Below are positions 1 through 64,000 of a stretch of DNA of 64,000 nt, piece after piece (position 1 is the stretch's first letter; each line of letters starts with the position of its first letter). Source of the stretch: a virus. The notes under the pieces were generated by a model that saw only the letters and a program-made list of their open reading frames with translations, did not search any database and was not told where the DNA came from. The position numbers were made by a program, and so were the translations under genes. The DNA is taken from the IMG/VR virus record IMGVR_UViG_3300030004_000009, positions 96,001 through 160,000 of that record; one strand, given 5' to 3'.

Positions 1-19
1 TGTGTTAATTCTTGTTTAG

Positions 20-787
20 TCATCTTATCCCAAGTAACTTGTTGATCATCATAGTCTTTTCAAAGGAATTTAGGAAATCTTTCTTATCATCAGTTATAAT
101 CTGAGTAAAAGCATTATAGACATCAAACATTGATGCTTCTTCTGTTTTGGGAACATAGTAAGGAGATTCCTCTTGAAGATAGAGGCTCTTATAAGCTTCT
201 ACAACTACATTAGGTGAAATCTTAACTGCTTGTACACCATTATAGTGATATTCTGTAAGTGAGTTGTGAACCCATGAACCTAAATTATTATGAATGCATT
301 CTCTACCTATAAAAGTATCTTTAAGTTGCTTAATTTGACTTTCAAAGTTATTTGGAAGTTCAAGCATTTTTCGTCCATCAATACGTATTAATTCTCCTGG
401 TTTTATTTCATTAACTTGTAACCATTGACTATTAAAGACACAAAGATTAGTACAAGCTTGATTTAAGTATCCTCTATATAATTTTGACACTGGTTTTCTA
501 GTGTCTAATCCATATAAAAATCCTATGACTTCATCATGCTTCTCAATACAATGAGAAGCTGGAAGTACTGCCTCAATTAATACACGATTATAAGTTATAT
601 CTTTGGTGTTAGTAATCGTCATCTGTTGAGGTAACTTAGCTTTGATCCTAAAGTCAGAAGTAAATTTACTCATTTGGTCAATAAAAGGCTGTACATAATC
701 TTTAGTCGAGAGATACTCTCTCTTATTAATTGTAGTAGCTTTACCTTCAAGTAAAGCTTGTAGATTTATTTCGTCTTGCATTATCAT
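20..787 (-). CDS. DUF932-like protein, conserved in crAss-like phages
   Basis: YNRVLIEAVLP, VIGFLYGLD and RGYLNQACTNLCVF resemble DUF932-family proteins of crAss replication modules. Confidence 0.55.
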   Translation of the reverse strand: MIMQDEINLQALLEGKATTINKREYLSTKDYVQPFIDQMSKFTSDFRIKAKLPQQMTITNTKDITYNRVLIEAVLPASHCIEKHDEVIGFLYGLDTRKPVSKLYRGYLNQACTNLCVFNSQWLQVNEIKPGELIRIDGRKMLELPNNFESQIKQLKDTFIGRECIHNNLGSWVHNSLTEYHYNGVQAVKISPNVVVEAYKSLYLQEESPYYVPKTEEASMFDVYNAFTQIITDDKKDFLNSFEKTMMINKLLGIR

Positions 788-1663
788 TTATACTGAAGTG
801 TTAACTTCATTTTTACCATTATTATCTATAAAATCTTGCAAAGAAACATTTGAATAATTCTTCCATAACTCCTTACACTTAGTAACATTAGTACCAGTTA
901 AAATATTTGTAGCACGTTGTATATCATCATATACCCAATCCCTAGATAAAATTAAGAGATCTTTATACTCAATAAATGTACCATTCTCAACAAGTTCTTC
1001 CCTTGCTCTTTTAACATATTGTGCAGCTTCTTTAGATAAAACCTTACTAACTTTAGAATCCTTGTGAATTATAAGTTTACCTTCTATATAAGTCCCTATT
1101 AGTTCACACTTCTTGATGCCTTTTAAGAAGAAACGAGAATCTTGTGGCTTACCAAATTGAGTTATTAAAAAGCGACCACTTGATGCTTGAGATATTATGT
1201 TAATAATAGTATCACCATAATTCTCACACTCTTCGCTTTCATCTTCATTTAAATTCCCTTTAGTTGGTACTACATCATTATCTACTATAATATTAGGAGA
1301 AATCCTAAATCTATTATAAAGCATATTCTCTATATGAGAAGCTTGAGAATCTCCAAAGGAATTGTCATTTGTAGTTATAATAAAAAGCTCTGTAAAGAAG
1401 TCTTTGTCTTTATCTTTTTTATGCTTATTAACCCTTTCAAGCACATTACCTGATTTCCCAACATACACTACTGTTTGTCCTAAATCATTAACACCTATTA
1501 GGATATAAACACCTGTGTTGTCTACATACTTTATATTTTCAAGGTTTGGTAAAAATTCTCTGAAAGTCCTTACTACTTGTATATATTTTAGGTAAATGTC
1601 ATTATATCTATATATTCCATCTGCGATAACAGAAGATTTTATTTTCTTTCCAAATTGGTGCAT
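788..1663 (-). CDS. GIY-YIG nuclease with C-terminal DUF4357-like domain
   Basis: GVYILIG...VYVGKSGNVLERV GIY-YIG core; C-terminal LVENG...LSRDWVY...ILTGT...LWKN; true start may be internal. Confidence 0.7.
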   Translation of the reverse strand: MHQFGKKIKSSVIADGIYRYNDIYLKYIQVVRTFREFLPNLENIKYVDNTGVYILIGVNDLGQTVVYVGKSGNVLERVNKHKKDKDKDFFTELFIITTNDNSFGDSQASHIENMLYNRFRISPNIIVDNDVVPTKGNLNEDESEECENYGDTIINIISQASSGRFLITQFGKPQDSRFFLKGIKKCELIGTYIEGKLIIHKDSKVSKVLSKEAAQYVKRAREELVENGTFIEYKDLLILSRDWVYDDIQRATNILTGTNVTKCKELWKNYSNVSLQDFIDNNGKNEVNTSV

Positions 1664-1721
1664 TCATCATTCTTAACATAACCATATTTAAATCTAAACA
1701 TTAAGAATCTTTTTAAAAAAG

Positions 1722-1750
1722 AAAAGCTCTAATATTCCTATTAGAGCTTT
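1722..1750 (-). terminator. Intrinsic terminator
   Basis: aaagctctaata/tattagagcttt inverted repeat followed by a T-rich run on minus, just after the stop at 1772. Confidence 0.7.
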
Positions 1751-1771
1751 CTATATTATATGATGTGTTAA

Positions 1772-2329
1772 TTAAGCAGCATCACGTTCGTAACCAAATA
1801 CGATGTAAGTACCTAAAGTGGCAGCTGCTGATGGAGCATAGTCTATAATTGCAGCTACTGGTTGTCCTTCAGTTACAAGTTTAACTAAGCGTAATATAAC
1901 ACGAGCATCACGATGATCAGTTACATATTCTTTAGCTTTCTTTATACCAGCTGCTTTATCGTCTGCTATAAATACAATAGTACCAGTCTTACCTTTATCA
2001 TCACCACCTACTAAACCTTCGTAGAAACTAGTATATTTACGAGTACCTTCTGTTGGAATGTTGGTTTCTTTATAAGGCCTTTCACGAGTATCAGGAACAC
2101 CAGGTTCAACAGTTACTGTAAAACCAATTCCTTCAATACCTTTAACTTTTTTATTAATATATTCTTCAGCAAACGCTTTAAAATATGTTGATTTTGGATC
2201 TGGTGTTCCTTCTTTCTTCCATGCTTGTGTAGCATCATATTTTACATCTAAAAATTTTGCTAAACCTGATTTAGCAACTGCGTTTTCTTTGGTGTCGCCA
2301 CTGACTGACACGATTTTTAACTTACTCAT
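1772..2329 (-). CDS. Conserved hypothetical phage protein
   Basis: 185-aa ORF with its own promoter and terminator. Confidence 0.6.
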   Translation of the reverse strand: MSKLKIVSVSGDTKENAVAKSGLAKFLDVKYDATQAWKKEGTPDPKSTYFKAFAEEYINKKVKGIEGIGFTVTVEPGVPDTRERPYKETNIPTEGTRKYTSFYEGLVGGDDKGKTGTIVFIADDKAAGIKKAKEYVTDHRDARVILRLVKLVTEGQPVAAIIDYAPSAAATLGTYIVFGYERDAA

Positions 2330-2379
2330 TTATTAGTTCTTATTATTTATTACTTTTACCTTGTATATCTTTAATAATA

Positions 2380-2411
2380 CAAAGGTAAGAAAAACATTTT
2401 GAATCTCCAAA
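2380..2411 (-). promoter_or_regulatory. Bacteroidota housekeeping-type promoter (-33 TTTG / -7 TAnnTTTG)
   Basis: Minus strand TTTG-N20-TACCTTTG. Confidence 0.75.
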
Positions 2412-2417
2412 TTTATT

Positions 2418-3386
2418 TTACTTTTTTGTAAAGGTAAAACCCATTGTCTCATCTCTTTTTCTTAGGCGTTTAGATGTATTATTAATAACAGCTGCTGCTT
2501 GTTCATTAACCTTTTTCTTTGCCTTCTCATAATCTATATCTAAAAGCACTACAGCAACAAATAACTCTTTAATTTCAGCTAAACTAAAACCATCAGTACT
2601 ATTAGCCCATTTATGTGCAGTATCCTTATCTAATCCTTTAGCAATAAGATAAGCTTCTTTCTTTGCTGGAATGGGTTTACCAACCTCGATGTGTATATCT
2701 AAACGACCAGGACGAAGTAAGAGATCACTTAATTCATCATAATGATTGGTTGTAGCTATAACAAATTGATGATTTATAGCATCTGAACCAGCTAACCAAT
2801 TAAGAATTGTTCTTTCAACATTCTCATTCTGACAATAGGTATCGATATCTTCTATAATCACTATAACATCACGTTCTGGATCAGCTATACGTAAATTATC
2901 CTGCATAAATGATATATACCACATTAGTTCGTTAGTATTTGTAATTACAAATACTAAACCTCCACGTTTTACTAATTTCTGTGCTAATTGATCTATGATT
3001 GCTGTCTTTCCATTTCCTCCTGAACCATGTAATAAGCAACCACGAGAGTGAATGAAGTTATACTTTTTAAACTCTACTGCCTTACTCCAAAATTTCTCAG
3101 ATTCTGCAATTAGTTCGTCAATATGATTATCAGGTAAATCAAATAATTCATCAGCACTAATAGTAAAAACACTTGCGTGAAGGCCACCTCTATTATCTTG
3201 TGATAGAGCATACATACCAGGTTCTATTCGATCGACAGTTTCACTATCTTGAACCATTGCATATACACCCTCCTTACTCTTGAGCCACTTGTAATTACTC
3301 TTAACCCCTTCCTCTACATAAGCAGGTTGTCCTACATTATGTGGTGTATCTAACTCTATCATAAAAGCTAATGTTCCTTCATCCAT
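2418..3386 (-). CDS. AAA+ ATPase (classical clade)
   Basis: Walker A GSGGNGKT, Walker B IIEDID, ATTN sensor, LLRPGRLD second region of homology. Confidence 0.85.
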   Translation of the reverse strand: MDEGTLAFMIELDTPHNVGQPAYVEEGVKSNYKWLKSKEGVYAMVQDSETVDRIEPGMYALSQDNRGGLHASVFTISADELFDLPDNHIDELIAESEKFWSKAVEFKKYNFIHSRGCLLHGSGGNGKTAIIDQLAQKLVKRGGLVFVITNTNELMWYISFMQDNLRIADPERDVIVIIEDIDTYCQNENVERTILNWLAGSDAINHQFVIATTNHYDELSDLLLRPGRLDIHIEVGKPIPAKKEAYLIAKGLDKDTAHKWANSTDGFSLAEIKELFVAVVLLDIDYEKAKKKVNEQAAAVINNTSKRLRKRDETMGFTFTKK

Positions 3387-3389
3387 TAT

Positions 3390-3776
3390 TTAAAAGGGTA
3401 ACCATTCGTCTACTGTTCTTTTTATCTCTTTCATCATATCCTTAACTGTTGTTGCTCCATAAGTGTCAAACTTAGCATCATTACTTATTACAAGGTCACA
3501 ATGTAAAGCTATACTTTCATATATCTCTTTAGTTGTTTCTGTATCAACTTTACCACATGCGTTATTAAGTATAACTAATGGGGTAATTAGTTTTGGATCT
3601 TTCTTATCTTTTTCTGCTTTTGCTCGATATAACATAGTTAAATGAGACACTAATGAGATAAGACGCATTAAATCTTCTCCTTCTATGTTTGTACCAGGCA
3701 TTTTAACATAAGTTTCTAAAAACTCATATTTCTCATTATACGGTAACTCTGAAAACTTAAAAGGATATTCTATCAT
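3390..3776 (-). CDS. Hypothetical protein
   Basis: 128-aa ORF coupled to its neighbours. Confidence 0.6.
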   Translation of the reverse strand: MIEYPFKFSELPYNEKYEFLETYVKMPGTNIEGEDLMRLISLVSHLTMLYRAKAEKDKKDPKLITPLVILNNACGKVDTETTKEIYESIALHCDLVISNDAKFDTYGATTVKDMMKEIKRTVDEWLPF

Positions 3777-4933
3777 ATTTCTGTAACGCTATTAAAATCC
3801 ATTTCTACAAACTTATCAAAACCACGTAATTTATGATAAGATACACGTTTAAGTAAGTTTACAAACTCATCATAACCTGTTTTAATCCACTTATTACCAA
3901 CTTTAAAAGCATGACTCATGTGAGGTTTGTTAGTTTCCACTACAATCACATTAACAACGAATTTCCAGCTATTGTCAACTCCATGTACATGTTCAACGTA
4001 TTTCTTTAACATAAAGAGATATTGGGCGAATTGGCGATAATAATGATATGACTGAAACGATCCTTTCTCAAAGACATTGTAAGTATCGCCATTAACGTCA
4101 GTACGTTGTGTTGTGATACCAGGAAAAGTATTAAGTGGCTTTCCAGTAGTCTTTAAGTCATTAAGTGTTACTATTTTCCTTGTAAAATCTATAGACCAAT
4201 TATCAATTTTAGCCTTAAGTTTTAACCTTATAACTTCATTAAATAGAGGATCATCAAACTCTTCATTTGGAATAGAAGCTACAAACTCCATTATCATAAC
4301 ATCCTCATGATAGCTTACAATATCAACAGCTTCTCTGCAACCTAAATCATCTTCAATATAAGGTGGTGGAAAAAGCAGATCCATTAAGAGCTTGTTATGC
4401 TTTACACTACTGAGACAACCATCAAGTTTCTCTTTCTGTAATTCAGTAAGAACTATAGCTCCAGGTTGTTCATCCTGTATCTTTAAGAACTCAAGATACT
4501 CTTGACCTTTAGAAAGTACATCATCGTACTTCTTTTGAGTCATTTTGCCTTTATAGTAATCCTCTTCTTCACAAGCCATTGTGAGTGCAATTTGTTCACT
4601 ATAACCTTCATTTTTATATTTATAAAGTAAGTCACATATAGCACCTACTTTACCTGATGGTTTATCTACAGGACTAAGGAAATATTTATCTTTTTCAAGT
4701 ATCATCTGATGTACTGCGGATCCAAGTTCTAAAGCTGGAGATTTAGAGTCACTAGAGAAACCTTCAAGGAATCTTGTTGGTGCTCCCCCTTCTTCTGGAT
4801 TAATTAGCTTAAGTTGAGAATTACTTATAAAGTCACGATAGGCTGAGCCAAAGTATTCTTCATCGGGTACATTCTCAAGTCTAGTAGCAGTATCTGTTAA
4901 GAATTCAATTTGTATTTTACTTAAGTCGTACAA
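3773..4933 (-). CDS. PD-(D/E)XK exonuclease (RecE/ExoVIII-like)
   Basis: ISNSQL, LELGSAVH, KAKIDN, DLKTT and YHYYRQFAQY motifs. Confidence 0.8.
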   Translation of the reverse strand: MYDLSKIQIEFLTDTATRLENVPDEEYFGSAYRDFISNSQLKLINPEEGGAPTRFLEGFSSDSKSPALELGSAVHQMILEKDKYFLSPVDKPSGKVGAICDLLYKYKNEGYSEQIALTMACEEEDYYKGKMTQKKYDDVLSKGQEYLEFLKIQDEQPGAIVLTELQKEKLDGCLSSVKHNKLLMDLLFPPPYIEDDLGCREAVDIVSYHEDVMIMEFVASIPNEEFDDPLFNEVIRLKLKAKIDNWSIDFTRKIVTLNDLKTTGKPLNTFPGITTQRTDVNGDTYNVFEKGSFQSYHYYRQFAQYLFMLKKYVEHVHGVDNSWKFVVNVIVVETNKPHMSHAFKVGNKWIKTGYDEFVNLLKRVSYHKLRGFDKFVEMDFNSVTEI

Positions 4934-5098
4934 TTAATCTTCGTCTTCATCGTCAAAGTTATCATAATCTTCATCCATTACACGATCAAGAAATTCCTCC
5001 CAATCTTTGTCATCGTTATCATCCCAACCTTCTTCGAATGGATCAGTCGCTACATCCCTCTCAAATTGTTGTTTTGCTTTCAAATCTGTCTTACTCAT
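4934..5098 (-). CDS. Very acidic 54-aa protein (below the ORF-track cutoff)
   Basis: Translated by hand: MSKTDLKAKQQFERDVATDPFEEGWDDNDDKDWEEFLDRVMDEDYDNFDDEDED; fills the gap. Confidence 0.6.
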   Translation of the reverse strand: MSKTDLKAKQQFERDVATDPFEEGWDDNDDKDWEEFLDRVMDEDYDNFDDEDED

Positions 5099-5104
5099 AT
5101 TGAT

Positions 5105-5305
5105 TTATTTACCCATAGCAACCTTAAGAGAGCTCTTAGCTGTTTCAAGTTCACTTATCTGGTCTGAACATATCTCATACTCTTTTTTGTAATTCTTAAG
5201 CTCAGCCTCAGCTTCATCAACTTTATCTTCTAATTGTTCTCCTAATCCATAAAGTTCTTCTAGTGCTGTTTCAACTAGATCAAGTGCGTCTTGTAATTCG
5301 TCCAT
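5105..5305 (-). CDS. Small acidic helical protein
   Basis: 66-aa E/D-rich ORF with heptad pattern. Confidence 0.6.
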   Translation of the reverse strand: MDELQDALDLVETALEELYGLGEQLEDKVDEAEAELKNYKKEYEICSDQISELETAKSSLKVAMGK

Positions 5306-5309
5306 TTTC

Positions 5310-5474
5310 TTATTGCCATTGTTTTATTAACTCTAAAGCATCTTCTAAATCTTCTTTCTCATCGCTATATTTCATATATAAATCACTATCTTCCTCATCA
5401 AGATCATTAATTAGATCATTAAGTTCAAATAAGCGATCGCTTAAACAATCATAAGCTAAACTTACTGCTGTCAT
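5310..5474 (-). CDS. Small acidic protein, 54 aa (not in ORF track)
   Basis: MTAVSLAYDCLSDRLFEL...EDLEDALELIKQWQ; ATGA overlap with the upstream gene. Confidence 0.6.
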   Translation of the reverse strand: MTAVSLAYDCLSDRLFELNDLINDLDEEDSDLYMKYSDEKEDLEDALELIKQWQ

Positions 5475-5638
5475 TTATAATCTTTTAGATAGTTTAATGC
5501 TGTTTTTAAATCTGCAACTTCATTTTCATATTCAATAGCCTCTTCACCATCTTGATAATCAGTCATATCAACTAATTGTTGTGCAAATTTTACTCGTTCT
5601 TCTATAAGATCTATAGCTTGTTTAATTAAGTAACCCAT
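5471..5638 (-). CDS. Small acidic protein, 55 aa (not in ORF track)
   Basis: MGYLIKQAIDLIEERV...EVADLKTALNYLKDYK; TAATG coupling. Confidence 0.6.
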   Translation of the reverse strand: MGYLIKQAIDLIEERVKFAQQLVDMTDYQDGEEAIEYENEVADLKTALNYLKDYK

Positions 5639-5814
5639 TAGTAAATATTACTTAAAGTTTCCTCTAAATTAGCAATCTCATCTAAATCTCCAAGTAAGTC
5701 TTGAATGCTTTCATCTTTCTCATGCCTCTCAGCAGTAATTATTATACGTTTATAAACTCCGTCTTTAGCTGTCTTTACTATATCACTTATAGCATCAATA
5801 TATTTCTGTTCCAT
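5638..5814 (-). CDS. Small acidic protein, paralogue of 5987..6184
   Basis: MEQKYIDAISDIVKTAK vs KEQYEDAINNVLKIAR; ATG at 5814 is coupled to the upstream TAA. Confidence 0.6.
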   Translation of the reverse strand: MEQKYIDAISDIVKTAKDGVYKRIIITAERHEKDESIQDLLGDLDEIANLEETLSNIY

Positions 5815-5990
5815 TATACCCAATTATTTAGAAGCCTTACTACTTCAGTTAAATCATCTATTTCTTCTTCAACATTACCCCATTGATCTCCATCTGGATC
5901 GGTTTGCTCATTATATCCCTCTTGTTCTTCTTTAAGAATATAAATACGTCCTCTTAATTGATCAATTATACTTTTAATTTGATAGCTCAT
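5814..5990 (-). CDS. Small acidic protein, 58 aa (not in ORF track)
   Basis: MSYQIKSIIDQLRGRI...EEIDDLTEVVRLLNNWV; overlaps the upstream stop. Confidence 0.6.
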   Translation of the reverse strand: MSYQIKSIIDQLRGRIYILKEEQEGYNEQTDPDGDQWGNVEEEIDDLTEVVRLLNNWV

Positions 5991-6184
5991 ATAACATCAT
6001 TCATTCGTCTTATAATATCTTGATAATCATCAAGTGTACGTATATCTTCAATTAAGCCTTGTACATCATCAATATCGAGTTCTTCTCTTTGAACTACATA
6101 AACTATCGAATTATAAAGAGCATTTCTAGCTATTTTCAAAACATTATTAATAGCATCTTCATATTGTTCTTTTTCGTCCATCAC
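5987..6184 (-). CDS. Small acidic protein
   Basis: 65-aa ORF, paralogue of 5638..5814. Confidence 0.6.
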   Translation of the reverse strand: MMDEKEQYEDAINNVLKIARNALYNSIVYVVQREELDIDDVQGLIEDIRTLDDYQDIIRRMNDVI

Positions 6185-7311
6185 CTTATTATATTTTTTA
6201 ATTTTAAATCATAAATCCTTCTATAGCCAACATTATAAAATAAATTATGTGGTGCTGACATTAAAAAGCTACAGATACCTGCTGATTGAACTTCTGAAAA
6301 ATTAGAAAATCTATCATCTATAAAGAATTCAGTACCTATTGATTTAAGAACTTCTACTTTTGAAGTATCAAATGGTACATGATAAACAGGACGACATGGA
6401 AGTTCATTCTTTTCTAACCATTCTTGAGTCCATTCAACTGGAATACTCCTTGAAGATACATATGCATGAGGTACAAAGTCTGGTTTACGTATTACTGGTA
6501 AAGATAACCAAAACTCTTTATTCTTAGCTAATTCATCAAGTTCACTAGTAAATCCATAGCGTGAATCCCAATAAGTTGACTGTATATCCTTACCTGTGAA
6601 ATCCTTATAGCCCTGAGCCCAACCACATACTACTTCATCAATATCTAGGACTACTTTTGGAAGTTTCAAATAACTTTTAATACGATCATCAAATTGAGGA
6701 TTTGACTTATAGTAATCAACTAATATCATAGCGTTCCATATGACTGCTGTCATGTGAAATGCTCTAGAATGATTTTTACAATCTCCTGCTATACATCCAG
6801 GACAGTCTTTGTCGTAATCGTAATCTTCTCCAGCACGATATGCTTCTAAATGACGTATTAAAGAGTCTGCTACATCACTCCACGGATGTCCTTTTTTCCA
6901 ATTATTTGGTGCGTACTTCTTAGCCCCATATGTAAACAATTTAGCCAATTGTTCTAATGGATAAGGTGGAATTAGGTCGTATCGCAACTTCCCTTCATTG
7001 AAACGGTCTGCTCTTGCTGGTTCTTGTGTTAATTCACCTTTTTTAAACTTATAGAATTCTGGTAAAGGATCTGGTTTAGAAACTTCTTCTAATGGGTCAG
7101 ACTTTAACTCTTTATTCTTTGTTTTAAATTGCATATCAAATAAATCATCTCCTTTAGTACATTGTTGAGGCCATAATTCACTTTTAAGTTGTGTCTTTAA
7201 AGCTTCATTCTGTAATTGCATTACTGTCTTTCTTGGAGTATACCAATGAGGAGTTGTAGTCTGTTGATTTGAAGCACAATTATTTGCTTGATTCTTTTCT
7301 TTTTCTAACAT
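6181..7311 (-). CDS. dATP/dGTP diphosphohydrolase (DUF5664-like) fused to a HAD-family nucleotidase
   Basis: ADRFNEGKLRYDLIP...YGAKKYAPNNWKKG...RHL in the N half; VLDIDEVV, SSRS and FIDD HAD motifs in the C half. Confidence 0.75.
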   Translation of the reverse strand: MLEKEKNQANNCASNQQTTTPHWYTPRKTVMQLQNEALKTQLKSELWPQQCTKGDDLFDMQFKTKNKELKSDPLEEVSKPDPLPEFYKFKKGELTQEPARADRFNEGKLRYDLIPPYPLEQLAKLFTYGAKKYAPNNWKKGHPWSDVADSLIRHLEAYRAGEDYDYDKDCPGCIAGDCKNHSRAFHMTAVIWNAMILVDYYKSNPQFDDRIKSYLKLPKVVLDIDEVVCGWAQGYKDFTGKDIQSTYWDSRYGFTSELDELAKNKEFWLSLPVIRKPDFVPHAYVSSRSIPVEWTQEWLEKNELPCRPVYHVPFDTSKVEVLKSIGTEFFIDDRFSNFSEVQSAGICSFLMSAPHNLFYNVGYRRIYDLKLKNIIR

Positions 7312-7560
7312 GTTCCTTACTCATTATAAGGTTAACTTAATACATCTATTTCATAAAGAGCTCTCTCCAAACCATCAAAAAAACCAATGTCTTCACTTTC
7401 ATCTTCATCTATCACAACAGATAAAGCTTCGGATAGATCATCTAAAGCTAAAGTGTAAGCCATTTCCATTAATGCGAGTACTTTCACACCTTGATTGTGA
7501 TTTATTATTTCTTGTAATCTTTGTTGTTTAGTCATAATTTTAAATGAAAAGAGAGACTAT

Positions 7561-8010
7561 TTAGTCTCTCTTAATTTGTAATTTTAATTTTTCATATTCT
7601 TCTTTAACACTCTCTGCATTAATTATAAAGGTTCCTGGATTTAACTTATCATAATGATAACCTAAAAATACAGGTCTTATTTCATCAGCATTATCATCGT
7701 CAATCCATTCATACTTAATCATCTGATCAAAAATTATTTGTGCAGCATTAATCTCATCGAATTTATGTTTTGATTTACGTATAAAATAGAGTCCTATATG
7801 CCAAGGTTTTGAACCAGTAAACAAAGTTTCAAAATACTCACGTTTATCAATCCACTCCATCTGAGTATTTTCATAGTATTCTTTACATTGTTTTGAAGCA
7901 ATTATAAAACCACTCTTAGTTATCTGTTTGGAGTTTTTTAAAGACGGAGTATTACCTGGCATCCATATAGCTTTAGAAAGGGGCTTCGTCTGTTGTATCG
8001 TGTTTATCAC
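7561..8010 (-). CDS. RusA-like Holliday junction resolvase
   Basis: PSLKNSK, FDEIN...IFDQM...IDDDN acidic motif pattern. Confidence 0.65.
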   Translation of the reverse strand: MINTIQQTKPLSKAIWMPGNTPSLKNSKQITKSGFIIASKQCKEYYENTQMEWIDKREYFETLFTGSKPWHIGLYFIRKSKHKFDEINAAQIIFDQMIKYEWIDDDNADEIRPVFLGYHYDKLNPGTFIINAESVKEEYEKLKLQIKRD

Positions 8011-9001
8011 TTAATAATTTATACTTTAATTCTTCAATAAGTTCTTTTGCTTTATCTATTCCTTTTTTCTTTATAAAATCTGAAATGTCTTTAGCAAATT
8101 CCTTCTTATTGGTAAATGACAAACATTCTAAACCAAACTTCTTTCTATATTCTATCATTGAACGTTGACCACTTCTATCCCAGTCATAGTTGACTATAAT
8201 GTACTTAAACCTTTTAGTAAGAGCTACATATTGTTTGGTGGAGATAATAATAGATTCAGCTTGTGGAGCAACTGCTGGTATTCCTAGTTCATAAAAAGAC
8301 ATTACATCTTTCAACGATTTAGTTATAACAACTATATTACCTATTTTAGGAAGTTGTTTAGCTCCTTGAAGTTTATTAGTATTTAATAAGAACCGATAGT
8401 GTTTTCTAATTGGAAAGTACATTTTCCATAATTCACGACCTTCTTCTTTACCAAAATAATAACCATAAATAGGACTTTTAATTGTAGATGAATAGAGATA
8501 ATTACCATTAAGAAATACAGATTTAATAGAGTGAACATTAAACTTATCGAGTGTAGATTTAGTTATACCAAATTGTAACCACCATTGAAGTTGTTCTTCT
8601 CTAAAATCTTGTATTTCAGCTTGTATTATTGTATAAGTTTTATTATTTATAATAGACCCATCATATTGAATTGCTGGTTCATTTGTAGTAAAACCACGTT
8701 TCTTCTCAATATTAAAGTCATGAGAAATGATATTAATAGCTTTACCATAACTAACCTTATATTTCTCCATTACAATATCTATAAAGTTTCCATGAAAGCC
8801 ATTACTCCAATCTTTGAAAATAAGTTCCTTATTTGCTGCTCGATAAAACGAAGCGGTAGGATGTTTATCTTCTCGAAGTGGGTTTATATGAAGGTTTCTA
8901 TCTGGGATTATCCCAAGATAGAAACTCATAACTTCTTCTTCTTTTAACTTATCTAATAAAAATTGTTTGGTAATACGAGGTGAACTAATACTTATTTGCA
9001 T
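7973..9001 (-). CDS. DNA primase (crAss DnaG-type)
   Basis: NPLREDKHPTASF N-terminus; TOPRIM-like ITKSLKDVM...YDWD...KDISD. Confidence 0.85.
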   Translation of the reverse strand: MQISISSPRITKQFLLDKLKEEEVMSFYLGIIPDRNLHINPLREDKHPTASFYRAANKELIFKDWSNGFHGNFIDIVMEKYKVSYGKAINIISHDFNIEKKRGFTTNEPAIQYDGSIINNKTYTIIQAEIQDFREEQLQWWLQFGITKSTLDKFNVHSIKSVFLNGNYLYSSTIKSPIYGYYFGKEEGRELWKMYFPIRKHYRFLLNTNKLQGAKQLPKIGNIVVITKSLKDVMSFYELGIPAVAPQAESIIISTKQYVALTKRFKYIIVNYDWDRSGQRSMIEYRKKFGLECLSFTNKKEFAKDISDFIKKKGIDKAKELIEELKYKLLSDKHDTTDEAPF

Positions 9002-9018
9002 TTAACTGCAAAGATACA

Positions 9019-9705
9019 CTAAACTAAGTCTAAATCTAAATCATCATCAACATCAAGGTTAGATTTAGCGTTCTGAGTTGCTTTTTGTTTTGCCATATCA
9101 GTTGGTTTAGCTGTAGCTTGATTATTGATCTTTTCAAGTTCTTTAGCAGTAAAAGTTAAATCCTTACCAATAAAATTAGTACGAGGAAATGTATCATTAC
9201 CTTCTTCATCAGCTTCTTTACGAAGACCAAGTACAAATGATGGGAATACACCTTTACCATCTTTATTTGGTACAAGTTTAATTTGAGTTTGTACACCTGC
9301 TGACTTCGCAGTAGCTTTAAGCATAAACGCTTTGATATTCTTCCAACCATCAAGATTGACTTTACCTTTCTTAGCTATTTCTTGTGCAGTTTGTGCTGCT
9401 ACAGCTTCAATTAAGTGAGAGAATAGATGACCTGTTTCTTCAGCATTAGAAGGATTCTTACCACCAAAGGTATTATCTTTACGTTCATCATCACCTGGTT
9501 TTGGTTCAAATACTGTATGCTCATAAGTCTTACCAGCTAAGTCGCCTACGCCTTCAAATTTTATCTTTATAACGTCGAATGACGCTGATTTATCTTTCTT
9601 TTCAATAGTTTCGTTAGTTAAACTAACAAACCTTACATCATGAATACCTGGAGTTAATTGTCCACCTTGTTTAGATTGGGTGTTTCCACCTAATGTCATT
9701 TTCAT
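9019..9705 (-). CDS. Single-stranded DNA-binding protein (putative)
   Basis: LTPGIHDV N-terminus, acidic DDDLDLDLV tail, position next to primase. Confidence 0.65.
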   Translation of the reverse strand: MKMTLGGNTQSKQGGQLTPGIHDVRFVSLTNETIEKKDKSASFDVIKIKFEGVGDLAGKTYEHTVFEPKPGDDERKDNTFGGKNPSNAEETGHLFSHLIEAVAAQTAQEIAKKGKVNLDGWKNIKAFMLKATAKSAGVQTQIKLVPNKDGKGVFPSFVLGLRKEADEEGNDTFPRTNFIGKDLTFTAKELEKINNQATAKPTDMAKQKATQNAKSNLDVDDDLDLDLV

Positions 9706-9717
9706 ACTTCTACTTAA

Positions 9718-10284
9718 TTAATCAATATCGAGTTCAAAATTAATCTCTTCACCTTCTTCTATATCAGCAAGAAAGTCATCGTCATCTAAATCTCCAATTG
9801 TTTCATCTTTTAAAGTGGCTTTACTATCTACATACTCATTGTAATCTTGTTCATCAGTATTTTCAACTTCTTGCCTTATAAGTTGTAAGTATCCTTCTGA
9901 TTTAAGTTTATATTTAAACTCAGCTCCCGGAGCTCCAAGCTGTTCACTGTTCTTACCTTTAACTGATACAGTTAAACCTTTCGTAATTAAATTACCACCT
10001 TTTGGTTCTTTAGCTACAAGTGGATTAAGTAACACAGGTTCTGGATTAAAACGTACACATACACGATCACCAACAATTAAACCCATAAGCCCTAAGACTT
10101 CTTCATTAAGTTGTAATGATGCACCATTATATGTTACTTTATCTGTCACTAAAGCTTCTTTCTTCTTTCGAGGTTTAGAAGCCTTCTTTTCTTTTGGTTT
10201 CTCTACTTGTTCAGTAGCACCATTTACACTAACTTCTGAGACAGCGTTCGTCTCAGGATCAAAATTAAAACTTATTTTTATCAT
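9718..10284 (-). CDS. Hypothetical protein with acidic tail
   Basis: 188-aa ORF in the replication operon. Confidence 0.55.
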   Translation of the reverse strand: MIKISFNFDPETNAVSEVSVNGATEQVEKPKEKKASKPRKKKEALVTDKVTYNGASLQLNEEVLGLMGLIVGDRVCVRFNPEPVLLNPLVAKEPKGGNLITKGLTVSVKGKNSEQLGAPGAEFKYKLKSEGYLQLIRQEVENTDEQDYNEYVDSKATLKDETIGDLDDDDFLADIEEGEEINFELDID

Positions 10285-11874
10285 TTATTCGTTATAAGCG
10301 TTTATAGCATCTACAACAAATTGTAGATCATTTGGTATTAACTGATCTTTAAAACAATCCATAGGAGTTTTTGCAGTAGTAGTACCGTCATTTTGAGTTT
10401 CAAAATAATAACCTACCTTATCAGAATCTTCCTCACGTACTATTTTAGTAAAGAACACATAAGTAAACAAACCTTCAATACTGATCGCATTATCTAGTAA
10501 TTTCATAATTTTTGAATAAGCTTTTCTTGGTGTCGTCAACACACTTATTCTCCAGTGTTTCCACTGGTATGGGTCATATCTTTAAATTCGTTATAATCCT
10601 CCAAATACATCCATTTATAACCGGCAGACTTTTTAAATTTCCCTTGGCAACATCTCATTAAAGAACTTGAGTCAACACTATAAAATCTAGCAGGATCTAT
10701 AATACATTCCCACTCTTTTATAAACTCTAAAGTTTTTAAATCTAATTGTACTACCTTTCTACCTTGATTCTTTACTACTACAGCTCTTATATTAGCTTTA
10801 GCTGTATCTGATTTAGGTATACCTTTTAGTAATTTAGAATGTCTCTCTTTAAATTCATCAGTTCTCTTTTGTCCTCTGTTAGCAGCAGCTCTTTTTTCAA
10901 TACTTTCTGCTGAGAAAACTTGTCCTTTATTGCCATCTCCACCATTAGTTAGATTGGTAAGTCTGAATCCCCAAGCTCTAAATTGAGCTATCCAGTAACT
11001 TTCTAACCATTCCCAATCATCTGTACTCTCTATAGAATCGAGAAGTTCTATTTTAGGGAATAAATCTAATTTGAGTAAAGATTGAATCCAATTACAATTG
11101 TGATTTTTATATCTCTTAACTCTGGCATCAGAAATGTGGTTAGTTAATCTTTGGTTTAACGTACGGGATGTTTTACCGATATATCTGATTTCATTGGTTC
11201 TGGGATCGCTTAGCGTATAGATATTAATCATAACGCAAAGATACGAATTTATCTACTGTTTTGCAAATTTATTTTAACATTTAAATTCACTACTTCCCGT
11301 CAAGGGAATGACCTCCACACACGCCTGGGATTAATCCCTGCTTGGCTCGGTATTGCCATATCCATAGGACTTAGGTTTCACCGAATTAAATAGATACAGG
11401 CAATTACTTACCAATAGTCTTGAACTTTCTTTGTGGATTTAAAACATCGCCAACATTCTCTTCATGACCAAATACAAAAATCTTTAAATCTTCTCTTAAA
11501 TCAGATGCTGTAGATAAGATATTATAGAATTCAGATGCCATCTCAGTAAAACGACCATAGCCTTTATCGTTAATCTTATCCATATTACTAAAGGCCATAA
11601 CATAACCAGCGTCATCTAAGATAACTTGTTTAATATCAGGACGCTTTTGATCAATATACTTCAAGACTTGAACTATATTACCACTTTTAGAAGTATTTAA
11701 AAGATTACCTTTTTCCTTATCTACTGTAAAGGAGTGATAATTCTTCTTATAACCTTTTATTGGAAGTGGTTTCTTTGCAACATTTATAATAAAGGTTTCT
11801 TGTGGATCTAGAGTACGAATACTTGATGACTTGCCTGTTCCTGGAGGCCCAATTACAGCGATTAATTCACTCAT
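10285..11874 (-). CDS. AAA-family (AAA_24/Sak4-like) ATPase, spliced: exon 1 11874-11410, exon 2 10503-10285
   Basis: GPPGTGKS Walker A and ILDD Walker B; splicing restores KTIG|KLLDNAISIEGLFTYVFFT. Confidence 0.85.
10545..11231 (-). CDS. Intron-encoded GIY-YIG homing endonuclease with NUMOD3/NUMOD1-like repeats
   Basis: IYTLSDPR..IRYIGKT..RL..H; LTNLTNGGDG; C-terminal VVQLD...CCQGKFKKSAGYKW. Confidence 0.85.
   Translation of the reverse strand: MINIYTLSDPRTNEIRYIGKTSRTLNQRLTNHISDARVKRYKNHNCNWIQSLLKLDLFPKIELLDSIESTDDWEWLESYWIAQFRAWGFRLTNLTNGGDGNKGQVFSAESIEKRAAANRGQKRTDEFKERHSKLLKGIPKSDTAKANIRAVVVKNQGRKVVQLDLKTLEFIKEWECIIDPARFYSVDSSSLMRCCQGKFKKSAGYKWMYLEDYNEFKDMTHTSGNTGE
11236..11267 (-). 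promoter_or_regulatory. Bacteroidota-type promoter inside the intron, driving the endonuclease
   Basis: TTTG-N20-TATCTTTG, ATG 4 nt downstream. Confidence 0.75.
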
Positions 11875-11932
11875 TTACATTTAACATATTTAATTAACTT
11901 TGTCGATCTTGTCTTTAAGGTTAATCTCTATA

Positions 11933-14027
11933 TTAAAATCTCATTTTAAAATTAACTGGAGTAGGTTTAACTTCTACTTCTTTCTTTGGTGGTTGTAAGT
12001 GAAGGAACTGTTCCATATCATTTTCTTGTAAACTCCTTGGTTCAGGCATTTCACGCCATAGTCCAATACTTCCAAAGAAATTAAGACCTATACTTTTATC
12101 ACTTTCTCCAAGTCTAGCTTTTAGTACTTGAACTGCTCGATAATGATTTTTAAGTATACGTATGTTATAATCTTTATGTGAAGTCATCTTCTCTCTCCAA
12201 GGATGAAATATTGCAAGAACAACTTCTGCGTCTTCTGAAGGTCCACCACTATCTTTAATATCACTAAGTTCTATTTCCTGTCTACTCTCTTTAACACGAA
12301 GCATATTAGCTTGACCTCTATTAATTTGAAGTAAAACTAAAGGTGAATAAGCGCATTTATTCCTAAATCGTAAAAGATATTTTGATGTTAAATCCATAGC
12401 ATCTTTTTTAGTCTGACCCTGTAATAAGTTAATCAAACCTAAGTGATCGACAACAATAAGAACAAGTTCATCCTTTATGTACGGTTCGTACACATCACTG
12501 TATTCACCTTCTATAAATGTACCATGGCTCTTAGAGTACTCACTTAATGAAGCATAGATACCTGATGAAGATACATTCTTGTCTACTATTAGAAGTTGCT
12601 TCTCAAACTGTTCTAGCCAAGGCTCACAACTTTCAACAAGTGCCAAATGTTTATCAGATAAAATTTCCTGTCTTGACATAATCTGCTTATAGCTTAACTC
12701 CACTCCATAAGTCTCAAAGATATGTAGAGATAGTATTTTTGCCATTAATATTTCACCTGTCATTTCAAGAGAGTAGTAAACTACTCTATATCGCATATCA
12801 CCTAAATGATCTGCAATTAGACGATAAACGTAACTATATAACGCTAGTGTTGTTTTACCAGCATTTGTGTTCAATAGAATTCGTTAATTTCTATCTGTTA
12901 TTTTATAACTACTATATATCACTATATAGATCAGACTATATCTTCATCTTTCGATGTCCCCCGTTTCGAATCACTTGATTCTACGCTTTTCAGCTAGTCG
13001 TTACACCTTCATCTTTCGATGCTTGGCTCGGTATTGTCTCAGCCTTGAGATCGTCCACCGAATTAGAGGGATTTATACTGAGCCTACTTATTTCGTAAAC
13101 TCCTTGATATAATGTCTTCTTTTTAAGAAAGTAATCAAAGGTTGATACACTACAATTAAAATATCTAGCAAACGCAACTCTACTTTCAATTTCTATGGCA
13201 CTATTGTCACGAATATCTCTAACTAATACAGCAGTCATGTTCTTTCTTTTTGGTGCTTTAAACTCACCAACTTTAGACCAGACAAATCCTTTATAAGATT
13301 GAATTCTATCTTGTTTACAAGCTTCATGAATTTTCTTTTCCATATTAGATATATTACCTTCAAATTGCTTAGCTGCATCTGTTACCGCATCCCAAATTTT
13401 ATAAGTTGTACCATCTAAGTTAAACTGCCATACTTTAGTAATCGCAGTTCTCTTAATTTCACCACTCTTATATTTAGCTTTGAGAGTATCAGATATTTTA
13501 ACTTTCATTTCTTCAGTGATCTCACAATCAATAACATTTTGAACTACGTTAAATTCTGGTTTAAGTTTATTAATCCAGTGTTGTTCTCTTTCAAAACGTT
13601 CATCCTCCTCACAATACTCCATAATTTCTATAATGAATGATTCTTCACCATATTTATTAAAAGAGTTCTGTAAGTTTTTATTGTCATGTGTATTACTTTT
13701 TAGATCTGACTTATGTCTGTGTAATCTATAATATATTGATTTTGAAGAACCAATATATCTTTTACCATTGTTTTTGCAGGTTATTTTATAAACACCTGCT
13801 TTTCTTTCTGTACTTATGTCTATTTGCATAGACAAAGATACGAATAATTATTGGAATTTGCAAATTTATTTTGAATTTAACCCAGTACCTCCGCAAATTA
13901 TAGAATATGTCTGACGTTGTATTCCATCCATTAAAGCCTCAAGACGAGGCAAACCCATTGATAAACCTTTATTTAGGCCAAGTATTCCACGCTTGACCAT
14001 ATTGTACATACGTTTTATAAAACTCAT
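11933..14027 (-). CDS. DnaB-like replicative helicase, spliced: exon 1 14027-13880, exon 2 12861-11933
   Basis: Unlisted exon 1 MSFIKRMY...YSIICGGTG; splicing T+CT gives Walker A GGTGSGKTT; YYSLEM, VDHL, LQINR and DSGGPSEDA motifs. Confidence 0.88.
12990..13829 (-). CDS. Intron-encoded GIY-YIG homing endonuclease
   Basis: GVYKITC...YIGSSKSIYYRL..H...LQNSFNKYGE; ATG at 13829 preferred over TTG at 13835. Confidence 0.85.
   Translation of the reverse strand: MQIDISTERKAGVYKITCKNNGKRYIGSSKSIYYRLHRHKSDLKSNTHDNKNLQNSFNKYGEESFIIEIMEYCEEDERFEREQHWINKLKPEFNVVQNVIDCEITEEMKVKISDTLKAKYKSGEIKRTAITKVWQFNLDGTTYKIWDAVTDAAKQFEGNISNMEKKIHEACKQDRIQSYKGFVWSKVGEFKAPKRKNMTAVLVRDIRDNSAIEIESRVAFARYFNCSVSTFDYFLKKKTLYQGVYEISRLSINPSNSVDDLKAETIPSQASKDEGVTTS
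13833..13864 (-). promoter_or_regulatory. Bacteroidota-type promoter inside the intron
   Basis: TTTG-N20-TATCTTTG, ATG 3 nt downstream. Confidence 0.75.
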
Positions 14028-14656
14028 TAAATATCCTCTAATGTGTTAACGCGTACAATAAACTTACCAATCTCACCACTCTCCATCATTCTTATATGAT
14101 CTTCCCACTTTCTAGTTATTACATATTCAGGTATCATATAATTGATTAATTCATTCTCTTTAGCCCACTCCAAACTCTCCATAACCTTTTTATGAGTCTC
14201 TGGATCATTTTTAATAGCTTTACCATAAGCAAAGAAGAAGTCTTCAAGTGAAAGGAACCCTCCGCGTGTTATGTTCTTAGCAGGGAGTAATTTGTCAGTA
14301 GAACTCTGTAGAAAGTCACAATATGCATACCACAGTTCTCTTCCTGCTTCTTGACTCTCTTTAAAATAATACTTAATAAAGGTATTATTCCACTCAACTG
14401 CTTCAAGATCAAAGTCTTCACCCTCTTTAGGAATCTTATAGCTTTTAGCTAGAATATTCTTATCTTTTAATATTTGGAGTGTATCTCGTGGTAAGCTCTT
14501 CTTAGCACACTCAGTAAAGTATTTATACATATACTCTGGATGCGGTTCGTCTTCAGTTGCAAGGAATAATAGCTCTATAAAAAGCCACTGTTCTGCATCT
14601 AATCCGTACTTACTCATTATAAGGAGTTTTCTTTCTAACTCAATAGATAACTTCAT
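14027..14656 (-). CDS. Conserved replication-module protein (possible helicase loader/initiator)
   Basis: 209-aa ORF, TAATG-coupled to the helicase; function inferred from position only. Confidence 0.5.
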   Translation of the reverse strand: MKLSIELERKLLIMSKYGLDAEQWLFIELLFLATEDEPHPEYMYKYFTECAKKSLPRDTLQILKDKNILAKSYKIPKEGEDFDLEAVEWNNTFIKYYFKESQEAGRELWYAYCDFLQSSTDKLLPAKNITRGGFLSLEDFFFAYGKAIKNDPETHKKVMESLEWAKENELINYMIPEYVITRKWEDHIRMMESGEIGKFIVRVNTLEDI

Positions 14657-15874
14657 TTAAAATCTAAATAAGAATTGTTTCTCTTTATGTATTTTATCTG
14701 TTATTTCACCTGTTTCTAAGAATTGAGTGAGTTGTGCTTCATTAATAGTTTTATACTTTAAACCACCTGAGCTTTTACGGAACCATTCCTCATCAACGGT
14801 ATTCCGAATTATGAGTTGCCAAAGTTCTGCAATTTGTTCATCTTGCTTCCTAAGTGCTCTACCTACAGCTTGTCGTTTAGTAATAGATGAAGAGTCTCCT
14901 GATAGAATAATAGCTACATTAACACCTCTAATGTCTGCACCAACCGTTAAAGCTTTGCAACTATTTAGTACGCCAGTATGAGCTTCATTAAAAGCTTCCA
15001 TCATTTTCTCCTTTTTCTTCTTCGTTATCTTACCATGATAGATATCACCACAACAAATTTGTTGAGCATGTTCTACTGTTTTAGTAAATGTAATGATTTT
15101 CTTGTCTTTACGAGCATTTATTATCTGATTTGCAACCTCTATTTTCTTAGGGTGGTCATAGATAAAGCTTTTTCTGGCTTTCATTGCTCGTAGAAATCCA
15201 AGACCTGCAATCATCACATCTTTATTCTCCATTCCATGTTCTCTTGCCCATCTAGCTCGGTATTCCCAGTTAGTTGCACAAGCCATTGCATCATTAAAGT
15301 CGAAACCAAAGTAACTAAAATAGTGAAGAAATTTAGTATTCTCTTTATTATATTCTGTTAAGTCTACATCAAGAAATACCTTGTATTGTTGATAATCAGA
15401 AATCCAACCGTTCTTTATGGCTTCTTCTAAAGTAATAGTATCACAAATTGGTGCGTACTTCAACAGTACTTGTTCCTTACCATCTAAACGGTCAATAGTT
15501 CCAGTTAATCCTAAAAGTAACTTATATTTGACTTTCTCAAAGATCTGAACAAACGTATCAGCTGCCATACCATGGATTTCGTCTAGAACCAGTAGATCAT
15601 AAATACTTTCGTTCTTAACTGCTGTATTGATTACAAGTACCTTTACATTACTGCTAAGTTTCCAGTTATTAAGTTGTAACACCCATTGCCCTAAAAGATA
15701 ATCTGTCGGTACTACTACTAAAACTTTATAATTAGGTCTTTGTGTTAATATCCTAGATATAATCTTAAGCGCTACAGTTGTTTTTCCGTACCCGGTCGGA
15801 TAGAGACAGGTACATTTACCACCTCCTTTCTTCCACTTCTCAATTCCAAGTGCCTGACGCTCATCTCTTGTCAA
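14657..15874 (-). CDS. Superfamily 2 (DExH) helicase
   Basis: PTGYGKT, LDEIH, GLTGT, GADI and QAVGRALR motifs. Confidence 0.9.
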   Translation of the reverse strand: MTRDERQALGIEKWKKGGGKCTCLYPTGYGKTTVALKIISRILTQRPNYKVLVVVPTDYLLGQWVLQLNNWKLSSNVKVLVINTAVKNESIYDLLVLDEIHGMAADTFVQIFEKVKYKLLLGLTGTIDRLDGKEQVLLKYAPICDTITLEEAIKNGWISDYQQYKVFLDVDLTEYNKENTKFLHYFSYFGFDFNDAMACATNWEYRARWAREHGMENKDVMIAGLGFLRAMKARKSFIYDHPKKIEVANQIINARKDKKIITFTKTVEHAQQICCGDIYHGKITKKKKEKMMEAFNEAHTGVLNSCKALTVGADIRGVNVAIILSGDSSSITKRQAVGRALRKQDEQIAELWQLIIRNTVDEEWFRKSSGGLKYKTINEAQLTQFLETGEITDKIHKEKQFLFRF

Positions 15875-17865
15875 AACAATAGCTGTTGTCTTGGTTCTAA
15901 CTTTTCTATAATCTCAGTTGCTTGTCTTATATAGTATTCATATTGTATATTATAATCAACCATTGGTTTTTCTTCATACTCGTTAAATAGTGTAACTCCA
16001 TAACCTTTAAGTACACTTTCAGGTTTCTTAACTGTTATGGTGCTATTTGATCTCTCATCGAATTTATCTTTAGTCTTAATTTTATAGAGATAAGCTCCTT
16101 TTTTTGAGACATAGAAGCGGTTAATATGCTGCTGTAACTCTTGGTTATGCATTACTTCGTACTGTTTACCAACCTTCTGAAATATAATGAAATCCCATAT
16201 ATTATCACAACCTAAGATTGTCTGTTTAATTGGTATACCTTTACCAAAGTAATCAATAAGAGCCTTGGGTACTATTAAGCTATCTAAGCCTTTACCAAGT
16301 CTAAGATATGGTATAAAGAACCCTTTAGTTTTAATATACTTATCAATTAATAGAGCGTCTTCTGTAGATTTAACAAAAGTATAATTATACTCTATCCAAT
16401 TAGTTGGATAAGGCCATACTAGTTTGTCTTTAACTTCGAAGTAACCTTTCTTATAGGCTACATAATCATTGACTCCAGTAATTACCATTTTTTCGTATTC
16501 TACAAATTCTAAATCAATCTTAGTTAACTTTTCCCATTCTTTACAAATTTTATAATAAGTGTCGACTTTAGATTTATGTATATATACACTACAACCATCT
16601 GTATTAGATTGTATGACTTCTATACCTGCCAATTCAAGTTTTTCAATAAGTATTGCTAAGAATAGTTGACCATTTACACAAATAGCTGTATTAGCTTCTG
16701 GTGCAAAATAAGGACTATATTCATTACGGAGATTTCCTAATATTGAGTTTAAACTCAATTTCATTGACTTATCCTTAACTTTATTACCACTCTTCTTAGC
16801 TTCAATACGACCATCTCTTAATTTAGACATTACGTGTAAGAAAGCTTCTTTAAATCCTTTAGGACCAAACTCCCATGCTATACAGACTGCTGGGTACATT
16901 GAACTTACATCAAGATCGAGAATAAGCCATTCACCATTATCAGAACTCTTATAAATATTAGGTTGATTTTGAGAATGTAACCCACCAATACCAAATGTAT
17001 GTCTTAATTTTCCACATAAAGCAGTAGTACTCCATTCTTTAATATTAGTTTGACCTTTATCATCAAGTATTAAATTATTAAAATCTTTTAAAACATCTTG
17101 AAATGGTTTTGTCTTAAACTTAATATTAGGAAGTATAAAATCCTTAACAGGTATTGTAGTGAAATTATCCATATAACTATAGAGTTGCTTCTCATTATAG
17201 ATACCTAACTCTTCACATATATACTTACTAAAGATAGCAACTCCTACTGCTACAGGATCCTTCGACAGACAACGAATTTTAAATTCCTTTTGAATATCCA
17301 TTCGTAACTTTATGTCACTTATTAGAAGATGATACAATTCAGCAGTACTATCAATATCATTAAAACAATACTTAATAACATCGTCAATACGATCAACTTC
17401 AATTGGTTTAGACCAATCAATCATCATTTCCTTAACATTTCTAAAACACATAGTTACTTGTAGACTCTTTAAACTAGTTCTAAGATTCTTAGAGCTCATC
17501 ATAGTCATTAAGTCTATATATTTAAAATAGTTAAGAAATGCATATTCATATGCTGCCTGTCCATCATGTCTTACAATCTGAGATGATAGCTTATGTGCAG
17601 CATTAGTTAATAAAGAATAGTCACCTTGTAAGAAGTAAGAAATGTTTTGTATTATCATATTCATAATTGGAGTATCATACATACCACAATTATAACCTAT
17701 AAATGTATACTTATTAGACATAAAGAAATCATACATCTCTTGAAGTTGATTCTTACGCTCACTTATCTCAAATGTTATATTATCTTTTTCACCTATTACT
17801 TTACAGCAACAGATGAAGCAGTTTGAAAAAACTTCCTCATCAAACTCACAAGGTTTACGTGCCAC
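15871..17865 (-). CDS. DNA polymerase, family B
   Basis: Exo motifs FDEEV and GYN..YD; polymerase motifs DVSSMYP, KLSLNSILG and NTDG. Confidence 0.9.
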   Translation of the reverse strand: MARKPCEFDEEVFSNCFICCCKVIGEKDNITFEISERKNQLQEMYDFFMSNKYTFIGYNCGMYDTPIMNMIIQNISYFLQGDYSLLTNAAHKLSSQIVRHDGQAAYEYAFLNYFKYIDLMTMMSSKNLRTSLKSLQVTMCFRNVKEMMIDWSKPIEVDRIDDVIKYCFNDIDSTAELYHLLISDIKLRMDIQKEFKIRCLSKDPVAVGVAIFSKYICEELGIYNEKQLYSYMDNFTTIPVKDFILPNIKFKTKPFQDVLKDFNNLILDDKGQTNIKEWSTTALCGKLRHTFGIGGLHSQNQPNIYKSSDNGEWLILDLDVSSMYPAVCIAWEFGPKGFKEAFLHVMSKLRDGRIEAKKSGNKVKDKSMKLSLNSILGNLRNEYSPYFAPEANTAICVNGQLFLAILIEKLELAGIEVIQSNTDGCSVYIHKSKVDTYYKICKEWEKLTKIDLEFVEYEKMVITGVNDYVAYKKGYFEVKDKLVWPYPTNWIEYNYTFVKSTEDALLIDKYIKTKGFFIPYLRLGKGLDSLIVPKALIDYFGKGIPIKQTILGCDNIWDFIIFQKVGKQYEVMHNQELQQHINRFYVSKKGAYLYKIKTKDKFDERSNSTITVKKPESVLKGYGVTLFNEYEEKPMVDYNIQYEYYIRQATEIIEKLEPRQQLLF

Positions 17866-18729
17866 TTATAAAGTTATACCTTTAAATTCAGCTACTTCTT
17901 TAATCTGTGTTACTCGTTCTTCCCATTGTTGTATGTGAAACATTATATCATCCTCAAGAGCGAATAATATTATATTTCTTAAAGTGCGAAGTTGCTCAGT
18001 TGTAAGTTCATTATAATAACGTGATTTAAGGGTCATCATAGCACGAAGTTGTGTATAACTTAAACCTTTAGCATCGAGTTTAACTCTCATATGATCAACT
18101 ATATTAAGACGTTCACGAATAACCTCAATATAATTACGTTTAATTCTATTACCTCTATCATCAAGATCATATTCTATAAGGTCTTGTTCTTCTTCTTCAT
18201 TTATCTTTAAACCTTGTTTAAGTATAAATGTAAGTGTAATATGAGATTTGTCAAACTTACCTAGACGTTGCATACAACCTTCTTGTACTAACTTTATAGG
18301 TAAATCTTCAAACTGAGAACTCACTTTAATAAAGTCTTTAAGAGTATATTTTTTAACTTGATCATTTGTAATACCACTAAACATAATAGTTTTCTTAATG
18401 TTTTCTAAGATACTATAACGTGATATATTTTGTGATTCTGATTCACGTAGGTAAAGCTCAACCCCACATCTATCTTTCTGTGACTGTACAATATCAAGTA
18501 AAGGGCGTCTTCCAGGATTTTGCCTATCTTGATTGTACAACATAGAGATACAATGTTGATAGAACCGACGAAGTTGTTCCTCTGTTGCATCTGCTAATGC
18601 AACTATTTCTTGTGTAAAGTTCCCAGAAGCATCCTTCTCCTTCTTACCTTTCCAAATGTAATTTTTTGTAAAATAGCTACCTTGTTCAATTGCCATTTCT
18701 AATTTTTCCCCAAAAGCTGTCTCGCTCAT
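17866..18729 (-). CDS. Conserved crAss-like hypothetical protein
   Basis: 287-aa ORF directly upstream of PolB. Confidence 0.6.
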   Translation of the reverse strand: MSETAFGEKLEMAIEQGSYFTKNYIWKGKKEKDASGNFTQEIVALADATEEQLRRFYQHCISMLYNQDRQNPGRRPLLDIVQSQKDRCGVELYLRESESQNISRYSILENIKKTIMFSGITNDQVKKYTLKDFIKVSSQFEDLPIKLVQEGCMQRLGKFDKSHITLTFILKQGLKINEEEEQDLIEYDLDDRGNRIKRNYIEVIRERLNIVDHMRVKLDAKGLSYTQLRAMMTLKSRYYNELTTEQLRTLRNIILFALEDDIMFHIQQWEERVTQIKEVAEFKGITL

Positions 18730-18730
18730 C

Positions 18731-19063
18731 TTATAGTGTATATAATAAAACCTCTCTCAATTTATCTAGTATATCTTTTACATATTTGCTATCAAATTTC
18801 TTCTTAGCAAATTCAATATCATCTGTCCATGATATAGATTCTATATTGTTTATCTTAGCATATGATTTACAACATAGCTTACTGTGTTCTATCTCAACCA
18901 AATTATTGATACCTACATTATCTGTTGACGTTATAGGTACAACTAACCAATCATAAGGTACACCTACTTTATTAGTAAAGATGTGTATACATATGTATGG
19001 TCTTTTCTTTGTTGTGTCATTCTTATCCTTTATGAATAAGAGATTACCGACCTCTGCTTTCAA
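18731..19063 (-). CDS. PemK/MazF-like endoribonuclease
   Basis: KKRPYICI...WLVVPITST signature; TTG start. Confidence 0.65.
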   Translation of the reverse strand: MKAEVGNLLFIKDKNDTTKKRPYICIHIFTNKVGVPYDWLVVPITSTDNVGINNLVEIEHSKLCCKSYAKINNIESISWTDDIEFAKKKFDSKYVKDILDKLREVLLYTL

Positions 19064-19186
19064 TGTTCTTCTCTCCTATTACAGGCAATGAACTGGTTAA
19101 TACTGATGTTTACATTACTCAATGTATTTTATGTATTTTGTTTATCATCATTAAATAAATGTTTAGATTGCTGTTATACAGCTTTA

Positions 19187-19528
19187 TTAAGAAACTTTTA
19201 ATGTATTACTACTAGTTACAAAACCATTAGTTAATACATGTGTAATAGGGACAAAACTCAGAAAGTAAATAGCTGTATAGCTGTACAGTTTATATGTTTG
19301 AGCTTGATTACACCAATAGGTGTCTTTACCTGCTTCAACATACTTATAAGTTACAAATCCTTCTTGCATGGGTATTATTTCTTGACTATTCCAATTAGGA
19401 CACTTAGTCATAGTTATAAATTGATGCTTTCGATTTGTAAATAATAGATCTTCAAATACGTATTTAACATACGATCCTTCATCTAATCTTCCAACTAATC
19501 TTGCTTTAATACACTGTTCTTGTTCCAT
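19187..19528 (-). CDS. Conserved hypothetical protein
   Basis: 113-aa ORF. Confidence 0.55.
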   Translation of the reverse strand: MEQEQCIKARLVGRLDEGSYVKYVFEDLLFTNRKHQFITMTKCPNWNSQEIIPMQEGFVTYKYVEAGKDTYWCNQAQTYKLYSYTAIYFLSFVPITHVLTNGFVTSSNTLKVS

Positions 19529-19782
19529 TCAATCCTCACTCCATTATGTTAGATTAAAAGGTGAAGCTTAACGGAGTAAAAACTCCACCTTAATTGTTAT
19601 CTTAATTTAAAAGCCTTCTGCTTTTGATCCATTTTGTTGCCATGTGAAGAGTATAACAAATTGCTACTATCACAAATATTACTACTAATATAAAGATATA
19701 GAGCATCACTTTAAGTAAGAAGTACACTAATACAGCTAGTACTATAGCTATAATAATCGATAGGAGAATTACTCCTATAGTT

Positions 19783-20139
19783 TTAATTATTTTCATATCT
19801 TGGTTTTAATTTTTGTTTTTCTCTTATTTTGATTATAGCTTCAGGTAGAGAGATCCTACTTAATTCTAATTGTTTACAAACTTCTAGATTCTCTCCAAAA
19901 CATGTACACAAAGCTGCTAAAGTAACTATAACTCCACCAACTTCTTGATAAACTTCACCTACTGGTCTATTGTATACATAATCAACCAGCTTTAATACAG
20001 TTTCTCTAGATAGACCAGTTGATTGTACAAGTTCTATAGCTTCTTCAATGAATCTCTGACCTCTCTCATGTTTATCAAATAGAATCTCTTCTCCAAAACA
20101 CTCTATAACCCAATTGTTAACTTTAGTTTGAAAGCTCAT
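19783..20139 (-). CDS. MazG-like nucleotide pyrophosphohydrolase
   Basis: RFIEEAIEL...QEVGGVIVTLAAL all-alpha NTP-PPase pattern. Confidence 0.6.
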   Translation of the reverse strand: MSFQTKVNNWVIECFGEEILFDKHERGQRFIEEAIELVQSTGLSRETVLKLVDYVYNRPVGEVYQEVGGVIVTLAALCTCFGENLEVCKQLELSRISLPEAIIKIREKQKLKPRYENN

Positions 20140-21772
20140 TTAAAGTTTTATTAATGTTTTCATTAATCCTAGCACGTATCTCAGCTAAAGTTGGATCAAC
20201 TAACAGATAACCATCTTCAAATACAGGTATTAATTCACCACCTTCTTCCTCTTCTTGTGTTACCTGATCAGTTAGGTAGAATTTACCTGATGGGTCTTTG
20301 TCAACTCGAAGTAAACCTTTTGCTGATTTCTTAGTTCCATCGTCTGTAATTGGATCTTTAAAGATTTCACGTTGCTCTATTTCATAGATTGGGTGTTCAG
20401 CTAGCATACCTCCTACAAATTGTTCAATAGGAAAACCTATAAGTTCTAACTCTGTCCCATCTTCTCTTACACCAAAGACTTTATCATCATGGTTAGTTAG
20501 AGTTAATGGATAAGCTACTTCACAATAAGTTGATTTAACTGCAATACCCAGGGAGTCTCTCGTCTGATAATTAAAAGTATAACTGCCTATTCCTAGAACA
20601 ATGTTTGTAGATGCAAAACCTTTAGCTTCAAGACGTTGACAGATTTCTTCTGCACGTTTTAAAGTAATAGAGTCTCCATAGATAGCACCAATATGTGGAT
20701 CAAGAACTTTATAACCTTGTTCATTGATAGTTCCACCAAATACATCCCAAAGAAGTTCAATTACACCTTTTCTAATAGGTGAATTATCGTTTACTGGTGA
20801 GTACCATGCATTTACACCATGTATACTTGTATTAGTTCCACATATAATATCAACTGGATCACCACTATCAGGACGAAGAACAGCTTTACCATCACGTGCT
20901 AAAATTTCATCCTTCAAAATAGGTAAGAATTCAGTTAAAACCTTCCATAGATCATAACTATCACTTACCATTGATACTATACCTGTAGGAAATTGTTGTA
21001 ATATCCTTCTAAATGATAGAAGTTCATTCTCTTTTCCATATGAGGTTGCTATAGAATGCTCGCTAGCAGGAACTGATGAGCCAACAAGCTCCTTCTCTAT
21101 GTTTGCATTATAGTATTCTTCGAGCATTAATACTGCTGGTATTGTATCAGTTCCAGTAAAAGATAGAAGATGACCTGCCTGATTTTGTGTCGACTCTGTA
21201 GAACTACGACCTCTTTGACTAAAGTCATGTCCTTGCCACTGTACTCCTTCAACACTACCTGTAGTTTTCAATGCCCACTTACTCAATAAAAGGCGATACT
21301 GATAACTAACTGTTGCAACTGTAGTTAGATCCCAAATTACTGTTGACATTTGAGTCTCAAGGAAGTTAACTAACCAAGCAAAGTCTGGATGTGTATTTGT
21401 AATTGTGTAGAATGGTACTTTAATTGGAACTATCGAACCTTCTGGTAATGCTTTAATTAGAAGTGGAAGATAACCTAACTCATGTAGTTTCTCTATATGG
21501 TCAGTTGTTACATCCACAAAACTAAAATGTTTATGGAAGCGTTTATATTCTTTAACTATATCCTCAATAGGACGATCAAAGAATAATTCATTCCATTGTT
21601 TATGTAAATATTCTTTAAGATAATAGTTTAAACCAAACCATATCGCATAATCTGTTCCTAACCTTGATGAACGAGGTGTCATATTAGAATATAACTTTGT
21701 CATTCCTTTAGGATAGAATAAATGGTGAAATTGCTTATAGGAATCTGACAGTAATACTGGTAATATTTTCAT
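20123..21772 (-). CDS. Nicotinamide phosphoribosyltransferase-family protein (Namat/NadV-like)
   Basis: SDSYK, HDFSQRG, GTDT, PASEHS, VSDSYD, RPDSGDP, IYGDSIT and KKSAKG motifs. Confidence 0.92.
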   Translation of the reverse strand: MKILPVLLSDSYKQFHHLFYPKGMTKLYSNMTPRSSRLGTDYAIWFGLNYYLKEYLHKQWNELFFDRPIEDIVKEYKRFHKHFSFVDVTTDHIEKLHELGYLPLLIKALPEGSIVPIKVPFYTITNTHPDFAWLVNFLETQMSTVIWDLTTVATVSYQYRLLLSKWALKTTGSVEGVQWQGHDFSQRGRSSTESTQNQAGHLLSFTGTDTIPAVLMLEEYYNANIEKELVGSSVPASEHSIATSYGKENELLSFRRILQQFPTGIVSMVSDSYDLWKVLTEFLPILKDEILARDGKAVLRPDSGDPVDIICGTNTSIHGVNAWYSPVNDNSPIRKGVIELLWDVFGGTINEQGYKVLDPHIGAIYGDSITLKRAEEICQRLEAKGFASTNIVLGIGSYTFNYQTRDSLGIAVKSTYCEVAYPLTLTNHDDKVFGVREDGTELELIGFPIEQFVGGMLAEHPIYEIEQREIFKDPITDDGTKKSAKGLLRVDKDPSGKFYLTDQVTQEEEEGGELIPVFEDGYLLVDPTLAEIRARINENINKTLNELSN

Positions 21773-21877
21773 TTACATTTATTTAAAATTTATTGTTTAA
21801 ATTCGACTACTATTAACTATCTAAAGACTTTACGGAGATTTTCCTTAGCTAGAGATATGAGATTCCCTTCTATATAA

Positions 21878-22264
21878 TTAAGTTCCACTTTCTTCCTCCT
21901 CATAGATCTCAACATTATCTCTTACCCATTGCGCTATCTGATGAAAGGTAAAACCTTCATCGTCGTTTAAAAATGATAACATGTTTGATAAATCATTATG
22001 GTTGTTGTGTTCCCACATTAGTTCTTTAGGAACTCTATAACCTTTAGTGTTATTACTATTTAAATAATCACCATATAGATTATGGCTATGAATACCGCAA
22101 ACTAAACCAGCTACTCCTATACAACAGTATCCTATACCTACAGGTCCATATAAATTACGTTTTAAAGCTTCTTTTGCTTGTTTGTATTCACCGCTCTCTA
22201 AAGCCTCAAGCCATTTATCAGCAAACCATTTAGGTAATCTATATTGTTTTTCTGTTTCTATCAT
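21878..22264 (-). CDS. Conserved phage hypothetical protein
   Basis: KWLEALESGEYKQ...YCCIGV...LNDD..FTF.QIA. Confidence 0.6.
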   Translation of the reverse strand: MIETEKQYRLPKWFADKWLEALESGEYKQAKEALKRNLYGPVGIGYCCIGVAGLVCGIHSHNLYGDYLNSNNTKGYRVPKELMWEHNNHNDLSNMLSFLNDDEGFTFHQIAQWVRDNVEIYEEEESGT

Positions 22265-23160
22265 AATTGTATTACATTAAAGTTTCTTCTATCAGTTTGT
22301 TCTTGATAAGAATTTGTTGTATAAATTTCATTTAAGTAACTACCTTCATCATTCTCTTTAAGTAGTATCTCAACACTCTTACTAAAGATCCCATGAGTTA
22401 CAAATAAAGTAATGTGTTTAACAATACTTGCTCCTTCTATTGGTAACCCTAACCTTGTGTGAATAGTTGGATATTTTAAAGTTCTCAATGTTTTAGCTAA
22501 TTCAGTAAATGTACGACCACCATCACATAAATCATCATAAATAATCACATTCTGTTTTAGTAAATCAGGATTAAGTATATCAATACCTGTTATTTCACCT
22601 GTTAAGACATTACGATGTTTATTTGAATAAACAATGTTAATATCTCGCTTAATAATACTTAAGAAATTCTCAATGCGCTTAACTGCTCCGAAGTCTGGAA
22701 CTACAAAGCAAACTTCACTATCTTTATAATCATTTAATTTTAACATTACTTCACTGTCAAGTGGATGTCTTACTTCACAATTACTAAGTAAAGTAGTTGT
22801 AACATTAGAATGCGGTTCATACACAATCACCTTATTAAACTTTAAAGAGTCAATGTCATTACATACTGTCTTAAGATCAAAGCTATCGTGTTCAAACATA
22901 GAACGATCATAACGTGAAGCTAATAAATAGAAAATATGAAGTTGAATATTTATACTTGGATTTACACTTCGTATTATACTTACTAATTGCTTAAGGATGA
23001 AAATATCATCATAATTCTTAATTCTAGTTTTAATAGTAAGATCCTCACTACTTAAAAGGTAATGAGGTTGATCAAGTTTAATATGCTTATGTCCATCAGG
23101 AAATTTAAGAATTTCATATTTAAGACTAAGCTTTGAACTATCAGTTAGGTCTATTATCAT
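22261..23160 (-). CDS. Ribose-phosphate pyrophosphokinase-family protein (Adps-like)
   Basis: FPDG, SRYDR, EPHS, PDFGA, YDDLCDGGRTF, VTHGIFS and TTNS motifs. Confidence 0.9.
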   Translation of the reverse strand: MIIDLTDSSKLSLKYEILKFPDGHKHIKLDQPHYLLSSEDLTIKTRIKNYDDIFILKQLVSIIRSVNPSINIQLHIFYLLASRYDRSMFEHDSFDLKTVCNDIDSLKFNKVIVYEPHSNVTTTLLSNCEVRHPLDSEVMLKLNDYKDSEVCFVVPDFGAVKRIENFLSIIKRDINIVYSNKHRNVLTGEITGIDILNPDLLKQNVIIYDDLCDGGRTFTELAKTLRTLKYPTIHTRLGLPIEGASIVKHITLFVTHGIFSKSVEILLKENDEGSYLNEIYTTNSYQEQTDRRNFNVIQL

Positions 23161-23948
23161 ATTTTAAATGTTGTTTGAAAATCCGCTAAGTCTTGGTAGT
23201 ATCCTGAGACTTGTAATTGGTTATCAATATAAAATTCAATGTTAGTTCCATATTCAGGATCTACATCATAAACTTTAAATTTGATTACTCTTGTTAATTC
23301 ACCTGTTGGAGCACCAGTCATAGGGTTTTGACTATAAACCTTCTCTTCTTTAATAAAGACTCCAGGTTCTTCTTCTTTAAATTTGTGATTAGTAAAGTAT
23401 TTACTATCTGCAAAAGGTGCTATTGGTTTTATCTCTTTTGGTTCTCTTGTTAACTTATCAAAATGATTTAGATAGAGTTGTTTCTCATATGGTGTCATAT
23501 TAGAATATTCTTTACTTGCTCAATTGTTATATCGTCAAATGCAAACTTGAATATAGGTTTTAGAATTTCTAGATTCTTAGGATTATTCAACATATCATAA
23601 TCTATCTTATACCTACCTTCTATTTCCTCGACTTTATCTTCATATTGCTCATGTGATACATAGCCTTCACAAGAATCATTATATGAAGTTAATAATTCTT
23701 CACGTCTCATGAGAGCTCTAATGGTCATTATATAGAGTTCTTCTATTTCCTCTGTCATTCTACCCAATCTTTAAATATGAATTGATTAATAAGGGTGAGC
23801 ACTAACATAATTGGTGCAAACATTACACAAGGTACTATTACTACATCATCATCAAACTGTGGTCTGTCATATGCAATAGAAAGTTTAAAGTTTATCCAAA
23901 AACCAATTATAACCCATAGTATAATACTTAATATGATTTCAAGTAGTG

Positions 23949-24185
23949 TCATTTATTTTTAATTTTATAATGTAACATAAGGACTAACTGTAATACATTA
24001 AATGTATTACTACCTAAAAGCGGCCAATCTCTTGTTTGTATAGCATAAATAGACCACAATATTTTAGCAGTTAATAAAATTGTTAATGTAGTCCAAGTAA
24101 GTGTACATCTTTTAGTCTTAAAAGTATCATACACTTGTGGGAGAAATGCAATTGTAATTAATATTGCGGCTATATATCCTATCAT
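23949..24185 (-). CDS. SemiSWEET/PQ-loop three-helix membrane protein
   Basis: MIGYIAAILITIAFLPQVY...LWSIYA...DWPL..SN. Confidence 0.8.
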   Translation of the reverse strand: MIGYIAAILITIAFLPQVYDTFKTKRCTLTWTTLTILLTAKILWSIYAIQTRDWPLLGSNTFNVLQLVLMLHYKIKNK

Positions 24186-24427
24186 AATCTCTGTTTTTTA
24201 ATTTTGTAAAGGGAAAGTATAAACAATTGCATAAAACTAAGCATACTACTTATAAAAAGTGACCAATCACTACAATCCATAGCGTGCATAGTCCATAATA
24301 ACATAGCAGTTAGTAAAATTAATAGTGTAGCCCAACTTAACGCACACTTATGTGTTATAAAAATAGTTATATAAAGTTGAGGTAAATAAGCTATTGTGAC
24401 TAATATTGCTGCAATATAACCTATCAT
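24182..24427 (-). CDS. SemiSWEET/PQ-loop three-helix membrane protein (paralogue)
   Basis: MIGYIAAILVTIAYLPQLY; near-identical N-terminus to the neighbouring gene. Confidence 0.8.
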   Translation of the reverse strand: MIGYIAAILVTIAYLPQLYITIFITHKCALSWATLLILLTAMLLWTMHAMDCSDWSLFISSMLSFMQLFILSLYKIKKQRL

Positions 24428-24947
24428 TTAAGTAAAGCTTCAATCTTATCTGCAATAGTTTCATTAATTTTTCTAGCAGCATTCAGTGCTGCTTTCTCTG
24501 CATTAGCAAGATCAATCTTAGCTTGTGCAATTGCAACATTTGCATCATGTTTTAATGCTGTTGCGTCAATTTTAGCATTCAGAGCTTTTAATTTGTCTGC
24601 TGCTTCTGTGAATGTCTTTAAAATTTCAACTTTTTCTTTACTTAGAGCTTCTGCTGACTTGATGAATAAACTCTTAATAAATTCAATTAACTTTTCCATT
24701 TTCTTCATATTTATTTTCTAATAACCATATTAATGATGCTGCTATTAGTTTTATGTGTTTAACATACTTTATCTTTTTCTTATTAAAATATCTAGTTATA
24801 TCTTTAGTAAATTTTGATGTTGATATATACTTACTGTCTTCTAAAGTATAACTCTTTTGAGTTATCTTATAGATAAGTACTTCATATACGAAAGTATTAT
24901 ATAAGAGCAACTTAGAGTCGCCCTTATAAAATACCTTTCTCCCTTTA

Positions 24948-25565
24948 TTAGCTTGCTTTACCATATATAGTCTTACCCAGATGGTAGTACTTAGTAACAT
25001 AATTAAGTACATGATCATCTGTTTTATTCAGATTCAGATTAATAATAGTAGCTAATACTTGAAAAATTTCATGCACTGCCACTGCACTAAATGAATAAGT
25101 AGTTTTAAATACATTGAAGTTTTCTCCTTTTCTTTTATTTTTTAAGTGAACTATTAAATCACCTTTAGGACTAATTGTTGGTGTAGAAACCCATTTACCT
25201 GGATGAGGTTTATTAGTGTGTACTCCACGAATCTTATCATCACCGTAAAGCTGAATACGCTCTTCTTCTGTTTTTTCAAATCGACCGATAGTACGTATAA
25301 CTACAGTTTCTTCTAAACCTGTTTCCTCATTTAGTTGTTTTGCAGTTATCTTTTCAAGTTGATGTTGATACTCAGGTCGAGTCCCTTCAGCAATCTTCTG
25401 TTCTTCTGTTAATCCTTTAATGAAGATACGTTCTTTTTCACCAGTTTTATGATTGGTTATAACACGCATTACATCATTATAAGGTGGTGTGTCTTTATCA
25501 GAGATACAAGGAAAGTATTTTTCCTTGTATCTGTTAGTTTGTTTATTAGAAACTTTATTTTGCAT
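24948..25565 (-). CDS. Hypothetical protein
   Basis: 205-aa ORF. Confidence 0.55.
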   Translation of the reverse strand: MQNKVSNKQTNRYKEKYFPCISDKDTPPYNDVMRVITNHKTGEKERIFIKGLTEEQKIAEGTRPEYQHQLEKITAKQLNEETGLEETVVIRTIGRFEKTEEERIQLYGDDKIRGVHTNKPHPGKWVSTPTISPKGDLIVHLKNKRKGENFNVFKTTYSFSAVAVHEIFQVLATIINLNLNKTDDHVLNYVTKYYHLGKTIYGKAS

Positions 25566-25579
25566 TTTTTGTACTTTAA

Positions 25580-26023
25580 TTAAGTAATTCGAGGAGTTAA
25601 TTTTGAAGCTGATACTTTAATAAACCTATCAGGATTATCGATAATCCTTTTAAGTTGTATATCAAGTATACCTTTGGCAGTATCATCACCAAAGAATCGA
25701 TTAGTTGTAAAAAGAGTTACTAATGCTTTAGTAGGTTTCAATGCTCTACCTTTAGCTCTTATTTTACCCTCTTCAAAATGACCTATATCTATAGGATTAA
25801 GAACACTTAAACCAATACTAAAAGTAGCTTTATACGTATCAACTTCTTCTTCTGTATAGATATGTACTTTCACTCTTTTAAGATTTATAATCTTACTGTC
25901 ATGTACAGTATCTACACCACTTTCTTCAATTAAGACACCGACTAACGTAACATTACGTGTTTGGCCATCTCTTAGAGCAGTAGTTACACCTGTAACTACA
26001 TACTCGCGTATTTTAGGATTCAT
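25580..26023 (-). CDS. Hypothetical protein
   Basis: 147-aa ORF. Confidence 0.55.
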   Translation of the reverse strand: MNPKIREYVVTGVTTALRDGQTRNVTLVGVLIEESGVDTVHDSKIINLKRVKVHIYTEEEVDTYKATFSIGLSVLNPIDIGHFEEGKIRAKGRALKPTKALVTLFTTNRFFGDDTAKGILDIQLKRIIDNPDRFIKVSASKLTPRIT

Positions 26024-26487
26024 ATTTGATTTTAATTATTTATTTTAAAAGTTTAATTAATGTCACTAATTAAGCAGCATTAGGTGGATGGTCATCAGGA
26101 AGTTCTACAAGAGAACTTATAGAGTTATTAAAAGCTACATAAAGCTTATTGTTAAATTGTTCTCTATAAATTGATACGACAGTTGACCGTTTAAATAGTA
26201 AGCGATAAATTGCTACTAAAATACATATAAGTAACAATACTTGTATGCAATAATATAATGTATCCATTACTGTTATAATAAATTTATAATTCTAAAACTA
26301 GACCTTCCAGTTGTAGTTGAAAATGACAAGTAAATGCCATTTACTTTTCTTTCAACTTTGGGTTGAAAGACTAGGTATAATGCAATAAGTACTATACCTA
26401 TGATAATCCAAAATGACCACATAGTTTTCTTTGTTTTAATTAAGAGTGGCTTTCACCACCCTTAATGTTAATAATTAATACATGCGT

Positions 26488-27018
26488 TTACTCAAATCGA
26501 CGGATAATGTTTGCGATTTCACCATTGGTGTCTGATGACATTTCACCCAGGGCCTGGTATTGCCAGGTACCTTGTTCTTTATAGAACTCACCGAGAAAAA
26601 TACAATTCGCATCATTGAAACCTTCAGTGATATCAAAGTTGGCCAGTGTAGTATGTTCGTCGTCATAAACACCTGTAGTGATATCTTTAATGTCACTAAA
26701 CTTAGTGCCATCTTTGATATTCACAATGTTTAACATACTAGTGCAAGTAACTGGTAATTCATGGAATTTAATGAATATAACATCACCATCCAGAGCCAGG
26801 CCGGGTAGTTCTTGGCGGTTATAGTATAACAACGCGTTATCTGGCCCTAAAACCTTACCACCAGAACCAGCTCGACCACCGGTTAAACATAAAATCGAGA
26901 ATTCAAGGTTCACAGGATTATCTCCTGTATTCCAATCCAGCCCAATGCGTGCATTTTCAAAAGCATCTCCTAGAGAAGTTTTGAGGGTGAGAACATCACC
27001 CTTAATTAAATTTTTCAT
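26488..27018 (-). CDS. TerD-family protein (divergent)
   Basis: NLIKG, RIGLDWN, LYYN, LGEFYKEQGTWQYQALGE; visibly more GC-rich than its flanks. Confidence 0.75.
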   Translation of the reverse strand: MKNLIKGDVLTLKTSLGDAFENARIGLDWNTGDNPVNLEFSILCLTGGRAGSGGKVLGPDNALLYYNRQELPGLALDGDVIFIKFHELPVTCTSMLNIVNIKDGTKFSDIKDITTGVYDDEHTTLANFDITEGFNDANCIFLGEFYKEQGTWQYQALGEMSSDTNGEIANIIRRFE

Positions 27019-27049
27019 TATAATTTATTGTTTTACCACATCTGTGGTG

Positions 27050-27123
27050 TTATGAAGGTGAGATTCGGACTCACGACTTTCTCCATATCAGGGAGATACT
27101 CTAGCCAGCTGAGTTACTTCATA
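27050..27123 (-). tRNA. tRNA-Ile(GAT)
   Basis: Acceptor TATGAAG/CTTCATA; anticodon arm TCTCC-CTGATAT-GGAGA; T loop TCCGAAT (non-canonical). Confidence 0.85.
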
Positions 27124-27127
27124 AAAT

Positions 27128-27306
27128 TTATCTGTCTTTCCAGATTGTCATAAGGTTACTCTTGCTTGGCTTCCCTTCAACTTACCAAGTCCCTAGAGCT
27201 GGGTCTACACCGTGTCAGTCATATTGTGTAGCGTTCTTGTTTCTCTTAACTTCCTAAGCAAATCACACGTGATTACTTACTTGTACAGCTCTTTACGACT
27301 GAAAGA
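27128..27306 (-). ncRNA. Structured ~180-nt RNA between two tRNAs, possibly manA-like
   Basis: GTCGTAA/TTATGAC closing stem; GAGCTG/CAGCTC, CTACAC/GTGTAG, CTTGG/CCAAG; 3' TCTG-GAAAGA-CAGA loop is complementary to 5' TCTTTC. Confidence 0.55.
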
Positions 27307-27311
27307 ATCGG

Positions 27312-27388
27312 TGCTCCCTCCTGAATTTGAATCAGGGACCTCCAAATTATGAGTTTGTTGCTCTAAAACCGGACTGAGCTAAGGGAGC
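27312..27388 (-). tRNA. tRNA(CAT), elongator Met or Ile2
   Basis: GCTCCCT/AGGGAGC acceptor; CAAA-CTCATAA-TTTG; TTCAAAT T loop; lacks initiator features. Confidence 0.85.
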
Positions 27389-27671
27389 TTGAATCTTATA
27401 TCTCTAAATTATCAAGTTATCAAGTTCATCATAAATACAACCAAACTCATCTACTACATATTCCGTAGCTGTAAAGTCATTTATACTATCTTCTATAGTA
27501 GATTCATTAGCTATTTTAGCTACTTCCGAGTATGATAGATTGCCGAAGAATTGCTTTATCAGTTGAAATTCTCTTTTGGTTTTAATAGAGATTACTAAGT
27601 CTATTGGTTTAAAAACGTCTTGTTGTTGGATTACTTTTATGTCCATTATTTAATTTTTAAATTTTAAAATA

Positions 27672-27699
27672 AACCAGAGACTCGTGAAAGTCTCTGGTT
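27672..27699 (-). terminator. Intrinsic terminator-like hairpin
   Basis: aaccagagact/agtctctggtt followed by a T-rich run on minus. Confidence 0.55.
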
Positions 27700-27877
27700 C
27701 CTTGATTAGGTAATACAATACTTTTCGCGTCGCAATGTAAAAGAGCTAACTGCGAAGGTTTCATATATTTAGGATTACTCCAAAGCTCACATGAAGACCT
27801 ACAAACATAAACTCAAACCATATTATTTATTAGTTTTTACGAAACTACTATATAACGGTTCTCAAACTTCTAAAACG

Positions 27878-28339
27878 TCACGATCTTTCAAACAACTTGT
27901 TAAGGTGTTTTGATTTGGTAATTTTATTTATTATCATACTATAACCACAAGTTTGTGAAAACTTACGATTAAGATATTTTAAATATTCACGTTTTGAATA
28001 TTTATGTTTTTTAAATAACTTTGATTGGAATAAATAATAATCATCAATTGATGATTGCCAACTACTATAAGTAACATAACCTTTAGTTTTGAATAAAGCA
28101 GTTGTCTGTCTATTATACATATAATGCATACCAAACAGATTATGTCTCTTCTGACACAACCTGCTCCTAAAAGAGTTAGTCTCTATTAAAATTTGCGCGT
28201 ACACTATATCCTTATATTTAATATTCGACTTATTAAGATAGTTAACTACATTTACTCGTGTAAGCTTTGTAGTATCAACTGTTGTGCTATCTTGTAAACA
28301 AGATAACTGTAAGAGTGTAATAAATATAAGTTTAAGCAT
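27878..28339 (-). CDS. Glucosaminidase (GH73-like) peptidoglycan hydrolase with signal peptide
   Basis: YAQILIETN...HNLFGM...YSSWQSSIDDY. Confidence 0.7.
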   Translation of the reverse strand: MLKLIFITLLQLSCLQDSTTVDTTKLTRVNVVNYLNKSNIKYKDIVYAQILIETNSFRSRLCQKRHNLFGMHYMYNRQTTALFKTKGYVTYSSWQSSIDDYYLFQSKLFKKHKYSKREYLKYLNRKFSQTCGYSMIINKITKSKHLNKLFERS

Positions 28340-28973
28340 AATCTTTTATTTTAAGTTAATATTAACACTATTGTTAATATTTTTCAGCTATTAGAAACCA
28401 ATCATTAGCTCCTCCATCTAAGTCTGAGCCACTAACACGAATATTTACATAACCATCTCTAGTTAATGTAGTGACCTCGTTATTTATAGTTTCAAGACTA
28501 TTATATATACCATGATATATAATTTTGGGTATTGCTGGTCTAGTGATAACTACCTTTTCAACTACTTGCATGTCTGCCTTAGCTGATTCAATTTGACATA
28601 TAGCCAAACCAAATAGAAGGAAACCCATCATAAGGGTACATACTGTATACATGATAGGGTTAAACCATTTGCTTCTTTCCATTACCTTTTATGATATACG
28701 TGATGAACTGTTGTTACACGATGAACTACAACTACATGTTGTATTGTCACATGGTGTACTACTCGATGAGTAGGTACTACAATATAAGGGTGTACACTAT
28801 AAATGTGTGGACGATTAGCTGGTTGAGTACAGCTAAATAAGCCAAGTATGGTTATGAATAAAATTAGTTTTTTCATATTTTAATTTGCCATTTGTTTTTA
28901 AATTAACAAGTAAACAGTGCTCAGATGGCTTTAGGCGTACGAACACATAGATTAAAAGACCTTTAATCATAGA

Positions 28974-29306
28974 TTAAAATCCTCGTAATGTAATAAACCA
29001 TTGTCTTAAACCATCATCCCCAATATCACTCGATTTGTACTTTGTGTACTTAACTAAAATAATATTTTTCATTACTACCTTCTGTGAATCAGGCGCTGTA
29101 GTGTATTGCTGATAATCAGCTGCTAAAGAAGAATTAAATCCTTCAATATAACTTGGACTACCTTCAAATACTTTACGTTCAACTGCTGCTTGTTTTGGAG
29201 CCCAAAATGCATAATTTCCTGTAGCAATTCCATTACCTAGAAAGGTAAGAATTCCTACTCCTAGCATAACTAGGATTATGATTCCGAATACTTTTAATGC
29301 GTTCAT
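28974..29306 (-). CDS. Membrane-anchored hypothetical protein
   Basis: N-terminal TM helix; ERKVFEGSPSYIEG. Confidence 0.6.
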   Translation of the reverse strand: MNALKVFGIIILVMLGVGILTFLGNGIATGNYAFWAPKQAAVERKVFEGSPSYIEGFNSSLAADYQQYTTAPDSQKVVMKNIILVKYTKYKSSDIGDDGLRQWFITLRGF

Positions 29307-29399
29307 TGTTGTGTTGTTTTTAAATTTAATTTATAAATAGAGGAAGGTTACCGTCCTTCTTAGATTCACCTGGTGATAGTGGGCTTCAACTCTATTTAA

Positions 29400-29788
29400 T
29401 TGTTTGTCCTAAAAGTGTGTTGTTACACCAAAAGAAAATGACTTTAGGCTTTTACGGTCCTTTGCTAGTAAGATGATCGGTCTGTTCACGTCGCCTGCCT
29501 TATTACTAAACCCATTACTATCCGCTGACTTATATAACTTATTATCCTTTGATGTAGTAGTGGATGCAATTACATTCCGAACTATCGGACGTTGCCACAT
29601 TATGACCAATCAAAAATTCTCTTCCTGTATTTCATATAGTCATATTCTATCATTACAATAGACGTATCGTTACCTACAGACTTCAAATACACCTAATAAT
29701 TAAGTAATATCGCTATTACAATGCAGCTTCGTTCTACTCTTTAAAAGGTGCATACTGTCAATGCTACTTCCTCTCAGAATCTAAACAA
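29400..29788 (-). ncRNA. Candidate ~390-nt structured RNA
   Basis: Intergenic, short closing stem TTGTTT/AAACAA, several internal stems (CCACTACTA/TAGTAATGG, TCCGA/TCGGA, ATGAC/GTCAT). Confidence 0.4.
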
Positions 29789-29799
29789 TATCTTTTAAG

Positions 29800-30294
29800 T
29801 TACATTTCTATTTTAAACGGTAAGACTGTCACCTTAGGTTCAAAATAACAGACTTTAGGTTGTCCAGTTGGATCTATCATAACAACCCACGTACCTTCAG
29901 CAGATGCTGGCATAAATAACCCATTAGGTTCTGATTGAGGTATTGGTGTATAACTACTATTACCACTATAAATCAACTTTTCTGGATTGCTTCTTTGAGT
30001 AGAATAAGGAATAGGATAGCCAGTACATTTACCAATATAAATCAACTTACCTGTCATTTCTGCCTGTAAATAGCAGTAGTTAATTAAAGAAGGATTATCA
30101 CGTAAACTATAAATTAGATTAACTAACTTAAGCTCTGTAAACTTATCGATTGTTGGCATACCTGCTTGTGCTACACCTTGACTTTGAAGAGTCTCTTGTT
30201 TAGCTTGATCTATCTCGTCAGCTGTTGGTGGTGATGTTTCACAAGAAGTAATAAATAGCATTATAAATGCTGTAAATAGAATTAACTTTTTCAT
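29800..30294 (-). CDS. Phage lipoprotein
   Basis: Lipobox ITSC; GYPIPYSTQ..NPE...QSEPNGLF..S.EGTWV. Confidence 0.7.
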   Translation of the reverse strand: MKKLILFTAFIMLFITSCETSPPTADEIDQAKQETLQSQGVAQAGMPTIDKFTELKLVNLIYSLRDNPSLINYCYLQAEMTGKLIYIGKCTGYPIPYSTQRSNPEKLIYSGNSSYTPIPQSEPNGLFMPASAEGTWVVMIDPTGQPKVCYFEPKVTVLPFKIEM

Positions 30295-30295
30295 T

Positions 30296-30727
30296 TTATC
30301 CTGTTTGTTTTAATATGACTAACTTAGCTTTTTTACGTGAAGCGTCTCTAGGTTTAGCTTTAACCTGTCTTTCTCTGAATTTAGTGACCCCTTTATACAC
30401 GGCTTTAATTTGCTCATATGTGAGGTTACTTTTTATTGAATTCATTAATACTGTACAAGCTACTACATTATCGTCTGTATAGCCTTTTGAGCTGTCTACA
30501 CGATCAATTGATCGTTGAAGCATTGGTACGTTGTCCTGAAACTTAACTCCTCTATAGTAGCAAGTTTCTTGTTGCATCATTTGTTTTAAACGTTTAAATG
30601 ATAACCCAAATTCAAGATTATTAGCTTTACATTTTTCATATATTTGTCTAAGCTTCTGAGCAACACGTACGTCTATTGGAAGATTAATCTCACCACTGAG
30701 ATCATCTGTTTTAGTACTATATATCAT
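30296..30727 (-). CDS. HNH-like (His-Me finger) endonuclease-family protein
   Basis: CYYRG...RSIDRVDSSKGYTDDNVVACT..N..K. Confidence 0.65.
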   Translation of the reverse strand: MIYSTKTDDLSGEINLPIDVRVAQKLRQIYEKCKANNLEFGLSFKRLKQMMQQETCYYRGVKFQDNVPMLQRSIDRVDSSKGYTDDNVVACTVLMNSIKSNLTYEQIKAVYKGVTKFRERQVKAKPRDASRKKAKLVILKQTG

Positions 30728-31140
30728 TTTGTATTTTAAGTCATTTTAGTGAATTTTAAACGATTATTTTTTATTAGTATGTCTTAATACTACTTTGGTA
30801 TTTTTATTGAACACGCGTTAGGAAAAGTACCTCTATTGCCAAATTTTAGGTCAACTTGCATTATGAATTTTCAAACTCTTAAATTTATTTTAAAATAAAT
30901 TTGGAAATCTCGATTATTTTTTGTAAGTTCATACGCGCGCATAATAAAGGAATCATTTATTTTAGAGTAATTCAACAGTCTACCTTTTAAGAAGTAAGTA
31001 TGAATTTAGAAAAATAGAAAGATAAAGTAAAAATAGAGTAAAGATACTTAAAAGTAAATAAAACCTCTTAAAAATAGGTGTGTAATTACGCGCGCGAGGC
31101 CCGTATCATGAGTTGTAAGTCTTATTGGCTTTTTTAGCTT

Positions 31141-31614
31141 CTAAAATTTATAATTTTCAAGTAAATCTCTTGTTACACTACTTGTTTTCTCTGGTAATTC
31201 GTTGAGATCAAACCAACCATACTCAACGTGTTCTCTATTAGGAAACTCCTTAGTAATCTTTACTTTAGAGATAGCTAAATAAACTTTCATTTGATAATGA
31301 TCATCTATCATAGTTATATGTGTGTCTTTAAACACATGGATTTTAGCTCCCAACTCCTCATGACACTCACGATAGACAGCTTCTTCATTTGATTCTGAGT
31401 AAGTTATAACTTCTCTATCATTCTCATTACCAACTATGAAGTAAGAATCACCTATTTCTCTCTTTCCTCCAGGTAAACACCATTCGTTAGGAAAGAGTGG
31501 ATGAGTATCATGCCTTTTAAGAAGTAAGACTGATTTTAGATAATGATAGCGTTGATCATTTAAGTTATATGTTGGTTCCTCTTGTATTATTACAATTACT
31601 GGTGCATCTTTCAT
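31141..31614 (-). CDS. Nudix hydrolase
   Basis: WCLPGGKRE...EEAVYRECHEELG, Nudix box with an insertion. Confidence 0.8.
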   Translation of the reverse strand: MKDAPVIVIIQEEPTYNLNDQRYHYLKSVLLLKRHDTHPLFPNEWCLPGGKREIGDSYFIVGNENDREVITYSESNEEAVYRECHEELGAKIHVFKDTHITMIDDHYQMKVYLAISKVKITKEFPNREHVEYGWFDLNELPEKTSSVTRDLLENYKF

Positions 31615-33160
31615 TTTATTTTAAATTTAGTTGTAGTACCTAAAACAATCCCTGTAAACTTTCTGAATGATTCATTTCTACACCTGTTGTAGCATTTACT
31701 GTGAACCATTTGCCATCATTACAATGAATCGATATTGGTGAATATGTGTCGTTTGATTTATCGTTAAGATAAAACATCTTATATTTAAGTGGTTTATCTT
31801 TCTCATAAGTTTTTATAAGGTTTAATATTGGCTCAAGACTATAAGAAGAAAGCATAGAAACAGAAGTAAATGTAAACTCTATAAATCTATGCTTTCTACC
31901 TAATAGAATATAATTACCAAAAGTGTTAGCAAGTGATGATATACTTGTATTATCATCAATTAGAATTGTGAGTTTAAGAGCTCTCATTGTTATGTGTCAT
32001 ACTGTTTAGTTTAAATTATCTAATAATTGAATTTCATTTGATAGTCTTGTTATCTCCATATCTAACTCCTCTGTTTGTCTTTGCTTTGAATAAAAAGTTA
32101 ACTCTGTAATATCACCAAATTGAATAGTTTCTATCTCCTCTTGTAATTGTTTAATCACTATATCACTATTTGCATTTTCAATAAATTCTAGATCATATAA
32201 CAATCTCATAATTAAAGCTGGATTATGTTCTACTATTCCAAGTTTTATCCTTTTCATTAAATCATCAATTTTATTTTGTTTATTACAGTTAAAGTCTTGT
32301 ATGGCTATAAATAATTGACTCTCTAAATTAAATAAGTGATTATTTTCCACACTACTTTGTTTTTCATTTAAACTATCGAGAGCTAATTTTCTTTGTGATA
32401 ATTGTGATAACTGTAAGGTTTTTAGGTTATGAAGTCTTTTTATTTTTTCTTTAGATTTAGTGATAAATATCTCTATGTCTTCAGATGTAATTGTGATGTT
32501 TGGATTAACTATTCCTTCAAGTATTGACGTCAATAGTTGTCTCTCTAAGGTTGTCATTTTCGTTTAGTTAAGCATGTCTTCTCTTATTTCTTTTATCTAC
32601 TCTATTAATACGACGTTGGTCGTATTTACCTATACCGTGAATTGAATCATAGTAGCATTTAAAAGCTAAGTGGTATTTAAGTTTAACAAATTTATCTTTG
32701 AGAGTTCTCTTACATCCACACTGACATTTTGGGTTTCCATTGGTTGTTTCATTTTGCATAATTTAAGGATAGAGTTTTAATAGGTCTGTATACTTCCTAA
32801 GTATACGTTGTAGAACTAACCATGTGATTAAAGAGTTCTCTTTATAAGTAACTATTTCAAGTTTTTTATCTTGAATAAGAAGTATAAAGGATCTTTCACT
32901 TGTTATAATACCAACTAATAAGCTAATTATATCACGATTAAGTTGTTCAACTATGATACCACTACTAACTGTGAATTTAGAAGTTGGGTACAATTCGCGT
33001 AAGTTGGATACAATAGCTTGTATCGTTAATTGTATTAGTTTATTTTGTACTGTAATGAGATTATTCTCATCATGTTGTATAACACTACCTTGAGCATTAC
33101 TACAAATCTTTTGTTTATTCATATTATGAAGGTTAAAACTAACCTGAAATTAAAATAAAA

Positions 33161-33227
33161 GTAATAGATAGGATTTTATACCTACATCTCCAACTACAAT
33201 GTTGGACTCTAATTGAGCTACTATTAC
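33161..33227 (-). ncRNA. tRNA-like element (degenerate)
   Basis: GTAATAG/CTATTAC acceptor, TAGCTCAATTAGAG D arm, CCAAC-6nt-GTTGG arm, GTAGG-TATAAAAT-CCTAT T arm. Confidence 0.55.
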
Positions 33228-34768
33228 TTATGAAATAGTATCGTTATTCCACGATACATGACTAAAATGAGGATTAATAATCCTCCAATTGCTGCCAACT
33301 CTGGAAGAGCTATAACAGTAATTATACAACCCACTATGGAAAGTATAACTGATATAAAGAACATAGTTCTCATACATTGACTAATTTGTAATAGCTTACA
33401 CCATTACTGATTTCTGGCCCTTCTGCAACTAATAAATCGAATCGAGGCTGAGCTGCTTCAGCTACCTCTTTTGAAACAATATATAGTTTCTGAAAATTTG
33501 GGTCAGGATATGGTAATCCTTCTACTTTACTATACTCTCTACGATAGATGATTGTCATATCAATATCTACTTTCCGCTTAAGGGTAATGTTACAACGAGC
33601 ATGTCCGTTAAAAGTGAGTACTTTATACCCTAATCCGCTGTCTACTGTTATGCTACTTCCTGTGTAATTAAGGATTTGCATACGTTTTAAAATTTAAATT
33701 AACCTACTTTACTTTCGATTGGTTTCCTTATATCCCTAACATTCTCATTTTGAGAATCTGTAGGATAACTATAACCAAGTCTTTTATTCTCTTCTTCAAT
33801 AAAATTAAATAAGTCTTCTAAACAGTTATAAACTGACTGTAAATACTTATAATTTGTTGAAGTTAAACTTTTACCAGGATCTTCCGGGCCTTTTCCTGGC
33901 TCACAAAAATTAAGTTTTGTGATTACCCCATTAATGAGTGTTACCTCAAATTTGCCCTCATTGTGCCATTCAAGGCTGTTTTTTATCTCTCTATGATGTT
34001 CCATTTTTAATTGTTAATTGTTAATAAAAATAGAGGTTACACCTTGCGTTTGTCCCTCTATTAACCTAAACCTAAAATTACTATAAATTGTAACAGGTGT
34101 TACAAAGTCTTTAATCATAGACTACAAAATATGAGTCTAATAGTTGTTTACTCTTTGGAAGTTGTTTATATTTTATATTGTTACCTTTAGGAACTATTGT
34201 CTCAATCACATGAACCATGTGTTTAGTTGTTTGTCCTAATAAGTGATAATCATACATTACTTTAACTGCTGTATTTCTATTTGAAGTTGAAAATTGTTCA
34301 TCTACATTATACAAAATTTGCAGTAACTTATCTTCAAATGGATCAAGTGTCGCTTTTTCAGTTGTTTGTATGTTGCTATCACCTTTTTTATTATAATCCT
34401 GACTACTAATGGTTGAGATTAATTTAGGTAGACTAGCATTTAAAGTGTTAAGTGCATAAGTTGAGTTATACTTTGAAAGTTTATCTAATACAGGAATATC
34501 AAGTTTGATATTCTCAAGTAGTATTGTTTCGTTTATATAAATGTTCTGTAATGCTGCTAACTGTTTCTCTGTAATACTTCTGAACTTATAAAGATAAGTT
34601 AGAAGATCGATAGTAAACTCTTTAATAGATTGTGCTTTATTTGAATATAGAATACATGCAATCTTTAATAAGATCCATGCATTACTTCTATTTTTATTTT
34701 GAATGTCTTTAAGAGTATATCTTTTTGGGCGTGTTATTGTTTCCATAATGTTTATTTGATTTTAGTAA

Positions 34769-35270
34769 AGCTAAGGGCTGGTAATCGCAACCGCCGAGAA
34801 ATAAATTAACACTTAAGTAATACATTTAGGTGAAACTCACTTAAGTTAAATCAATCATTCAATCTCTGTTTAGAATTCTTATTTCTCTACCTGACTGGTC
34901 TGTGTCTTAGCTATTTCTTTAAACTTACTTGTAAAGCATTCTGGTTGCCGCACTCTGAGTGCTAAGTTAGCTCAGTTGACAAATTCCATCTTATTTAACC
35001 CGTCTCCTGGCGGTATGGGTACTTTACCTATAAGTTTTGTAGCCTACAGAGATTTGATACTCCACCTTCGTCTGATGATTTTTTGTAGACGACGCACTCA
35101 ATTATGCTAATAGGCTATGTTAATACTATCTTTGTTTCATGGCAATTTCCTTTAATAGTAATCACAATTGTAGATCTCCTACAACATCATACGATAGTAA
35201 TTCTTTAGCTAACGCGCCCTCTCGTTAGCAATTTTAATAACTGTATATATAAGTGTAACTGTTACACCTA
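34769..35270 (-). ncRNA. Run of closed structured RNA domains
   Basis: Terminal stems at 34769-34912, 34921-35037, 35039-35118, 35124-35199 and 35208-35229; no ORF in track. Confidence 0.45.
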
Positions 35271-35308
35271 ATAATATAAGCAATAAAGTTCCCATAAATT
35301 AGACGTTA

Positions 35309-35692
35309 TCATTCCAAAGCTTTTAACCTAGCTTCAATTTCCTCAACCGTAAGATCATTAAGCTTATCCTCATGTCTCTTAGCTAGGAGTTCCTTAAGTT
35401 TAGTTGCCTCTTGTTGTTTGACAGTCTTAGCTAACTTATCATTAGCTTCAGCTTGTTTAGTTTCAACAATGAACTTTAGGATATCAAGCTTGATATCAAG
35501 TTCAGTATTGGCACTTGTTTTCTTCTCTAAGAGTGATTTCTTAGAGGTTTTATCTTTTTCATCGCTTAATACTATATAAATAGCATCTAAGCTTGTAAGA
35601 GATAGACTCCACAAATCTTCTGTTGTAAGAAGACCTTTAGAGGAAGCAAAGCGTAATTTCTCACGCGATGCTGTAATAAATAATTGTTCCAT
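35309..35692 (-). CDS. Conserved phage protein, partner of 35696..37753
   Basis: LF..ASR.KLRF.S.KG.LT.EDLW.L.L..LD; helical. Confidence 0.65.
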   Translation of the reverse strand: MEQLFITASREKLRFASSKGLLTTEDLWSLSLTSLDAIYIVLSDEKDKTSKKSLLEKKTSANTELDIKLDILKFIVETKQAEANDKLAKTVKQQEATKLKELLAKRHEDKLNDLTVEEIEARLKALE

Positions 35693-35695
35693 GAT

Positions 35696-37753
35696 TTAAA
35701 AGTTGATTTTTAAGTTACGTTTGAAAGATCCTGAGACCCTTGCTATAATTGTATTCTGTTGTGTTTCAGAGAAGCCTACACCTGATAACTGGTGTTCATT
35801 AAATTGTATTTTAAGTTTAGAAGCCATCACTTCGAGAACCTTACGATTCTCGTTAAGTTTATTATTTAAAAACTCATTGTAAAATGGCCGTACTTCCTCG
35901 TTATTTACCGCTCCTTCAAGTATAAAGATGAAATGTTTATTACCAGTTTTAAGGGTATTTTCCCAATGGTTTGGAGATAACATAATACTTTTCACTTTAG
36001 TAAAGATATTAGTCTTTACTCCCCATTTCTCTTTAGAAGAAATATTCGAGTTAGTTGGTAATGATGGTTTGATAGTAAAGACACCTTGGTTAAGATTTAC
36101 CACTGCAATATCCATTCTACCTAACACACGTGTGTTATGATGAAAGTTATATATCTCACCATTAAACTCAACTTGTGCTTTAAAACCTGTATTCATTAAA
36201 CCATTATAGTTAACGATAGATAGTTTATAATTACCATCCTTCATCATATTGATATTGCTCCAGGTAATATTTTCAACTCTTACTTCTGGTTCATTAGAAT
36301 GACCCCTCATATCAACATCAAGATTACCAGACATGCTTGATTTACTAATTCCTTTATAAGAACTATAATAAATCTCAGTACCATTAGGTTCAATAGCGTG
36401 AGCATCAAAGTCAGGAGTTCCTTTAGTATCTTCATCATTCCATTGAATTGAAAATCTTAAGACACCACTAACATCACCACCAGCAGACTTTACACGCTCT
36501 TTCATTGAGTCAGCAATTCCACCAACATAAGACCATGAAAATGGATTGTCCCATTTAAACATTGATGGTGATTTAGGATTAACTGCTGTAATTAAACTAA
36601 TAAGGTTACTAAAGTGTGGCTGTTCAAGTAGAAGTTCAATAGTCTTAGCAGTTGGTACTACTTCTGTAAGGAACTTCTCAATTGTAATTTCTTCAACTTT
36701 CGATAAAGTCTTAGGATTAACCAAACTTGTTTTCTGTAAGTCACCAAAAATGTCACTTACCTCAGTACTACGATCTGTAAAGACAATATCATTAACACTT
36801 ATGTCAGTTGATACTGCAAAACGCCGATCAAGAGATTCAAGATAACCAAGCTCCTCTATTTTCTTCTTTGCTTCTTCTATCATTCGAGGAGTAATAGCTG
36901 CAGTCGGTCTTTTGTAGTTCGTAGGTGCAACCTTCTTCTCATAACGTGGCAAAGCGTCATCAATCTCAATACCAACACTTAAATCTTCAAGGAATGTACC
37001 GATAACTGAACCTCTTATGTTGTTAAGATAAGGAGTTTTAAGTGAGTTTATCCATACAAACTCATCTTTACCGGTAGTTAATTGGTCGTATGACCTTTTA
37101 AGAAGTAAGAATGCTTTTACCATCTCTACAAATTCAGCACCACGATAAAGTGAACCCTGTTTTGTAAGCTCAATCATTGTTTCAAGTGAATCAATAGTAA
37201 ACTCATCAAGTGCACGCTTAAGTGTTTGCTTACCTGTACGAAGGATACCTGCTTTTGAATCACGATCTTTCGCAGCTGTTAACGGTACATTACCAAGTTC
37301 TAACGAGAAATGCTGCCAATAAATCTTCTTTTCAGGATCAAAGTTCTTAGGTGTACCAACGATTCTTGACTCAGGAAGAAATACATCTGTAATTGGAAGT
37401 GATTCAATATAATCATTAACTAATGATATACTGTTCTCATACTCTTCTTCTATACCTCCAATGTTAAAATACCATAAACCTTGAGATTTATAGTTTTTGT
37501 CAATAAAACAGATACCGCTAAATTGACGTAAGAATGACTTACAACAATTACAGTTATTAGACTGTCTTATTACATCATTTTCAAACCCACTTAAGTAGAG
37601 TTCATACACTTTTTCTCGATCAACATTCTTATAAAAGATATGTTGCTCACCTTTAGCAAGCTGATTGTAGCGTTGCTGGACTAAATTTTTAACTTCACTA
37701 AACATAATTTGATCTTTTACAGGCGCACAATACCTGATTTGTTTAAAATACAA
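35696..37753 (-). CDS. Large conserved phage protein with CNCC motif and YfaP/DUF2135-like domain
   Basis: NCNCCKSF; LRFSIQWND..DFDAH..EPNG..IYY...LDVD...VENITW; start possibly at MFSEV. Confidence 0.65.
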   Translation of the reverse strand: MYFKQIRYCAPVKDQIMFSEVKNLVQQRYNQLAKGEQHIFYKNVDREKVYELYLSGFENDVIRQSNNCNCCKSFLRQFSGICFIDKNYKSQGLWYFNIGGIEEEYENSISLVNDYIESLPITDVFLPESRIVGTPKNFDPEKKIYWQHFSLELGNVPLTAAKDRDSKAGILRTGKQTLKRALDEFTIDSLETMIELTKQGSLYRGAEFVEMVKAFLLLKRSYDQLTTGKDEFVWINSLKTPYLNNIRGSVIGTFLEDLSVGIEIDDALPRYEKKVAPTNYKRPTAAITPRMIEEAKKKIEELGYLESLDRRFAVSTDISVNDIVFTDRSTEVSDIFGDLQKTSLVNPKTLSKVEEITIEKFLTEVVPTAKTIELLLEQPHFSNLISLITAVNPKSPSMFKWDNPFSWSYVGGIADSMKERVKSAGGDVSGVLRFSIQWNDEDTKGTPDFDAHAIEPNGTEIYYSSYKGISKSSMSGNLDVDMRGHSNEPEVRVENITWSNINMMKDGNYKLSIVNYNGLMNTGFKAQVEFNGEIYNFHHNTRVLGRMDIAVVNLNQGVFTIKPSLPTNSNISSKEKWGVKTNIFTKVKSIMLSPNHWENTLKTGNKHFIFILEGAVNNEEVRPFYNEFLNNKLNENRKVLEVMASKLKIQFNEHQLSGVGFSETQQNTIIARVSGSFKRNLKINF

Positions 37754-37778
37754 TCTTTATATGCTCTCAGATTGTTTG

Positions 37779-37880
37779 TGTATGCAGAAGGATACGATCC
37801 TTCGATCCCGTGAGGAAGGAGTAACTTATGAACTCGTCAATTGTTAACTCGTACGGTGCCCAACACCGCCTTGCGATACA
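37779..37880 (-). ncRNA. tRNA-like element with tRNA-Sec-like architecture
   Basis: 8-bp bulged acceptor TGTAT(C)GCA/TGCATACA, 6-bp D stem GCGGTG/CACCGT, variable hairpin, GAAGG-ATCGTAT-CCTTC T arm; abnormal anticodon arm. Confidence 0.55.
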
Positions 37881-38066
37881 TTTAATAAGTAGTAGTTATA
37901 CAGTAGAAACACCGATCAGCATTTAGATTATAAGTGAGCAGGATACTGATCCTCGAGGAATTTACCAGCTTCAGAGACTCATAACCAGCATTACCTTGTA
38001 CTTAGATTAACGGCTACTTAGCTATTACTACTGCTTTCCTACTATTTCTTTTTGATTGTTTTGAAG

Positions 38067-38483
38067 TGGAGTGTATGGGATTCGAACCCATGTCTTACTC
38101 ATCATTATAAAGCTTTCTACATGTTTAACTCAATTTTTATCGATAGTAGAGTTCCATCTATTTAGTTTTACATTCTAACAAATGTTTAAAAGCTTCTATT
38201 ACATTGCAGCTTAAATTAACTTTACATATTCCGCGTTTGGCCATAATTGTATGTTCAACTATCTGATTACACAGCCTAAGATCAGTATACTTTAACCCCA
38301 GATTAAGGGTCCACTATAACACTTTGTGTTAAGCTGCAATCCTCATAGAGGAAGTCCGGCTTGTCATGGAGATAACTTTACAGTTGCCATTTGAAATTTT
38401 GAAAGTTCTATTTAAAGTGGTCTCCTCACAACCCACTACATGCTTACTTTACTCTGTACGAGCAATCAATACCTGCACACCCC
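38067..38483 (-). ncRNA. ssrA: tmRNA; tag peptide (A)GNCKVISMTSRTSSMRIAA at 38388-38329
   Basis: GGGGTGT/ACACTCC-A acceptor with G3-U70; ATGGG-TTCGAAT-CCCAT T arm; TATTGA D-loop; resume context TCAAAT-GGC; tag ends IAA-stop. Confidence 0.92.
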
Positions 38484-41400
38484 ATGTAGTTTAAAAGTAA
38501 CCACTTATACCAGTGGTTGTTGGTCCGTTTCTTATTCTAACCGTAGAAAGTAATCATCAACGAGTTTCCCATTATATTTATAATTCTCAGTTGGGTCTGG
38601 CCAGTAGCTTACTGGATAGCGCATGCAGCTTCTTTTTAAATCATCACATATTCTCCATCAGGTCCTCTAACTGGAATATAATTAGACTGCTCTTTAGGTT
38701 CTTCAAGTAACTCTGGAAACACTTCTTCTAACCATTCGTTAAAGTACTCTCTATCAATACTAAGAGGATAAACTTCTTTACCTGCTTCTCTTGATATGCC
38801 TTTCATGTAAGCCTCCCACATTGCAGTTCTTATTTCTTCATTCGTCATACTTACTTTGCTTTATCATTTGTTTGTATAAACTTTCAAACTTTATTCTCCT
38901 AACTTCTAACCATTGTGAATACTCTTGTTCTTCATTGAGTTTACCATTAGAACCAGCTTGATAAAATTGCCACATAAGTTCTTTTAAAACCTCTCCTATT
39001 TCTATCATTTGTTATTTCATAAAAGGTTTAAAGATCTCTACCATTAACCATACATAAAGCACTGACACCAACAGTTTGAAAACAGTAATTACCACTATTT
39101 CTTTTATTTTGTTGTTAGGCTGTTTCATTTCTATAATTTTTAAACCATTCATCAAAATATTTAGTGACATCTCCAGTAGTATCAGTGACTAACTTTAAAC
39201 CTGCTTTATAAGCTTCTCGTAATAGCTCTATATACTCTAAATCTGAAACTTTGTAAACCTCATTGTAAAGATCAACAGGTATAAAATAAGCTGATAAACC
39301 TATCTCATCATGACCTTCAAGTTCCATACCAAGTATACATTCATTAAAGCGCTCGTGTTCCATGAAATCCTGACTTTCAGGCCATAGAACTAATTTATAT
39401 GTATTTGACATTTTTTGTTTTAATTAATAGTTAAAGAGCATCTTACATAACAGAATACCTATTAAAATATCTTTTATGGCTCATTATGACGGATAGCTCT
39501 TTAACTTGATTTATAGTAAACTTAAAAATAAGGGTCATCATTCACTGAATAAATATCGTCAATTGGGAATTCTTCACCTGTTGTAGCAATTGCTACTATC
39601 TCTCCATCAAGACCTAAGTGACAGCTATTAAATAGTAAAGGATAGTCAAAATGAAAGACAATTAGTTTATCACCTTCTTGTAATATCATCTCAACATCTC
39701 CTGTTCTATGTAGCTTAAAGCTACAGGTTTTGAAGTTGGTTGAATGTCATGAAAGCTAACTGTACAATTAGTCAGTTTTGAAGCATGATGTACAAACTGG
39801 TCTTTAGAGAGCTTTTCGTGTTGTTCTTCGCTTATGGTGAACACTTTGTTTCCATAAGCAGGAATGATAAAATATAACATGATCTCATTTATTTGGTTTT
39901 AAGTTTAATTAATAGTTTAATTAGGTAATTCAACCCAGAATTTCTTATTACAATTAGGACAATGATATTGTACAAAGTCACCATCAGCAACTCCACCACC
40001 TTTACCGTAGTCTTCATCTATTTCAATAGCATCTGGATGTTGCCATCTTCCTTGTTGTTCTTTATTCCAAGGATTTTCTTTAGTACATATTTGTCTTTCC
40101 ATTAGTGTTTTAGCTGATGGCTCAACAAGGAATTTGTTTACTGCCTGGTTTAATAAAAGCACCTGCTGGTATACCAGGTTTACCATTCATTGCGTTATAG
40201 TTACCCATCTTAGATGCTAACTTACGTTCTGCTTTCTTACGTCTACTTGATTTGCTCATTGTATAAAGTTAAAGTAATGTTGTTTAAGTTTATTTTTGGT
40301 TTCGTTCGATAACTCCGGTAAATGTAATAGGTTATTTAGGAAGATTTCAGGGTGTTTAGCATTACTCAAGAAGTAAACTAAATCATCCTCCATATCTTCA
40401 TCTATTACTTCTCTCATTCCACCACATTCTTGAGGATGTGCACAATGCCTTAGACCTTGTCTCTGACATGTACTACAATAGTGAAATTTCATTGTTTTTA
40501 AGTTAAGATTCCGTCGTGTATTACTTTGTCGTTATAGGTAACTCTTACCCTATCAGCGTACTGATTGAAGCTACAATATTTACCAAATCGTTCTACTGCT
40601 TCATCTTCAACACATTCAATATATCCCCAACTCTTATGATGTATGTAAGGGTAGTGTTGAATGTCCCAGTAATCAAGGATATGACGGTCATCCCGTTTTA
40701 AAAAACTACTAGGTTGACCAAAAGCTTTAATACAAGCTTCTTTAGTATTCCAGTACCAAGTAACACTGATACTAGGTAGCTTATCCCAATTAGGATGAGA
40801 ATCTTCAAACTCTTTTAAAGTGTATGCACCTGGATAATCATTATCTTTACCCCAAAAATTAATTTCTTGATCCTCAAATTCAGGACGAATTATCCAAGCA
40901 CACTTCTTAGAATGCCAATCAGTTATAGGTACTCCATCAGAATACTGATGTTGTCCATCCATTGAGTTAATGTGTACTTTCATTTAGTGTTTTGGATTAA
41001 AAGCTATAAGGTTAATAGTGCTTTTTTAAATTCTCTTTTGAACACAGTTTGTAAATCTAAACTATCTTCTCCTTCTTGTAGAATATCTGGTAATGAAGTG
41101 CCTTTTGGTACAGCTAAAATTACTTTTATTAATACATTAGGTATTTTTTGACTGTGGTAATCACCTTGTTGAACATGTTTAGTATGTCTACGTTCTTTCA
41201 TTTGGATTTCATAACTACGTTTAGTTAAAAACGATTGTACTTCTTCAATAGTGAAACTAGTTTCACTATTGACATAGCGATCTAGATAATAATCTTTACC
41301 TCTATCTTCACCAAAGTGTTCTCTGTATTGTTCTCTTGTTATCATGATTAGTTTTAATTAAAGGTGAAGCATGTTTCTCATGCCATTATAAAGATCAGGA

Positions 41401-41932
41401 TCAAGATCAGGATATAAATCCACAGTTAAGTCTTCCCACATTCTTTCGAGTTCTCTATCAGTTGGATAACTGTATATTAAGGAGTCATTATCTAAAACTG
41501 GAAGTACGTGATCATTAAATGTGTTGTGTAAGAAGTTACACAACACATGATTACCTCTCTTATGAAGCAAACTCATCGATTCTCTTATGTAGAGTTTGTT
41601 ATTGTCTCTTACATTCTTATGAGGACGAAGCCACATTATGTTATCATATTGCTTCCATGTTATATAGCTCCAATCATCATAAAATTCAAGAATACTATGA
41701 ACAAATGATTTTTGTCTAAAGTCGTAAGTCTTGAATGCTAAAACATCATAACACTTATACCAAAAGTCATGGCAATGATCTGCAAGATCAATGTCTGCAA
41801 TAAAGGATTTATCTCTTGTTGGTTGTTGTGATTGCCATACTTGATATCGTGGCGTTACTTGTTTTAGATACATGTTAGAGATCAGAGAGCTTAAAGTACT
41901 CTTGAGTGAAGACTATAGTCTAACTTTTAAAT

Positions 41933-42214
41933 TTACTCTTTAGGGAAAAGTTGCTTTTGTAAGCTAAGCAAAATCTTTACACCTGCTTCAGCTTCTTCAA
42001 GTTTATTTATGGCGTTTACAATGTCCTTTGCACTAAAAGGAGTAGCAGACTTTTCATTTTCCACCATTTGTCTTAAACTAACAACTGATCGCTCTGAAGC
42101 TAAGATGTCTGCTTGTAACTGTAGCTCTGCATCCTCCACCTGATATTGGAGTTCCAGGGATTCTTTGGCCTCCTGTGATTGTTGGAGTCTTTCTTTGTAC
42201 GATAATGTGCTCAT
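41933..42214 (-). CDS. Coiled-coil hypothetical protein
   Basis: 93 aa with an A-rich leader; overlaps the upstream gene by 137 nt. Confidence 0.6.
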   Translation of the reverse strand: MSTLSYKERLQQSQEAKESLELQYQVEDAELQLQADILASERSVVSLRQMVENEKSATPFSAKDIVNAINKLEEAEAGVKILLSLQKQLFPKE

Positions 42215-43049
42215 GTTTTTTATTTGTTTTTAAATTTAATTCTGTGTATTGTATTTCAGGTATGTTCCACTTAAGAAATGTTGCTTTAATTGTTGTATAA
42301 ATAATATGTCCACCTTCTAAAGCCCACCATACTTCATTTTTGTTATTAAAAGTAGCATGTTTCCAATACTCACCTCCTAATTCTTTCATTTTAGCTAGAA
42401 TCTGAAGACTTATATCATAATTAGGTGAGTAAACTTTGAAGTTATTAGGGAAACTAGACTGCCAATCAACCATTACAAACTCATTACATGGGTCAATAGT
42501 TCCTCTATAAGTATTAAAACCTGGCTCACCATAAGTTATCTTTTTAGCTTGATCAGTTAAATGTTCGACTATGCCAACTCCTCTAGGTATGATTTGTTTA
42601 CCTAAAATATCATTAACTGTAATAAGTTTATTACTGTGATAACTGAAGTAACTTGGAGTATTAGACCAACCAACGAGTCTGTCACTGTTTATAAATAAAT
42701 AAGGTGCTTCAGGATTAACTGTCTCTACTTTAACTGTATTCCAACCATAGCCTAACTCAAATAGTTTCTTCTGTACCAAAACACTTTCTTCTGGTGTAAC
42801 TTGTAGTTTGGTATTTCTAAAGTCTAATTCTTCAGTTACATTTAAACCATAGAAGCTATTGTAAAAATTTACAAAACCTTTAAGCGCTACATATGTTGAA
42901 TGACTTGTTACATCAACAATATAAAAAACGCTTGAATGTACACTATCAACACTATACGTTATGTGTTTTGAGAGTTTTAAATCTGCCCAAGCATTGAGTA
43001 CTTCTCCAGGAATTTCTTGACCTACTTCAACTTTTGTTATTGGTTTCAT
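42078..43049 (-). CDS. Hypothetical protein with overlapping C-terminal tail
   Basis: 323-aa ORF downstream of the phage 24-bp motif. Confidence 0.6.
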   Translation of the reverse strand: MKPITKVEVGQEIPGEVLNAWADLKLSKHITYSVDSVHSSVFYIVDVTSHSTYVALKGFVNFYNSFYGLNVTEELDFRNTKLQVTPEESVLVQKKLFELGYGWNTVKVETVNPEAPYLFINSDRLVGWSNTPSYFSYHSNKLITVNDILGKQIIPRGVGIVEHLTDQAKKITYGEPGFNTYRGTIDPCNEFVMVDWQSSFPNNFKVYSPNYDISLQILAKMKELGGEYWKHATFNNKNEVWWALEGGHIIYTTIKATFLKWNIPEIQYTELNLKTNKKHEHIIVQRKTPTITGGQRIPGTPISGGGCRATVTSRHLSFRAISC

Positions 43050-43110
43050 CTTCTTTTATTTTTAACCTTACTTATTAAAAGGTAAAACTACTAAATTAAG
43101 AGTAATCTAA

Positions 43111-43134
43111 CAGTCTCACCTTTTAAGTAGTAAG
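43111..43134 (-). promoter_or_regulatory. Recurrent phage motif CTTACTnnTTAAAAGGTRAGACTG (candidate phage promoter)
   Basis: Near-identical copy at 62941-62964 (+) upstream of TerL, and at 30976-30998 (-). Confidence 0.55.
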
Positions 43135-43145
43135 CATTGAGTTAA

Positions 43146-43670
43146 TTAACAGTTTCCATAACCACCTATTTGACCCGGCCCAACAGCTTTAGAGGCTTCC
43201 TTTTCAAACTTCTCCCAGGCTTCAAGATCAATGAAATCCGATACAATTTGAATTTTACTATCCCAGTGAATAAATGATGTACGATCCTTAACACAAACGT
43301 AAACTGGTACTTGACTTCCACCGGCTTTAGCTTCTTGTTTCTCTACAAATGGTAGAAGTGCGATCATATATCCAGCATGTCTAAAATGTACACCTCCACA
43401 TGTAGGACACTTTAAAAGTTGAAGTTCATGTGGATCAGCTGTTTTTATCATTTCACTTTGATTGTAAGCCCCTAAATCCTGTGTGATTTGAAGCTGTTGC
43501 ATTGGTATAGTTGTAAATTGTTCAATTGCTGCACCATAATCAAGAGCTAACTGCTCACGATGTTCTTCAGGGAAAGTGTTAATAAATGTCTCAAGTGATT
43601 GAGGTAAGTTTGGTGATGTGGCTAATAGTATAACTATTGCTTGATCAACTTCTGGTGTATCTGTTTTCAT
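43146..43670 (-). CDS. Hypothetical protein with Zn-ribbon-like motif
   Basis: CPTCGG.HF; start MKTDT follows the ACCCAAATAATA leader. Confidence 0.55.
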   Translation of the reverse strand: MKTDTPEVDQAIVILLATSPNLPQSLETFINTFPEEHREQLALDYGAAIEQFTTIPMQQLQITQDLGAYNQSEMIKTADPHELQLLKCPTCGGVHFRHAGYMIALLPFVEKQEAKAGGSQVPVYVCVKDRTSFIHWDSKIQIVSDFIDLEAWEKFEKEASKAVGPGQIGGYGNC

Positions 43671-44699
43671 TATTATTTGGGTTTTAAATTTTAAAGATAA
43701 AGAACTCGTGTGATTGTTTCCAACCAAATCCATCTGCCTTGACCCAGTTAGATTCCTGTTATTTCACTGGCACGAGTATATTGTTAATTAAGACCACTTA
43801 TTAGACGTTCTTCAAGGTTTTCGTCTATAATGATTACATTTTTATATGCATCGATAGTCTCCAATTGTTTAATAAAAGAATTCCAATTATCAATACGCAT
43901 TACTGTTACACCTGTATTTAACTTTTGTGAAGCATACCTTGCAATATCGTAATCAATTTTATTACCTGTAGTAATAAGAAGTAGGTTTTGTTTACTTCTT
44001 TCAACTAGTTCAATACCTTCGAGGTATTTAGTGTATAGTATACATCTATCGCCATCTTTATTAAAATATTGAATTGCTGCTGAGGTTTCAGTTAACTCAG
44101 TAAGAACACCTCTTATTATTTCTCCAACAAAGGATGCTTTGACTATATCTCCTACTTTAAGAGCTTCGTCGTTTTGGTTTTCTGTCATGATTTATAATTG
44201 TTTTGTTTGGTTACTTGATTTGAAACTCCTTGAAGACCGAGACTATAAGAGAGTCTATCTAAGAGTTAATTAACTATTGATTATCATTGATTTTTTATTT
44301 AATAAAGAACGATTTACAGTCTCAATATCATTAAGGAGTGAGGCATCACCCTCACTCCAAACCAAATAACAGTTAGAATCTAGGGTTCTAACTACCGATC
44401 ATGAGAAACAGTGAATACGTTACAGATGCGACCTGTGTAACTCCTGATAGTACGTATTAGTGCTATTAGTCAGCTCCTTGATGACTTTTATTGTGATTTA
44501 CCGGTCTGAATTTCTTTTTTTCTTTTTGTTTCTTATTTGCATATTCTGTTTTTAATTCGTCTGTTGTCATGTCACGATGAGTTGTACCTTGTACTTTTGT
44601 TTCATCTTTCTTATTACTTGCCATTGTGTATTTTGTATTAAACTGTAATTGGAAGAATATGCATAGACAAACTCCCTGGCTTTTTGTTTTATTACAGTT

Positions 44700-46115
44700 A
44701 GACAAGAGATAAGGATCTGAGCCTATACACCTAAAGTGTCTCTTGTGGAAAGTTACGCATTGTTACGTACCCTTCTTCTACTCATTCCAATAGCCACCAC
44801 TATGATAGCTATAATAGGCAAGAGTTGTGCTGTTAGTCCAATCCATAACATTGTAGTGTTTTTGAGATTAATAGATTTATCATTATCTCAGACTTTAGCG
44901 TGAGATGTTAGTTTAATTGCTGTCCTTTAAAGACATTTAAATACCTAAGTATACAATCTATCACCTTATTAATGATAAATGAGCTACTATAGTTTCTTCA
45001 GGATTTGGTATAAACATATTACTTGCTCAAGGTAATATAAAAGTCCCCATTGTTAGCTCCTGATTGCTTCATTTGTCTTTTGAGTACAAGGCCCAGTTCT
45101 ACATTTTTACAAATGATTATAAAGGTGAGAGTTTGCAACCTCTTTTCCTACTGTAGAATGGCACACACTTAATGTAAATGAGAGAAGCTAGGTCTCAGCG
45201 GCCTAGCTATTACAACGATAAACTCTCATTTTTTAATATTATGAAGCACTCTGTTATAGCTTATTACTAAGACTAATACACTATGAATCATAATTTTTTA
45301 ACAGGAATAGTTTACTCACCTGTTGATGCTTGGACACTCTCAAGCTTTGTCTTAGTGGGTTCTTTCAATGTATTACTACATCGTGAAATCTTATAAAGAT
45401 CTATCACACACCTCATACTTGGATACAAGGTTGTTCATTTATAGCACTCCAAGATACTACTTATTGAACTAACTACACTGAGACCCTAGATTCTATCTCA
45501 CATTCGGATTATTAGGTATTGTAGTTATATTTTAAAAACAGAGCTCATGACGAAAACCCGGCGTAGTAAACTACAGTCATGGTAACATATCTCTATATAA
45601 TTCGAAGCGGTTTTGCACTCTGTTTAAATTTTCAAACTCAAAGCTCTTATTTAAGTACTATACAGCTAGACGTATACATAGCTTTTATTTGTATAGGTTC
45701 TGTTCTCTGAACAACCGCCATTACTTAAATAGCTTTCTTTGAGTTATATTTTAATATAATTACTCGTTCTAAATAACTGTTGAATAAATCCTTCCTGATC
45801 TACTGCTTACTTCAATTATTGACGAGTAATTATATTTTTTAATCTTTGATACCTTTTAAGTAGTAAATGTAACGTGGAGGTGTTAGTAATTTCTTATATG
45901 TATAAATTTTTTAAAGCTCCAACTACGTACGTAGCCTTGCTAGTACGAATAACGCTGTCCTAATAAAAGTTAGGAGCCTATGGGATTCTGCTACTGTTTA
46001 CCCCACCATTTTACTGGAAACCCCGGTTATCCTTTTGGCCCGGAAGGTCAGCTTTAGGTTATCAACCCTACATTTAGACTAAGCAAGCCTAGTCGGAGAT
46101 AAGCCCGACTCGTAT
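44700..46115 (-). ncRNA. 1.4-kb ORF-free tandem array of closed hairpin/multistem domains
   Basis: Terminal stems at 44702-44746, 45177-45230, 45470-45527, 45536-45625, 45635-45745 and 45753-45836 (15 bp perfect), plus a GC-rich multistem at 45913-46112. Confidence 0.5.
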
Positions 46116-46420
46116 CTTATATGCACTCAAATAAGTTGTCTAGCCATTTATGATCTTTGATATCTAGTGCATGTTGTTTTAATACCTGTTCTTTCTCTTC
46201 TTCACTTGACCATGTAAGTAATTGTGATGCAGGATTTGGTGTTCCAGCATAGATGTCTAAAGCTATCATAAATGGTAACTCTTTTGATCTGCATAATTCT
46301 TTGATGGTTTCATTATGATGATACGCTTTGTATAGAATTACAATACCTCGTTTACCTTCTGTCTTGATCTCTAATGCATCTGCTATTTCTGTGTTCATGA
46401 CTATTTGGTTTAAATGTAAG

Positions 46421-46494
46421 TATAGTGTATGGGACTTGAACCCATGATCTTCACATTGAAAATGTGACGTCTTAACCAGCTTGACCAACACTAC
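46421..46494 (-). tRNA. tRNA-Glu(TTC)
   Basis: GTAGTGT/ACACTAT acceptor; TCACA-TTTTCAA-TGTGA; ATGGG-TTCAAGT-CCCAT. Confidence 0.88.
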
Positions 46495-46543
46495 ATGACT
46501 TGCCCTCCTTATTAAAAGGTGAAACTAGTATAAAGATTTAAAG

Positions 46544-46631
46544 TAAACCATATGCAATTCGAATGCAAACCTCCTTTCGACGTCGTTACAGGTGTTCTCT
46601 GACTGAGTAGCCAGCTTAAACTAATGGTTTA
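46544..46631 (-). ncRNA. tRNA-like element with remodelled D and anticodon arms
   Basis: TAAACCAT/ATGGTTTA acceptor, TGCA-TTCGAAT-TGCA T arm, extra CTGGCT/AGTCAG hairpin in the D loop. Confidence 0.55.
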
Positions 46632-47102
46632 ATTGTACAGTAGTACAATGTGGTTTTGGCCCAACATTTAGTTGTAGGCACTTTGTTTTTCATGTTACTT
46701 GATTTTATTGCCACTCTCTTCCTTTTATTAATGCAATACCTAACGGTTTTGAATCTACTACAAATTGCCATGTGTAATCTGTAACCATCCATAACTTATC
46801 ACACGTTAAATCATAAGAACAAAATGTAAGTCCATTTGAAGTAGCTTTATAATTATAAAGCTTCCATCTTATTTGATCTTTATCTCTAACTAATTGTGTT
46901 AATTTATAGATTATTTGGTTATAAACCACGTTATCAATTTGTATTGTGTTGCGTTTAATTTCAGTACTATATGTTGGTTCTGCTCTACTCATCTTCTTTT
47001 GAGGAAGTTGTAAGCCCTCGAACTGTTCATTAATTGGCCATAAAACAAATAGAAAAACGCTTTGATTAATTAGTGGTTTTTTCATGTTATTTAGTTTTAC
47101 AT

Positions 47103-47161
47103 TTAGCTGATGGCTCTTAGCTGATGGCTCTTAGCTGATGGCTCTTAGCTGATGGCTCTTA
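47103..47161. repeat. Four perfect tandem copies of TTAGCTGATGGCTC (14 bp)
   Basis: Read directly; a single further copy at 40110-40123. Confidence 0.95.
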
Positions 47162-47166
47162 AAGTA

Positions 47167-47192
47167 AGGAGTTAGTATTGCTACTAACTCCT
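47167..47192 (-). terminator. GCAA-tetraloop hairpin (terminator or processing site); relatives at 49135-49160, 51226-51251, 51784-51815
   Basis: 11-14-bp stems all capped by TA-GCAA-TA on minus. Confidence 0.6.
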
Positions 47193-47573
47193 AATTGAAT
47201 GAAAAGATAATAAAAGAAATAAACTATAATAGTGATTGTAATGTTTGAAAGTTTAATTAAATATTTTGTTTGACGTGTTTTACGTTCTAAAATCATTTAT
47301 TAATCTTCCTGTAACGCTACAATTCGTTATAGGCTAATAAAGAGGAGTAAACTCTCTACCGTAACTTGACCTTTACTCTTCATTAGTTAATTATAAATGC
47401 TACCTTTATTACTCTGTTGAGTATAATTAAGCCGTGTCGCTATATGCTATCCTGTGACTCATTTATAATTAAATATTTAGTGATCGTAACATTTGTATTA
47501 AGGTTACAATTCGTTATAGAATCAGTAACTAAGATAGTTCCCACTATTCTTTCTAACTTAGTTAACAAACGGT

Positions 47574-47649
47574 TGGTTACACATTATGGATTTGAACCAC
47601 AATCAAGAGAACCAAAATCTCCTATCCTAGCCAGTTGGACGAATGTGCA
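47574..47649 (-). tRNA. tRNA-Gln(TTG)
   Basis: TGCACAT/ATGTGTA-A-CCA; GGAGA-TTTTGGT-TCTCT; GGTTCAAATCC. Confidence 0.9.
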
Positions 47650-50339
47650 ATTTAACTTTAAGAATAATATAATTACTGCTTATGAGGATTAAGGTAATAC
47701 TCATAAGCTACCACCAGCCATCCATCTCAAGTACCCACATGTGACCATCCTTAAGGTTTTACATATAGTAATCTTGGTTCCTCACTATACTATTCTTTTA
47801 ACTTAGAATTGCTATTATGATTCCTATTACTAAAAAAAGTAAAAAGATTAATAGACATTCTTTGAATGTTTGTGGATCAGGGTAAGTCGTCATCTTCTAT
47901 AAGTTTTTTAATTAAATATCGAATAGTTAAACCTGTTCCTACTATAAGTACAGCTAATGTACCTAGAATGTAATAAAATATTTCCATTGACTTTGTTTTT
48001 AATGGTTATCGTAGCCATTATAATAAATCCATGCTTTTAGACATAGAATACAAGTATAAACAAGTGCTACGATTAATAAAAGATAGATCATACTTTGTTT
48101 TGATAATTTGTGATTGTAAATGGTTTAATGACCGATTTAATTGAAGGGAGTTGCTGTTCGTTTTGAAGTAGAGTGATGAAAGCAGCTTGTGTCTTTAAAT
48201 CTTTGAATTCTTGTTCTTTAAGGTCTCCTTGATAAACTCTTAAAGTTTCTCTTGGAAGTATGATTAAAGTATAAATATTCATAATATTTGGTGACCATTT
48301 CCCTGTCATCACTCTACCTAAAACTGTTGTAATTTGCATTTTAAAAATGTTGCTCACTGTTACCAGGATAATTATAGTTATCAGAAGGTAAAGCATCACT
48401 ACCGTCAAATGTTCCAATAGGTTCAACTACTGGAACTTCATCATCAATCCAATTTTTTAGGTATTGTAATTTACTGATTGTTAAAGGCTGAATGATAAAG
48501 TTATCAGGTAATATTGATGGAATTAAAGGTTGACCAATCTCGTCTTCATCGAGATTGTAAGTTACGAACTCTGGTGTTTGTAAAGCTTCAGGTAAACCTA
48601 ACCATTCAGGTAAGTCACCACCATGAAACCAGAAGGCTTCAAGAATAGTTATTACACTGTGTTTGACAAGTGGTTCGTTAATTTCCTCTTTGATTTCTTC
48701 GACGCCCTCAATACTTGTGTGTAATGCATCAAGTCCTTGATTGACATACGTGTCAATTAAAGCTTGAAATTTTGGTGTGTAAAGTCTGATTATTCTCATG
48801 ATTTTGGTTTTAAGTTTGTTGTTTTATAACCACTTTGGTGGATTTCCTGGTAATTTACTTGCTAAATATTTGAATAGTAAACGAACTAAATATCCTAATA
48901 CAAATATCCAAGAAGATAAAGCTATTATTAAAGTTAATAGTATATCATCCCAAGTCCACTCTGTACTTATAGATTTTATAAAAATCCGCTTAACTAATTT
49001 GTAGGCTATAACATAACCTATAAAGTATATTGCTGTTAATATCATAACTTAACTGTTTAATAATAAGATGAATAAGATGAATAACAATAAAGCTATCCAT
49101 TCAATTTTGTTTAGTTTCATAATGTTTAAATTAAGGAGTTTAGTATTGCTACTAAACTCCAGCTGTTGATTTGATTTCGCACTTCAAATGTTCTTACTGC
49201 TCTTTAGGTAATTTAAGAGTTTTCCTATAATCCTCTATAATTATTGTATAAATAGATGGTGGATAATAAAAACCTTCACTATTAATGTGGAGCTCGTCGC
49301 CTTGTTTAAATACAGTATCTATGTCTAAGGGGATATAGACAGGAGTAACATCTCCAGCTTTTGCATTTATTGGTGAGTTTAACCATTTTCCTCTATAGAC
49401 TTTATAAGTTATAGAGTCAGAGGTTGAAGCCACATATGTTCCTGAATAACAGGATTGAAAGCTTAATGCGATTAAGCTGATGAATAAAATAATTGTTGTT
49501 TTCATGATTATTTGGTTTTTATGTTGATTATTTGATTTCTTTAGAATAAACATACGCTTGCTACTTACTTTTACATGAACGTGTACACATTATGTTAATA
49601 ACCTAAATAGTGTTGATACTGCTTTATAAATGGAAACCCATTTTGTAGAACTATACCTGCAATTAAGCAAGGCTACAAGAATATTTTTCGTATGTTTAGT
49701 TTTTAAAGCTCAACCTTTGCTATAAAAGGTTGAGCCGAGTGTTGTATTACCATCTTTAATATTTCACCACCGTTAAAGACCTTGTCCAAACAGAATGGTA
49801 TTGATGATTTGTAAGCTGGCATGATTAGTCTTTTAGCTCCTCAAATCCTATTCCTTTTACAAGATAGAATTTGTCATCGTCTTGGATAACATCTCCTACT
49901 GATGTACTACGTACTCCTGGATTCCATTCTTCATCCAGATTCTGTGATTTCTTAAATGCTTCATCTAATGATGTTGCATTAACAAAACCTACATACTTAC
50001 GTGGTTGACTTTTGGTTTCAGTAAACTTTAAAGGACCAGTTGCATGATGAATGTGAAATTGTCCTTCTTCCTCCTGAACAGGTGGAAATAACTCTTGCCA
50101 TTCTTCATCTATAATACCTGTAAGGTAGAACTCTCTTAAATCTTGTGGCAAATTACTGAAAGCGTCTTGAAGATGAGCACCTTTTTCATAGGCTGCGATT
50201 TGTTCTTGTGTAATAGGAAGATCTATTGTCCTCTCTATTCCACTGTACTGTGAAACTCGTGTTATATTCATGATGATTATTTGGTTACTTTTTAATAACA
50301 GGAATAGCTTCTTCACCTGTATATAGATATACCTTCTAC

Positions 50340-51224
50340 GCGTGCGACTTAATGAGATATCCTTTGTGTAGTTTCAACACTTCTCCCTGCTAGGGTTGTT
50401 TAGATTTAAGGGAATAGTTTTCTCACCCTTTATATTACCACTCATCAGGATTCATAGCCTGTGGTAACTTTGCATACTCTTTCAATGCTCTAACTTGTTT
50501 TGTGTGGATAGTTATTTAAGGTTTTCTCTATCCCAGCAACCAGGCTTCTACTATTTTTGATTTCAGTGGTTCAGCTTATTCCCACTTCTTCTTGTTTCTC
50601 GTTATTTGCTTTCATTGGTACAAGTCAATTAAGCTCAACAATTTGTCCTTCATTGTGTTAGTCTTCCCTCTTGGACTACAGAGTGTAATTAAACGCACCG
50701 TCTCCGATTTACACGGATCATAACAACTATCTTATAAATTGCTGTTATAATGGCTCAAGGTCGCTTAGTTGTCTTTTAAACAACATAACTGATGCGTATT
50801 TTTGGCCTTTGCACTACACTTCTTAGCCTGTGTTAGGGTGAGATTGATTACTCACTTGGTCGCTGGCCCAGCTGTTTACTGGCTTTTTAACTGATTGGTT
50901 AAATAATACATGCATTAGCTAACTTGAAAAGAGTTAGCGGTGATTAATAAATGTCTCACAACATTAATGGCTGTTCATAAACTAGCTTAATTAGAGCAAA
51001 TGAGTCGAGATTCGAACTCAATGAAACGTGATAGTTAAATAAAAAACGATGTATGAACTATGGAAACAAAAACTCTTAACTATCTATTCCTTTCCTACCT
51101 CATTTAATTAAACACTAAACTATGTATAATTCCTGCCAACGGAAGCTATTATCACCAACAATTGCCGGCAAAGTCCGCACGCCGTATTAATGGACTTACA
51201 AATTATACTATAGTTTAGTGTTTA
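50340..51224 (-). ncRNA. ~0.9-kb ORF-free cluster of structured elements
   Basis: Includes a tRNA-like element at 50998-51105 and a three-way junction at 51109-51224 with a 15-bp perfect basal stem. Confidence 0.5.
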
Positions 51225-52514
51225 AAGAGTTAGATATTGCTATCTAACTCTGTGTTTGTTATTCAATGATTTCACCTAACAACCACTCGCGAATGTCAAG
51301 AAGTAAGAACTTCTGAGCAATGTAAGTGTCTGGATTAAAGTTACCAATTCGGTGATTTGGATTTGTCTCAATCCTTTCTGCATTTGCTTTCTCTTTACCC
51401 GATTCTTCATCACGTTCTTCTTCACAATGTTTCATTCTTGCTTCAAGCCATTTGCGCATTAACATGACTTCAACACGGTTGAGTTCAATGTGAAACATAG
51501 CTTCGTCTTTAATGTCGTAATACGCCTTTTCAAGTGCATAATGACTTAATTTACGAAAGAGAGTGTTTGCTTCATCACTTGTTAGTTTATGATGAAAGAC
51601 GCCAAGTAAGATTTGCCTTACTGAAAACAATGACAATGTGAAGAGTGCTGAAATGTTGAAATTTACGTATCTAGGTTCGTTAACGGTTTGTACGTTTGAG
51701 GTTTTAAAGCCTGTTAATGGGATGTTTGATGTGTTCATGATCTTTGATTATTTGGTTTTTATGATTATTTGGTTTCTTTTTAATTGAGAGTTTAATATTG
51801 CTATTAAACTCTCAAGTGTTAATGTTTGTTTTCTGTGATCATAAAGTCATAAGAGTTTCTTGTATTACCTACACTAAATTCCATATAACCATACTCACAA
51901 TTCTTGTCTCTGTATTCCTGATTCCCTACTAAATGGTCTTTAGACCATTCTTTAAAATCTTCTTCGTTGACAATCTTAGTATCTTCTGTGTATACTAAAA
52001 GAATTTCTTTCTTGTGTGTTTCAGAAGAACTTGTATGAGGTCTCATTAATATTAATTTACCTTCTAATACAACTTTGTTGCTTTTGTTCATAATGTAAAA
52101 GTACATGATCTTTGATGTTTTTAATATGATGTTATTTGGTTATTTGGTTATTTACTCTTTTGGATATTAACACTCCCTTACTCCTATTTTATTTAAACAA
52201 TTGTTTAAAACAACTTTTAATAGTCTGAAAGGTGATTTGTGGTTTTATTTTCATTCATCGTAATATTACGATTGATCGAAAAATGATCATTTTTGAACGA
52301 AATTGAGCACTTAAATTTACACCACCAAGTTAAAAATAGACTTAGTTCCGTTTTTAGACTAATGGAGTGGATGTGTACTACAAGCTTGTATTTGATCTAC
52401 GAGATTCTCGTAATTGAAAATAACCGCTATGTCGATCGACTATTCCATTCATTTCAATTACAAAATTAACACTCTCAAGTCCATACTAGACATGAGAGTA
52501 AGAAAAGAGAAAGC

Positions 52515-52949
52515 TTACACTTTCTCTTTTCTTTTAGCTGGTTGTTTAACTTCATTTGGATCTATTTCAACATATACCCATTTGTCCTCACCCTCTTTTG
52601 CATCATGTTTCCATGTTGCTTTATGAGTTCTTTTCCATTCTTCATACTGTTCAAATGTCATATCTACAGCTCGATTAGTTGTAGGTTCACTGTGTATCAT
52701 TGTAGTATAGCCGTTATAGTTCTTTATAACAATTATAAATAATGGGACATCAAGTTCGATAACAGAGTAAAGTTTATCTGAATGTTTATAGAAAGGTTCA
52801 GTTCTAACATTTGCAGCTGATGCTTTATTTAAAGCACCTTGAATTACATGATTTGCACCAACTGTAACATTTAATGATAATACCTGAGGCATATCTATTA
52901 CATTAAAAGAGAAAGCATGTACTGGATCAATAACTAGTAATATCTTCAT
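52515..52949 (-). CDS. Hypothetical early protein; start 20 nt downstream of the hammerhead cleavage site
   Basis: ATG at 52949 after AACCAAATAATCAACATC; the track start lies inside the ribozyme. Confidence 0.6.
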   Translation of the reverse strand: MKILLVIDPVHAFSFNVIDMPQVLSLNVTVGANHVIQGALNKASAANVRTEPFYKHSDKLYSVIELDVPLFIIVIKNYNGYTTMIHSEPTTNRAVDMTFEQYEEWKRTHKATWKHDAKEGEDKWVYVEIDPNEVKQPAKRKEKV

Positions 52950-52963
52950 GATGTTGATTATTT

Positions 52964-53018
52964 GGTTAAGACACAAACTGTGTTTCGGCTATTCTTTTTT
53001 AAGCCTCATCAGTTAACC
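52964..53018 (-). ncRNA. Type I hammerhead ribozyme
   Basis: GGUUAA-CUGAUGA-GGCU(11nt)AGCC-GAA-ACACA(GUU)UGUGU-C|UUAACC: complete core and three stems. Confidence 0.88.
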
Positions 53019-53260
53019 TTACTTCTTAATTAAAACTATGCTTACACATTACAAGGTAAGACTGATATCTTACTTTATAAGTGACTGTTCCTTGACTTCT
53101 ATGCTTACACATAGAGTTACTCCCTCCTTGACTTATACAATATCATTGCACACCGTTTACGCGCGTAGTTCCTTAATGGAAATGCTACGTGATACTAAAA
53201 TTGCTACACTATCAATATGTAATGATACACGAAGCGATCTTTAGATCCACGCGTTGTATG

Positions 53261-53332
53261 CCTTGTATATCGAAGAGCGATAGACCTTACATATCGAAGA
53301 GTGATAGACCTTGCATATCGAAGCGTAATGAA
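53261..53332. repeat. Three ~24-bp direct repeats CCTTRYATATCGAAGAGYGATAGA
   Basis: Copies start at 53261, 53285 and 53309 (third degenerate at its 3' end). Confidence 0.85.
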
Positions 53333-53381
53333 GAGCGAAGTTAAAATCGAATGCGAAGCATGAGTACTGTTATACCAAACT

Positions 53382-53411
53382 AAACTATGAGCCCTTTCGG
53401 ACCCATAGTTT
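53382..53411 (-). terminator. Intrinsic terminator-like hairpin
   Basis: AAACTATGGGTCC-GAAA-GGGCTCATAGTTT just after the stop at 53424. Confidence 0.65.
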
Positions 53412-53423
53412 AATCAACGCTTA

Positions 53424-54011
53424 CTACTTAGGCATAATGTTAAAGGTATAACAATTTGCCTTGTTTTCACTTTGTACAGAACCATCAGGATTCTTCCTGA
53501 TGACGTTGTTTTGAGCATTATCATCTCTGAAAAATGCAGTGCAAACTAACCGTTTGCCTACCAGTGAGTCAATTAACTCACTTGGTTTAATTTCGGGATA
53601 AGGGATAACCCTAGTAACTTCACCGGCAGCATCCAGGAAGGAAAACACTGTTTTAGATTTGCCTTGTGCAAGCAAACCCAATGTAATCTTCTTGCCGTCT
53701 TTAAAGACGATCATCCTTGCATGCGGATTGTCTCCGATATCCGCAATGGTGTATTTCGTATCTTCAGAGCCGTCTTCTTTCTTACCTTTAATGGTAACAG
53801 TCTGCGGTTGAGTAAGTTTACGAACGTTTGGCGCGGTAGTTGTATCGATTTCTTCCCAACCGATGGACACTATCTCACCTGAATAGCCCTGAAACATAGC
53901 ACCGGAAATACCGGAGAACGACAAAATAGAAGTGTTTGGGTCAGCTTGTTTAAGCTCTAACTCGAACAAAGCCTTAAGCTCTGCTTTTGTGGGGTTTTTT
54001 TTCTCAATCAT
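53424..54011 (-). CDS. Hypothetical protein, first gene of the minus-strand arm
   Basis: 195 aa, more GC-rich than its flanks. Confidence 0.6.
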   Translation of the reverse strand: MIEKKNPTKAELKALFELELKQADPNTSILSFSGISGAMFQGYSGEIVSIGWEEIDTTTAPNVRKLTQPQTVTIKGKKEDGSEDTKYTIADIGDNPHARMIVFKDGKKITLGLLAQGKSKTVFSFLDAAGEVTRVIPYPEIKPSELIDSLVGKRLVCTAFFRDDNAQNNVIRKNPDGSVQSENKANCYTFNIMPK

Positions 54012-54284
54012 TGTAGTGATTTTTTAAGATTAATGAATAAATAAATGATTTGTACGGAAGATGGTGAGGGGGTAACAAACTGACCTCTTGAAATGACACC
54101 TCCTTACACATGATTTTTAAAAATTTTATAAAAAATAAAAAATAATATATATAAAAAATTTTATAGAAGGATGAGGCTTATATCAGAGTCATAGAATCAA
54201 AAAGACCTAAAACTAAATAATAGCTTTTTATTTTTTGAAATTTCATAAGTTTAGAATTTGTGACTTAATCTATTTAAAACTAAA

Positions 54285-54316
54285 TTTGCTATTTTCAATT
54301 ATTTTTAGTATCTTTA
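54285..54316 (+). promoter_or_regulatory. Bacteroidota-type promoter
   Basis: TTTG-N20-TATCTTTA, ATG 3 nt downstream. Confidence 0.6.
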
Positions 54317-54319
54317 CAT

Positions 54320-54802
54320 ATGATTTATTTTATACAAGCAGACAACTATGTTAAGGTTGGTTATACATCAAATTTAAAGAAAAGATTTCAAGATTATGTA
54401 ACAGAGAACCCTAACAAGGTAATACTAATAGCTCAATGTAATGGTGCGTATGATATTGAAAATAAGATACATAAACAACTTAAAGACTTTCATCATCGTG
54501 CAGAATGGTTTCATCTAAATAAAGAATCAGAAACATTAATTAAAAAGATAGTAAAAGAAAATAAAGATAATATTGAACCTAAATATGTAAAAAAGAAAAG
54601 AGTAAAGCGATTGCATCTTAAAGTCCTAGAGATATTAAAAAGTCACTGTACCTTAACTAGAGAGTTACTTATAACATCAGATATAAAGAAAAAGATAGCA
54701 GAAGAGTTTAACGTACAACTAGCTACAATAAATAATCATATTAAGAAATTAGAAAAATTAGGAAAAATAAAGAAGTTGGAAACTACTTACTATATAAATT
54801 AA
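54320..54802 (+). CDS. GIY-YIG (T5orf172/MUG113-like) protein with C-terminal HTH
   Basis: IYFIQA..YVKVGYT....R...E..IH..L....RAEWF; IAEEFNVQLATINNHIKKL. Confidence 0.75.
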   Translation: MIYFIQADNYVKVGYTSNLKKRFQDYVTENPNKVILIAQCNGAYDIENKIHKQLKDFHHRAEWFHLNKESETLIKKIVKENKDNIEPKYVKKKRVKRLHLKVLEILKSHCTLTRELLITSDIKKKIAEEFNVQLATINNHIKKLEKLGKIKKLETTYYIN

Positions 54803-54970
54803 AAGTTTGATTTTTCAAAAAGTGTCCTTAATATATAAGAAGGAAATAAGCCAAAAACGGCCAAATTTTATATAATTAAGGCATATCTCCAAGTTCAATA
54901 GACGAACTTTTAGTCTATTGAACTAAAAAACAATCTTATGAACTATTTTATTATATTTTTATTATAATTA

Positions 54971-55002
54971 TTTGGAAATGTCAAAAAATTTTCTTATATT
55001 TG
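54971..55002 (+). promoter_or_regulatory. Bacteroidota-type promoter
   Basis: TTTG-N20-TATATTTG. Confidence 0.75.
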
Positions 55003-55022
55003 TATTATAACAAAATAATACT

Positions 55023-55478
55023 ATGAGTAAGCATGAAGTAAAAAGTACAGTTAGAGAATACGTAGATCAAGATACAGGTGAGATATCTTTAATAGAAACA
55101 CAGAAAACTCATATAATCAAAGTTGTAGAAGAAGAGTTTTTTATGATGCATGTGAAGTTATTAAAAAATTACTACGACTTAGATCATGTATCAGACTTTA
55201 GATTAATTGTTAAGTTATGTGAATTAGCAGAATTTAATACAGGTAGTGTTAGTATAAGCACTGGTAAAAGACAAGAGATATGTAAAGAACTTAATATAAA
55301 TACTACTAACTTTTCAAAGTACATCAAAAGATTAAAAGATAAAAAATTAATAACAGGAGATAAAGGAGAATATCTAATCAATCCAGGAATATTTTGGAAA
55401 GGTGATAGAAGAGAAAGAAAAAAGTTACTAGATTCAGGAAGTTTATCAGTAGTATTTGAATTTAGGAAAGAGGAGTAA
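55023..55478 (+). CDS. RepL-like winged-helix protein
   Basis: VDQDTGEI N-terminus; HTH followed by YLINPGIFWKG. Confidence 0.7.
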   Translation: MSKHEVKSTVREYVDQDTGEISLIETQKTHIIKVVEEEFFMMHVKLLKNYYDLDHVSDFRLIVKLCELAEFNTGSVSISTGKRQEICKELNINTTNFSKYIKRLKDKKLITGDKGEYLINPGIFWKGDRRERKKLLDSGSLSVVFEFRKEE

Positions 55479-55571
55479 AATGAAGTGTCCAAAGTTTATT
55501 AAAAGATTTATAACAAGATTAGAGTATACACACGAATGGCTACAGTGGCAGTTAATTAAATATTATTACGG

Positions 55572-56204
55572 ATGTTAAATTGGTTAACAGGAGGAATCCT
55601 AACAAAAATAGGTATAGTAGCATTAGTATTAATGGCAGGTACTATATTTTATCTTCATACACAAAATGTGAAGTTACAGACTAAAGTAGATAACACAACA
55701 CAAAATATCAAATCAATTAATTTTGGTACTAAGGTATTTAAAAATGATTCAGGACAATGGCAAGCTACTTCAATAGAACAGAATAAAACTATTGCACAAC
55801 TTAAGCAAGATAAAGATTCAATTAACTTAGTTAACTTAAAATTAGCTAAACAGTTGAAATTAAAACCTAAAGAGATTACAGAAATAGGTCAAGTAGATAC
55901 AAAACTTATACATGATACATCAACTATATTTATACCTCATAAAGATACAACATATGATTTTTCAGTAAAACCATATGTAACAAACAAAGTAAAAATTAAA
56001 GGAGATTCAATCTCGAATGATTTGCAAGTTAGTAACGATCAATCTTTAGTATGGCATACTAAGAGAGAGACAATAGATCCTCCTAAAAGTTTTTTCTTAC
56101 TTCGTTGGTTTCAGAAGAGACAAACTATCACTTATATTGATATTATAAATAGTAATAAACTTATAAGAACTACACAGCAGTCATTTCAAATAATCAATAA
56201 ATAA
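55572..56204 (+). CDS. Spanin-like membrane-anchored coiled-coil protein
   Basis: N-terminal TM, coiled coil, KRETIDPPKSFFLLRWFQKR motif. Confidence 0.55.
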   Translation: MLNWLTGGILTKIGIVALVLMAGTIFYLHTQNVKLQTKVDNTTQNIKSINFGTKVFKNDSGQWQATSIEQNKTIAQLKQDKDSINLVNLKLAKQLKLKPKEITEIGQVDTKLIHDTSTIFIPHKDTTYDFSVKPYVTNKVKIKGDSISNDLQVSNDQSLVWHTKRETIDPPKSFFLLRWFQKRQTITYIDIINSNKLIRTTQQSFQIINK

Positions 56205-56206
56205 TC

Positions 56207-56238
56207 AATAGAGTTACCTCATCAGTAACTCTATTTTA
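56207..56238 (+). terminator. Intrinsic terminator
   Basis: aatagagttac/gtaactctatt followed by T-rich run. Confidence 0.7.
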
Positions 56239-56250
56239 TTTTAAATTAAA

Positions 56251-56282
56251 TTTGGTAGTTTCAGTATTATTTAGTATCTTTG
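56251..56282 (+). promoter_or_regulatory. Bacteroidota-type promoter
   Basis: TTTG-N20-TATCTTTG. Confidence 0.75.
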
Positions 56283-56331
56283 TAAACTTTGTGTTGGAAC
56301 GTACTAGCACTATTTAAACCTTGACTACTTT

Positions 56332-56958
56332 ATGTTTACACAAATCATCAACTCTATCATTAATGGTACTATAACAAAGCTTATCACAACTTATCATAAC
56401 TGGAGTCATCTTAAGTTTTACTTTGTTGTTAGTCTTATATTCTTACTTTTACTTGGTTTCTTATATAAGGATACAGTAGTAATGCTAGCTAGTGATTTAA
56501 TTAGTAATCAGATACAATTTAGAGAGTGTAGAGATATTGAGGGTCTTAGTAAATATATGAATGAAACAGTAAAGAAAGATAAAATTATAAACTCATATAC
56601 AGTATATCTTTATCAACCGATCAATAGTTCAATCTATAAAAAGCTTGTAGTTAGTGATGACACTATTATAATGCATAGTCCTGTACTTCAAGGTATATAT
56701 TTAAGAACACAACCAACAATTAATAAAGAGTTAGAACTTCATTCATATTACCTTGCTGATAGAGATGAGTTTATGAGTCATGAAGATACAAAGTATTGGT
56801 CTATGAATGGAGCAGATACAAGATTAGGTTATGCATTAAAGATAGATTCAAAAGTAATAGGAGAAGTTTGGATTGATTTCAAAGTTAACCCCACACCACT
56901 TGAGTTAGAAAGAGTACTTAAAGAGGTCTCACCAGCGTTATATACATATATACTATAA
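56332..56958 (+). CDS. Single-TM membrane protein, possible holin
   Basis: One TM helix plus a large soluble domain, next to the spanin-like gene; holin call is inference. Confidence 0.35.
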   Translation: MFTQIINSIINGTITKLITTYHNWSHLKFYFVVSLIFLLLLGFLYKDTVVMLASDLISNQIQFRECRDIEGLSKYMNETVKKDKIINSYTVYLYQPINSSIYKKLVVSDDTIIMHSPVLQGIYLRTQPTINKELELHSYYLADRDEFMSHEDTKYWSMNGADTRLGYALKIDSKVIGEVWIDFKVNPTPLELERVLKEVSPALYTYIL

Positions 56959-56981
56959 AATTAAAAATGAAAGAATGATAA

Positions 56982-57923
56982 ATGGAAAATGAACAGTACG
57001 ACAAAGTTAATGGTGACATTGCTTTCACCGAATCGACACACACTTATGTAAACACTAAACATTTAGATAGAAAATACATATCGGTAACTACACTTATTGG
57101 AGAGTATCATCAGAAATTTGACTCTGAATTTTGGGCAAGTTATAAGGCATGCGAAGCGTTAATGGGTTCTCAGTTTGAAAAATTAGGATTAAAGTTCGAA
57201 CTCTTAGAGAAAAAGAAGTTTGATAGTGTCTATCTCGATACATTTGAAATTGATTATAATGAATTTGAAGAGAAAAAGCAAGAGATATTAGCATCATATG
57301 GTATGGCAAATAAAGTTGCATGTGAACGTGGTAACATAATACATAATGCTAAAGAGAATCAGTTTTATGAGAAAGCAGTCCATAGGCTACAAGATTATAA
57401 CTTCGATCTTCACACATTAAATGGAGACTTTGCTTGTCAAAGACATGACTTTACTCTTAATAGAGATAAGGCTATACTACCTGAATACTTAATGTATTAC
57501 TCTACTAAAGATGGAATACTTAATATTGCTGGTCAAGCTGATATAGTAATAAAAGACGGTAATGATATTTACATACTTGATCACAAATCTAATGCTAAAG
57601 GTATTAAAAATAAAGCATACTTCGATGTGAAGAAAAAGAAGAAACAGATGATGTTCTATCCTATAAATAATATGGATGATCATATGTTAAATCACTACAC
57701 ACTTCAATTATCATTATATGCTTGGATACTTCAAAAGATAAGTCCAGATTTTCAAATTAAACTTCTACGCCTTCTTCATATAGATGGTAATCAAAAGGAA
57801 ACAATCTACGACCTTGATTATAAAAGGGAGGAAGTAGAAAGAATGCTTAAGCATTATAAAAAGACATTAAAGGTGCAACACTATCGTGAGACAGGAGAGT
57901 TGCAGAGAGGAGAAGAAGACTAA
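56982..57923 (+). CDS. PD-(D/E)XK exonuclease (RecB/Cas4-like fold)
   Basis: SVTTLI, RGNIIH, AGQADIV, DHKSN and YTLQLSLYA motifs. Confidence 0.8.
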   Translation: MENEQYDKVNGDIAFTESTHTYVNTKHLDRKYISVTTLIGEYHQKFDSEFWASYKACEALMGSQFEKLGLKFELLEKKKFDSVYLDTFEIDYNEFEEKKQEILASYGMANKVACERGNIIHNAKENQFYEKAVHRLQDYNFDLHTLNGDFACQRHDFTLNRDKAILPEYLMYYSTKDGILNIAGQADIVIKDGNDIYILDHKSNAKGIKNKAYFDVKKKKKQMMFYPINNMDDHMLNHYTLQLSLYAWILQKISPDFQIKLLRLLHIDGNQKETIYDLDYKREEVERMLKHYKKTLKVQHYRETGELQRGEED

Positions 57924-58227
57924 TGCAATCAAGAGATGATAAATTAAGAGAGCAACAAGATTTAATTAATGAGTATAAATCATTAAAGAATCAACTCTAT
58001 AGAATAAAATTTAGAATCCTATATGAGAATCTTCAAGACTATAAAAGAGTAAGAGAAGTTATAGCAAGATTAAATGATTTAAAAATAGAATTGGAATTAG
58101 TATTTAGTAAAGGAGATTTAGAAGCAGCTTATGATGAAGTATATTATCATGGTAATATGCATAGATGGGATTGGGAAATAGAGGAAGCAAAACTAATAGA
58201 AGAACTTTCTTCACTAGAATTATATTA

Positions 58228-58503
58228 ATGAAAGCTAGTCAAATAGTTAGAGCACATATTAAGGAAGCCTTAAATCAAGGACTTCCACTATCGGAAGCAC
58301 GAATGAAGATATGTAGAACTTGTCCATTATTTGATCAAGGAGTTTTTGGTCCTATATGCAATCCTAACTTATACCTTAATCCAATTACTAATGAAACTAG
58401 TTACATAGTTAAACAAGGTTTTACTAAAGGATGTGGTTGCCGTTTAAATGCAAAGACAAGAATAGAAGATGCAGAATGTCCAATGAATCCACCAAAATGG
58501 TAA
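58228..58503 (+). CDS. Small Cys-rich Zn-binding protein
   Basis: RMKICRTCP...GCGCRLNAKTR...CP..KW; start MKASQ is coupled to the upstream stop. Confidence 0.65.
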   Translation: MKASQIVRAHIKEALNQGLPLSEARMKICRTCPLFDQGVFGPICNPNLYLNPITNETSYIVKQGFTKGCGCRLNAKTRIEDAECPMNPPKW

Positions 58504-59914
58504 GAATTAATGAAAATTAAAATAGAGAACGATAGAATAGAAGTATATACATTAATTACAGTGCTTCAAGATATAATGAATAATGTTTTATTAGTAGATG
58601 AAATAGATTTAAATAACGTTACTTTAAAACGTAGTTTAGTACCATCAACACCTTCTATAGAAGATTTAAGTGAAGAGAATGATATTATCATAGATCAGGA
58701 AGATCTTGATTATATTGAAGAACTAAGTGGGGTACAAGAGAGTATGCTACCTAAATATATAAAACCTTTTATATCTATAGAGGATATAAAAGAATCAGAT
58801 ATAAATTTAGAACCTAATGAAATACATCGTTATATAGACACTGATACTATGTCAGTAGGAGATAATGTAACACCAGTTATTAAACAAAAGAAATGATTAT
58901 ATGTTAAGAGACGAACCACTAAGAAGAATAGAAAGAGATAATTGGGAAAATCCAATACAAGAAAGAAATGAACAAGTAATGACTCAATTAGAAGAGTATC
59001 AGATGCTAGTAGAAATATTAAAAATATATCATGAAGATATGTCTATAGAAGAGCAAGAAAAGTTCAAAGATGAATACATACAACTTGATTGGAATATGAG
59101 GTTATTACATAAAGCTTTATATGATAATACAACTAAAGACTTTGAGGATGTTTTAGAAGACTACTTAGAAGATAAAGATAATGTAGTATCATTCTACACT
59201 AAAGAAGAACAAAAGCTAGCAGCTCAAACTGCTAAAGAATTATATAATACAGATATATTAGTATGTGAAATGGATGCACCTGAATTATGTTGTGATGAAC
59301 TATGATACATGATAGTGAAAAAACTGGAAGATTAAACTGGCTTACTATTAGGAAGCAACAACAAGAATCTACATTAAAGAAAATACAAGAAGAATTAGAG
59401 ATACTACATCCTAATGCTTCTACAATAATAGATCTAGAAAGATGGCGTGAATTACATAAGAATGATAAACTCCATAAAAGTCTTTTACTAGAAATTAATA
59501 ATGAAATAGAAGCTTATTCTAAACTTCAAGATATATCTGAATTAGATATAGTAAATGAACTTATAGCTATTCAAGAACTACAGATTATAGATGATTGGGA
59601 TGACGATGGAAATGTTATTTATGAGGAACCTGAAACGGAATTAGAGAGAGCCAAACTCATAAGAGAAATTCCTGGACTTGATATATGTGTAATAGAAGAA
59701 CCTCTTACATGTTGTGATGAACTACCAGTAATCGATCATACAGAAAAATATAATAAGTTTAATGGTAAATTATTAAGTGAACACGATATGCCACCAGAAG
59801 AAACTACTGATGAAGATCCACTAGAAATGCCAAGATTTGAAATATGGGCAGATAAAGGCACAGGTTATAACTTAGATACTAATACATACATAGAGTAATA
59901 AAATAAATAAGACA

Positions 59915-60352
59915 ATGGAATTAAGAGTAACAAAAGACACATTTGCATTTAAGATAGTAGAAAATCCTTTTATGAAGGTGGTAACAGATTCAGGTATCTA
60001 TCTTGGAGCTAGAGGATCATACTCAAGTCAAGAGACTGGTGTGATGGAACAACTTGCTCAAACAATACAGTTTGGTATTGTAACTATAGTAGGTCCTGAT
60101 TGTAAAGTGGTATCAGTAGGTGACGGTGTATATTTTAATGTACATAGTATAGAACCTATACCTTTTTATGAACCAGTTTGGGTATTACACGAAGGTAATA
60201 TAAGAGCATGGGTAAAAGATGATGGAACATTAGCAGGTCTAATTGCAGATAAAGAAGAAGAGCTTAAAGCAGAAGCATTTAAAACTTCTATAGCTTTAAA
60301 TAGCAAACCAATAGCAGGAGAACCAGGTTCAGGTTTAACATTAGTACGATAA
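59915..60352 (+). CDS. GroES-like co-chaperonin-fold protein
   Basis: TDSGIYL, GIVTIVGPDCKVVSVGDGVYF. Confidence 0.6.
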   Translation: MELRVTKDTFAFKIVENPFMKVVTDSGIYLGARGSYSSQETGVMEQLAQTIQFGIVTIVGPDCKVVSVGDGVYFNVHSIEPIPFYEPVWVLHEGNIRAWVKDDGTLAGLIADKEEELKAEAFKTSIALNSKPIAGEPGSGLTLVR

Positions 60353-60356
60353 CAAT

Positions 60357-60674
60357 ATGATAGAAAATATAGAAAAAGTCTTCTTCATTCCAGGAGACTT
60401 AGTAACAATAAAACACGATCTCCCTAATAAACCAACAATGTTGGTTAAAGGTAAAGAGACAAAGACATTTAAAGATATAGAAGGAGCACACTTCATTGGT
60501 ATTAAGTGCTTTTGGTTTACAACTGAAGGTTTATATCAGGAATCCATATACAATACTAAGGACCTGTCAAAGGTAGATTCTTCTAACGCTTATAAAACAG
60601 ATTATACTAACTTTTATTCTAGTTCAGAATTGAAATTATCTGGAACTGGTACAACAACGTTTAAAAATTATTAA
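60357..60674 (+). CDS. YodC/DUF2158-like protein
   Basis: F.PGDLVTIK...PTMLV...IKCFWF...YQE..YNTKDL. Confidence 0.55.
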   Translation: MIENIEKVFFIPGDLVTIKHDLPNKPTMLVKGKETKTFKDIEGAHFIGIKCFWFTTEGLYQESIYNTKDLSKVDSSNAYKTDYTNFYSSSELKLSGTGTTTFKNY

Positions 60675-60698
60675 TATTACTACCAATCTTAACCTTAT

Positions 60699-61697
60699 AT
60701 GGATAGTCAAACACAACAGCAATTTATAGCCTGGTTAGGCGATAAACTTCAAGCCAAAGATCAAGGAGATTTACAAAAGAAACTTCAAACATTAGGTGAT
60801 GATGGTATTCGTAAAGCGTATGATCAATTCACATCTGAAAAGTCTGATGCAGATGATAATCAAGAAGAAGCAGAAGATAATGGAGTTCAAAGTAATAAAC
60901 TAGGTGGTCAACTTCACTATATAAAATGTCTTCAAGCTTTTGCTAAAGGTGGTCATATTGAAATGGAGAAGTGTGGCTGTGGAGGTAAAATGGCTAAAGG
61001 TGGTGAACTAGTTAATAGAGGTTCAGTTTCTATTAAGAAAGATAAAGGTTCTATTAAAGATTCTGATAACTCTAAAATTAAACCTAAAGGTCAAAAGATA
61101 AGTCATGGATACGATCCAGCAGAAATGTCTGATAAACCAACTAAAGGTAAAAAGAAAGAAATGAAAAAAGGCGGTTTAATGCAAGCTGATATTATAGGTA
61201 AAGATAAAAAAGGTGGTCGTCTAAATGCTACAGAAGGCTTTAAGAAAGGTGGAAAAGCAGAAGAGATGAAAACTGGTGCTCGTATGGAATTTAAAAAAGG
61301 TGGTATGGCTAAGAAAGCAGAAGGTGGTACTTTAACTTCTACACTATTATCTCTTGCACGTGGTGGTAGAGTTGAAGAAGGCGGTCTTACTCAATCGTAT
61401 CCTCATGGTATTAAAGATCCTAATGCAACTCCTCCTAAACTTAAAGGTAAACGTAAGGATATTGATAAAAAAGAAGCTAATCCAGGAAAGAAACAATATC
61501 TTGATAAAGGTGATACTAAACAATATCGTACAGCAGTAACTAAAGTACCAACTGGTGCTACAGGAACTAAACTTCAAGGTGGTGGTTCAATGGCAGGTAC
61601 TATGGGTGGAATGATAGGTGGAGCAGGAGTTAAAAATCCTAACTCTGGTTCTAAGTTAGTAAAAAAAAAGATGAAGGTGGGAATGATGGGCGCTTAA
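60699..61697 (+). CDS. Lys/Gly-rich protein with repeated xxGG motifs (possible virion cargo protein)
   Basis: About 12 FAKGG/MAKGG/FKKGG/AEGG-type motifs. Confidence 0.5.
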   Translation: MDSQTQQQFIAWLGDKLQAKDQGDLQKKLQTLGDDGIRKAYDQFTSEKSDADDNQEEAEDNGVQSNKLGGQLHYIKCLQAFAKGGHIEMEKCGCGGKMAKGGELVNRGSVSIKKDKGSIKDSDNSKIKPKGQKISHGYDPAEMSDKPTKGKKKEMKKGGLMQADIIGKDKKGGRLNATEGFKKGGKAEEMKTGARMEFKKGGMAKKAEGGTLTSTLLSLARGGRVEEGGLTQSYPHGIKDPNATPPKLKGKRKDIDKKEANPGKKQYLDKGDTKQYRTAVTKVPTGATGTKLQGGGSMAGTMGGMIGGAGVKNPNSGSKLVKKKMKVGMMGA

Positions 61698-62367
61698 CCC
61701 AAGGACAAGGTAATTTACGAATGCAAGGTGAACAAACGCCAACACCTGAACAAATACAGGATATGAAAGTTGAGAATAAAGTAGGTGAGTTACAACAGGC
61801 AGAACAGCAACGTCAGAATCCAGATGTAGTACAAAATCAATCTATGACTGATATCTTACGTGCACAAATGGTTCCAAAACCTAAATTACAACCACAACCA
61901 ACTATGAGAGTTATGTCTAGTAATGGACAGTTATTTGGAGTACCAACTGCTAAGAAAGGTACTAAATTAAAATCTAATATTGAAACTTTTGATCCATACG
62001 GTTCTAAGAAGACTCAAGGTCTTAACCCTAAGAAAGTTATAATGGGTCAAGGATCGGGAGCTGTACAGAGTAATGAGAAGATGTATACAGGTAGAGCACA
62101 TGCAACTAATTATGGTGGTGCTTAATTCTACAAATAAATAAGAAATGATATGAATATAATAGTACAGGATCTAATAGCAAATAGAGTAGAGTTTGAAGAT
62201 TTTATAGAAGAAGTTTTTGGAGCAGGTTATCTACTTGATTTAGAAACTATAAATTTTAATAACTTAACTTTAAGAAAAGATAAACCAATAGACTTTCCAG
62301 AAAGAATAGATGAGATGTTTAAACCTGTTATGGGTCAAGGTAATGAGGATAATATATTTAATGATTA

Positions 62368-62934
62368 ATGAATTACTTTATATTTGAAAATAATAAGTTA
62401 CACCTTAATAAGGAGAGCATTCTCCTCATTAAGGAATTTGCACCCTTATGGGATATAGATAGGAATAAGATTAATGGTGATACACGTGGTTATGATCGTA
62501 AACGTGCATTTCGTGAATTCACATATATGTTTTTAATGTATGATTGGGAATCGCCTTATAAGCAATTTACAGATCAAGAAAGACATAACGACTCACTTGC
62601 TGATAGTGAATTAACTAACAAACAATTCAACGATCCTTTATTTGTAGAGGCTTGTAAGAAGTATCAGAAGATACAAGAAACAAGAATGTTAAAACTATTA
62701 CAAGCTTGTTATAAAGCAGTTGATGAGTTAACTTTATTTTATAATACTGTAGATTTACAAGAACGTGATATAGATGGTAAACCTATCTTCAATGCAAAAC
62801 AAATAAACGATACAATTGCTAGCCAAGGTAAAACTATAATATCTCTTGAGTCACTTGAAGCTATAGTAAGACGTGAGAAAGAGGGAGATGCAGCTAAACT
62901 TCGTGGGGATAAGAAACCTGGAACATTCGATTAA
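62368..62934 (+). CDS. Putative terminase small subunit
   Basis: Directly upstream of TerL; helical, RGD C-terminus; call rests on position. Confidence 0.5.
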   Translation: MNYFIFENNKLHLNKESILLIKEFAPLWDIDRNKINGDTRGYDRKRAFREFTYMFLMYDWESPYKQFTDQERHNDSLADSELTNKQFNDPLFVEACKKYQKIQETRMLKLLQACYKAVDELTLFYNTVDLQERDIDGKPIFNAKQINDTIASQGKTIISLESLEAIVRREKEGDAAKLRGDKKPGTFD

Positions 62935-62976
62935 CTCATACTTACTCTTTAAAAGGTAAGACTGATAAATTAAAAT

Positions 62977-63488
62977 ATGGTTAAAAGTGTAGACGAACTA
63001 ATAGGTGAAACCTGGCGTAAAAAGATAATATGGGATGTATCTCATGAAAGAGCACTTAAACAAGTAGAAGCTGGAACCTTCTACTTTGATCCTAACCTAT
63101 CATATGAGACTACAGGTTATAGACCAATAACAGAAATTAAAGGTCTTGATTTTAATCCACTACCTTTTAAGAAGATAGGATTAGATAGAATATCTAAAGG
63201 TACATATTCGGGACTTCAGATAGGAAGTAAACACCATAGAGATTGGTGGCTAGAGCAGTATGATAAATGTGAAAATGGATTTGAACACAAAGGTTATAGA
63301 GTAACTGGTGATCATTATTTCTTCTTAAACTTTTACTCTATGTTAGTCGGTAAGAAAGGACAGAAGGCTGGAGCCGGACGACAGTTCACACACCCTTCAT
63401 TTTGGTCACTTCACTATGAATGGTTTCATTACATAGAACTTGCAGAAGTATTTGGTTATGATTGTGCAGCTCTAAAATCAAGAGGGGT
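62977..63488 (+). CDS. terL: Terminase large subunit, exon 1
   Basis: WW..Q..KC.NG...RVTGDHYFFLNFY...LKSRGV crAss-type TerL N-terminus, broken by an intron. Confidence 0.85.
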
Positions 63489-64000
63489 AAATGTCTTGCC
63501 CTCCGTCTAGGTAACTAGCGGTAATAAATCCGGCAATATCGGTGAAGACTAAGTTGATTATTATAAAAACAATTAAAATTATTATGACTATAAAAGAACA
63601 AGAACAAATACTAGAGAAATTACCTTTTTACACTAAGCATAGTAGTAAGAGAGAAATAAGACATGAGTTCTTCGATAACATTGAAACAGAAGTTCAAGCA
63701 TATATCCTAGGTATATACGCATCAGACGGGAGTGTTAATGCAGAACGAAAGACAATGACTTTAGGAATATCACAAGTTGATACTCAATTAATAGAATTAT
63801 TTAAGAAATACATATCACCAAATGCTTATACTCGTATTACTGAACCAAGAGTATTATCAAATGCAGGTAGAAATGGTATAGATATAAATGATAATGGTTC
63901 TATATATTTGGATATAACTAGTGTAATTATCTATAAATCTCTTTGCGATAAAGGCTTTGGATCTAGAAAGACTTATAACGATTCAGTCTTACCTAATATA
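63489..64000 (+). mobile_element. Group I intron in terL (runs off the window)
   Basis: P1 GGGU|AA:UUGCCC with U-G pair; P2 CUAG-GUAA-CUAG; AAUAUCGGUGAAG P element. Confidence 0.8.
63584..64000 (+). CDS. Intron-encoded LAGLIDADG homing endonuclease (partial)
   Basis: Hand translation MTIKEQ...FFDNIETEVQAYILGIYASDGSV...; open to the window end. Confidence 0.85.
   Translation, partial: MTIKEQEQILEKLPFYTKHSSKREIRHEFFDNIETEVQAYILGIYASDGSVNAERKTMTLGISQVDTQLIELFKKYISPNAYTRITEPRVLSNAGRNGIDINDNGSIYLDITSVIIYKSLCDKGFGSRKTYNDSVLPNI

Follow-up and report, generated by a model that had tools for sequence, protein, structure and literature searches.

The window analyzed here, a stretch of 64,000 nucleotides (64 kb), belongs to the 176.7-kb record of a large, peat-derived phage. 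At positions 1-54000 of the window every gene is encoded on the minus strand, and one 25-kb stretch contains, all on this strand, an island of four real tRNAs and one tmRNA. Five further elements, designated E1-E5, are located in ORF-free gaps, have ORFans as neighbor genes and are to be read on the minus strand. A previous sequence-only reading had described four of them as a set of tRNA mimics that keep acceptor and T arms, with E5 as a possible minimal version. The stems that it described were confirmed in the sequence, in these gaps and on this strand. The features of the locus are as follows:

27049..27123, minus strand: genuine tRNA-Ile (GAU)
27312..27388, minus strand: genuine tRNA with a CAU anticodon (Rfam, 60.3 bits; not called by ARAGORN in default mode)
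29334..29398, minus strand: E5, a 9-bp AU-rich closing helix with a GAAGG-ACGGUAA-CCUUC hairpin
33161..33227, minus strand: E1, a 67-nt perfect four-arm cloverleaf
37779..37880, minus strand: E2, a closing helix with a bulged C and a GAAGG-AUCGUAU-CCUUC hairpin
38064..38483, minus strand: phage tmRNA gene (Rfam, 63.3 bits; G3:U70 in the acceptor, T loop UUCGAAU)
46420..46494, minus strand: genuine tRNA-Glu (UUC), 67.7 bits
46545..46630, minus strand: E3, 86 nt, 50 nt upstream of tRNA-Glu
47574..47649, minus strand: genuine tRNA-Gln (UUG), 48.4 bits
50317..50997, minus strand: ORF-free stretch of 681 nt directly 3' of E4 (fold z-score -2.1, 20 shuffles)
50998..51105, minus strand: E4, 108 nt, an acceptor/T-arm minihelix

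The four working tRNAs found here compare with 13-14 in two other large phages examined. The acceptor stems of the phage's own tRNAs are AU-rich, like those of E3 and E4.

In E4, the acceptor helix AAAUGAG/CUCAUUU (7/7 Watson-Crick) is stacked on the T arm UUGAG-UUCGAAU-CUCGA (5/5 stem), which is followed by a discriminator G. The 7-bp acceptor, the gapless 5-bp T stem, a loop of the form UUCRANY and the pair G53:C61 are all present in full, and the T loop is identical to that of the phage tmRNA. The D region consists of 12 unpaired nucleotides that contain GG and are similar to a class-II Leu D loop; there is no D stem. The 9-bp GATAGTTAA/TTAACTATC helix reported for this element was recovered, enclosing a loop of 35 nt, and 44 nt lie between the two strands of a 5-bp GATAG/CTATC stem. 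When this part of E4 is read as GAUAG-UUAAGAG-[37 nt]-CUAUC, a normal anticodon arm (5 bp, 7 nt) remains once the insert is taken out. The minimum-free-energy fold of E4 differs from the cloverleaf-like one (z-score -0.7). The adjoining 681-nt stretch showed no open frame in any genetic code tried and no Rfam match.

E3 has the acceptor AAACCAU/AUGGUUU (7/7 pairs, with one further pair outside) and the T arm UGCA-UUCGAAU-UGCA, in which four of the five stem positions pair, with a U.U mismatch at 49:65 and A53:U61. It carries U8-A9 and a D stem, GUUU/GAAC, that closes an enlarged loop beginning with AAGCUGG; the tRNA-Glu located 50 nt from it also has this heptamer in its D loop, one position off. 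No usable anticodon arm is found in E3. The statement that two of the elements have a canonical TTCGAAT loop is therefore correct, and refers to E3 and E4 (UUCGAAU).

The minimum-free-energy structure of E1 is the four-arm cloverleaf itself (z-score -3.1), with 7 acceptor pairs, a D arm of 4 bp and a 5-nt loop, an anticodon arm of 5 bp and a 6-nt loop, and a T arm of 5 bp and an 8-nt loop. Its T loop, UAUAAAAU, is devoid of UUC, and its D loop of GG. E1 starts right at the stop codon of a small ORF upstream, and a run rich in U comes after it. In E1, E3 and E4, pair 3:70 is A:U. E2 is positioned between the tmRNA gene and a gene for a 685-aa protein, and together with E5 holds the genome's only two GAAGG-N7-CCTTC hairpins. 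Their loops, AUCGUAU and ACGGUAA, show no T-loop signature, and both were rejected as tRNA-like, including E5 in its proposed role as a minimal version; E2 and E5 represent a different hairpin motif (GAAGG-N7-CCUUC). The original observation was confirmed in part. None of the five has a normal 7-nt anticodon loop, as had been observed, when the arm is defined by a 5-bp stem and a loop with U33 and a purine at 37: the loop of E1 has 6 nt, E2, E3 and E5 have none, and E4 would have one only minus its 37-nt insert.

Membership in the tRNA family was defined as a covariance score of at least 29 bits (Rfam RF00005) or a call by ARAGORN. ARAGORN, whose scores had been proposed as a check, called none of E1-E5 in default mode; its mitochondrial mode included E1 among 30 calls that were mostly noise. 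With RF00005, none of the five was recovered at the gathering score, nor with the limit relaxed to E<=1 over 29 kb or E<=10 over 580 nt; at this last setting the Rfam tmRNA models likewise gave no match on them. The only Rfam matches of E1 were weak (skipping-rope, 17.8 bits against a cut-off of 36.7). We also built a model, R1, for tRNA-like elements that consist of acceptor, D arm, short linker and T arm, with the anticodon arm missing. E1-E5 were absent from its results at E<=10; within the window it matched tRNA-Glu (15.9 bits), the T arm of the tmRNA (16.4 bits) and a single stray site, and nothing else. No match to GOLLD, ROOL or other large ornate phage RNAs came up at E<=1 across positions 25000-54000, or at E<=5 when six gaps were scanned individually. 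The closest relatives of the neighboring 685-aa protein share 35-44% identity, and their upstream regions are unrelated, with nothing alignable to the elements; a blastn comparison of the elements with 24 related loci returned nothing significant.

The number of such structures expected by chance was estimated at two scopes. Across the whole window and both strands, an acceptor with a T arm and any loop gave 84 matches; the expectation was 0.28 for the strict form (7/7 acceptor, 5/5 T stem, loop TTCRANN) and 2.7 for its variant with a 4/5 T stem. A relaxed cloverleaf was expected 1.0 time per 64 kb, and the 176.7-kb genome contains E1 and two other non-tRNA cloverleaves. At this scope the observed counts equal the chance expectation. 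This agreement of the whole-window and whole-genome nulls, the negative results of all profile searches for E1-E5 and the weak fold z-scores of E3, E4 and E5 are consistent with all five being chance structures picked from AU-rich non-coding DNA, with no tRNA origin or function. Against this stands the gene strand of the ORF-free DNA (12.2 kb), where the expectation was 0.063 for the cloverleaf (E1), 0.017 for the strict form (E4) and 0.147 for the relaxed form (E3). E4 is the sole non-tRNA match there to the strict minihelix definition, and the opposite strand of the same gaps contained no matches. Since the search criteria were fixed after the elements had been seen, E4 is suggestive of more than chance within the ORF-free gene-strand DNA, E3 needs extra features, and E1 is borderline there, being otherwise a cloverleaf of the kind expected by chance. 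In E3, U8-A9 and the 7-nt D-loop match to the adjacent tRNA-Glu also argue against chance, as does the exact loop UUCGAAU in both E3 and E4. Chance as the explanation for all five is, in our view, unlikely. The elements do not constitute one set of mimics, with E1 at chance level and E2 and E5 carrying another hairpin motif, and E3 and E4 are the two of the five for which derivation from a tRNA is plausible.

Other phages provide a precedent, by analogy, for tRNA-like elements without an anticodon arm. In an unrelated large phage (G001), a 58-nt element corresponds to a tRNA-Gln-like gene with its anticodon arm deleted and its acceptor, D and T arms kept, and both sides are changed in two T-stem pairs and two acceptor pairs. 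A 59-nt family, scoring 45 bits as tRNA and showing T-stem covariation, occurs in at least 15 viral (IMG/VR) contigs and in Lactobacillus phages. Overall, these armless elements measure 58-61 nt and score 33-45 bits, above the Rfam tRNA threshold, and include examples in the Lactobacillus phages phiJL-1 and Sha1. They resemble the window elements in keeping acceptor and T arms, in having no decoding capacity and in lying within tRNA islands of phages or in short gaps between genes. They differ in their canonical D arm, clean anticodon-arm deletion and covariation, and E1-E5 do not match R1.

Our preferred interpretation, with a probability of about 0.5, is that E3 and E4 are tRNA-derived relics in a phage tRNA/tmRNA island, for which cutting by RNase P and RNase Z may still be possible. 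Both would descend from tRNA genes of the island and would have lost a decodable anticodon arm; E4 would also have lost its D stem, whereas E3 would have retained one around an enlarged loop. What both appear to have retained is a coaxial acceptor/T-arm minihelix with the UUCGAAU loop. This minihelix is the part of a tRNA recognized by RNase P, RNase Z and the CCA-adding enzyme, so processing punctuation by E3 and E4 would be a reasonable activity. If transcribed in minus-strand polycistronic RNAs, the two elements would be cut at their ends, for an RNase P/Z substrate before the acceptor helix and behind the discriminator: cutting at E3 would part the upstream ORF from tRNA-Glu, and E4 would stand at the head of a 681-nt ORF-free RNA.

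A stronger claim, which follows the punctuation model of the sequence-only reading and its impression of stems preserved against random decay, is that E3, E4 and perhaps E1 are selected tRNA-scaffold RNAs, in which the minihelix serves as an RNase P/Z signal that frees neighboring mRNAs and long ORF-free RNAs. The uneven pattern in E4, with 12 pairs and the consensus T loop intact and the D stem gone, points in this direction, as do the position of E4 directly 5' of the 681-nt stretch and that of E1 against a stop codon. The conserved, covarying anticodon-less elements of other phages are in line with it, one of those in G001 lying directly before a ~430-nt ORF-free stretch, and the large phage RNAs GOLLD and ROOL occur near tRNA islands (10.1101/2024.12.08.627333). 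Nevertheless, the window elements do not match the conserved armless class, the T stem of E3 contains a mismatch, an RNA array adjoins E4 only, and no homologues of the elements turned up among the 24 related loci compared. Selection on these scaffolds seems improbable. A wider form, in which E3 and E4 (perhaps E1) are kept as anticodon-less scaffolds, either RNase P/Z handles or acceptor-end decoys, and form a divergent branch of a wider unannotated phage class, appears more doubtful still. Decoys for tRNA-targeting defense enzymes in general, whether anticodon nucleases or acceptor-end attackers, are very unlikely, even though phage tRNAs are known to counter tRNA-cleaving defenses (PMC10264068, PMC11464382) and the elements keep an acceptor end. 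The anticodon-nuclease version, suggested in the sequence-only reading, fits poorly, as the elements are without the anticodon stem-loop on which such nucleases act; moreover, none of E1-E5 encodes CCA, no link to a defense or counter-defense gene was seen, and the neighbors are ORFans. In phage attachment sites, the T arm and 3' acceptor strand are often copies from a host tRNA gene, and E3 and E4 might accordingly be attP-like copies of a host tRNA 3' half whose 5' acceptor strand pairs by chance. We give this origin hardly any credence: no tyrosine integrase was found in the 176.7-kb record, the AU-rich acceptors starting with A resemble the phage's own tRNAs and not typical bacterial ones, and the 5' half of E3 is also tRNA-like.

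E3 and E4 can be compared with several known systems. Like phage pseudo-tRNA genes, they share the strand and neighborhood of real tRNAs and have a 7-bp acceptor on a T arm with UUCGAAU, to which E3 adds U8-A9 and a D-loop GG; unlike them, they fall below every tRNA threshold, have no 7-nt anticodon loop and are longer (86 and 108 nt), and E4 has no D stem. E4 is also reminiscent of the tRNA-like domain of tmRNA, whose layout it shares: acceptor, unpaired D-loop analogue with GG, a long helix replacing the anticodon stem, and T arm. The phage's real tmRNA, with the identical T loop, lies 13 kb away. However, E4 is without G3:U70, a tag frame, pseudoknots and an Rfam tmRNA score, and its insert is only ~35 nt. 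In the 3' end of MALAT1 (mascRNA), in mitochondrial tRNA punctuation and in GOLLD RNA, which can include tRNAs (10.1101/2024.12.08.627333), a tRNA-shaped module that can recruit RNase P/Z sits by a long non-coding RNA or between cistrons, an arrangement that E4 resembles at the 5' edge of its 681-nt stretch. In E4, by contrast, processing is a structural prediction, and the downstream stretch matches no GOLLD, ROOL or Rfam family. The allo-tRNA polycistrons of peat and forest soil (PMC5389517) are similar in coming from peat, in their irregular cloverleaves and in a role that may be regulatory instead of decoding. Their acceptor/T geometry is 8/4 or 9/3 and their anticodon loops are intact, whereas E3 and E4 are 7/5 with no usable anticodon loop.

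Overall, the finding is a modest one, consisting of two probable worn-down tRNA genes and three ordinary or unrelated hairpins. A firmer by-product is the presence of conserved, unannotated tRNA-like elements without an anticodon arm in cultured Lactobacillus phages, where their function is directly testable. As no more than worn tRNA genes, E3 and E4 would depict a phage tRNA island in decay, and would serve as a warning that cloverleaves picked by eye in AU-rich DNA are often due to chance. Minihelices retained for a purpose would instead represent, in a virus of bacteria, an equivalent of tRNA punctuation and of the mascRNA/MALAT1 system, and would offer a handle on how the phage's unexplained long non-coding stretches are cut out.

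Four putative tRNA-like elements (E1 to E4), with a possible minimal fifth (E5), had been taken in the sequence-only reading as one set of tRNA mimics whose stems look maintained. The set stands in part: E3 and E4 are probably tRNA-derived, E1 is at chance level, and E2 and E5 carry a different hairpin and are not tRNA-like. The window covers bases 96001–160000 of an IMG/VR virus record (176.7 kb, G+C about 32%), and every gene from window position 1 to about 54,000 is read on the minus strand. The genuine RNA genes and the elements lie as follows.

27049–27123, minus strand, tRNA-Ile, genuine
27312–27388, minus strand, tRNA with a CAU anticodon, genuine
29334–29398, minus strand, E5
33161–33227, minus strand, E1
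37779–37880, minus strand, E2, between the tmRNA gene and a gene for a 685-aa protein
38064–38483, minus strand, tmRNA, genuine (63 bits in Rfam, missed by ARAGORN)
46420–46494, minus strand, tRNA-Glu, genuine
46545–46630, minus strand, E3
47574–47649, minus strand, tRNA-Gln, genuine
50998–51105, minus strand, E4

No further tRNA was found elsewhere in the 176.7-kb genome. The tRNA-Glu resembles its counterpart in Bacteroides phages DAC15 and DAC17, and it was the sole DNA match of the region in megablast and blastn searches against 50,697 phage records. The tmRNA contains G3:U70 and, over the T arm and the 3' strand of the acceptor, agrees with tRNA-Glu at 25 of 29 bases. One reading frame of the tmRNA ends in SMRIAA-stop, a plausible tag.

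All the stems described earlier were found on the minus strand, and the five elements occupy ORF-free gaps; stop-codon reassignment does not explain these gaps, as TAG=Q and code 4 both failed to open them. The canonical TTCGAAT loop reported for two elements was seen as UUCGAAU in E3 and E4, where the acceptor helix is paired at 7/7 positions and stacks on the T arm. The T stem of E4 is paired at 5/5 positions with G53:C61, and its 9-bp helix was confirmed, while the T stem of E3 contains one U.U mismatch. E1 has the shape of a textbook cloverleaf, with non-canonical loops (D loop of 5 nt without GG, anticodon loop of 6 nt, T loop of 8 nt without UUC). In E2 and E5, a closing helix adjoins a hairpin whose loop, AUCGUAU in E2 and ACGGUAA in E5, is not a T loop.

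Profile searches did not recover the elements as tRNAs. The ARAGORN check proposed with the sequence-only reading called none of the five at default settings, and the Rfam tRNA and tmRNA models also returned 0/5 at the gathering score, at E<=1 (29 kb) and at E<=10 (580 nt). The top Rfam matches in the 580-nt search, skipping-rope (17.8 bits) and SpF41 (18.6 bits), both fell on E1, far below their cut-offs. Lenient ARAGORN runs (lowered thresholds, intron mode, mitochondrial mode) gave 30–219 calls per window and were therefore regarded as noise. Acceptor and hairpin geometry is by itself uninformative, since 84 sites in the window, E5 among them, combine a generic acceptor helix with a 5-bp hairpin and 7-nt loop.

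Chance expectation was estimated from dinucleotide shuffles. With criteria fixed after the elements were already known, the strict class (perfect stems and a TTCRANN loop) was expected 0.28 times per shuffled window and observed as E4, the relaxed class (4/5 T stem) was expected 2.7 times and observed as E3 plus two matches inside coding sequence, and a relaxed cloverleaf, with every stem paired and loop lengths of 6–9 nt, was expected 1.0 times. Across the whole genome, the relaxed cloverleaf matched E1 and two more non-tRNA sites, which is the number expected. On the gene strand of the 12.2 kb of ORF-free DNA, expectations were 0.063 (cloverleaf, E1), 0.017 (strict, E4) and 0.147 (4/5 T stem, E3); these three elements were the extras seen, and the opposite strand had 0. 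On geometry, the support for E4 is real but modest, that for E3 is weak, and E1 has none.

E2 and E5 have a hairpin in common (37787–37803 and 29343–29359, respectively), a GAAGG/CCUUC stem whose 7-nt loop follows the pattern A..GUA, and in each element it immediately precedes the 3' strand of the closing helix. GAAGG-N7-CCTTC occurs at these two sites only in the 176.7 kb, against a rough expectation of about 0.04. The hairpins may represent a small motif present in two copies. A wider family with the A..GUA hairpin loop was sought and none was found.

Further tRNA-like features were observed in E3 and E4. E3 retains U8-A9 and a GUUU/GAAC D stem, and the enclosed loop starts with AAGCUGG, which is also present, offset by one position, in the D loop of tRNA-Glu 50 nt downstream; by a rough estimate, a match at such a position would have odds of about 1 in 10,000. 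A 6-bp hairpin extends the D loop of E3, and an anticodon arm could not be drawn for this element. In E4, the D region is unpaired (AGGAAAGGAAUA) and is similar to GGAAAUGGUAGA, a class-II Leu D loop in another phage genome, G001. The long helix of E4 allows the reading GAUAG-UUAAGAG-[37 nt]-CUAUC; on that reading it would be an ordinary anticodon arm (5-bp stem, 7-nt loop, U33 and A37) broken by an insert. The motif CCTTTTAA(G/T)AAGTAAG, which may be a promoter or protein-binding site, was observed in both orientations at 30983, 31513, 37094 and 43119 (plus strand) and at 43066, 46503 and 53040 (minus strand), one copy lying between E3 and tRNA-Glu.

The surroundings of E4 are arranged, in 5' to 3' order, as follows.

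51738–51259, minus strand, ORF
51251–51226, minus strand, GCAA-capped 11-bp hairpin
51223–51110, minus strand, domain closed by a 14-bp stem, followed by E4
3' of E4, minus strand, 681-nt stretch, ORF-free in every genetic code tried

The 681-nt stretch had no Rfam match, and its fold z-score was -2.1. A link between E4 and this stretch appears plausible, because GOLLD and ROOL, large phage RNAs of unknown function, occur near tRNA islands and GOLLD can contain tRNAs (10.1101/2024.12.08.627333). Four related, perfect GCAA-capped (GNRA) hairpins were identified on the minus strand (51784–51815, 51226–51251, 49135–49160 and 47167–47192), with stems of 11–14 bp of the type GAGUU(U)AGUA; each closely follows an ORF and has UUAA or UUAC on its 3' side. 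They probably act at transcript ends or in processing for this gene block. The ORF-free stretch downstream of tRNA-Gln also contains four tandem copies of a 14-nt unit, GAGCCATCAGCTAA (minus strand, 47103–47172), with a partial copy at 40096–40123, and two copies of TATAACGAATTGTA(A/G)C about 190 nt apart (47502–47519 and 47313–47330, minus strand).

Homologues were sought through the 685-aa protein next to E2, which belongs to PHROG 1735 (unknown function) and has relatives at 35–44% identity in IMG/VR and JGI metagenomes. Blastn of E1–E5 against the loci of these relatives gave nothing alignable; a 23-nt match upstream of the gene in L001 was rejected as a promoter-like hairpin (E=0.07). The regions upstream of the homologues were unrelated, except for a tRNA-like element in one contig (L013:1504–1592, plus strand). 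This strict acceptor and T-arm element fills the gap directly upstream of the 685-aa homologue, the same relative place as E2, and has a T loop UUCAACU, an inner hairpin loop CUGAUAA and a long extra arm, without an ARAGORN or Rfam call. Most of the flanking proteins are ORFans to which neither Pfam nor PHROG assigns a function. Elsewhere in the window, 6181–7311 (minus strand) encodes a dATP/dGTP diphosphohydrolase N-terminal domain (PF18909, E=1.7e-27); this family has been associated with phages whose DNA carries a replacement for adenine.

Non-standard tRNA-like elements were found in other phages. G001, a 133-kb phage, was rejected as a relative, and its elements are precedents rather than homologues, because only about 13 proteins are in common with this genome. 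It contains 58-nt and 60-nt elements that have lost the anticodon arm (tRNA scores of 32.8 and 36.5 bits), a 132-nt cloverleaf with a large insert, an element of about 100 nt with odd inner hairpins, and one tRNA with a 9-nt anticodon loop (CAAGAGAAA). Aligned to the tRNA-Gln of G001, the 58-nt element has both sides changed in two T-stem and two acceptor pairs. In another genome, G002, a 9-nt loop (UACUCCCAA) was observed in a tRNA-Gly-like gene. An IMG/VR pattern scan (TGGTAAG, 8–18 nt, GGTTCGARTCC) revealed, in at least 15 contigs, a 59-nt family that lacks an anticodon arm and consists of an acceptor, a D arm and a T arm. This family sits in tRNA islands, has a covarying T stem and scores 45.2 bits on the Rfam tRNA model; phiJL-1 and Sha1, phages of Lactobacillus plantarum, also carry it without annotation, and no description of it was found in the literature searched.

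C1:72054–72113, ~72885–72985, 99239–99370 and 99797–99854, all minus strand, non-standard tRNA-likes of G001
L002:4028–4104, locus listed alongside these and the 9-nt-loop tRNA
G002 85531–85605, tRNA-Gly-like gene
L066:4118–4177, plus strand, 59-nt family, behind tRNA-Asn and tRNA-Trp
L059:9152–9211, minus strand, 59-nt family, with about 13 further IMG/VR loci
AY236756 36456–36672 and HQ141411 3824–4132, 59-nt family in GenBank

The G001 elements and the covarying 59-nt family show that non-decoding tRNA-likes kept by selection exist in phages. E1–E5 differ from them in that R1, a model built here from anticodon-arm-less tRNA-likes, did not detect any of the five. A common ncRNA downstream of tRNA or tRNA-like elements was considered and rejected, as the two G001 copies are 47% identical with only a few motifs in common, and a profile search with nhmmer found nothing in this genome. 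In L066, a Lactobacillus-type phage contig, an oversize tRNA-like element is closely followed by a weak Hatchet-ribozyme match (4324–4449, plus strand), which scores 23.6 bits where the cut-off is 51.

Several roles can be weighed for E3 and E4. An attP reading was rejected: no integrase was found, and their acceptor stems, with A as first base, are AU-rich like those of this phage's own tRNAs (first bases U, U, G and G), which argues against host-derived attachment sites. An antisense role of the rebuilt loops finds a longest complementarity to the genome of 12–14 nt, which is chance level. Decoys for anticodon nucleases, one of the two functions first suggested, fit poorly with elements that have no anticodon loops. 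The other, punctuation by RNase P/Z, whether incidental or selected, would be the most likely activity, since E3 and E4 retain only the part of a tRNA that end-processing enzymes read; no phage-encoded CCA-adding enzyme was found. With moderate confidence, E3 and E4 can be regarded as degenerate tRNA-like elements in a phage tRNA island, of a kind that is already known.

Follow-up and report, generated by a model that had tools for sequence, protein, structure and literature searches.

Does a long stretch of phage DNA that holds no genes, in a genome otherwise densely packed with them, have a role as RNA, a role as DNA, or no role at all? The question arises for positions 44706-46116 of a 64,000-nucleotide window, the whole stretch of DNA under study, which corresponds to bases 96001-160000 of the 176,703-base IMG/VR record IMGVR_UViG_3300030004_000009 (all positions below are those of the window). 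The source genome is that of a peat crAss-like phage, and the ORF-free stretch lies within its early region. CrAss-like phages rank with the most abundant phages that are known. An injected RNA polymerase, with poorly understood signals, drives their early programme. With the strongest inverted-repeat signal of the 177-kb genome, an orphan block of 1.4 kb lends itself to the question of RNA versus DNA roles and of what these roles are; coming from a single uncultured genome and having no homologues that we could find, it must be regarded as a lead, not as a discovery.

Genomic context of the ORF-free region

The best named relatives of the DNA polymerase of this phage belong to gut crAss-like phages (approximately 37% identity). 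The minus strand of the window carries genes from about 54 kb down to position 1, the strand-switch is at about 54.1 kb, and the ORF-free region is situated inside the early unit, approximately 8-9.5 kb from the strand-switch. The block between about 24 and 52 kb contains many small orphan ORFs, tRNA-Gln, tRNA-Glu and the tmRNA (38064-38483); the co-directional genes, the two tRNAs and the tmRNA share the strand that is the gene-sense (minus) side of the region. From 46.4 to 53 kb, nine ORFs have the leader AACCAAATAATC, or a variant of it with one mismatch, directly 5' of their start. On the basis of the analogy with phage phi14:2 (see Discussion), we infer that the block of about 24-52 kb is the early region and that the injected virion RNA polymerase transcribes it.

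Bacteroidota host-type promoters (TTTG N17-21 TAnnTTTG) were found on the minus strand only below approximately 14 kb, and on the plus strand only above 54.2 kb. The -7 motif TAnnTTTG is depleted on the minus strand between approximately 24 and 52 kb (0-1 per 4 kb). Inside the ORF-free region there is neither a TAnnTTTG host-type promoter nor a minus-strand terminator; promoter-like or terminator-like sites do not occur there beyond chance, and promoters or terminators of the individual modules described below could be discarded on the same grounds. Because the flanking genes are co-directional, host-type promoters are absent from about 28 kb of the minus strand and there is no minus-strand terminator, the region is probably transcribed, within a long early RNA, together with the flanking early genes. 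With no host-type promoter inside, a depleted -7 motif and no terminator, the downstream genes seem to need read-through; the transcript would enter the region from upstream, after tRNA-Glu and the 93-aa ORF.

Absence of coding sequence

An earlier note on this DNA had described 1.4 kb without an ORF of at least 60 aa. This was correct, there is none in 44706-46116, and no other gap of this kind in the 176,703-base record is as long. No frame opens in the stretch when TAG is read as Q or TGA as W, and TAA=Q opens short chance frames only; recoded genes are ruled out, since none of the three reassignments gives a real frame. Coding potential was estimated with a codon-usage log-odds score trained on the long genes of the phage (120-nt windows, best frame, both strands). 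None of the 44 windows in the region was coding-like, in any frame or on either strand, as against 44-100% in the neighbouring small genes, and the score was positive for the neighbouring ORFs, the 53-aa and 93-aa ones included. A tblastn search with all proteins of the phage itself detected no remnant in the region; score and search together rule out small or decayed genes.

Tiny genes are frequent among early phage genes, the region does contain minus-strand ORFs of 32, 38 and 39 aa, and in a direct reading of the sequence an AGGAG-N7-AUG at about 45050 was seen to open a frame of seven codons. However, the minus-strand ORFs of at least 30 aa span less than one quarter of the stretch, the early-gene leader AACCAAATAATC was not found inside it, and the recoding and codon-usage results speak in the same direction, thus we consider hidden coding, whether by very small proteins or by recoded or frameshifted genes, to be very improbable. 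The stretch is a truly non-coding element, statistically unusual and of uncertain nature.

Inverted repeats and predicted folding

The features of the region and of its immediate surroundings are collected in Table 1. Between positions 44501 and 46116 there are eight perfect inverted repeats with arms of at least 9 bp, 20-130 nt apart, whereas 1.0±0.98 are expected by chance; the chance level was derived from 1000 dinucleotide shuffles, among which the maximum was five and none reached eight. With arms of at least 8 bp the count is 14, as compared with 3.9±1.9 in shuffles. The genome mean is 1.2±1.2 repeats per 1.4 kb, and among 877 genome windows the top four in repeat density all overlap the region.

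Table 1. Positions of features in and around the ORF-free region (z, predicted folding compared with shuffled sequence)
Feature	Position	Strand	Description
53-aa lysine-rich ORF	44466..44626	-	Coding-like score; bounds the non-coding stretch downstream
10-bp perfect inverted repeat	44538..44663		Arms lie on either side of the 53-aa ORF's start codon (44626-44624)
9-bp perfect inverted repeat around 41 nt	44641..44699		Just upstream of the small ORF
ORF-free non-coding region	44706..46116		No denser cluster of long-range perfect inverted repeats elsewhere in the genome
11-bp perfect inverted repeat around 84 nt	44875..44980
Three-part repeat	45126..45231		45220-45231 pairs (9 bp, perfect) with 45176-45184 or 45126-45134
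Module A	45470..45527		8-bp closing stem 45470-45477/45520-45527; z -0.03 minus, -0.5 plus
Boundary 13-mer AGTTATATTTTAA	45523..45535, 45742-45754	plus	Two exact copies; variant at 45826-45838
Module B	45536..45625		8-bp closing stem 45536-45543/45618-45625; z -1.1 minus, -1.0 plus
Module C	45635..45745		9-bp stem 45635-45643/45737-45745 and nested 10-bp stem 45648-45657/45722-45731, around 64 nt
Module D	45753..45836		15-bp perfect stem 45753-45767/45822-45836 around 54 nt
GC-enriched block	45905..46116		G+C 0.47-0.48 (genome 0.31-0.33); directly after the stop of the 93-aa ORF
93-aa early ORF	46117..46398	-	Leader AACCAAATAGTC directly before the ATG
tRNA-Glu(UUC)	46421..46494	-	Directly upstream of the 93-aa ORF

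The terminal stems that the earlier note had named, among them the perfect one of 15 bp, are all present in the sequence. Modules A-D abut, with A/U-rich linkers of 7-10 nt between them. The resemblance that had been seen between three linkers could also be confirmed: the 13-mer AGTTATATTTTAA occurs in two exact copies and one variant, each at the edge of module A, C or D. In the three-part repeat the alternative 9-bp stems are mutually exclusive.

The whole region folds better than shuffled sequence on both strands (z -3.9 minus, -3.4 plus), while the values of five coding controls were between -0.1 and -2.3. The proposal that the region is tiled by individually closed domains was not borne out, such tiling being common to any sequence: its MFE fold contains 11 closed domains (counted if at least 50 nt long with a dG of -15 or lower) as compared with 8.2±1.2 in shuffles, and these cover 1016 nt as compared with 977 nt. 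When the modules were folded separately, C and D did beat their shuffles, but A, B and the GC-rich block did not. Module C had z scores of -3.2 (minus) and -4.8 (plus), with an interior that folds no better than shuffles; Module D had -7.2 (minus) and -5.8 (plus), with -2.2 and +0.4, respectively, for its interior. The minus-strand RNA of Module D is predicted to form a near-continuous long hairpin (15 bp, 8 bp and 8 bp), and its three inner G·U pairs can exist only in the minus-strand RNA. The predicted fold of the GC-enriched block equals that of shuffles (z -0.19).

Other types of pairing gave no comparable signal. The interiors of the seven repeat-bounded modules fold like shuffles (mean z -0.12 minus, +0.09 plus), and short-loop hairpins are not enriched (2 observed, 2.35 in shuffles). 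On the gene-sense strand there is no enrichment of helices that tolerate G·U (4 vs. 6.2); on the plus strand there are 13 as compared with 8.8, a number that 15 of 150 shuffles reach, and three of the perfect stems can be extended by G·U pairs on the plus strand only. There is no G·U asymmetry that would assign a strand. As only perfect Watson-Crick repeats exceed chance, the signal is a cluster of strand-symmetric perfect long-range repeats around ordinary sequence, and the region does not consist of RNA domains with compact folds.

These results bear on the model put forward in the earlier note, a polycistronic cassette cut into many small RNAs, each acting on a host defence or RNA-binding protein as decoy or sponge. 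The abutting modules with their short A/U-rich linkers, the motif common to three boundaries, the folding of Modules C and D, which is far better than that of shuffles, and the location in an early region beside tRNA genes are what such a cassette might look like. However, the folds of Modules A and B and of the GC-rich block are at the level of shuffles, an outcome that the earlier note itself had named as a refutation and that applies to this part of the array; the interiors are unstructured, the modules have no promoter or terminator of their own, and there is no likeness to tRNA, to CRISPR repeats or to any Rfam family (see below). The cassette is a narrower version of the RNA reading presented in the Discussion, lacks specific support of its own, and appears improbable to us.

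Comparison with known RNA families and DNA elements

Comparison with Rfam did not provide an identity for the modules: no family matched the region at gathering thresholds or at E up to 10, and there was no match for the GC-enriched block 45905-46116. The sole hit, RAGATH-12 at 44393-44468 (17.8 bits, gathering threshold 75, E = 1.8), lies outside the region, and a search of the whole window at E up to 1 found no further family. The tRNA model RF00005 found nothing in 44300-46300 at E up to 10; applied to the whole genome with the same limit, it detected only the four true tRNAs, which are all that this genome has, and the T-arm of the tmRNA. There is no T-loop motif in the region. Relaxed ARAGORN settings do give hits there, and likewise on both strands elsewhere. 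A tRNA graveyard was rejected: the tRNA model is silent, and the tRNA arrays of the relatives are located at non-homologous positions, so the region does not represent such an array in decay. The tmRNA model RF00023 had no match in 44300-46300, and large phage RNAs (GOLLD, ROOL), ribozymes, riboswitches and CRISPR repeats were discarded because Rfam gave no match. No hammerhead-type core is present inside the region, the only CUGAUGA...GAAAC is at 52982-53012.

Mobile elements were considered as well. The modules are not MITEs, each of them is single-copy in the genome, absent from the phage database and without a consistent flanking target duplication. An integron attC array was rejected after direct reading of the sequence: modules A and C end in GTTATAT, module D does not, and the AAC/GTT triplets of Module C are at the outer edge of the stem, whereas the R''/R' core sites of attC (RYYYAAC ... 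GTTRRRY) have them on the inner side of the R box. No recombinase was recognized among the 30 window proteins that were scanned, 20 of which are encoded in the flanking early region. A replication origin or a T5-type injection stop was rejected, there being no DnaA box (up to one mismatch), iterons or tandem repeats in the region.

In a wider sense the repeats might act as a cis element at the DNA level, in double-stranded or single-stranded form. They could serve as a pause or checkpoint in transcription-driven genome entry, provide the virion RNA polymerase with an entry or structure site, or be a site of binding or recombination. The fact that only perfect Watson-Crick repeats are in excess, equally good on both strands and around unstructured interiors, would suit such an element, as would the position of the region about 8-9.5 kb inside the early unit that starts at the strand-switch. 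The virion polymerase of phi14:2 transcribes denatured DNA in vitro, and no early promoter motif was found upstream of the phi14:2 transcripts. Phage T5 offers a parallel in its injection-stop region (iss), which is large, untranslated and rich in repeats, inverted repeats and palindromes, and which lies in the first-entering, early-expressed part of the genome (Davison, bioRxiv 10.1101/866236). The region studied here resembles it as a large untranslated, inverted-repeat-rich stretch in a probably early-expressed part, but T5 has eight conserved DnaA boxes and direct repeats, whereas here there are no DnaA boxes and no iterons. Further points against a DNA-level role are the spacers of 40-110 nt, which disfavour cruciform extrusion, the lack of enrichment in short-loop hairpins of the N4-promoter type, the G+C content of the region (0.35), which is above, not below, that of the typical intergenic DNA of this genome, and the lack of a counterpart in the relatives G001 and G002. 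On balance we think a DNA-level element unlikely.

Other gaps of the genome

The same layout had been claimed to recur at three other sites. This could not be upheld, one of the sites is the tmRNA and none has a comparable excess of repeats. The interval 37779-38635 contains the tmRNA (Rfam 63 bits), 34747-35308 has no repeat excess, and 50317-51258, which folds well (z -4.1), has one 16-bp repeat and no cluster. Where G+C is raised in other ORF-free gaps, these contain tRNAs (0.41) or the tmRNA (0.37). The tmRNA of the phage has a 12-bp perfect long-range stem, thus perfect stems of this kind are a feature of at least one bona fide RNA encoded here.

Relatives and homologue searches

The region is an orphan. 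It had no match in a blastn search of 50,697 phage records and no paralogue in its own genome, each module being unique; metagenome scans yielded no homologue, and none was found at loci that share the 685-aa protein. The flanking small proteins are orphans too, searches of viral contigs with them revealed no relative. For the 93-aa ORF, neither tblastn against phages nor alignment against viral contigs found a relative, and two JGI collections had none, but three variant homologues were recovered from ENA and Logan assemblies: P0001 (95% identical; ENA, 1814 nt), P0155 (ENA, 1504 nt) and P0002 (61% identical; Logan, 2383 nt). The stop of the ORF (C-terminal ...LFECI) is kept in P0001 and P0002.

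Two relatives of the phage were reached via the DNA polymerase, G001 with 52% and G002 with 47% identity. G001 is syntenic with 1-33.7 kb and 53.4-64 kb of the window. In the 33.7-37.8 kb interval G002 matches two genes (35309-37753), and between 37.8 and 53.4 kb no ORF or DNA is common to our phage and either relative. Both carry a tmRNA and 20-27 tRNAs, as compared with four here. No ORF-free gap in either exceeds 900 nt, and small ORFs take the place of such a stretch in their corresponding early region.

The absence of the region from these relatives and from the phage records would be expected if it were neutral or decaying DNA, leftover or newly acquired, in a fast-turnover early accessory region. 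The repeats would then have arisen by template-switch (quasi-palindrome) mutation under relaxed selection, and two observations fit: the stems are free of G·U pairs and mismatches, which suggests young rather than long-maintained pairings, and the module interiors look random. On the other hand, the other non-coding gaps of the genome have no repeat excess, the stretch is the largest gene-free one in a densely packed genome, it has no trace of former coding sequence, and four modules abut with 7-10-nt linkers and a motif common to three boundaries. We regard a lack of function as about as unlikely as a DNA-level role. Both the DNA-level and the neutral explanation stay alive because of the strand symmetry of the repeats, the random-like interiors and the absence of the region in relatives.

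Discussion

The explanation that we tentatively prefer, with a probability of roughly 0.4, is that the region is an untranslated part of a long leftward early transcript, whose stem-closed loops may yield stable non-coding RNA. It is consistent with the non-coding character of the stretch in every test and the lack of any remnant of the phage's own proteins, with a density of long-range perfect stems that is about eight times the chance level and the highest of the genome, and with the folding of the minus strand, which exceeds that of all five coding controls. Part of the region has a raised G+C content, as have the tRNA and tmRNA gaps; genes, tRNAs and tmRNA are co-directional with it; no internal host-type promoter or minus-strand terminator interrupts it; and the tmRNA stem is an example of long-range perfect pairing in an RNA of this phage. 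A precedent is provided by the early intergenic RNAs of phi14:2 (bioRxiv 10.1101/2020.03.07.982082). Several results do not fit so well. The excess is confined to perfect Watson-Crick repeats, the module interiors are shuffle-like and short hairpins are not enriched, and G·U-tolerant helices are not in excess on the gene-sense strand, the plus strand being slightly better. No Rfam family and no homologue was found, the relatives G001 and G002 have small ORFs in place of the region, and the phi14:2 intergenic region other than that of the tmRNA is dissimilar and shows no excess folding.

If the region is indeed transcribed by read-through, the long-range stems of 8-15 bp could close a series of loops of 40-110 nt in the RNA. 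The near-continuous duplexes of Modules C and D would be plausible cut sites for a double-strand-specific host enzyme of the RNase III type; Module D, and Module C with its 9 bp + 10 bp, approach the length of substrates of double-strand-specific nucleases. The A/U-rich linkers would be plausible sites for a host enzyme of the RNase E/Y type, which cuts single strands. What remains after such cuts might be a single stable non-coding RNA or a few of them, or else a 3' structure that protects the upstream message. As to the role of such an RNA, sponge, decoy, stabiliser and insulator are all conceivable. A more daring version would be a hitherto undescribed early RNA locus, in which unrelated loops, shut by perfect stems and joined by the A/U-rich boundary motif, are cut from the virion-polymerase transcript and offered in single-stranded form as baits to a defence factor of the host that binds or cleaves RNA; to this we give little credence.

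By analogy, the region seems to behave most like two sets of phage RNAs, the early non-coding ones of phi14:2 and the stable ones from the tRNA cluster of T4; judged from its sequence, it is a member of none of the sequence-defined families tested. The stable RNAs C and D of T4 (species 1 and 2) are two species of approximately 120-140 nt that were shown biochemically. They are similar as non-coding structured RNAs beside phage tRNA genes, cut from the same precursor, but here the stretch is 1.4 kb long and a protein gene lies between it and the nearest tRNA. GOLLD and ROOL are large ORF-free multi-stem RNAs of phages and prophages, which are often found beside tRNA genes and are defined by strong covariation over many homologues. 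The region differs from them in having unstructured interiors, no homologue that we could find and, provided that the Rfam release includes both families, no match to either, since it matches no Rfam family at E up to 10.

The comparison with the crAss-like Cellulophaga phage phi14:2, the one model phage to which RNA-seq has been applied, is closer. Its early intergenic RNAs (g004-g005 and g005-g006) were found by RNA-seq to be abundant and long-lived, above most genes in level; their function was not determined (Drobysheva et al., bioRxiv 10.1101/2020.03.07.982082). There are clear differences: a blastn comparison of our region with positions 1-6000 of the phi14:2 genome (NC_021806) gave chance-level matches only, the phi14:2 region without the tmRNA shows no excess folding (z +0.46, transcribed strand), and its RNAs were seen by RNA-seq, whereas a transcript of the region described here is a prediction. 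The likeness is one of setting. Judged by the DNA polymerase, whose best named hits are crAss-like, the two phages belong to the same order, and both have a long ORF-free stretch among co-directional small early genes. In NC_021806 this stretch is at 2905-4601, where small-ORF calls were withdrawn in 2020. In both phages, moreover, the tmRNA is located within the early block.

tmRNA and tRNA genes

Rfam finds a tmRNA in the crAss-like Cellulophaga phage phi14:2 (NC_021806) with 46 bits against a gathering score of 47 (E = 4.5e-16), and ARAGORN places a tmRNA at 4031-4500 of the same genome, with the tag GSSVQKLAMVA*. Two early lncRNAs of phi14:2 are expressed at high levels and have had no explanation; judged from its sequence, the one at the g005-g006 junction appears to be a phage tmRNA, an identity not mentioned in the text of the phi14:2 preprint (bioRxiv 10.1101/2020.03.07.982082). 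The phage studied and its two nearest relatives, G001 and G002 (78.8 and 59.7 bits, respectively), all carry a tmRNA gene in the early region, so carriage of a tmRNA seems to be conserved in this crAss-like lineage.

The phage studied (estimated completeness of the record, 86%) has only 4 tRNA genes vs. 27 and 19 in the two relatives, where they form large arrays at differing genomic positions. In G002, a stretch of about 400 nt without ORFs (G+C 0.39) comes after tRNA-Lys and tRNA-Cys and ends in a clear GC hairpin and T-tract terminator. This stretch, without Rfam match, is a candidate non-coding RNA.

Locations of the features
Feature	Location	Strand	Context
tmRNA gene	window 38064-38483	-	early region of phage studied
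tmRNA gene	G001:C1:88150-88649	-	early region of relative
tmRNA gene	G002:C1:158778-159136	+	early region of relative
tmRNA match (Rfam)	NC_021806 4031-4502	+	phi14:2
Candidate RNA	G002:C1:150714-151127 (L039:10714-11127, G002 locus)	+	after tRNA genes
Full TTTG...TAnnTTTG promoters	window 2380, 11236, 13833	-	before genes
Full TTTG...TAnnTTTG promoters	window 54257, 54971, 56251	+	before genes
TAnnTTTG-poor block	window 24000-52000	-	
Early-gene leader copies	window 46399-52967	-	early ORFs
Leader-complementary sequence	window 44335-44371	-	past 53-aa ORF
RAGATH-12 match	window 44393-44468	-	
Hammerhead-like core	window 52982-53012	-	upstream of leader and ATG
Inverted repeat, 16-bp arms	window 51108-51225		ORF-free early gap
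Inverted repeat, 13-bp arms	window 47387-47472		ORF-free early gap

Expression signals of the early block

The Bacteroidota -7 motif TAnnTTTG occurs 0-1 times per 4 kb on the minus strand of a block of about 28 kb, vs. 3-6 times elsewhere. This scarcity, together with the placement of the full promoters outside, marks the block as one that the host polymerase probably does not transcribe. The leader AACCAAATAATC is present in six exact copies and in three more with one mismatch; since it lies 0-10 nt upstream of early-ORF ATG codons, its behaviour is that of a translation leader and not of a promoter.

The minus-strand RNA of the 277-nt gap past the 53-aa ORF contains GUUAUUUGGUU, which is exactly complementary to 11 nt of the leader variant AACCAAAUAAC, a single match that is not significant alone. 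A 9-bp GC-rich hairpin (GGAGUGAGG/CCUCACUCC) follows immediately 3', and the layout looks like a small-RNA seed with a terminal hairpin. Such an RNA could pair with early leaders.

Other RNA-like features

RAGATH-12 is a motif class linked to hammerhead and twister contexts. Its weak match in the window (17.8 bits vs. a gathering score of 75, E = 1.8; 22/30 identities at the 5' end) is probably due to chance. Directly upstream of an early leader and its ATG there is a hammerhead-like core, consisting of CUGAUGA, a GGCU/AGCC stem and GAAAC, which Rfam did not report at E up to 1. Two more long inverted repeats, both perfect, lie within other ORF-free early gaps, and the stretch 50317-51258 of the window has a folding z of -4.1.

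Follow-up and report, generated by a model that had tools for sequence, protein, structure and literature searches.

A type I hammerhead ribozyme ahead of a small gene in the genome of an uncultured peat phage

It has been established since 2011 that type I hammerhead ribozymes occur at gene boundaries of phages and prophages (Perreault et al. 2011, PMC3088659). The gene-flanking phage representatives cleave in vitro and in E. coli, and a role in the processing of long transcripts was proposed for them (PMC3088659). This transcript-cutting role was still listed as unproven in a 2019 review, and the purpose of bacterial and phage hammerheads is presented there as a question that is still open (PMC6765202). 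The same question is raised by the locus described here, where a new example of the kind known since 2011 precedes a small phage gene: which RNA does such a ribozyme serve, the one that it would leave behind or the one that it would release?

The window, i.e. the whole stretch of DNA that was analysed (64,000 nucleotides), corresponds to bases 96001-160000 of a 176.7-kb IMG/VR virus record originating from an uncultured peat phage. The phage genome displays 32% G+C and is rated 86% complete. All coordinates given below are those of the window, and the features of the locus are collected in Table 1.

The locus and the anatomy of the ribozyme

The ribozyme is located approximately 1 kb into a leftward gene arm, after the first gene of that arm, and on the same strand as the downstream 144-aa gene. 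The label 'early', putatively applied to this region, derives solely from gene content and from the adjacency of the strand switch (54012-54319). The 144-aa protein displays no Pfam or PHROG family and no usable Atlas match, and no relative other than itself was retrieved among 5.8 billion proteins. The exact protein is present on at least 23 contigs from peat and permafrost assemblies; neither of the two flanking proteins (195 and 144 aa) has relatives in the viral contig collection. All seven contigs carrying the 144-aa gene are 100% identical over the stretch that each of them covers.

A distant blastn search against cultured phages returned no match. The DNA polymerase of the phage is closest to the polymerases of crAss-like phages (37% identity), and a Shine-Dalgarno-like 4-mer is found in only 13 of the 215 genes of the genome. 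The hosts of crAss-like phages are Bacteroidota. The scarcity of Shine-Dalgarno 4-mers and the crAss-like polymerase would both fit a Bacteroidota host using A-rich leaders. Regarding the phage at large, 5-10% of the sampled words were contained in four peat or permafrost metatranscriptome runs. The window also includes a phage tmRNA gene (38064-38483, minus strand; Rfam RF00023, 63.3 bits for a gathering score of 47), for which ARAGORN made no call, and a nicotinamide phosphoribosyltransferase is encoded at 20123-21772 (PHROG 448, E 7.5e-180).

The element itself is a complete type I hammerhead with a consensus core, which extends from 53018 to 52964 on the minus strand and comprises stems I, II and III of 6, 4 and 4-5 bp, respectively. 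It reads GGUUAA-CUGAUGA-GGCU(loop UAAAAAAGAAU)AGCC-GAA-ACAC(AGUUU)GUGU-C/UUAACC, where the slash denotes the cleavage site. Since loops close stems II and III and only stem I is open, its topology is of type I. All the positions of the consensus published by Perreault et al. 2011 are present, namely C3, U4, G5, A6, N7, G8 and A9 in the first half of the core, G12, A13 and A14 in the second half, the A15.1-U16.1 pair and a base other than G at H17. A52983 pairs with U52971, and stem II is closed by the G10.1-C11.1 pair. The 3' product, read from 52969, begins with UUAACCAAAUAAUCAACAUC and continues with the AUG at 52949. A preliminary description of this DNA had put forward the complete type I core with a GUC cut between 52970 and 52969, the 20-nt leader followed by the AUG and the overlap of stem I with that leader; every coordinate and every letter was found as stated, including the sequence of the 3' product.

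Table 1. Coordinates of the ribozyme, of its neighbourhood and of the genes sharing its leader motif
Feature	Position in the window	Strand	Remark
195-aa gene, upstream of the spacer	53424-54011	-	opens the leftward arm past the strand switch (54012-54319)
14-bp hairpin with GAAA loop	53381-53412		just past the stop of the 195-aa gene
Non-coding spacer, 405 nt	53019-53423	-	repeat-rich; directly upstream of the ribozyme
Three tandem 24-nt repeats	53245-53323		in the spacer
13-nt repeat	53089-53101, 53125-53137		in the spacer
Exact 14-nt repeat ATGTGTAAGCATAG, two copies	53036-53049, 53099-53112		in the spacer
Stem I, 5' arm GGUUAA	53013-53018	-	preceding base A, as in 97% of the family copies listed
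Core, first half: C3 U4 G5 A6 U7 G8 A9 (CUGAUGA)	53006-53012	-	
Stem II, GGCU/AGCC	52987-53005	-	4 bp and 11-nt loop UAAAAAAGAAU
Core, second half: G12 A13 A14 (GAA)	52984-52986	-	
Stem III hairpin, 13 nt	52971-52983	-	A15.1-U16.1, C-G, A-U, C-G, optional A-U
Cleavage site, C17 (52970) / U1.1 (52969)	52969-52970	-	GUC triplet
Stem I, 3' arm UUAACC	52964-52969	-	doubles as nt 1-6 of the leader
Leader of the 3' cleavage product, 20 nt	52950-52969	-	contains AACCAAAUAAUC (52967-52956); no Shine-Dalgarno
144-aa gene, downstream of the ribozyme	52515-52949	-	ORFan
Genes with ACCAAATA leader (position of ATG)	52949, 52106, 51738, 50271, 49505, 46398	-	tandem copies at 52106 and 51738 (159-aa gene)

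The hammerhead shape is the minimum-free-energy fold of a 76-nt stretch, with a modest energy z-score of -1.06. The predicted probability of the hammerhead fold in its local context is 0.049, a typical value given the median of 0.07 among the family copies listed (rank 56 out of 126; the family is described in the next section). Loop II is enlarged yet retains the first U and the last AAU that are conserved in the family loop (U-N-A-R-U), the extra bases being placed at the variable second position, where an inserted hairpin is found in two other copies. Stem III is the shortest and the most AU-rich among the family copies listed. In comparison with Rfam Hammerhead_1 (RF00163, clan CL00010), the type I topology, the core and the G10.1-C11.1 pair are the same, whereas stem I of the window copy is limited to 6 bp, is devoid of any bulge or loop for contacting loop II, and the score remains below the gathering threshold. 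In hammerheads, fast cleavage at physiological Mg2+ calls for a tertiary contact of stem I with loop II, or for a pseudoknot. A pseudoknot between loop II and its flanks was searched by mutual information, with no convincing result and no Watson-Crick covariation. The conserved loop II (U-N-A-R-U) and the invariant stem I could reflect a non-canonical contact.

Chance expectation and membership of a phage hammerhead family

A descriptor combining a strict core, stems of at least 4/3/3 bp and a U followed by H at the cut site was applied to both strands of the 176.7-kb genome and returned exactly one match. No further hammerhead was retrieved from the genome with a relaxed-core descriptor or with a covariance model run with its filters off. 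Markov-model genomes (n=60) yielded 0.05 matches per genome, and random contexts anchored on CUGAUGA (n=400,000) yielded 0.057 per genome with lax settings and 0.0017 at the observed stem lengths. Such a chance rate is convincing for one genome and insufficient alone for a scan of ~250,000 windows, and homologues were therefore sought.

A first pattern from which stem I was left out (CTGATGAGGCTT..AGCCGAAAC) retrieved ten viral loci. Several of these display a GGTTAA/TTAACC stem I followed by AAA and by an ATG a dozen bases further on, and their stem III differs with compensating changes. A second pattern (GGTTAACTGATGAG..CGAAAC) matched at least 120 stretches, with two to four copies on some contigs. 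The resulting family spans more than 120 viral contigs; parsing of the matches listed gave 126 distinct copies. Within these same listed matches, stem II is nearly always made of 4 bp and a 5-nt loop U-N-A-R-U, stem III ranges from 13 to 59 nt, the H17 position is occupied by C in 95 copies and by A in the other 31, and the base following stem I is A in 96% of the copies (97% for the preceding base, Table 1).

The pairing of the family was examined on a 36-copy alignment. Standard pairs occupy 99.5% of the cells, a share that falls to 22-42% once the partners are displaced by 1-3 columns, and 98 cells are changed on both sides, against 26 +/- 4.5 in shuffles. Changes on both sides affect 8 pairs of stems II and III, and all four types of Watson-Crick pairs are encountered at three positions of stem II and at four positions of stem III. 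Stem I is invariant in the collected copies, partly because its 5' arm was fixed by the search pattern, and it brings no covariation support. One family copy (L079:1318-1380, minus strand) carries CGAAAG...CCUC in place of CGAAAC...GUC, which amounts to a compensatory G-C flip of pair 15.2-16.2 beside the core.

A covariance model, designated R1, was built with 36 copies from other phages, the window copy being excluded. The window element scores 61.3 bits with this model (E 2.7e-11) over the full length of 1-65. The next-best match within the window reaches 14.9 bits, and the rest of the genome contains no R1 match. The element is, by its sequence, a true member of the family of phage hammerheads with a GGUUAA stem I.

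None of the Rfam hammerhead families (RF00163, RF02275, RF03152 and others) returned a score above its gathering threshold for the window element: HH9 gives 16.3 bits for a gathering score of 52, and RAGATH-1-hammerhead 17.4 for 56.3. Typical family copies are below the Rfam thresholds as well, as only one of about 15 copies in six loci was detected at E<0.01, with 29.5 bits for a gathering score of 34. The gathering thresholds thus miss an abundant subfamily carried by more than 120 viral contigs, and routine annotation will therefore overlook it. A chance look-alike, or a dead relic that no longer cleaves, is a highly improbable explanation of the window element. Although the Rfam scores are far under threshold, the fold z-score is just -1.06, stem III is short and AU-rich, and an expectation of ~6e-4 per window would produce many chance occurrences over ~250,000 windows, the 61.3-bit match was obtained with an independent family model, and features that nothing forced are matched too: the A at -1, the A after stem I, the ends of loop II and the 20-nt leader.

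The family pattern is rare in bacterial genomes, with only 13 occurrences in those of 185,579 species. Most of the carriers found on long or complete records are Bacteroidota (Paraflavitalea, whose complete genome contains two copies, Agriterribacter and Sphingobacteriales), and two other matches on long contigs belong to MAGs assigned to Dehalococcoidia and Bdellovibrionales. The signature sequence of the subfamily was not found in the text and supplements of Perreault et al. 2011 or in the other literature searched, their full alignments being possibly outside this search. As in that work (PMC3088659), the window element belongs to the same class with the same core, occupies an intergenic position within a phage gene array, on the coding strand, and lies immediately upstream of a small gene (there, for instance, ardA). 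It differs by its single copy in 176.7 kb, as judged by the descriptor and the covariance model, instead of clustered ribozymes bracketing a gene, by the 405-nt non-coding spacer that replaces a gene end upstream, and by its subfamily, characterized by a fixed GGUUAA stem I with no detectable pseudoknot.

Nothing in 1.16 Mb of family loci resembles the flanking proteins, and the ribozyme therefore travels independently of its neighbours. It may be asked whether the ~55-nt ribozyme and its leader constitute a passenger module that spreads with gene cassettes among Bacteroidota phages and has little or no selected function here. The ribozyme is indeed shared at 61 bits in the presence of flanking proteins that match nothing in those loci, it exists as a single copy in the genome, and at least five neighbouring genes display the same leader motif with no ribozyme. 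The core and the three helices are however intact, with no sign of decay, the conserved positions of loop II have been kept despite the insertion, and the leader spacing corresponds to the family mode. A mere passenger is accordingly rated as quite unlikely.

Proposed cleavage of the transcript and competing explanations

Among the matches listed, the first ATG that begins an ORF of 40 codons or more lies a median of 22 nt beyond the cut site, and this spacing is comprised between 18 and 24 nt in 89 of 118 copies; it equals 20 nt in the window copy, where UUAACC is followed by the A-rich tail AAAUAAUC. The explanation that we favour, and consider probable, is that an active-type type I hammerhead cuts a leftward RNA and frees the downstream mRNA with a fixed 20-nt 5'-OH leader. 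The leftward RNA containing the ribozyme would either continue from the 195-aa gene or start within the spacer. The ribozyme would fold co-transcriptionally and cut after C52970, and its body would remain on the upstream RNA, terminated by a 2',3'-cyclic phosphate. The downstream mRNA would be freed with a 5'-OH and a 20-nt A-rich leader devoid of Shine-Dalgarno, beginning 2 nt before the motif AACCAAAUAAUC. Both the 5'-OH and the 2',3'-cyclic phosphate ends are expected because of the chemistry of the hammerhead class. The 144-aa gene, and probably later genes too, would in this way be uncoupled from the repeat-rich upstream RNA and be provided with a leader of fixed, standard length. What would be specific to this locus is that the RNA removed is a repeat-rich non-coding stretch instead of a gene and that the leader is the standard one of the phage. 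The ribozyme motif and its place in the family, the covariation, the geometry of the leader and the leader motif are all observed here, and from them we infer cleavage in vivo, co-transcription and an effect on stability or translation. The best-supported role in our analysis would be the one that Perreault et al. proposed for phage hammerheads, in which a longer phage transcript is cut to provide the downstream gene with an mRNA of its own.

The upstream side of the ribozyme deserves separate consideration. Among the matches listed, 74 of 126 copies have the stop codon of an upstream ORF on the same strand no more than 6 nt away from where stem I begins, and in 35 of those 74 it is the TAA included in GGTTAA. 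This feature is common without defining the subfamily. It is absent from the window copy, in which 405 nt of non-coding DNA are found instead, and this copy is unusual both in lying behind such a repeat-rich spacer and in being single in a 177-kb genome. A 491-nt stretch containing the spacer folds better than its shuffles (z = -3.1). The spacer matches no Rfam family and has no relatives, and no other structured RNA was detected by Rfam in the spacer and the gene arm (E<=0.5). Neither a Bacteroidota-type TAnnTTTG promoter element nor a sigma-70-like site was found in the spacer (53019-53423, minus strand), and upstream of the family copies the -7 motif shows no enrichment. The 14-nt repeat ATGTGTAAGCATAG was considered as a candidate dispersed promoter and was rejected, as it is confined to the spacer. 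The strong hairpin following the 195-aa gene may terminate transcription, and, instead of an RNA element, the spacer could represent operator DNA or an iteron-like origin. At ~1.6 kb from the spacer lies a RepL-like gene (55023-55478), and a T5orf172/HTH gene is found at 54320-54802.

Hairpins with a GNRA-type loop (GCAA/GAAA) are located at 51226-51251, 51787-51812, 47172-47187, 49140-49155 and 53381-53412, the first four sharing a sequence family. At the three of these five sites that were checked, they are placed directly past the stops of small genes of the arm, with no long U tracts, and they may be terminators or protective hairpins of 3' ends. A 14-nt unit (TTAGCTGATGGCTC, plus strand) is present in four to five tandem copies at 47103-47172, just upstream of the leader of a 126-aa gene (46705-47085). 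Two further stretches of the same arm are devoid of ORFs of at least 60 aa (50317-51258, ~940 nt, and 52107-52514, 408 nt) and are reminiscent of the early intergenic regions of the crAss-like phage phi14:2, which are highly transcribed.

In another explanation, the ribozyme mainly serves the RNA that precedes it. It would form the 3' end of a non-coding RNA originating from the spacer, or that of the 195-aa mRNA, the folded ribozyme and its 2',3'-cyclic phosphate acting as a protective cap and the new 5' end being a by-product. The type I topology leaves the whole ribozyme on the 5' fragment, and in the 74 of 126 listed copies that adjoin an upstream stop (within 6 nt of stem I) the ribozyme represents the 3' UTR of the upstream gene. 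The folding of the 491-nt stretch and the high transcription of long early intergenic regions in phi14:2 (bioRxiv 10.1101/2020.03.07.982082) point in the same direction. What is kept constant in the family is nevertheless the spacing to the ATG downstream together with the tail sequence on that side, and nothing upstream; moreover, the spacer is without Rfam match or relatives and its repeats resemble DNA-level sites as much as RNA elements. A role devoted to the upstream RNA is for these reasons judged unlikely.

On the downstream side, the preliminary description had also suggested that self-cleavage may unmask translation. The uncleaved ribozyme would then act as a translational switch blocking initiation at the AUG 52949, and cleavage would expose the leader. 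Stem I pairs with nt 1-6 of the leader, the folded ribozyme stands 14 nt from the AUG, i.e. approximately at the edge of the 30S footprint, and the length of the leader is tightly constrained in the family. The predicted accessibility, however, is altered only at these first six nucleotides, whose unpaired probability increases from 0.73 in the uncleaved to 0.94 in the cleaved RNA. From nt 7 to AUG+3 the predicted values are the same before and after cleavage (0.66 vs 0.65), with family medians of 0.67 and 0.71, and the folding model thus lends no support to the unmasking. No switch is evident, and no aptamer-like extension was seen on the ribozyme. Natural hammerheads cleave in seconds to minutes in a ligand-free manner. 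Translational switching at this AUG appears improbable.

The release of a downstream mRNA, which remains our preferred explanation, has counterparts among known systems. In RiboJ, reportedly described by Lou et al. in 2012 (Nat Biotechnol), a hammerhead placed just before the translation start is said to strip variable upstream RNA and to leave a fixed short 5'-OH leader. RiboJ is reportedly a type III ribozyme that originates from tobacco ringspot virus satellite RNA and carries an extra hairpin, and it is said to be used in E. coli together with a Shine-Dalgarno. The phage element would work alike, as a natural version of such an insulator, but is of type I and resides in a genome hardly using Shine-Dalgarno sequences. 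Hammerheads of type I have also been described in RNA viruses of fungi and plants, where they reside in 5' UTRs or intergenic UTRs, a few nt upstream of an ORF start, and where the 5' end at the cut site was confirmed in vivo for one virus (NAR 2026, PMC13725137). These are eukaryotic RNA viruses relying on cap-independent translation, whereas the present element belongs to a DNA phage of bacteria, with nothing suggesting an IRES-like role.

The leader motif and the genes devoid of ribozyme

The leader motif AACCAAAUAAUC is not restricted to the 144-aa gene, as it also heads at least five neighbouring genes devoid of ribozyme. The preliminary description had mentioned an early-gene leader motif, and as a motif it is real: ACCAAATA is found at 35 nt or less upstream of the ATG in six minus-strand genes between 46.4 and 53 kb (Table 1). 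Of these genes, the first one (52949) is the only one to be preceded by a ribozyme. A variant of the motif precedes the gene starting at 48799. The genome contains 20 minus-strand and two plus-strand occurrences of CCAAATAA. Conservation around the motif, given as AACCAAATAATC, extends to a block of up to 32 nt, and the motif lies upstream of six or seven small genes over 46398-52967 of the window (minus strand).

The leader motif is essentially the tail that follows the cut site in the family. In 1.15 Mb of family loci, AACCA[AT][AT] is present within 35 nt before 10% of the ORFs lacking a GGTTAA ribozyme, compared with a background of 2.4% (~4-fold), and a few of the ORFs led by this sequence and counted as ribozyme-free may have variant ribozymes. 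Two tRNA genes of the phage are similarly placed. The tRNA-Glu gene (46421-46494) ends 22 nt before the ATG (46398) of a motif-led 93-aa gene, and 31 nt separate the end of the tRNA-Ile gene from a 176-aa ORF; tRNA processing would therefore give leaders of ribozyme-like length.

A more tentative proposal, on which we place limited confidence, is that the invariant 3' arm of stem I and the tail (UUAACCAAAUAA) may be fixed as a general translation leader of these Bacteroidota phages devoid of Shine-Dalgarno sequences, and not for the sake of catalysis. Cutting by the ribozyme and processing of the tRNA would both yield leaders of ~20 nt beginning just before the motif, and, if the proposal is true, the functional product would be a processed 5' end located ~20 nt before the AUG.

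The locus is a well-supported member of its family in an unusual setting, namely a single copy in a crAss-related 177-kb peat phage, at the head of a run of genes sharing one leader motif. The motif-led genes devoid of ribozyme provide a built-in control for the effect of the ribozyme on mRNA stability or translation. Should the proposal of a general leader be true, the genes with and without a ribozyme would offer a natural comparison bearing on the purpose of bacterial hammerheads.
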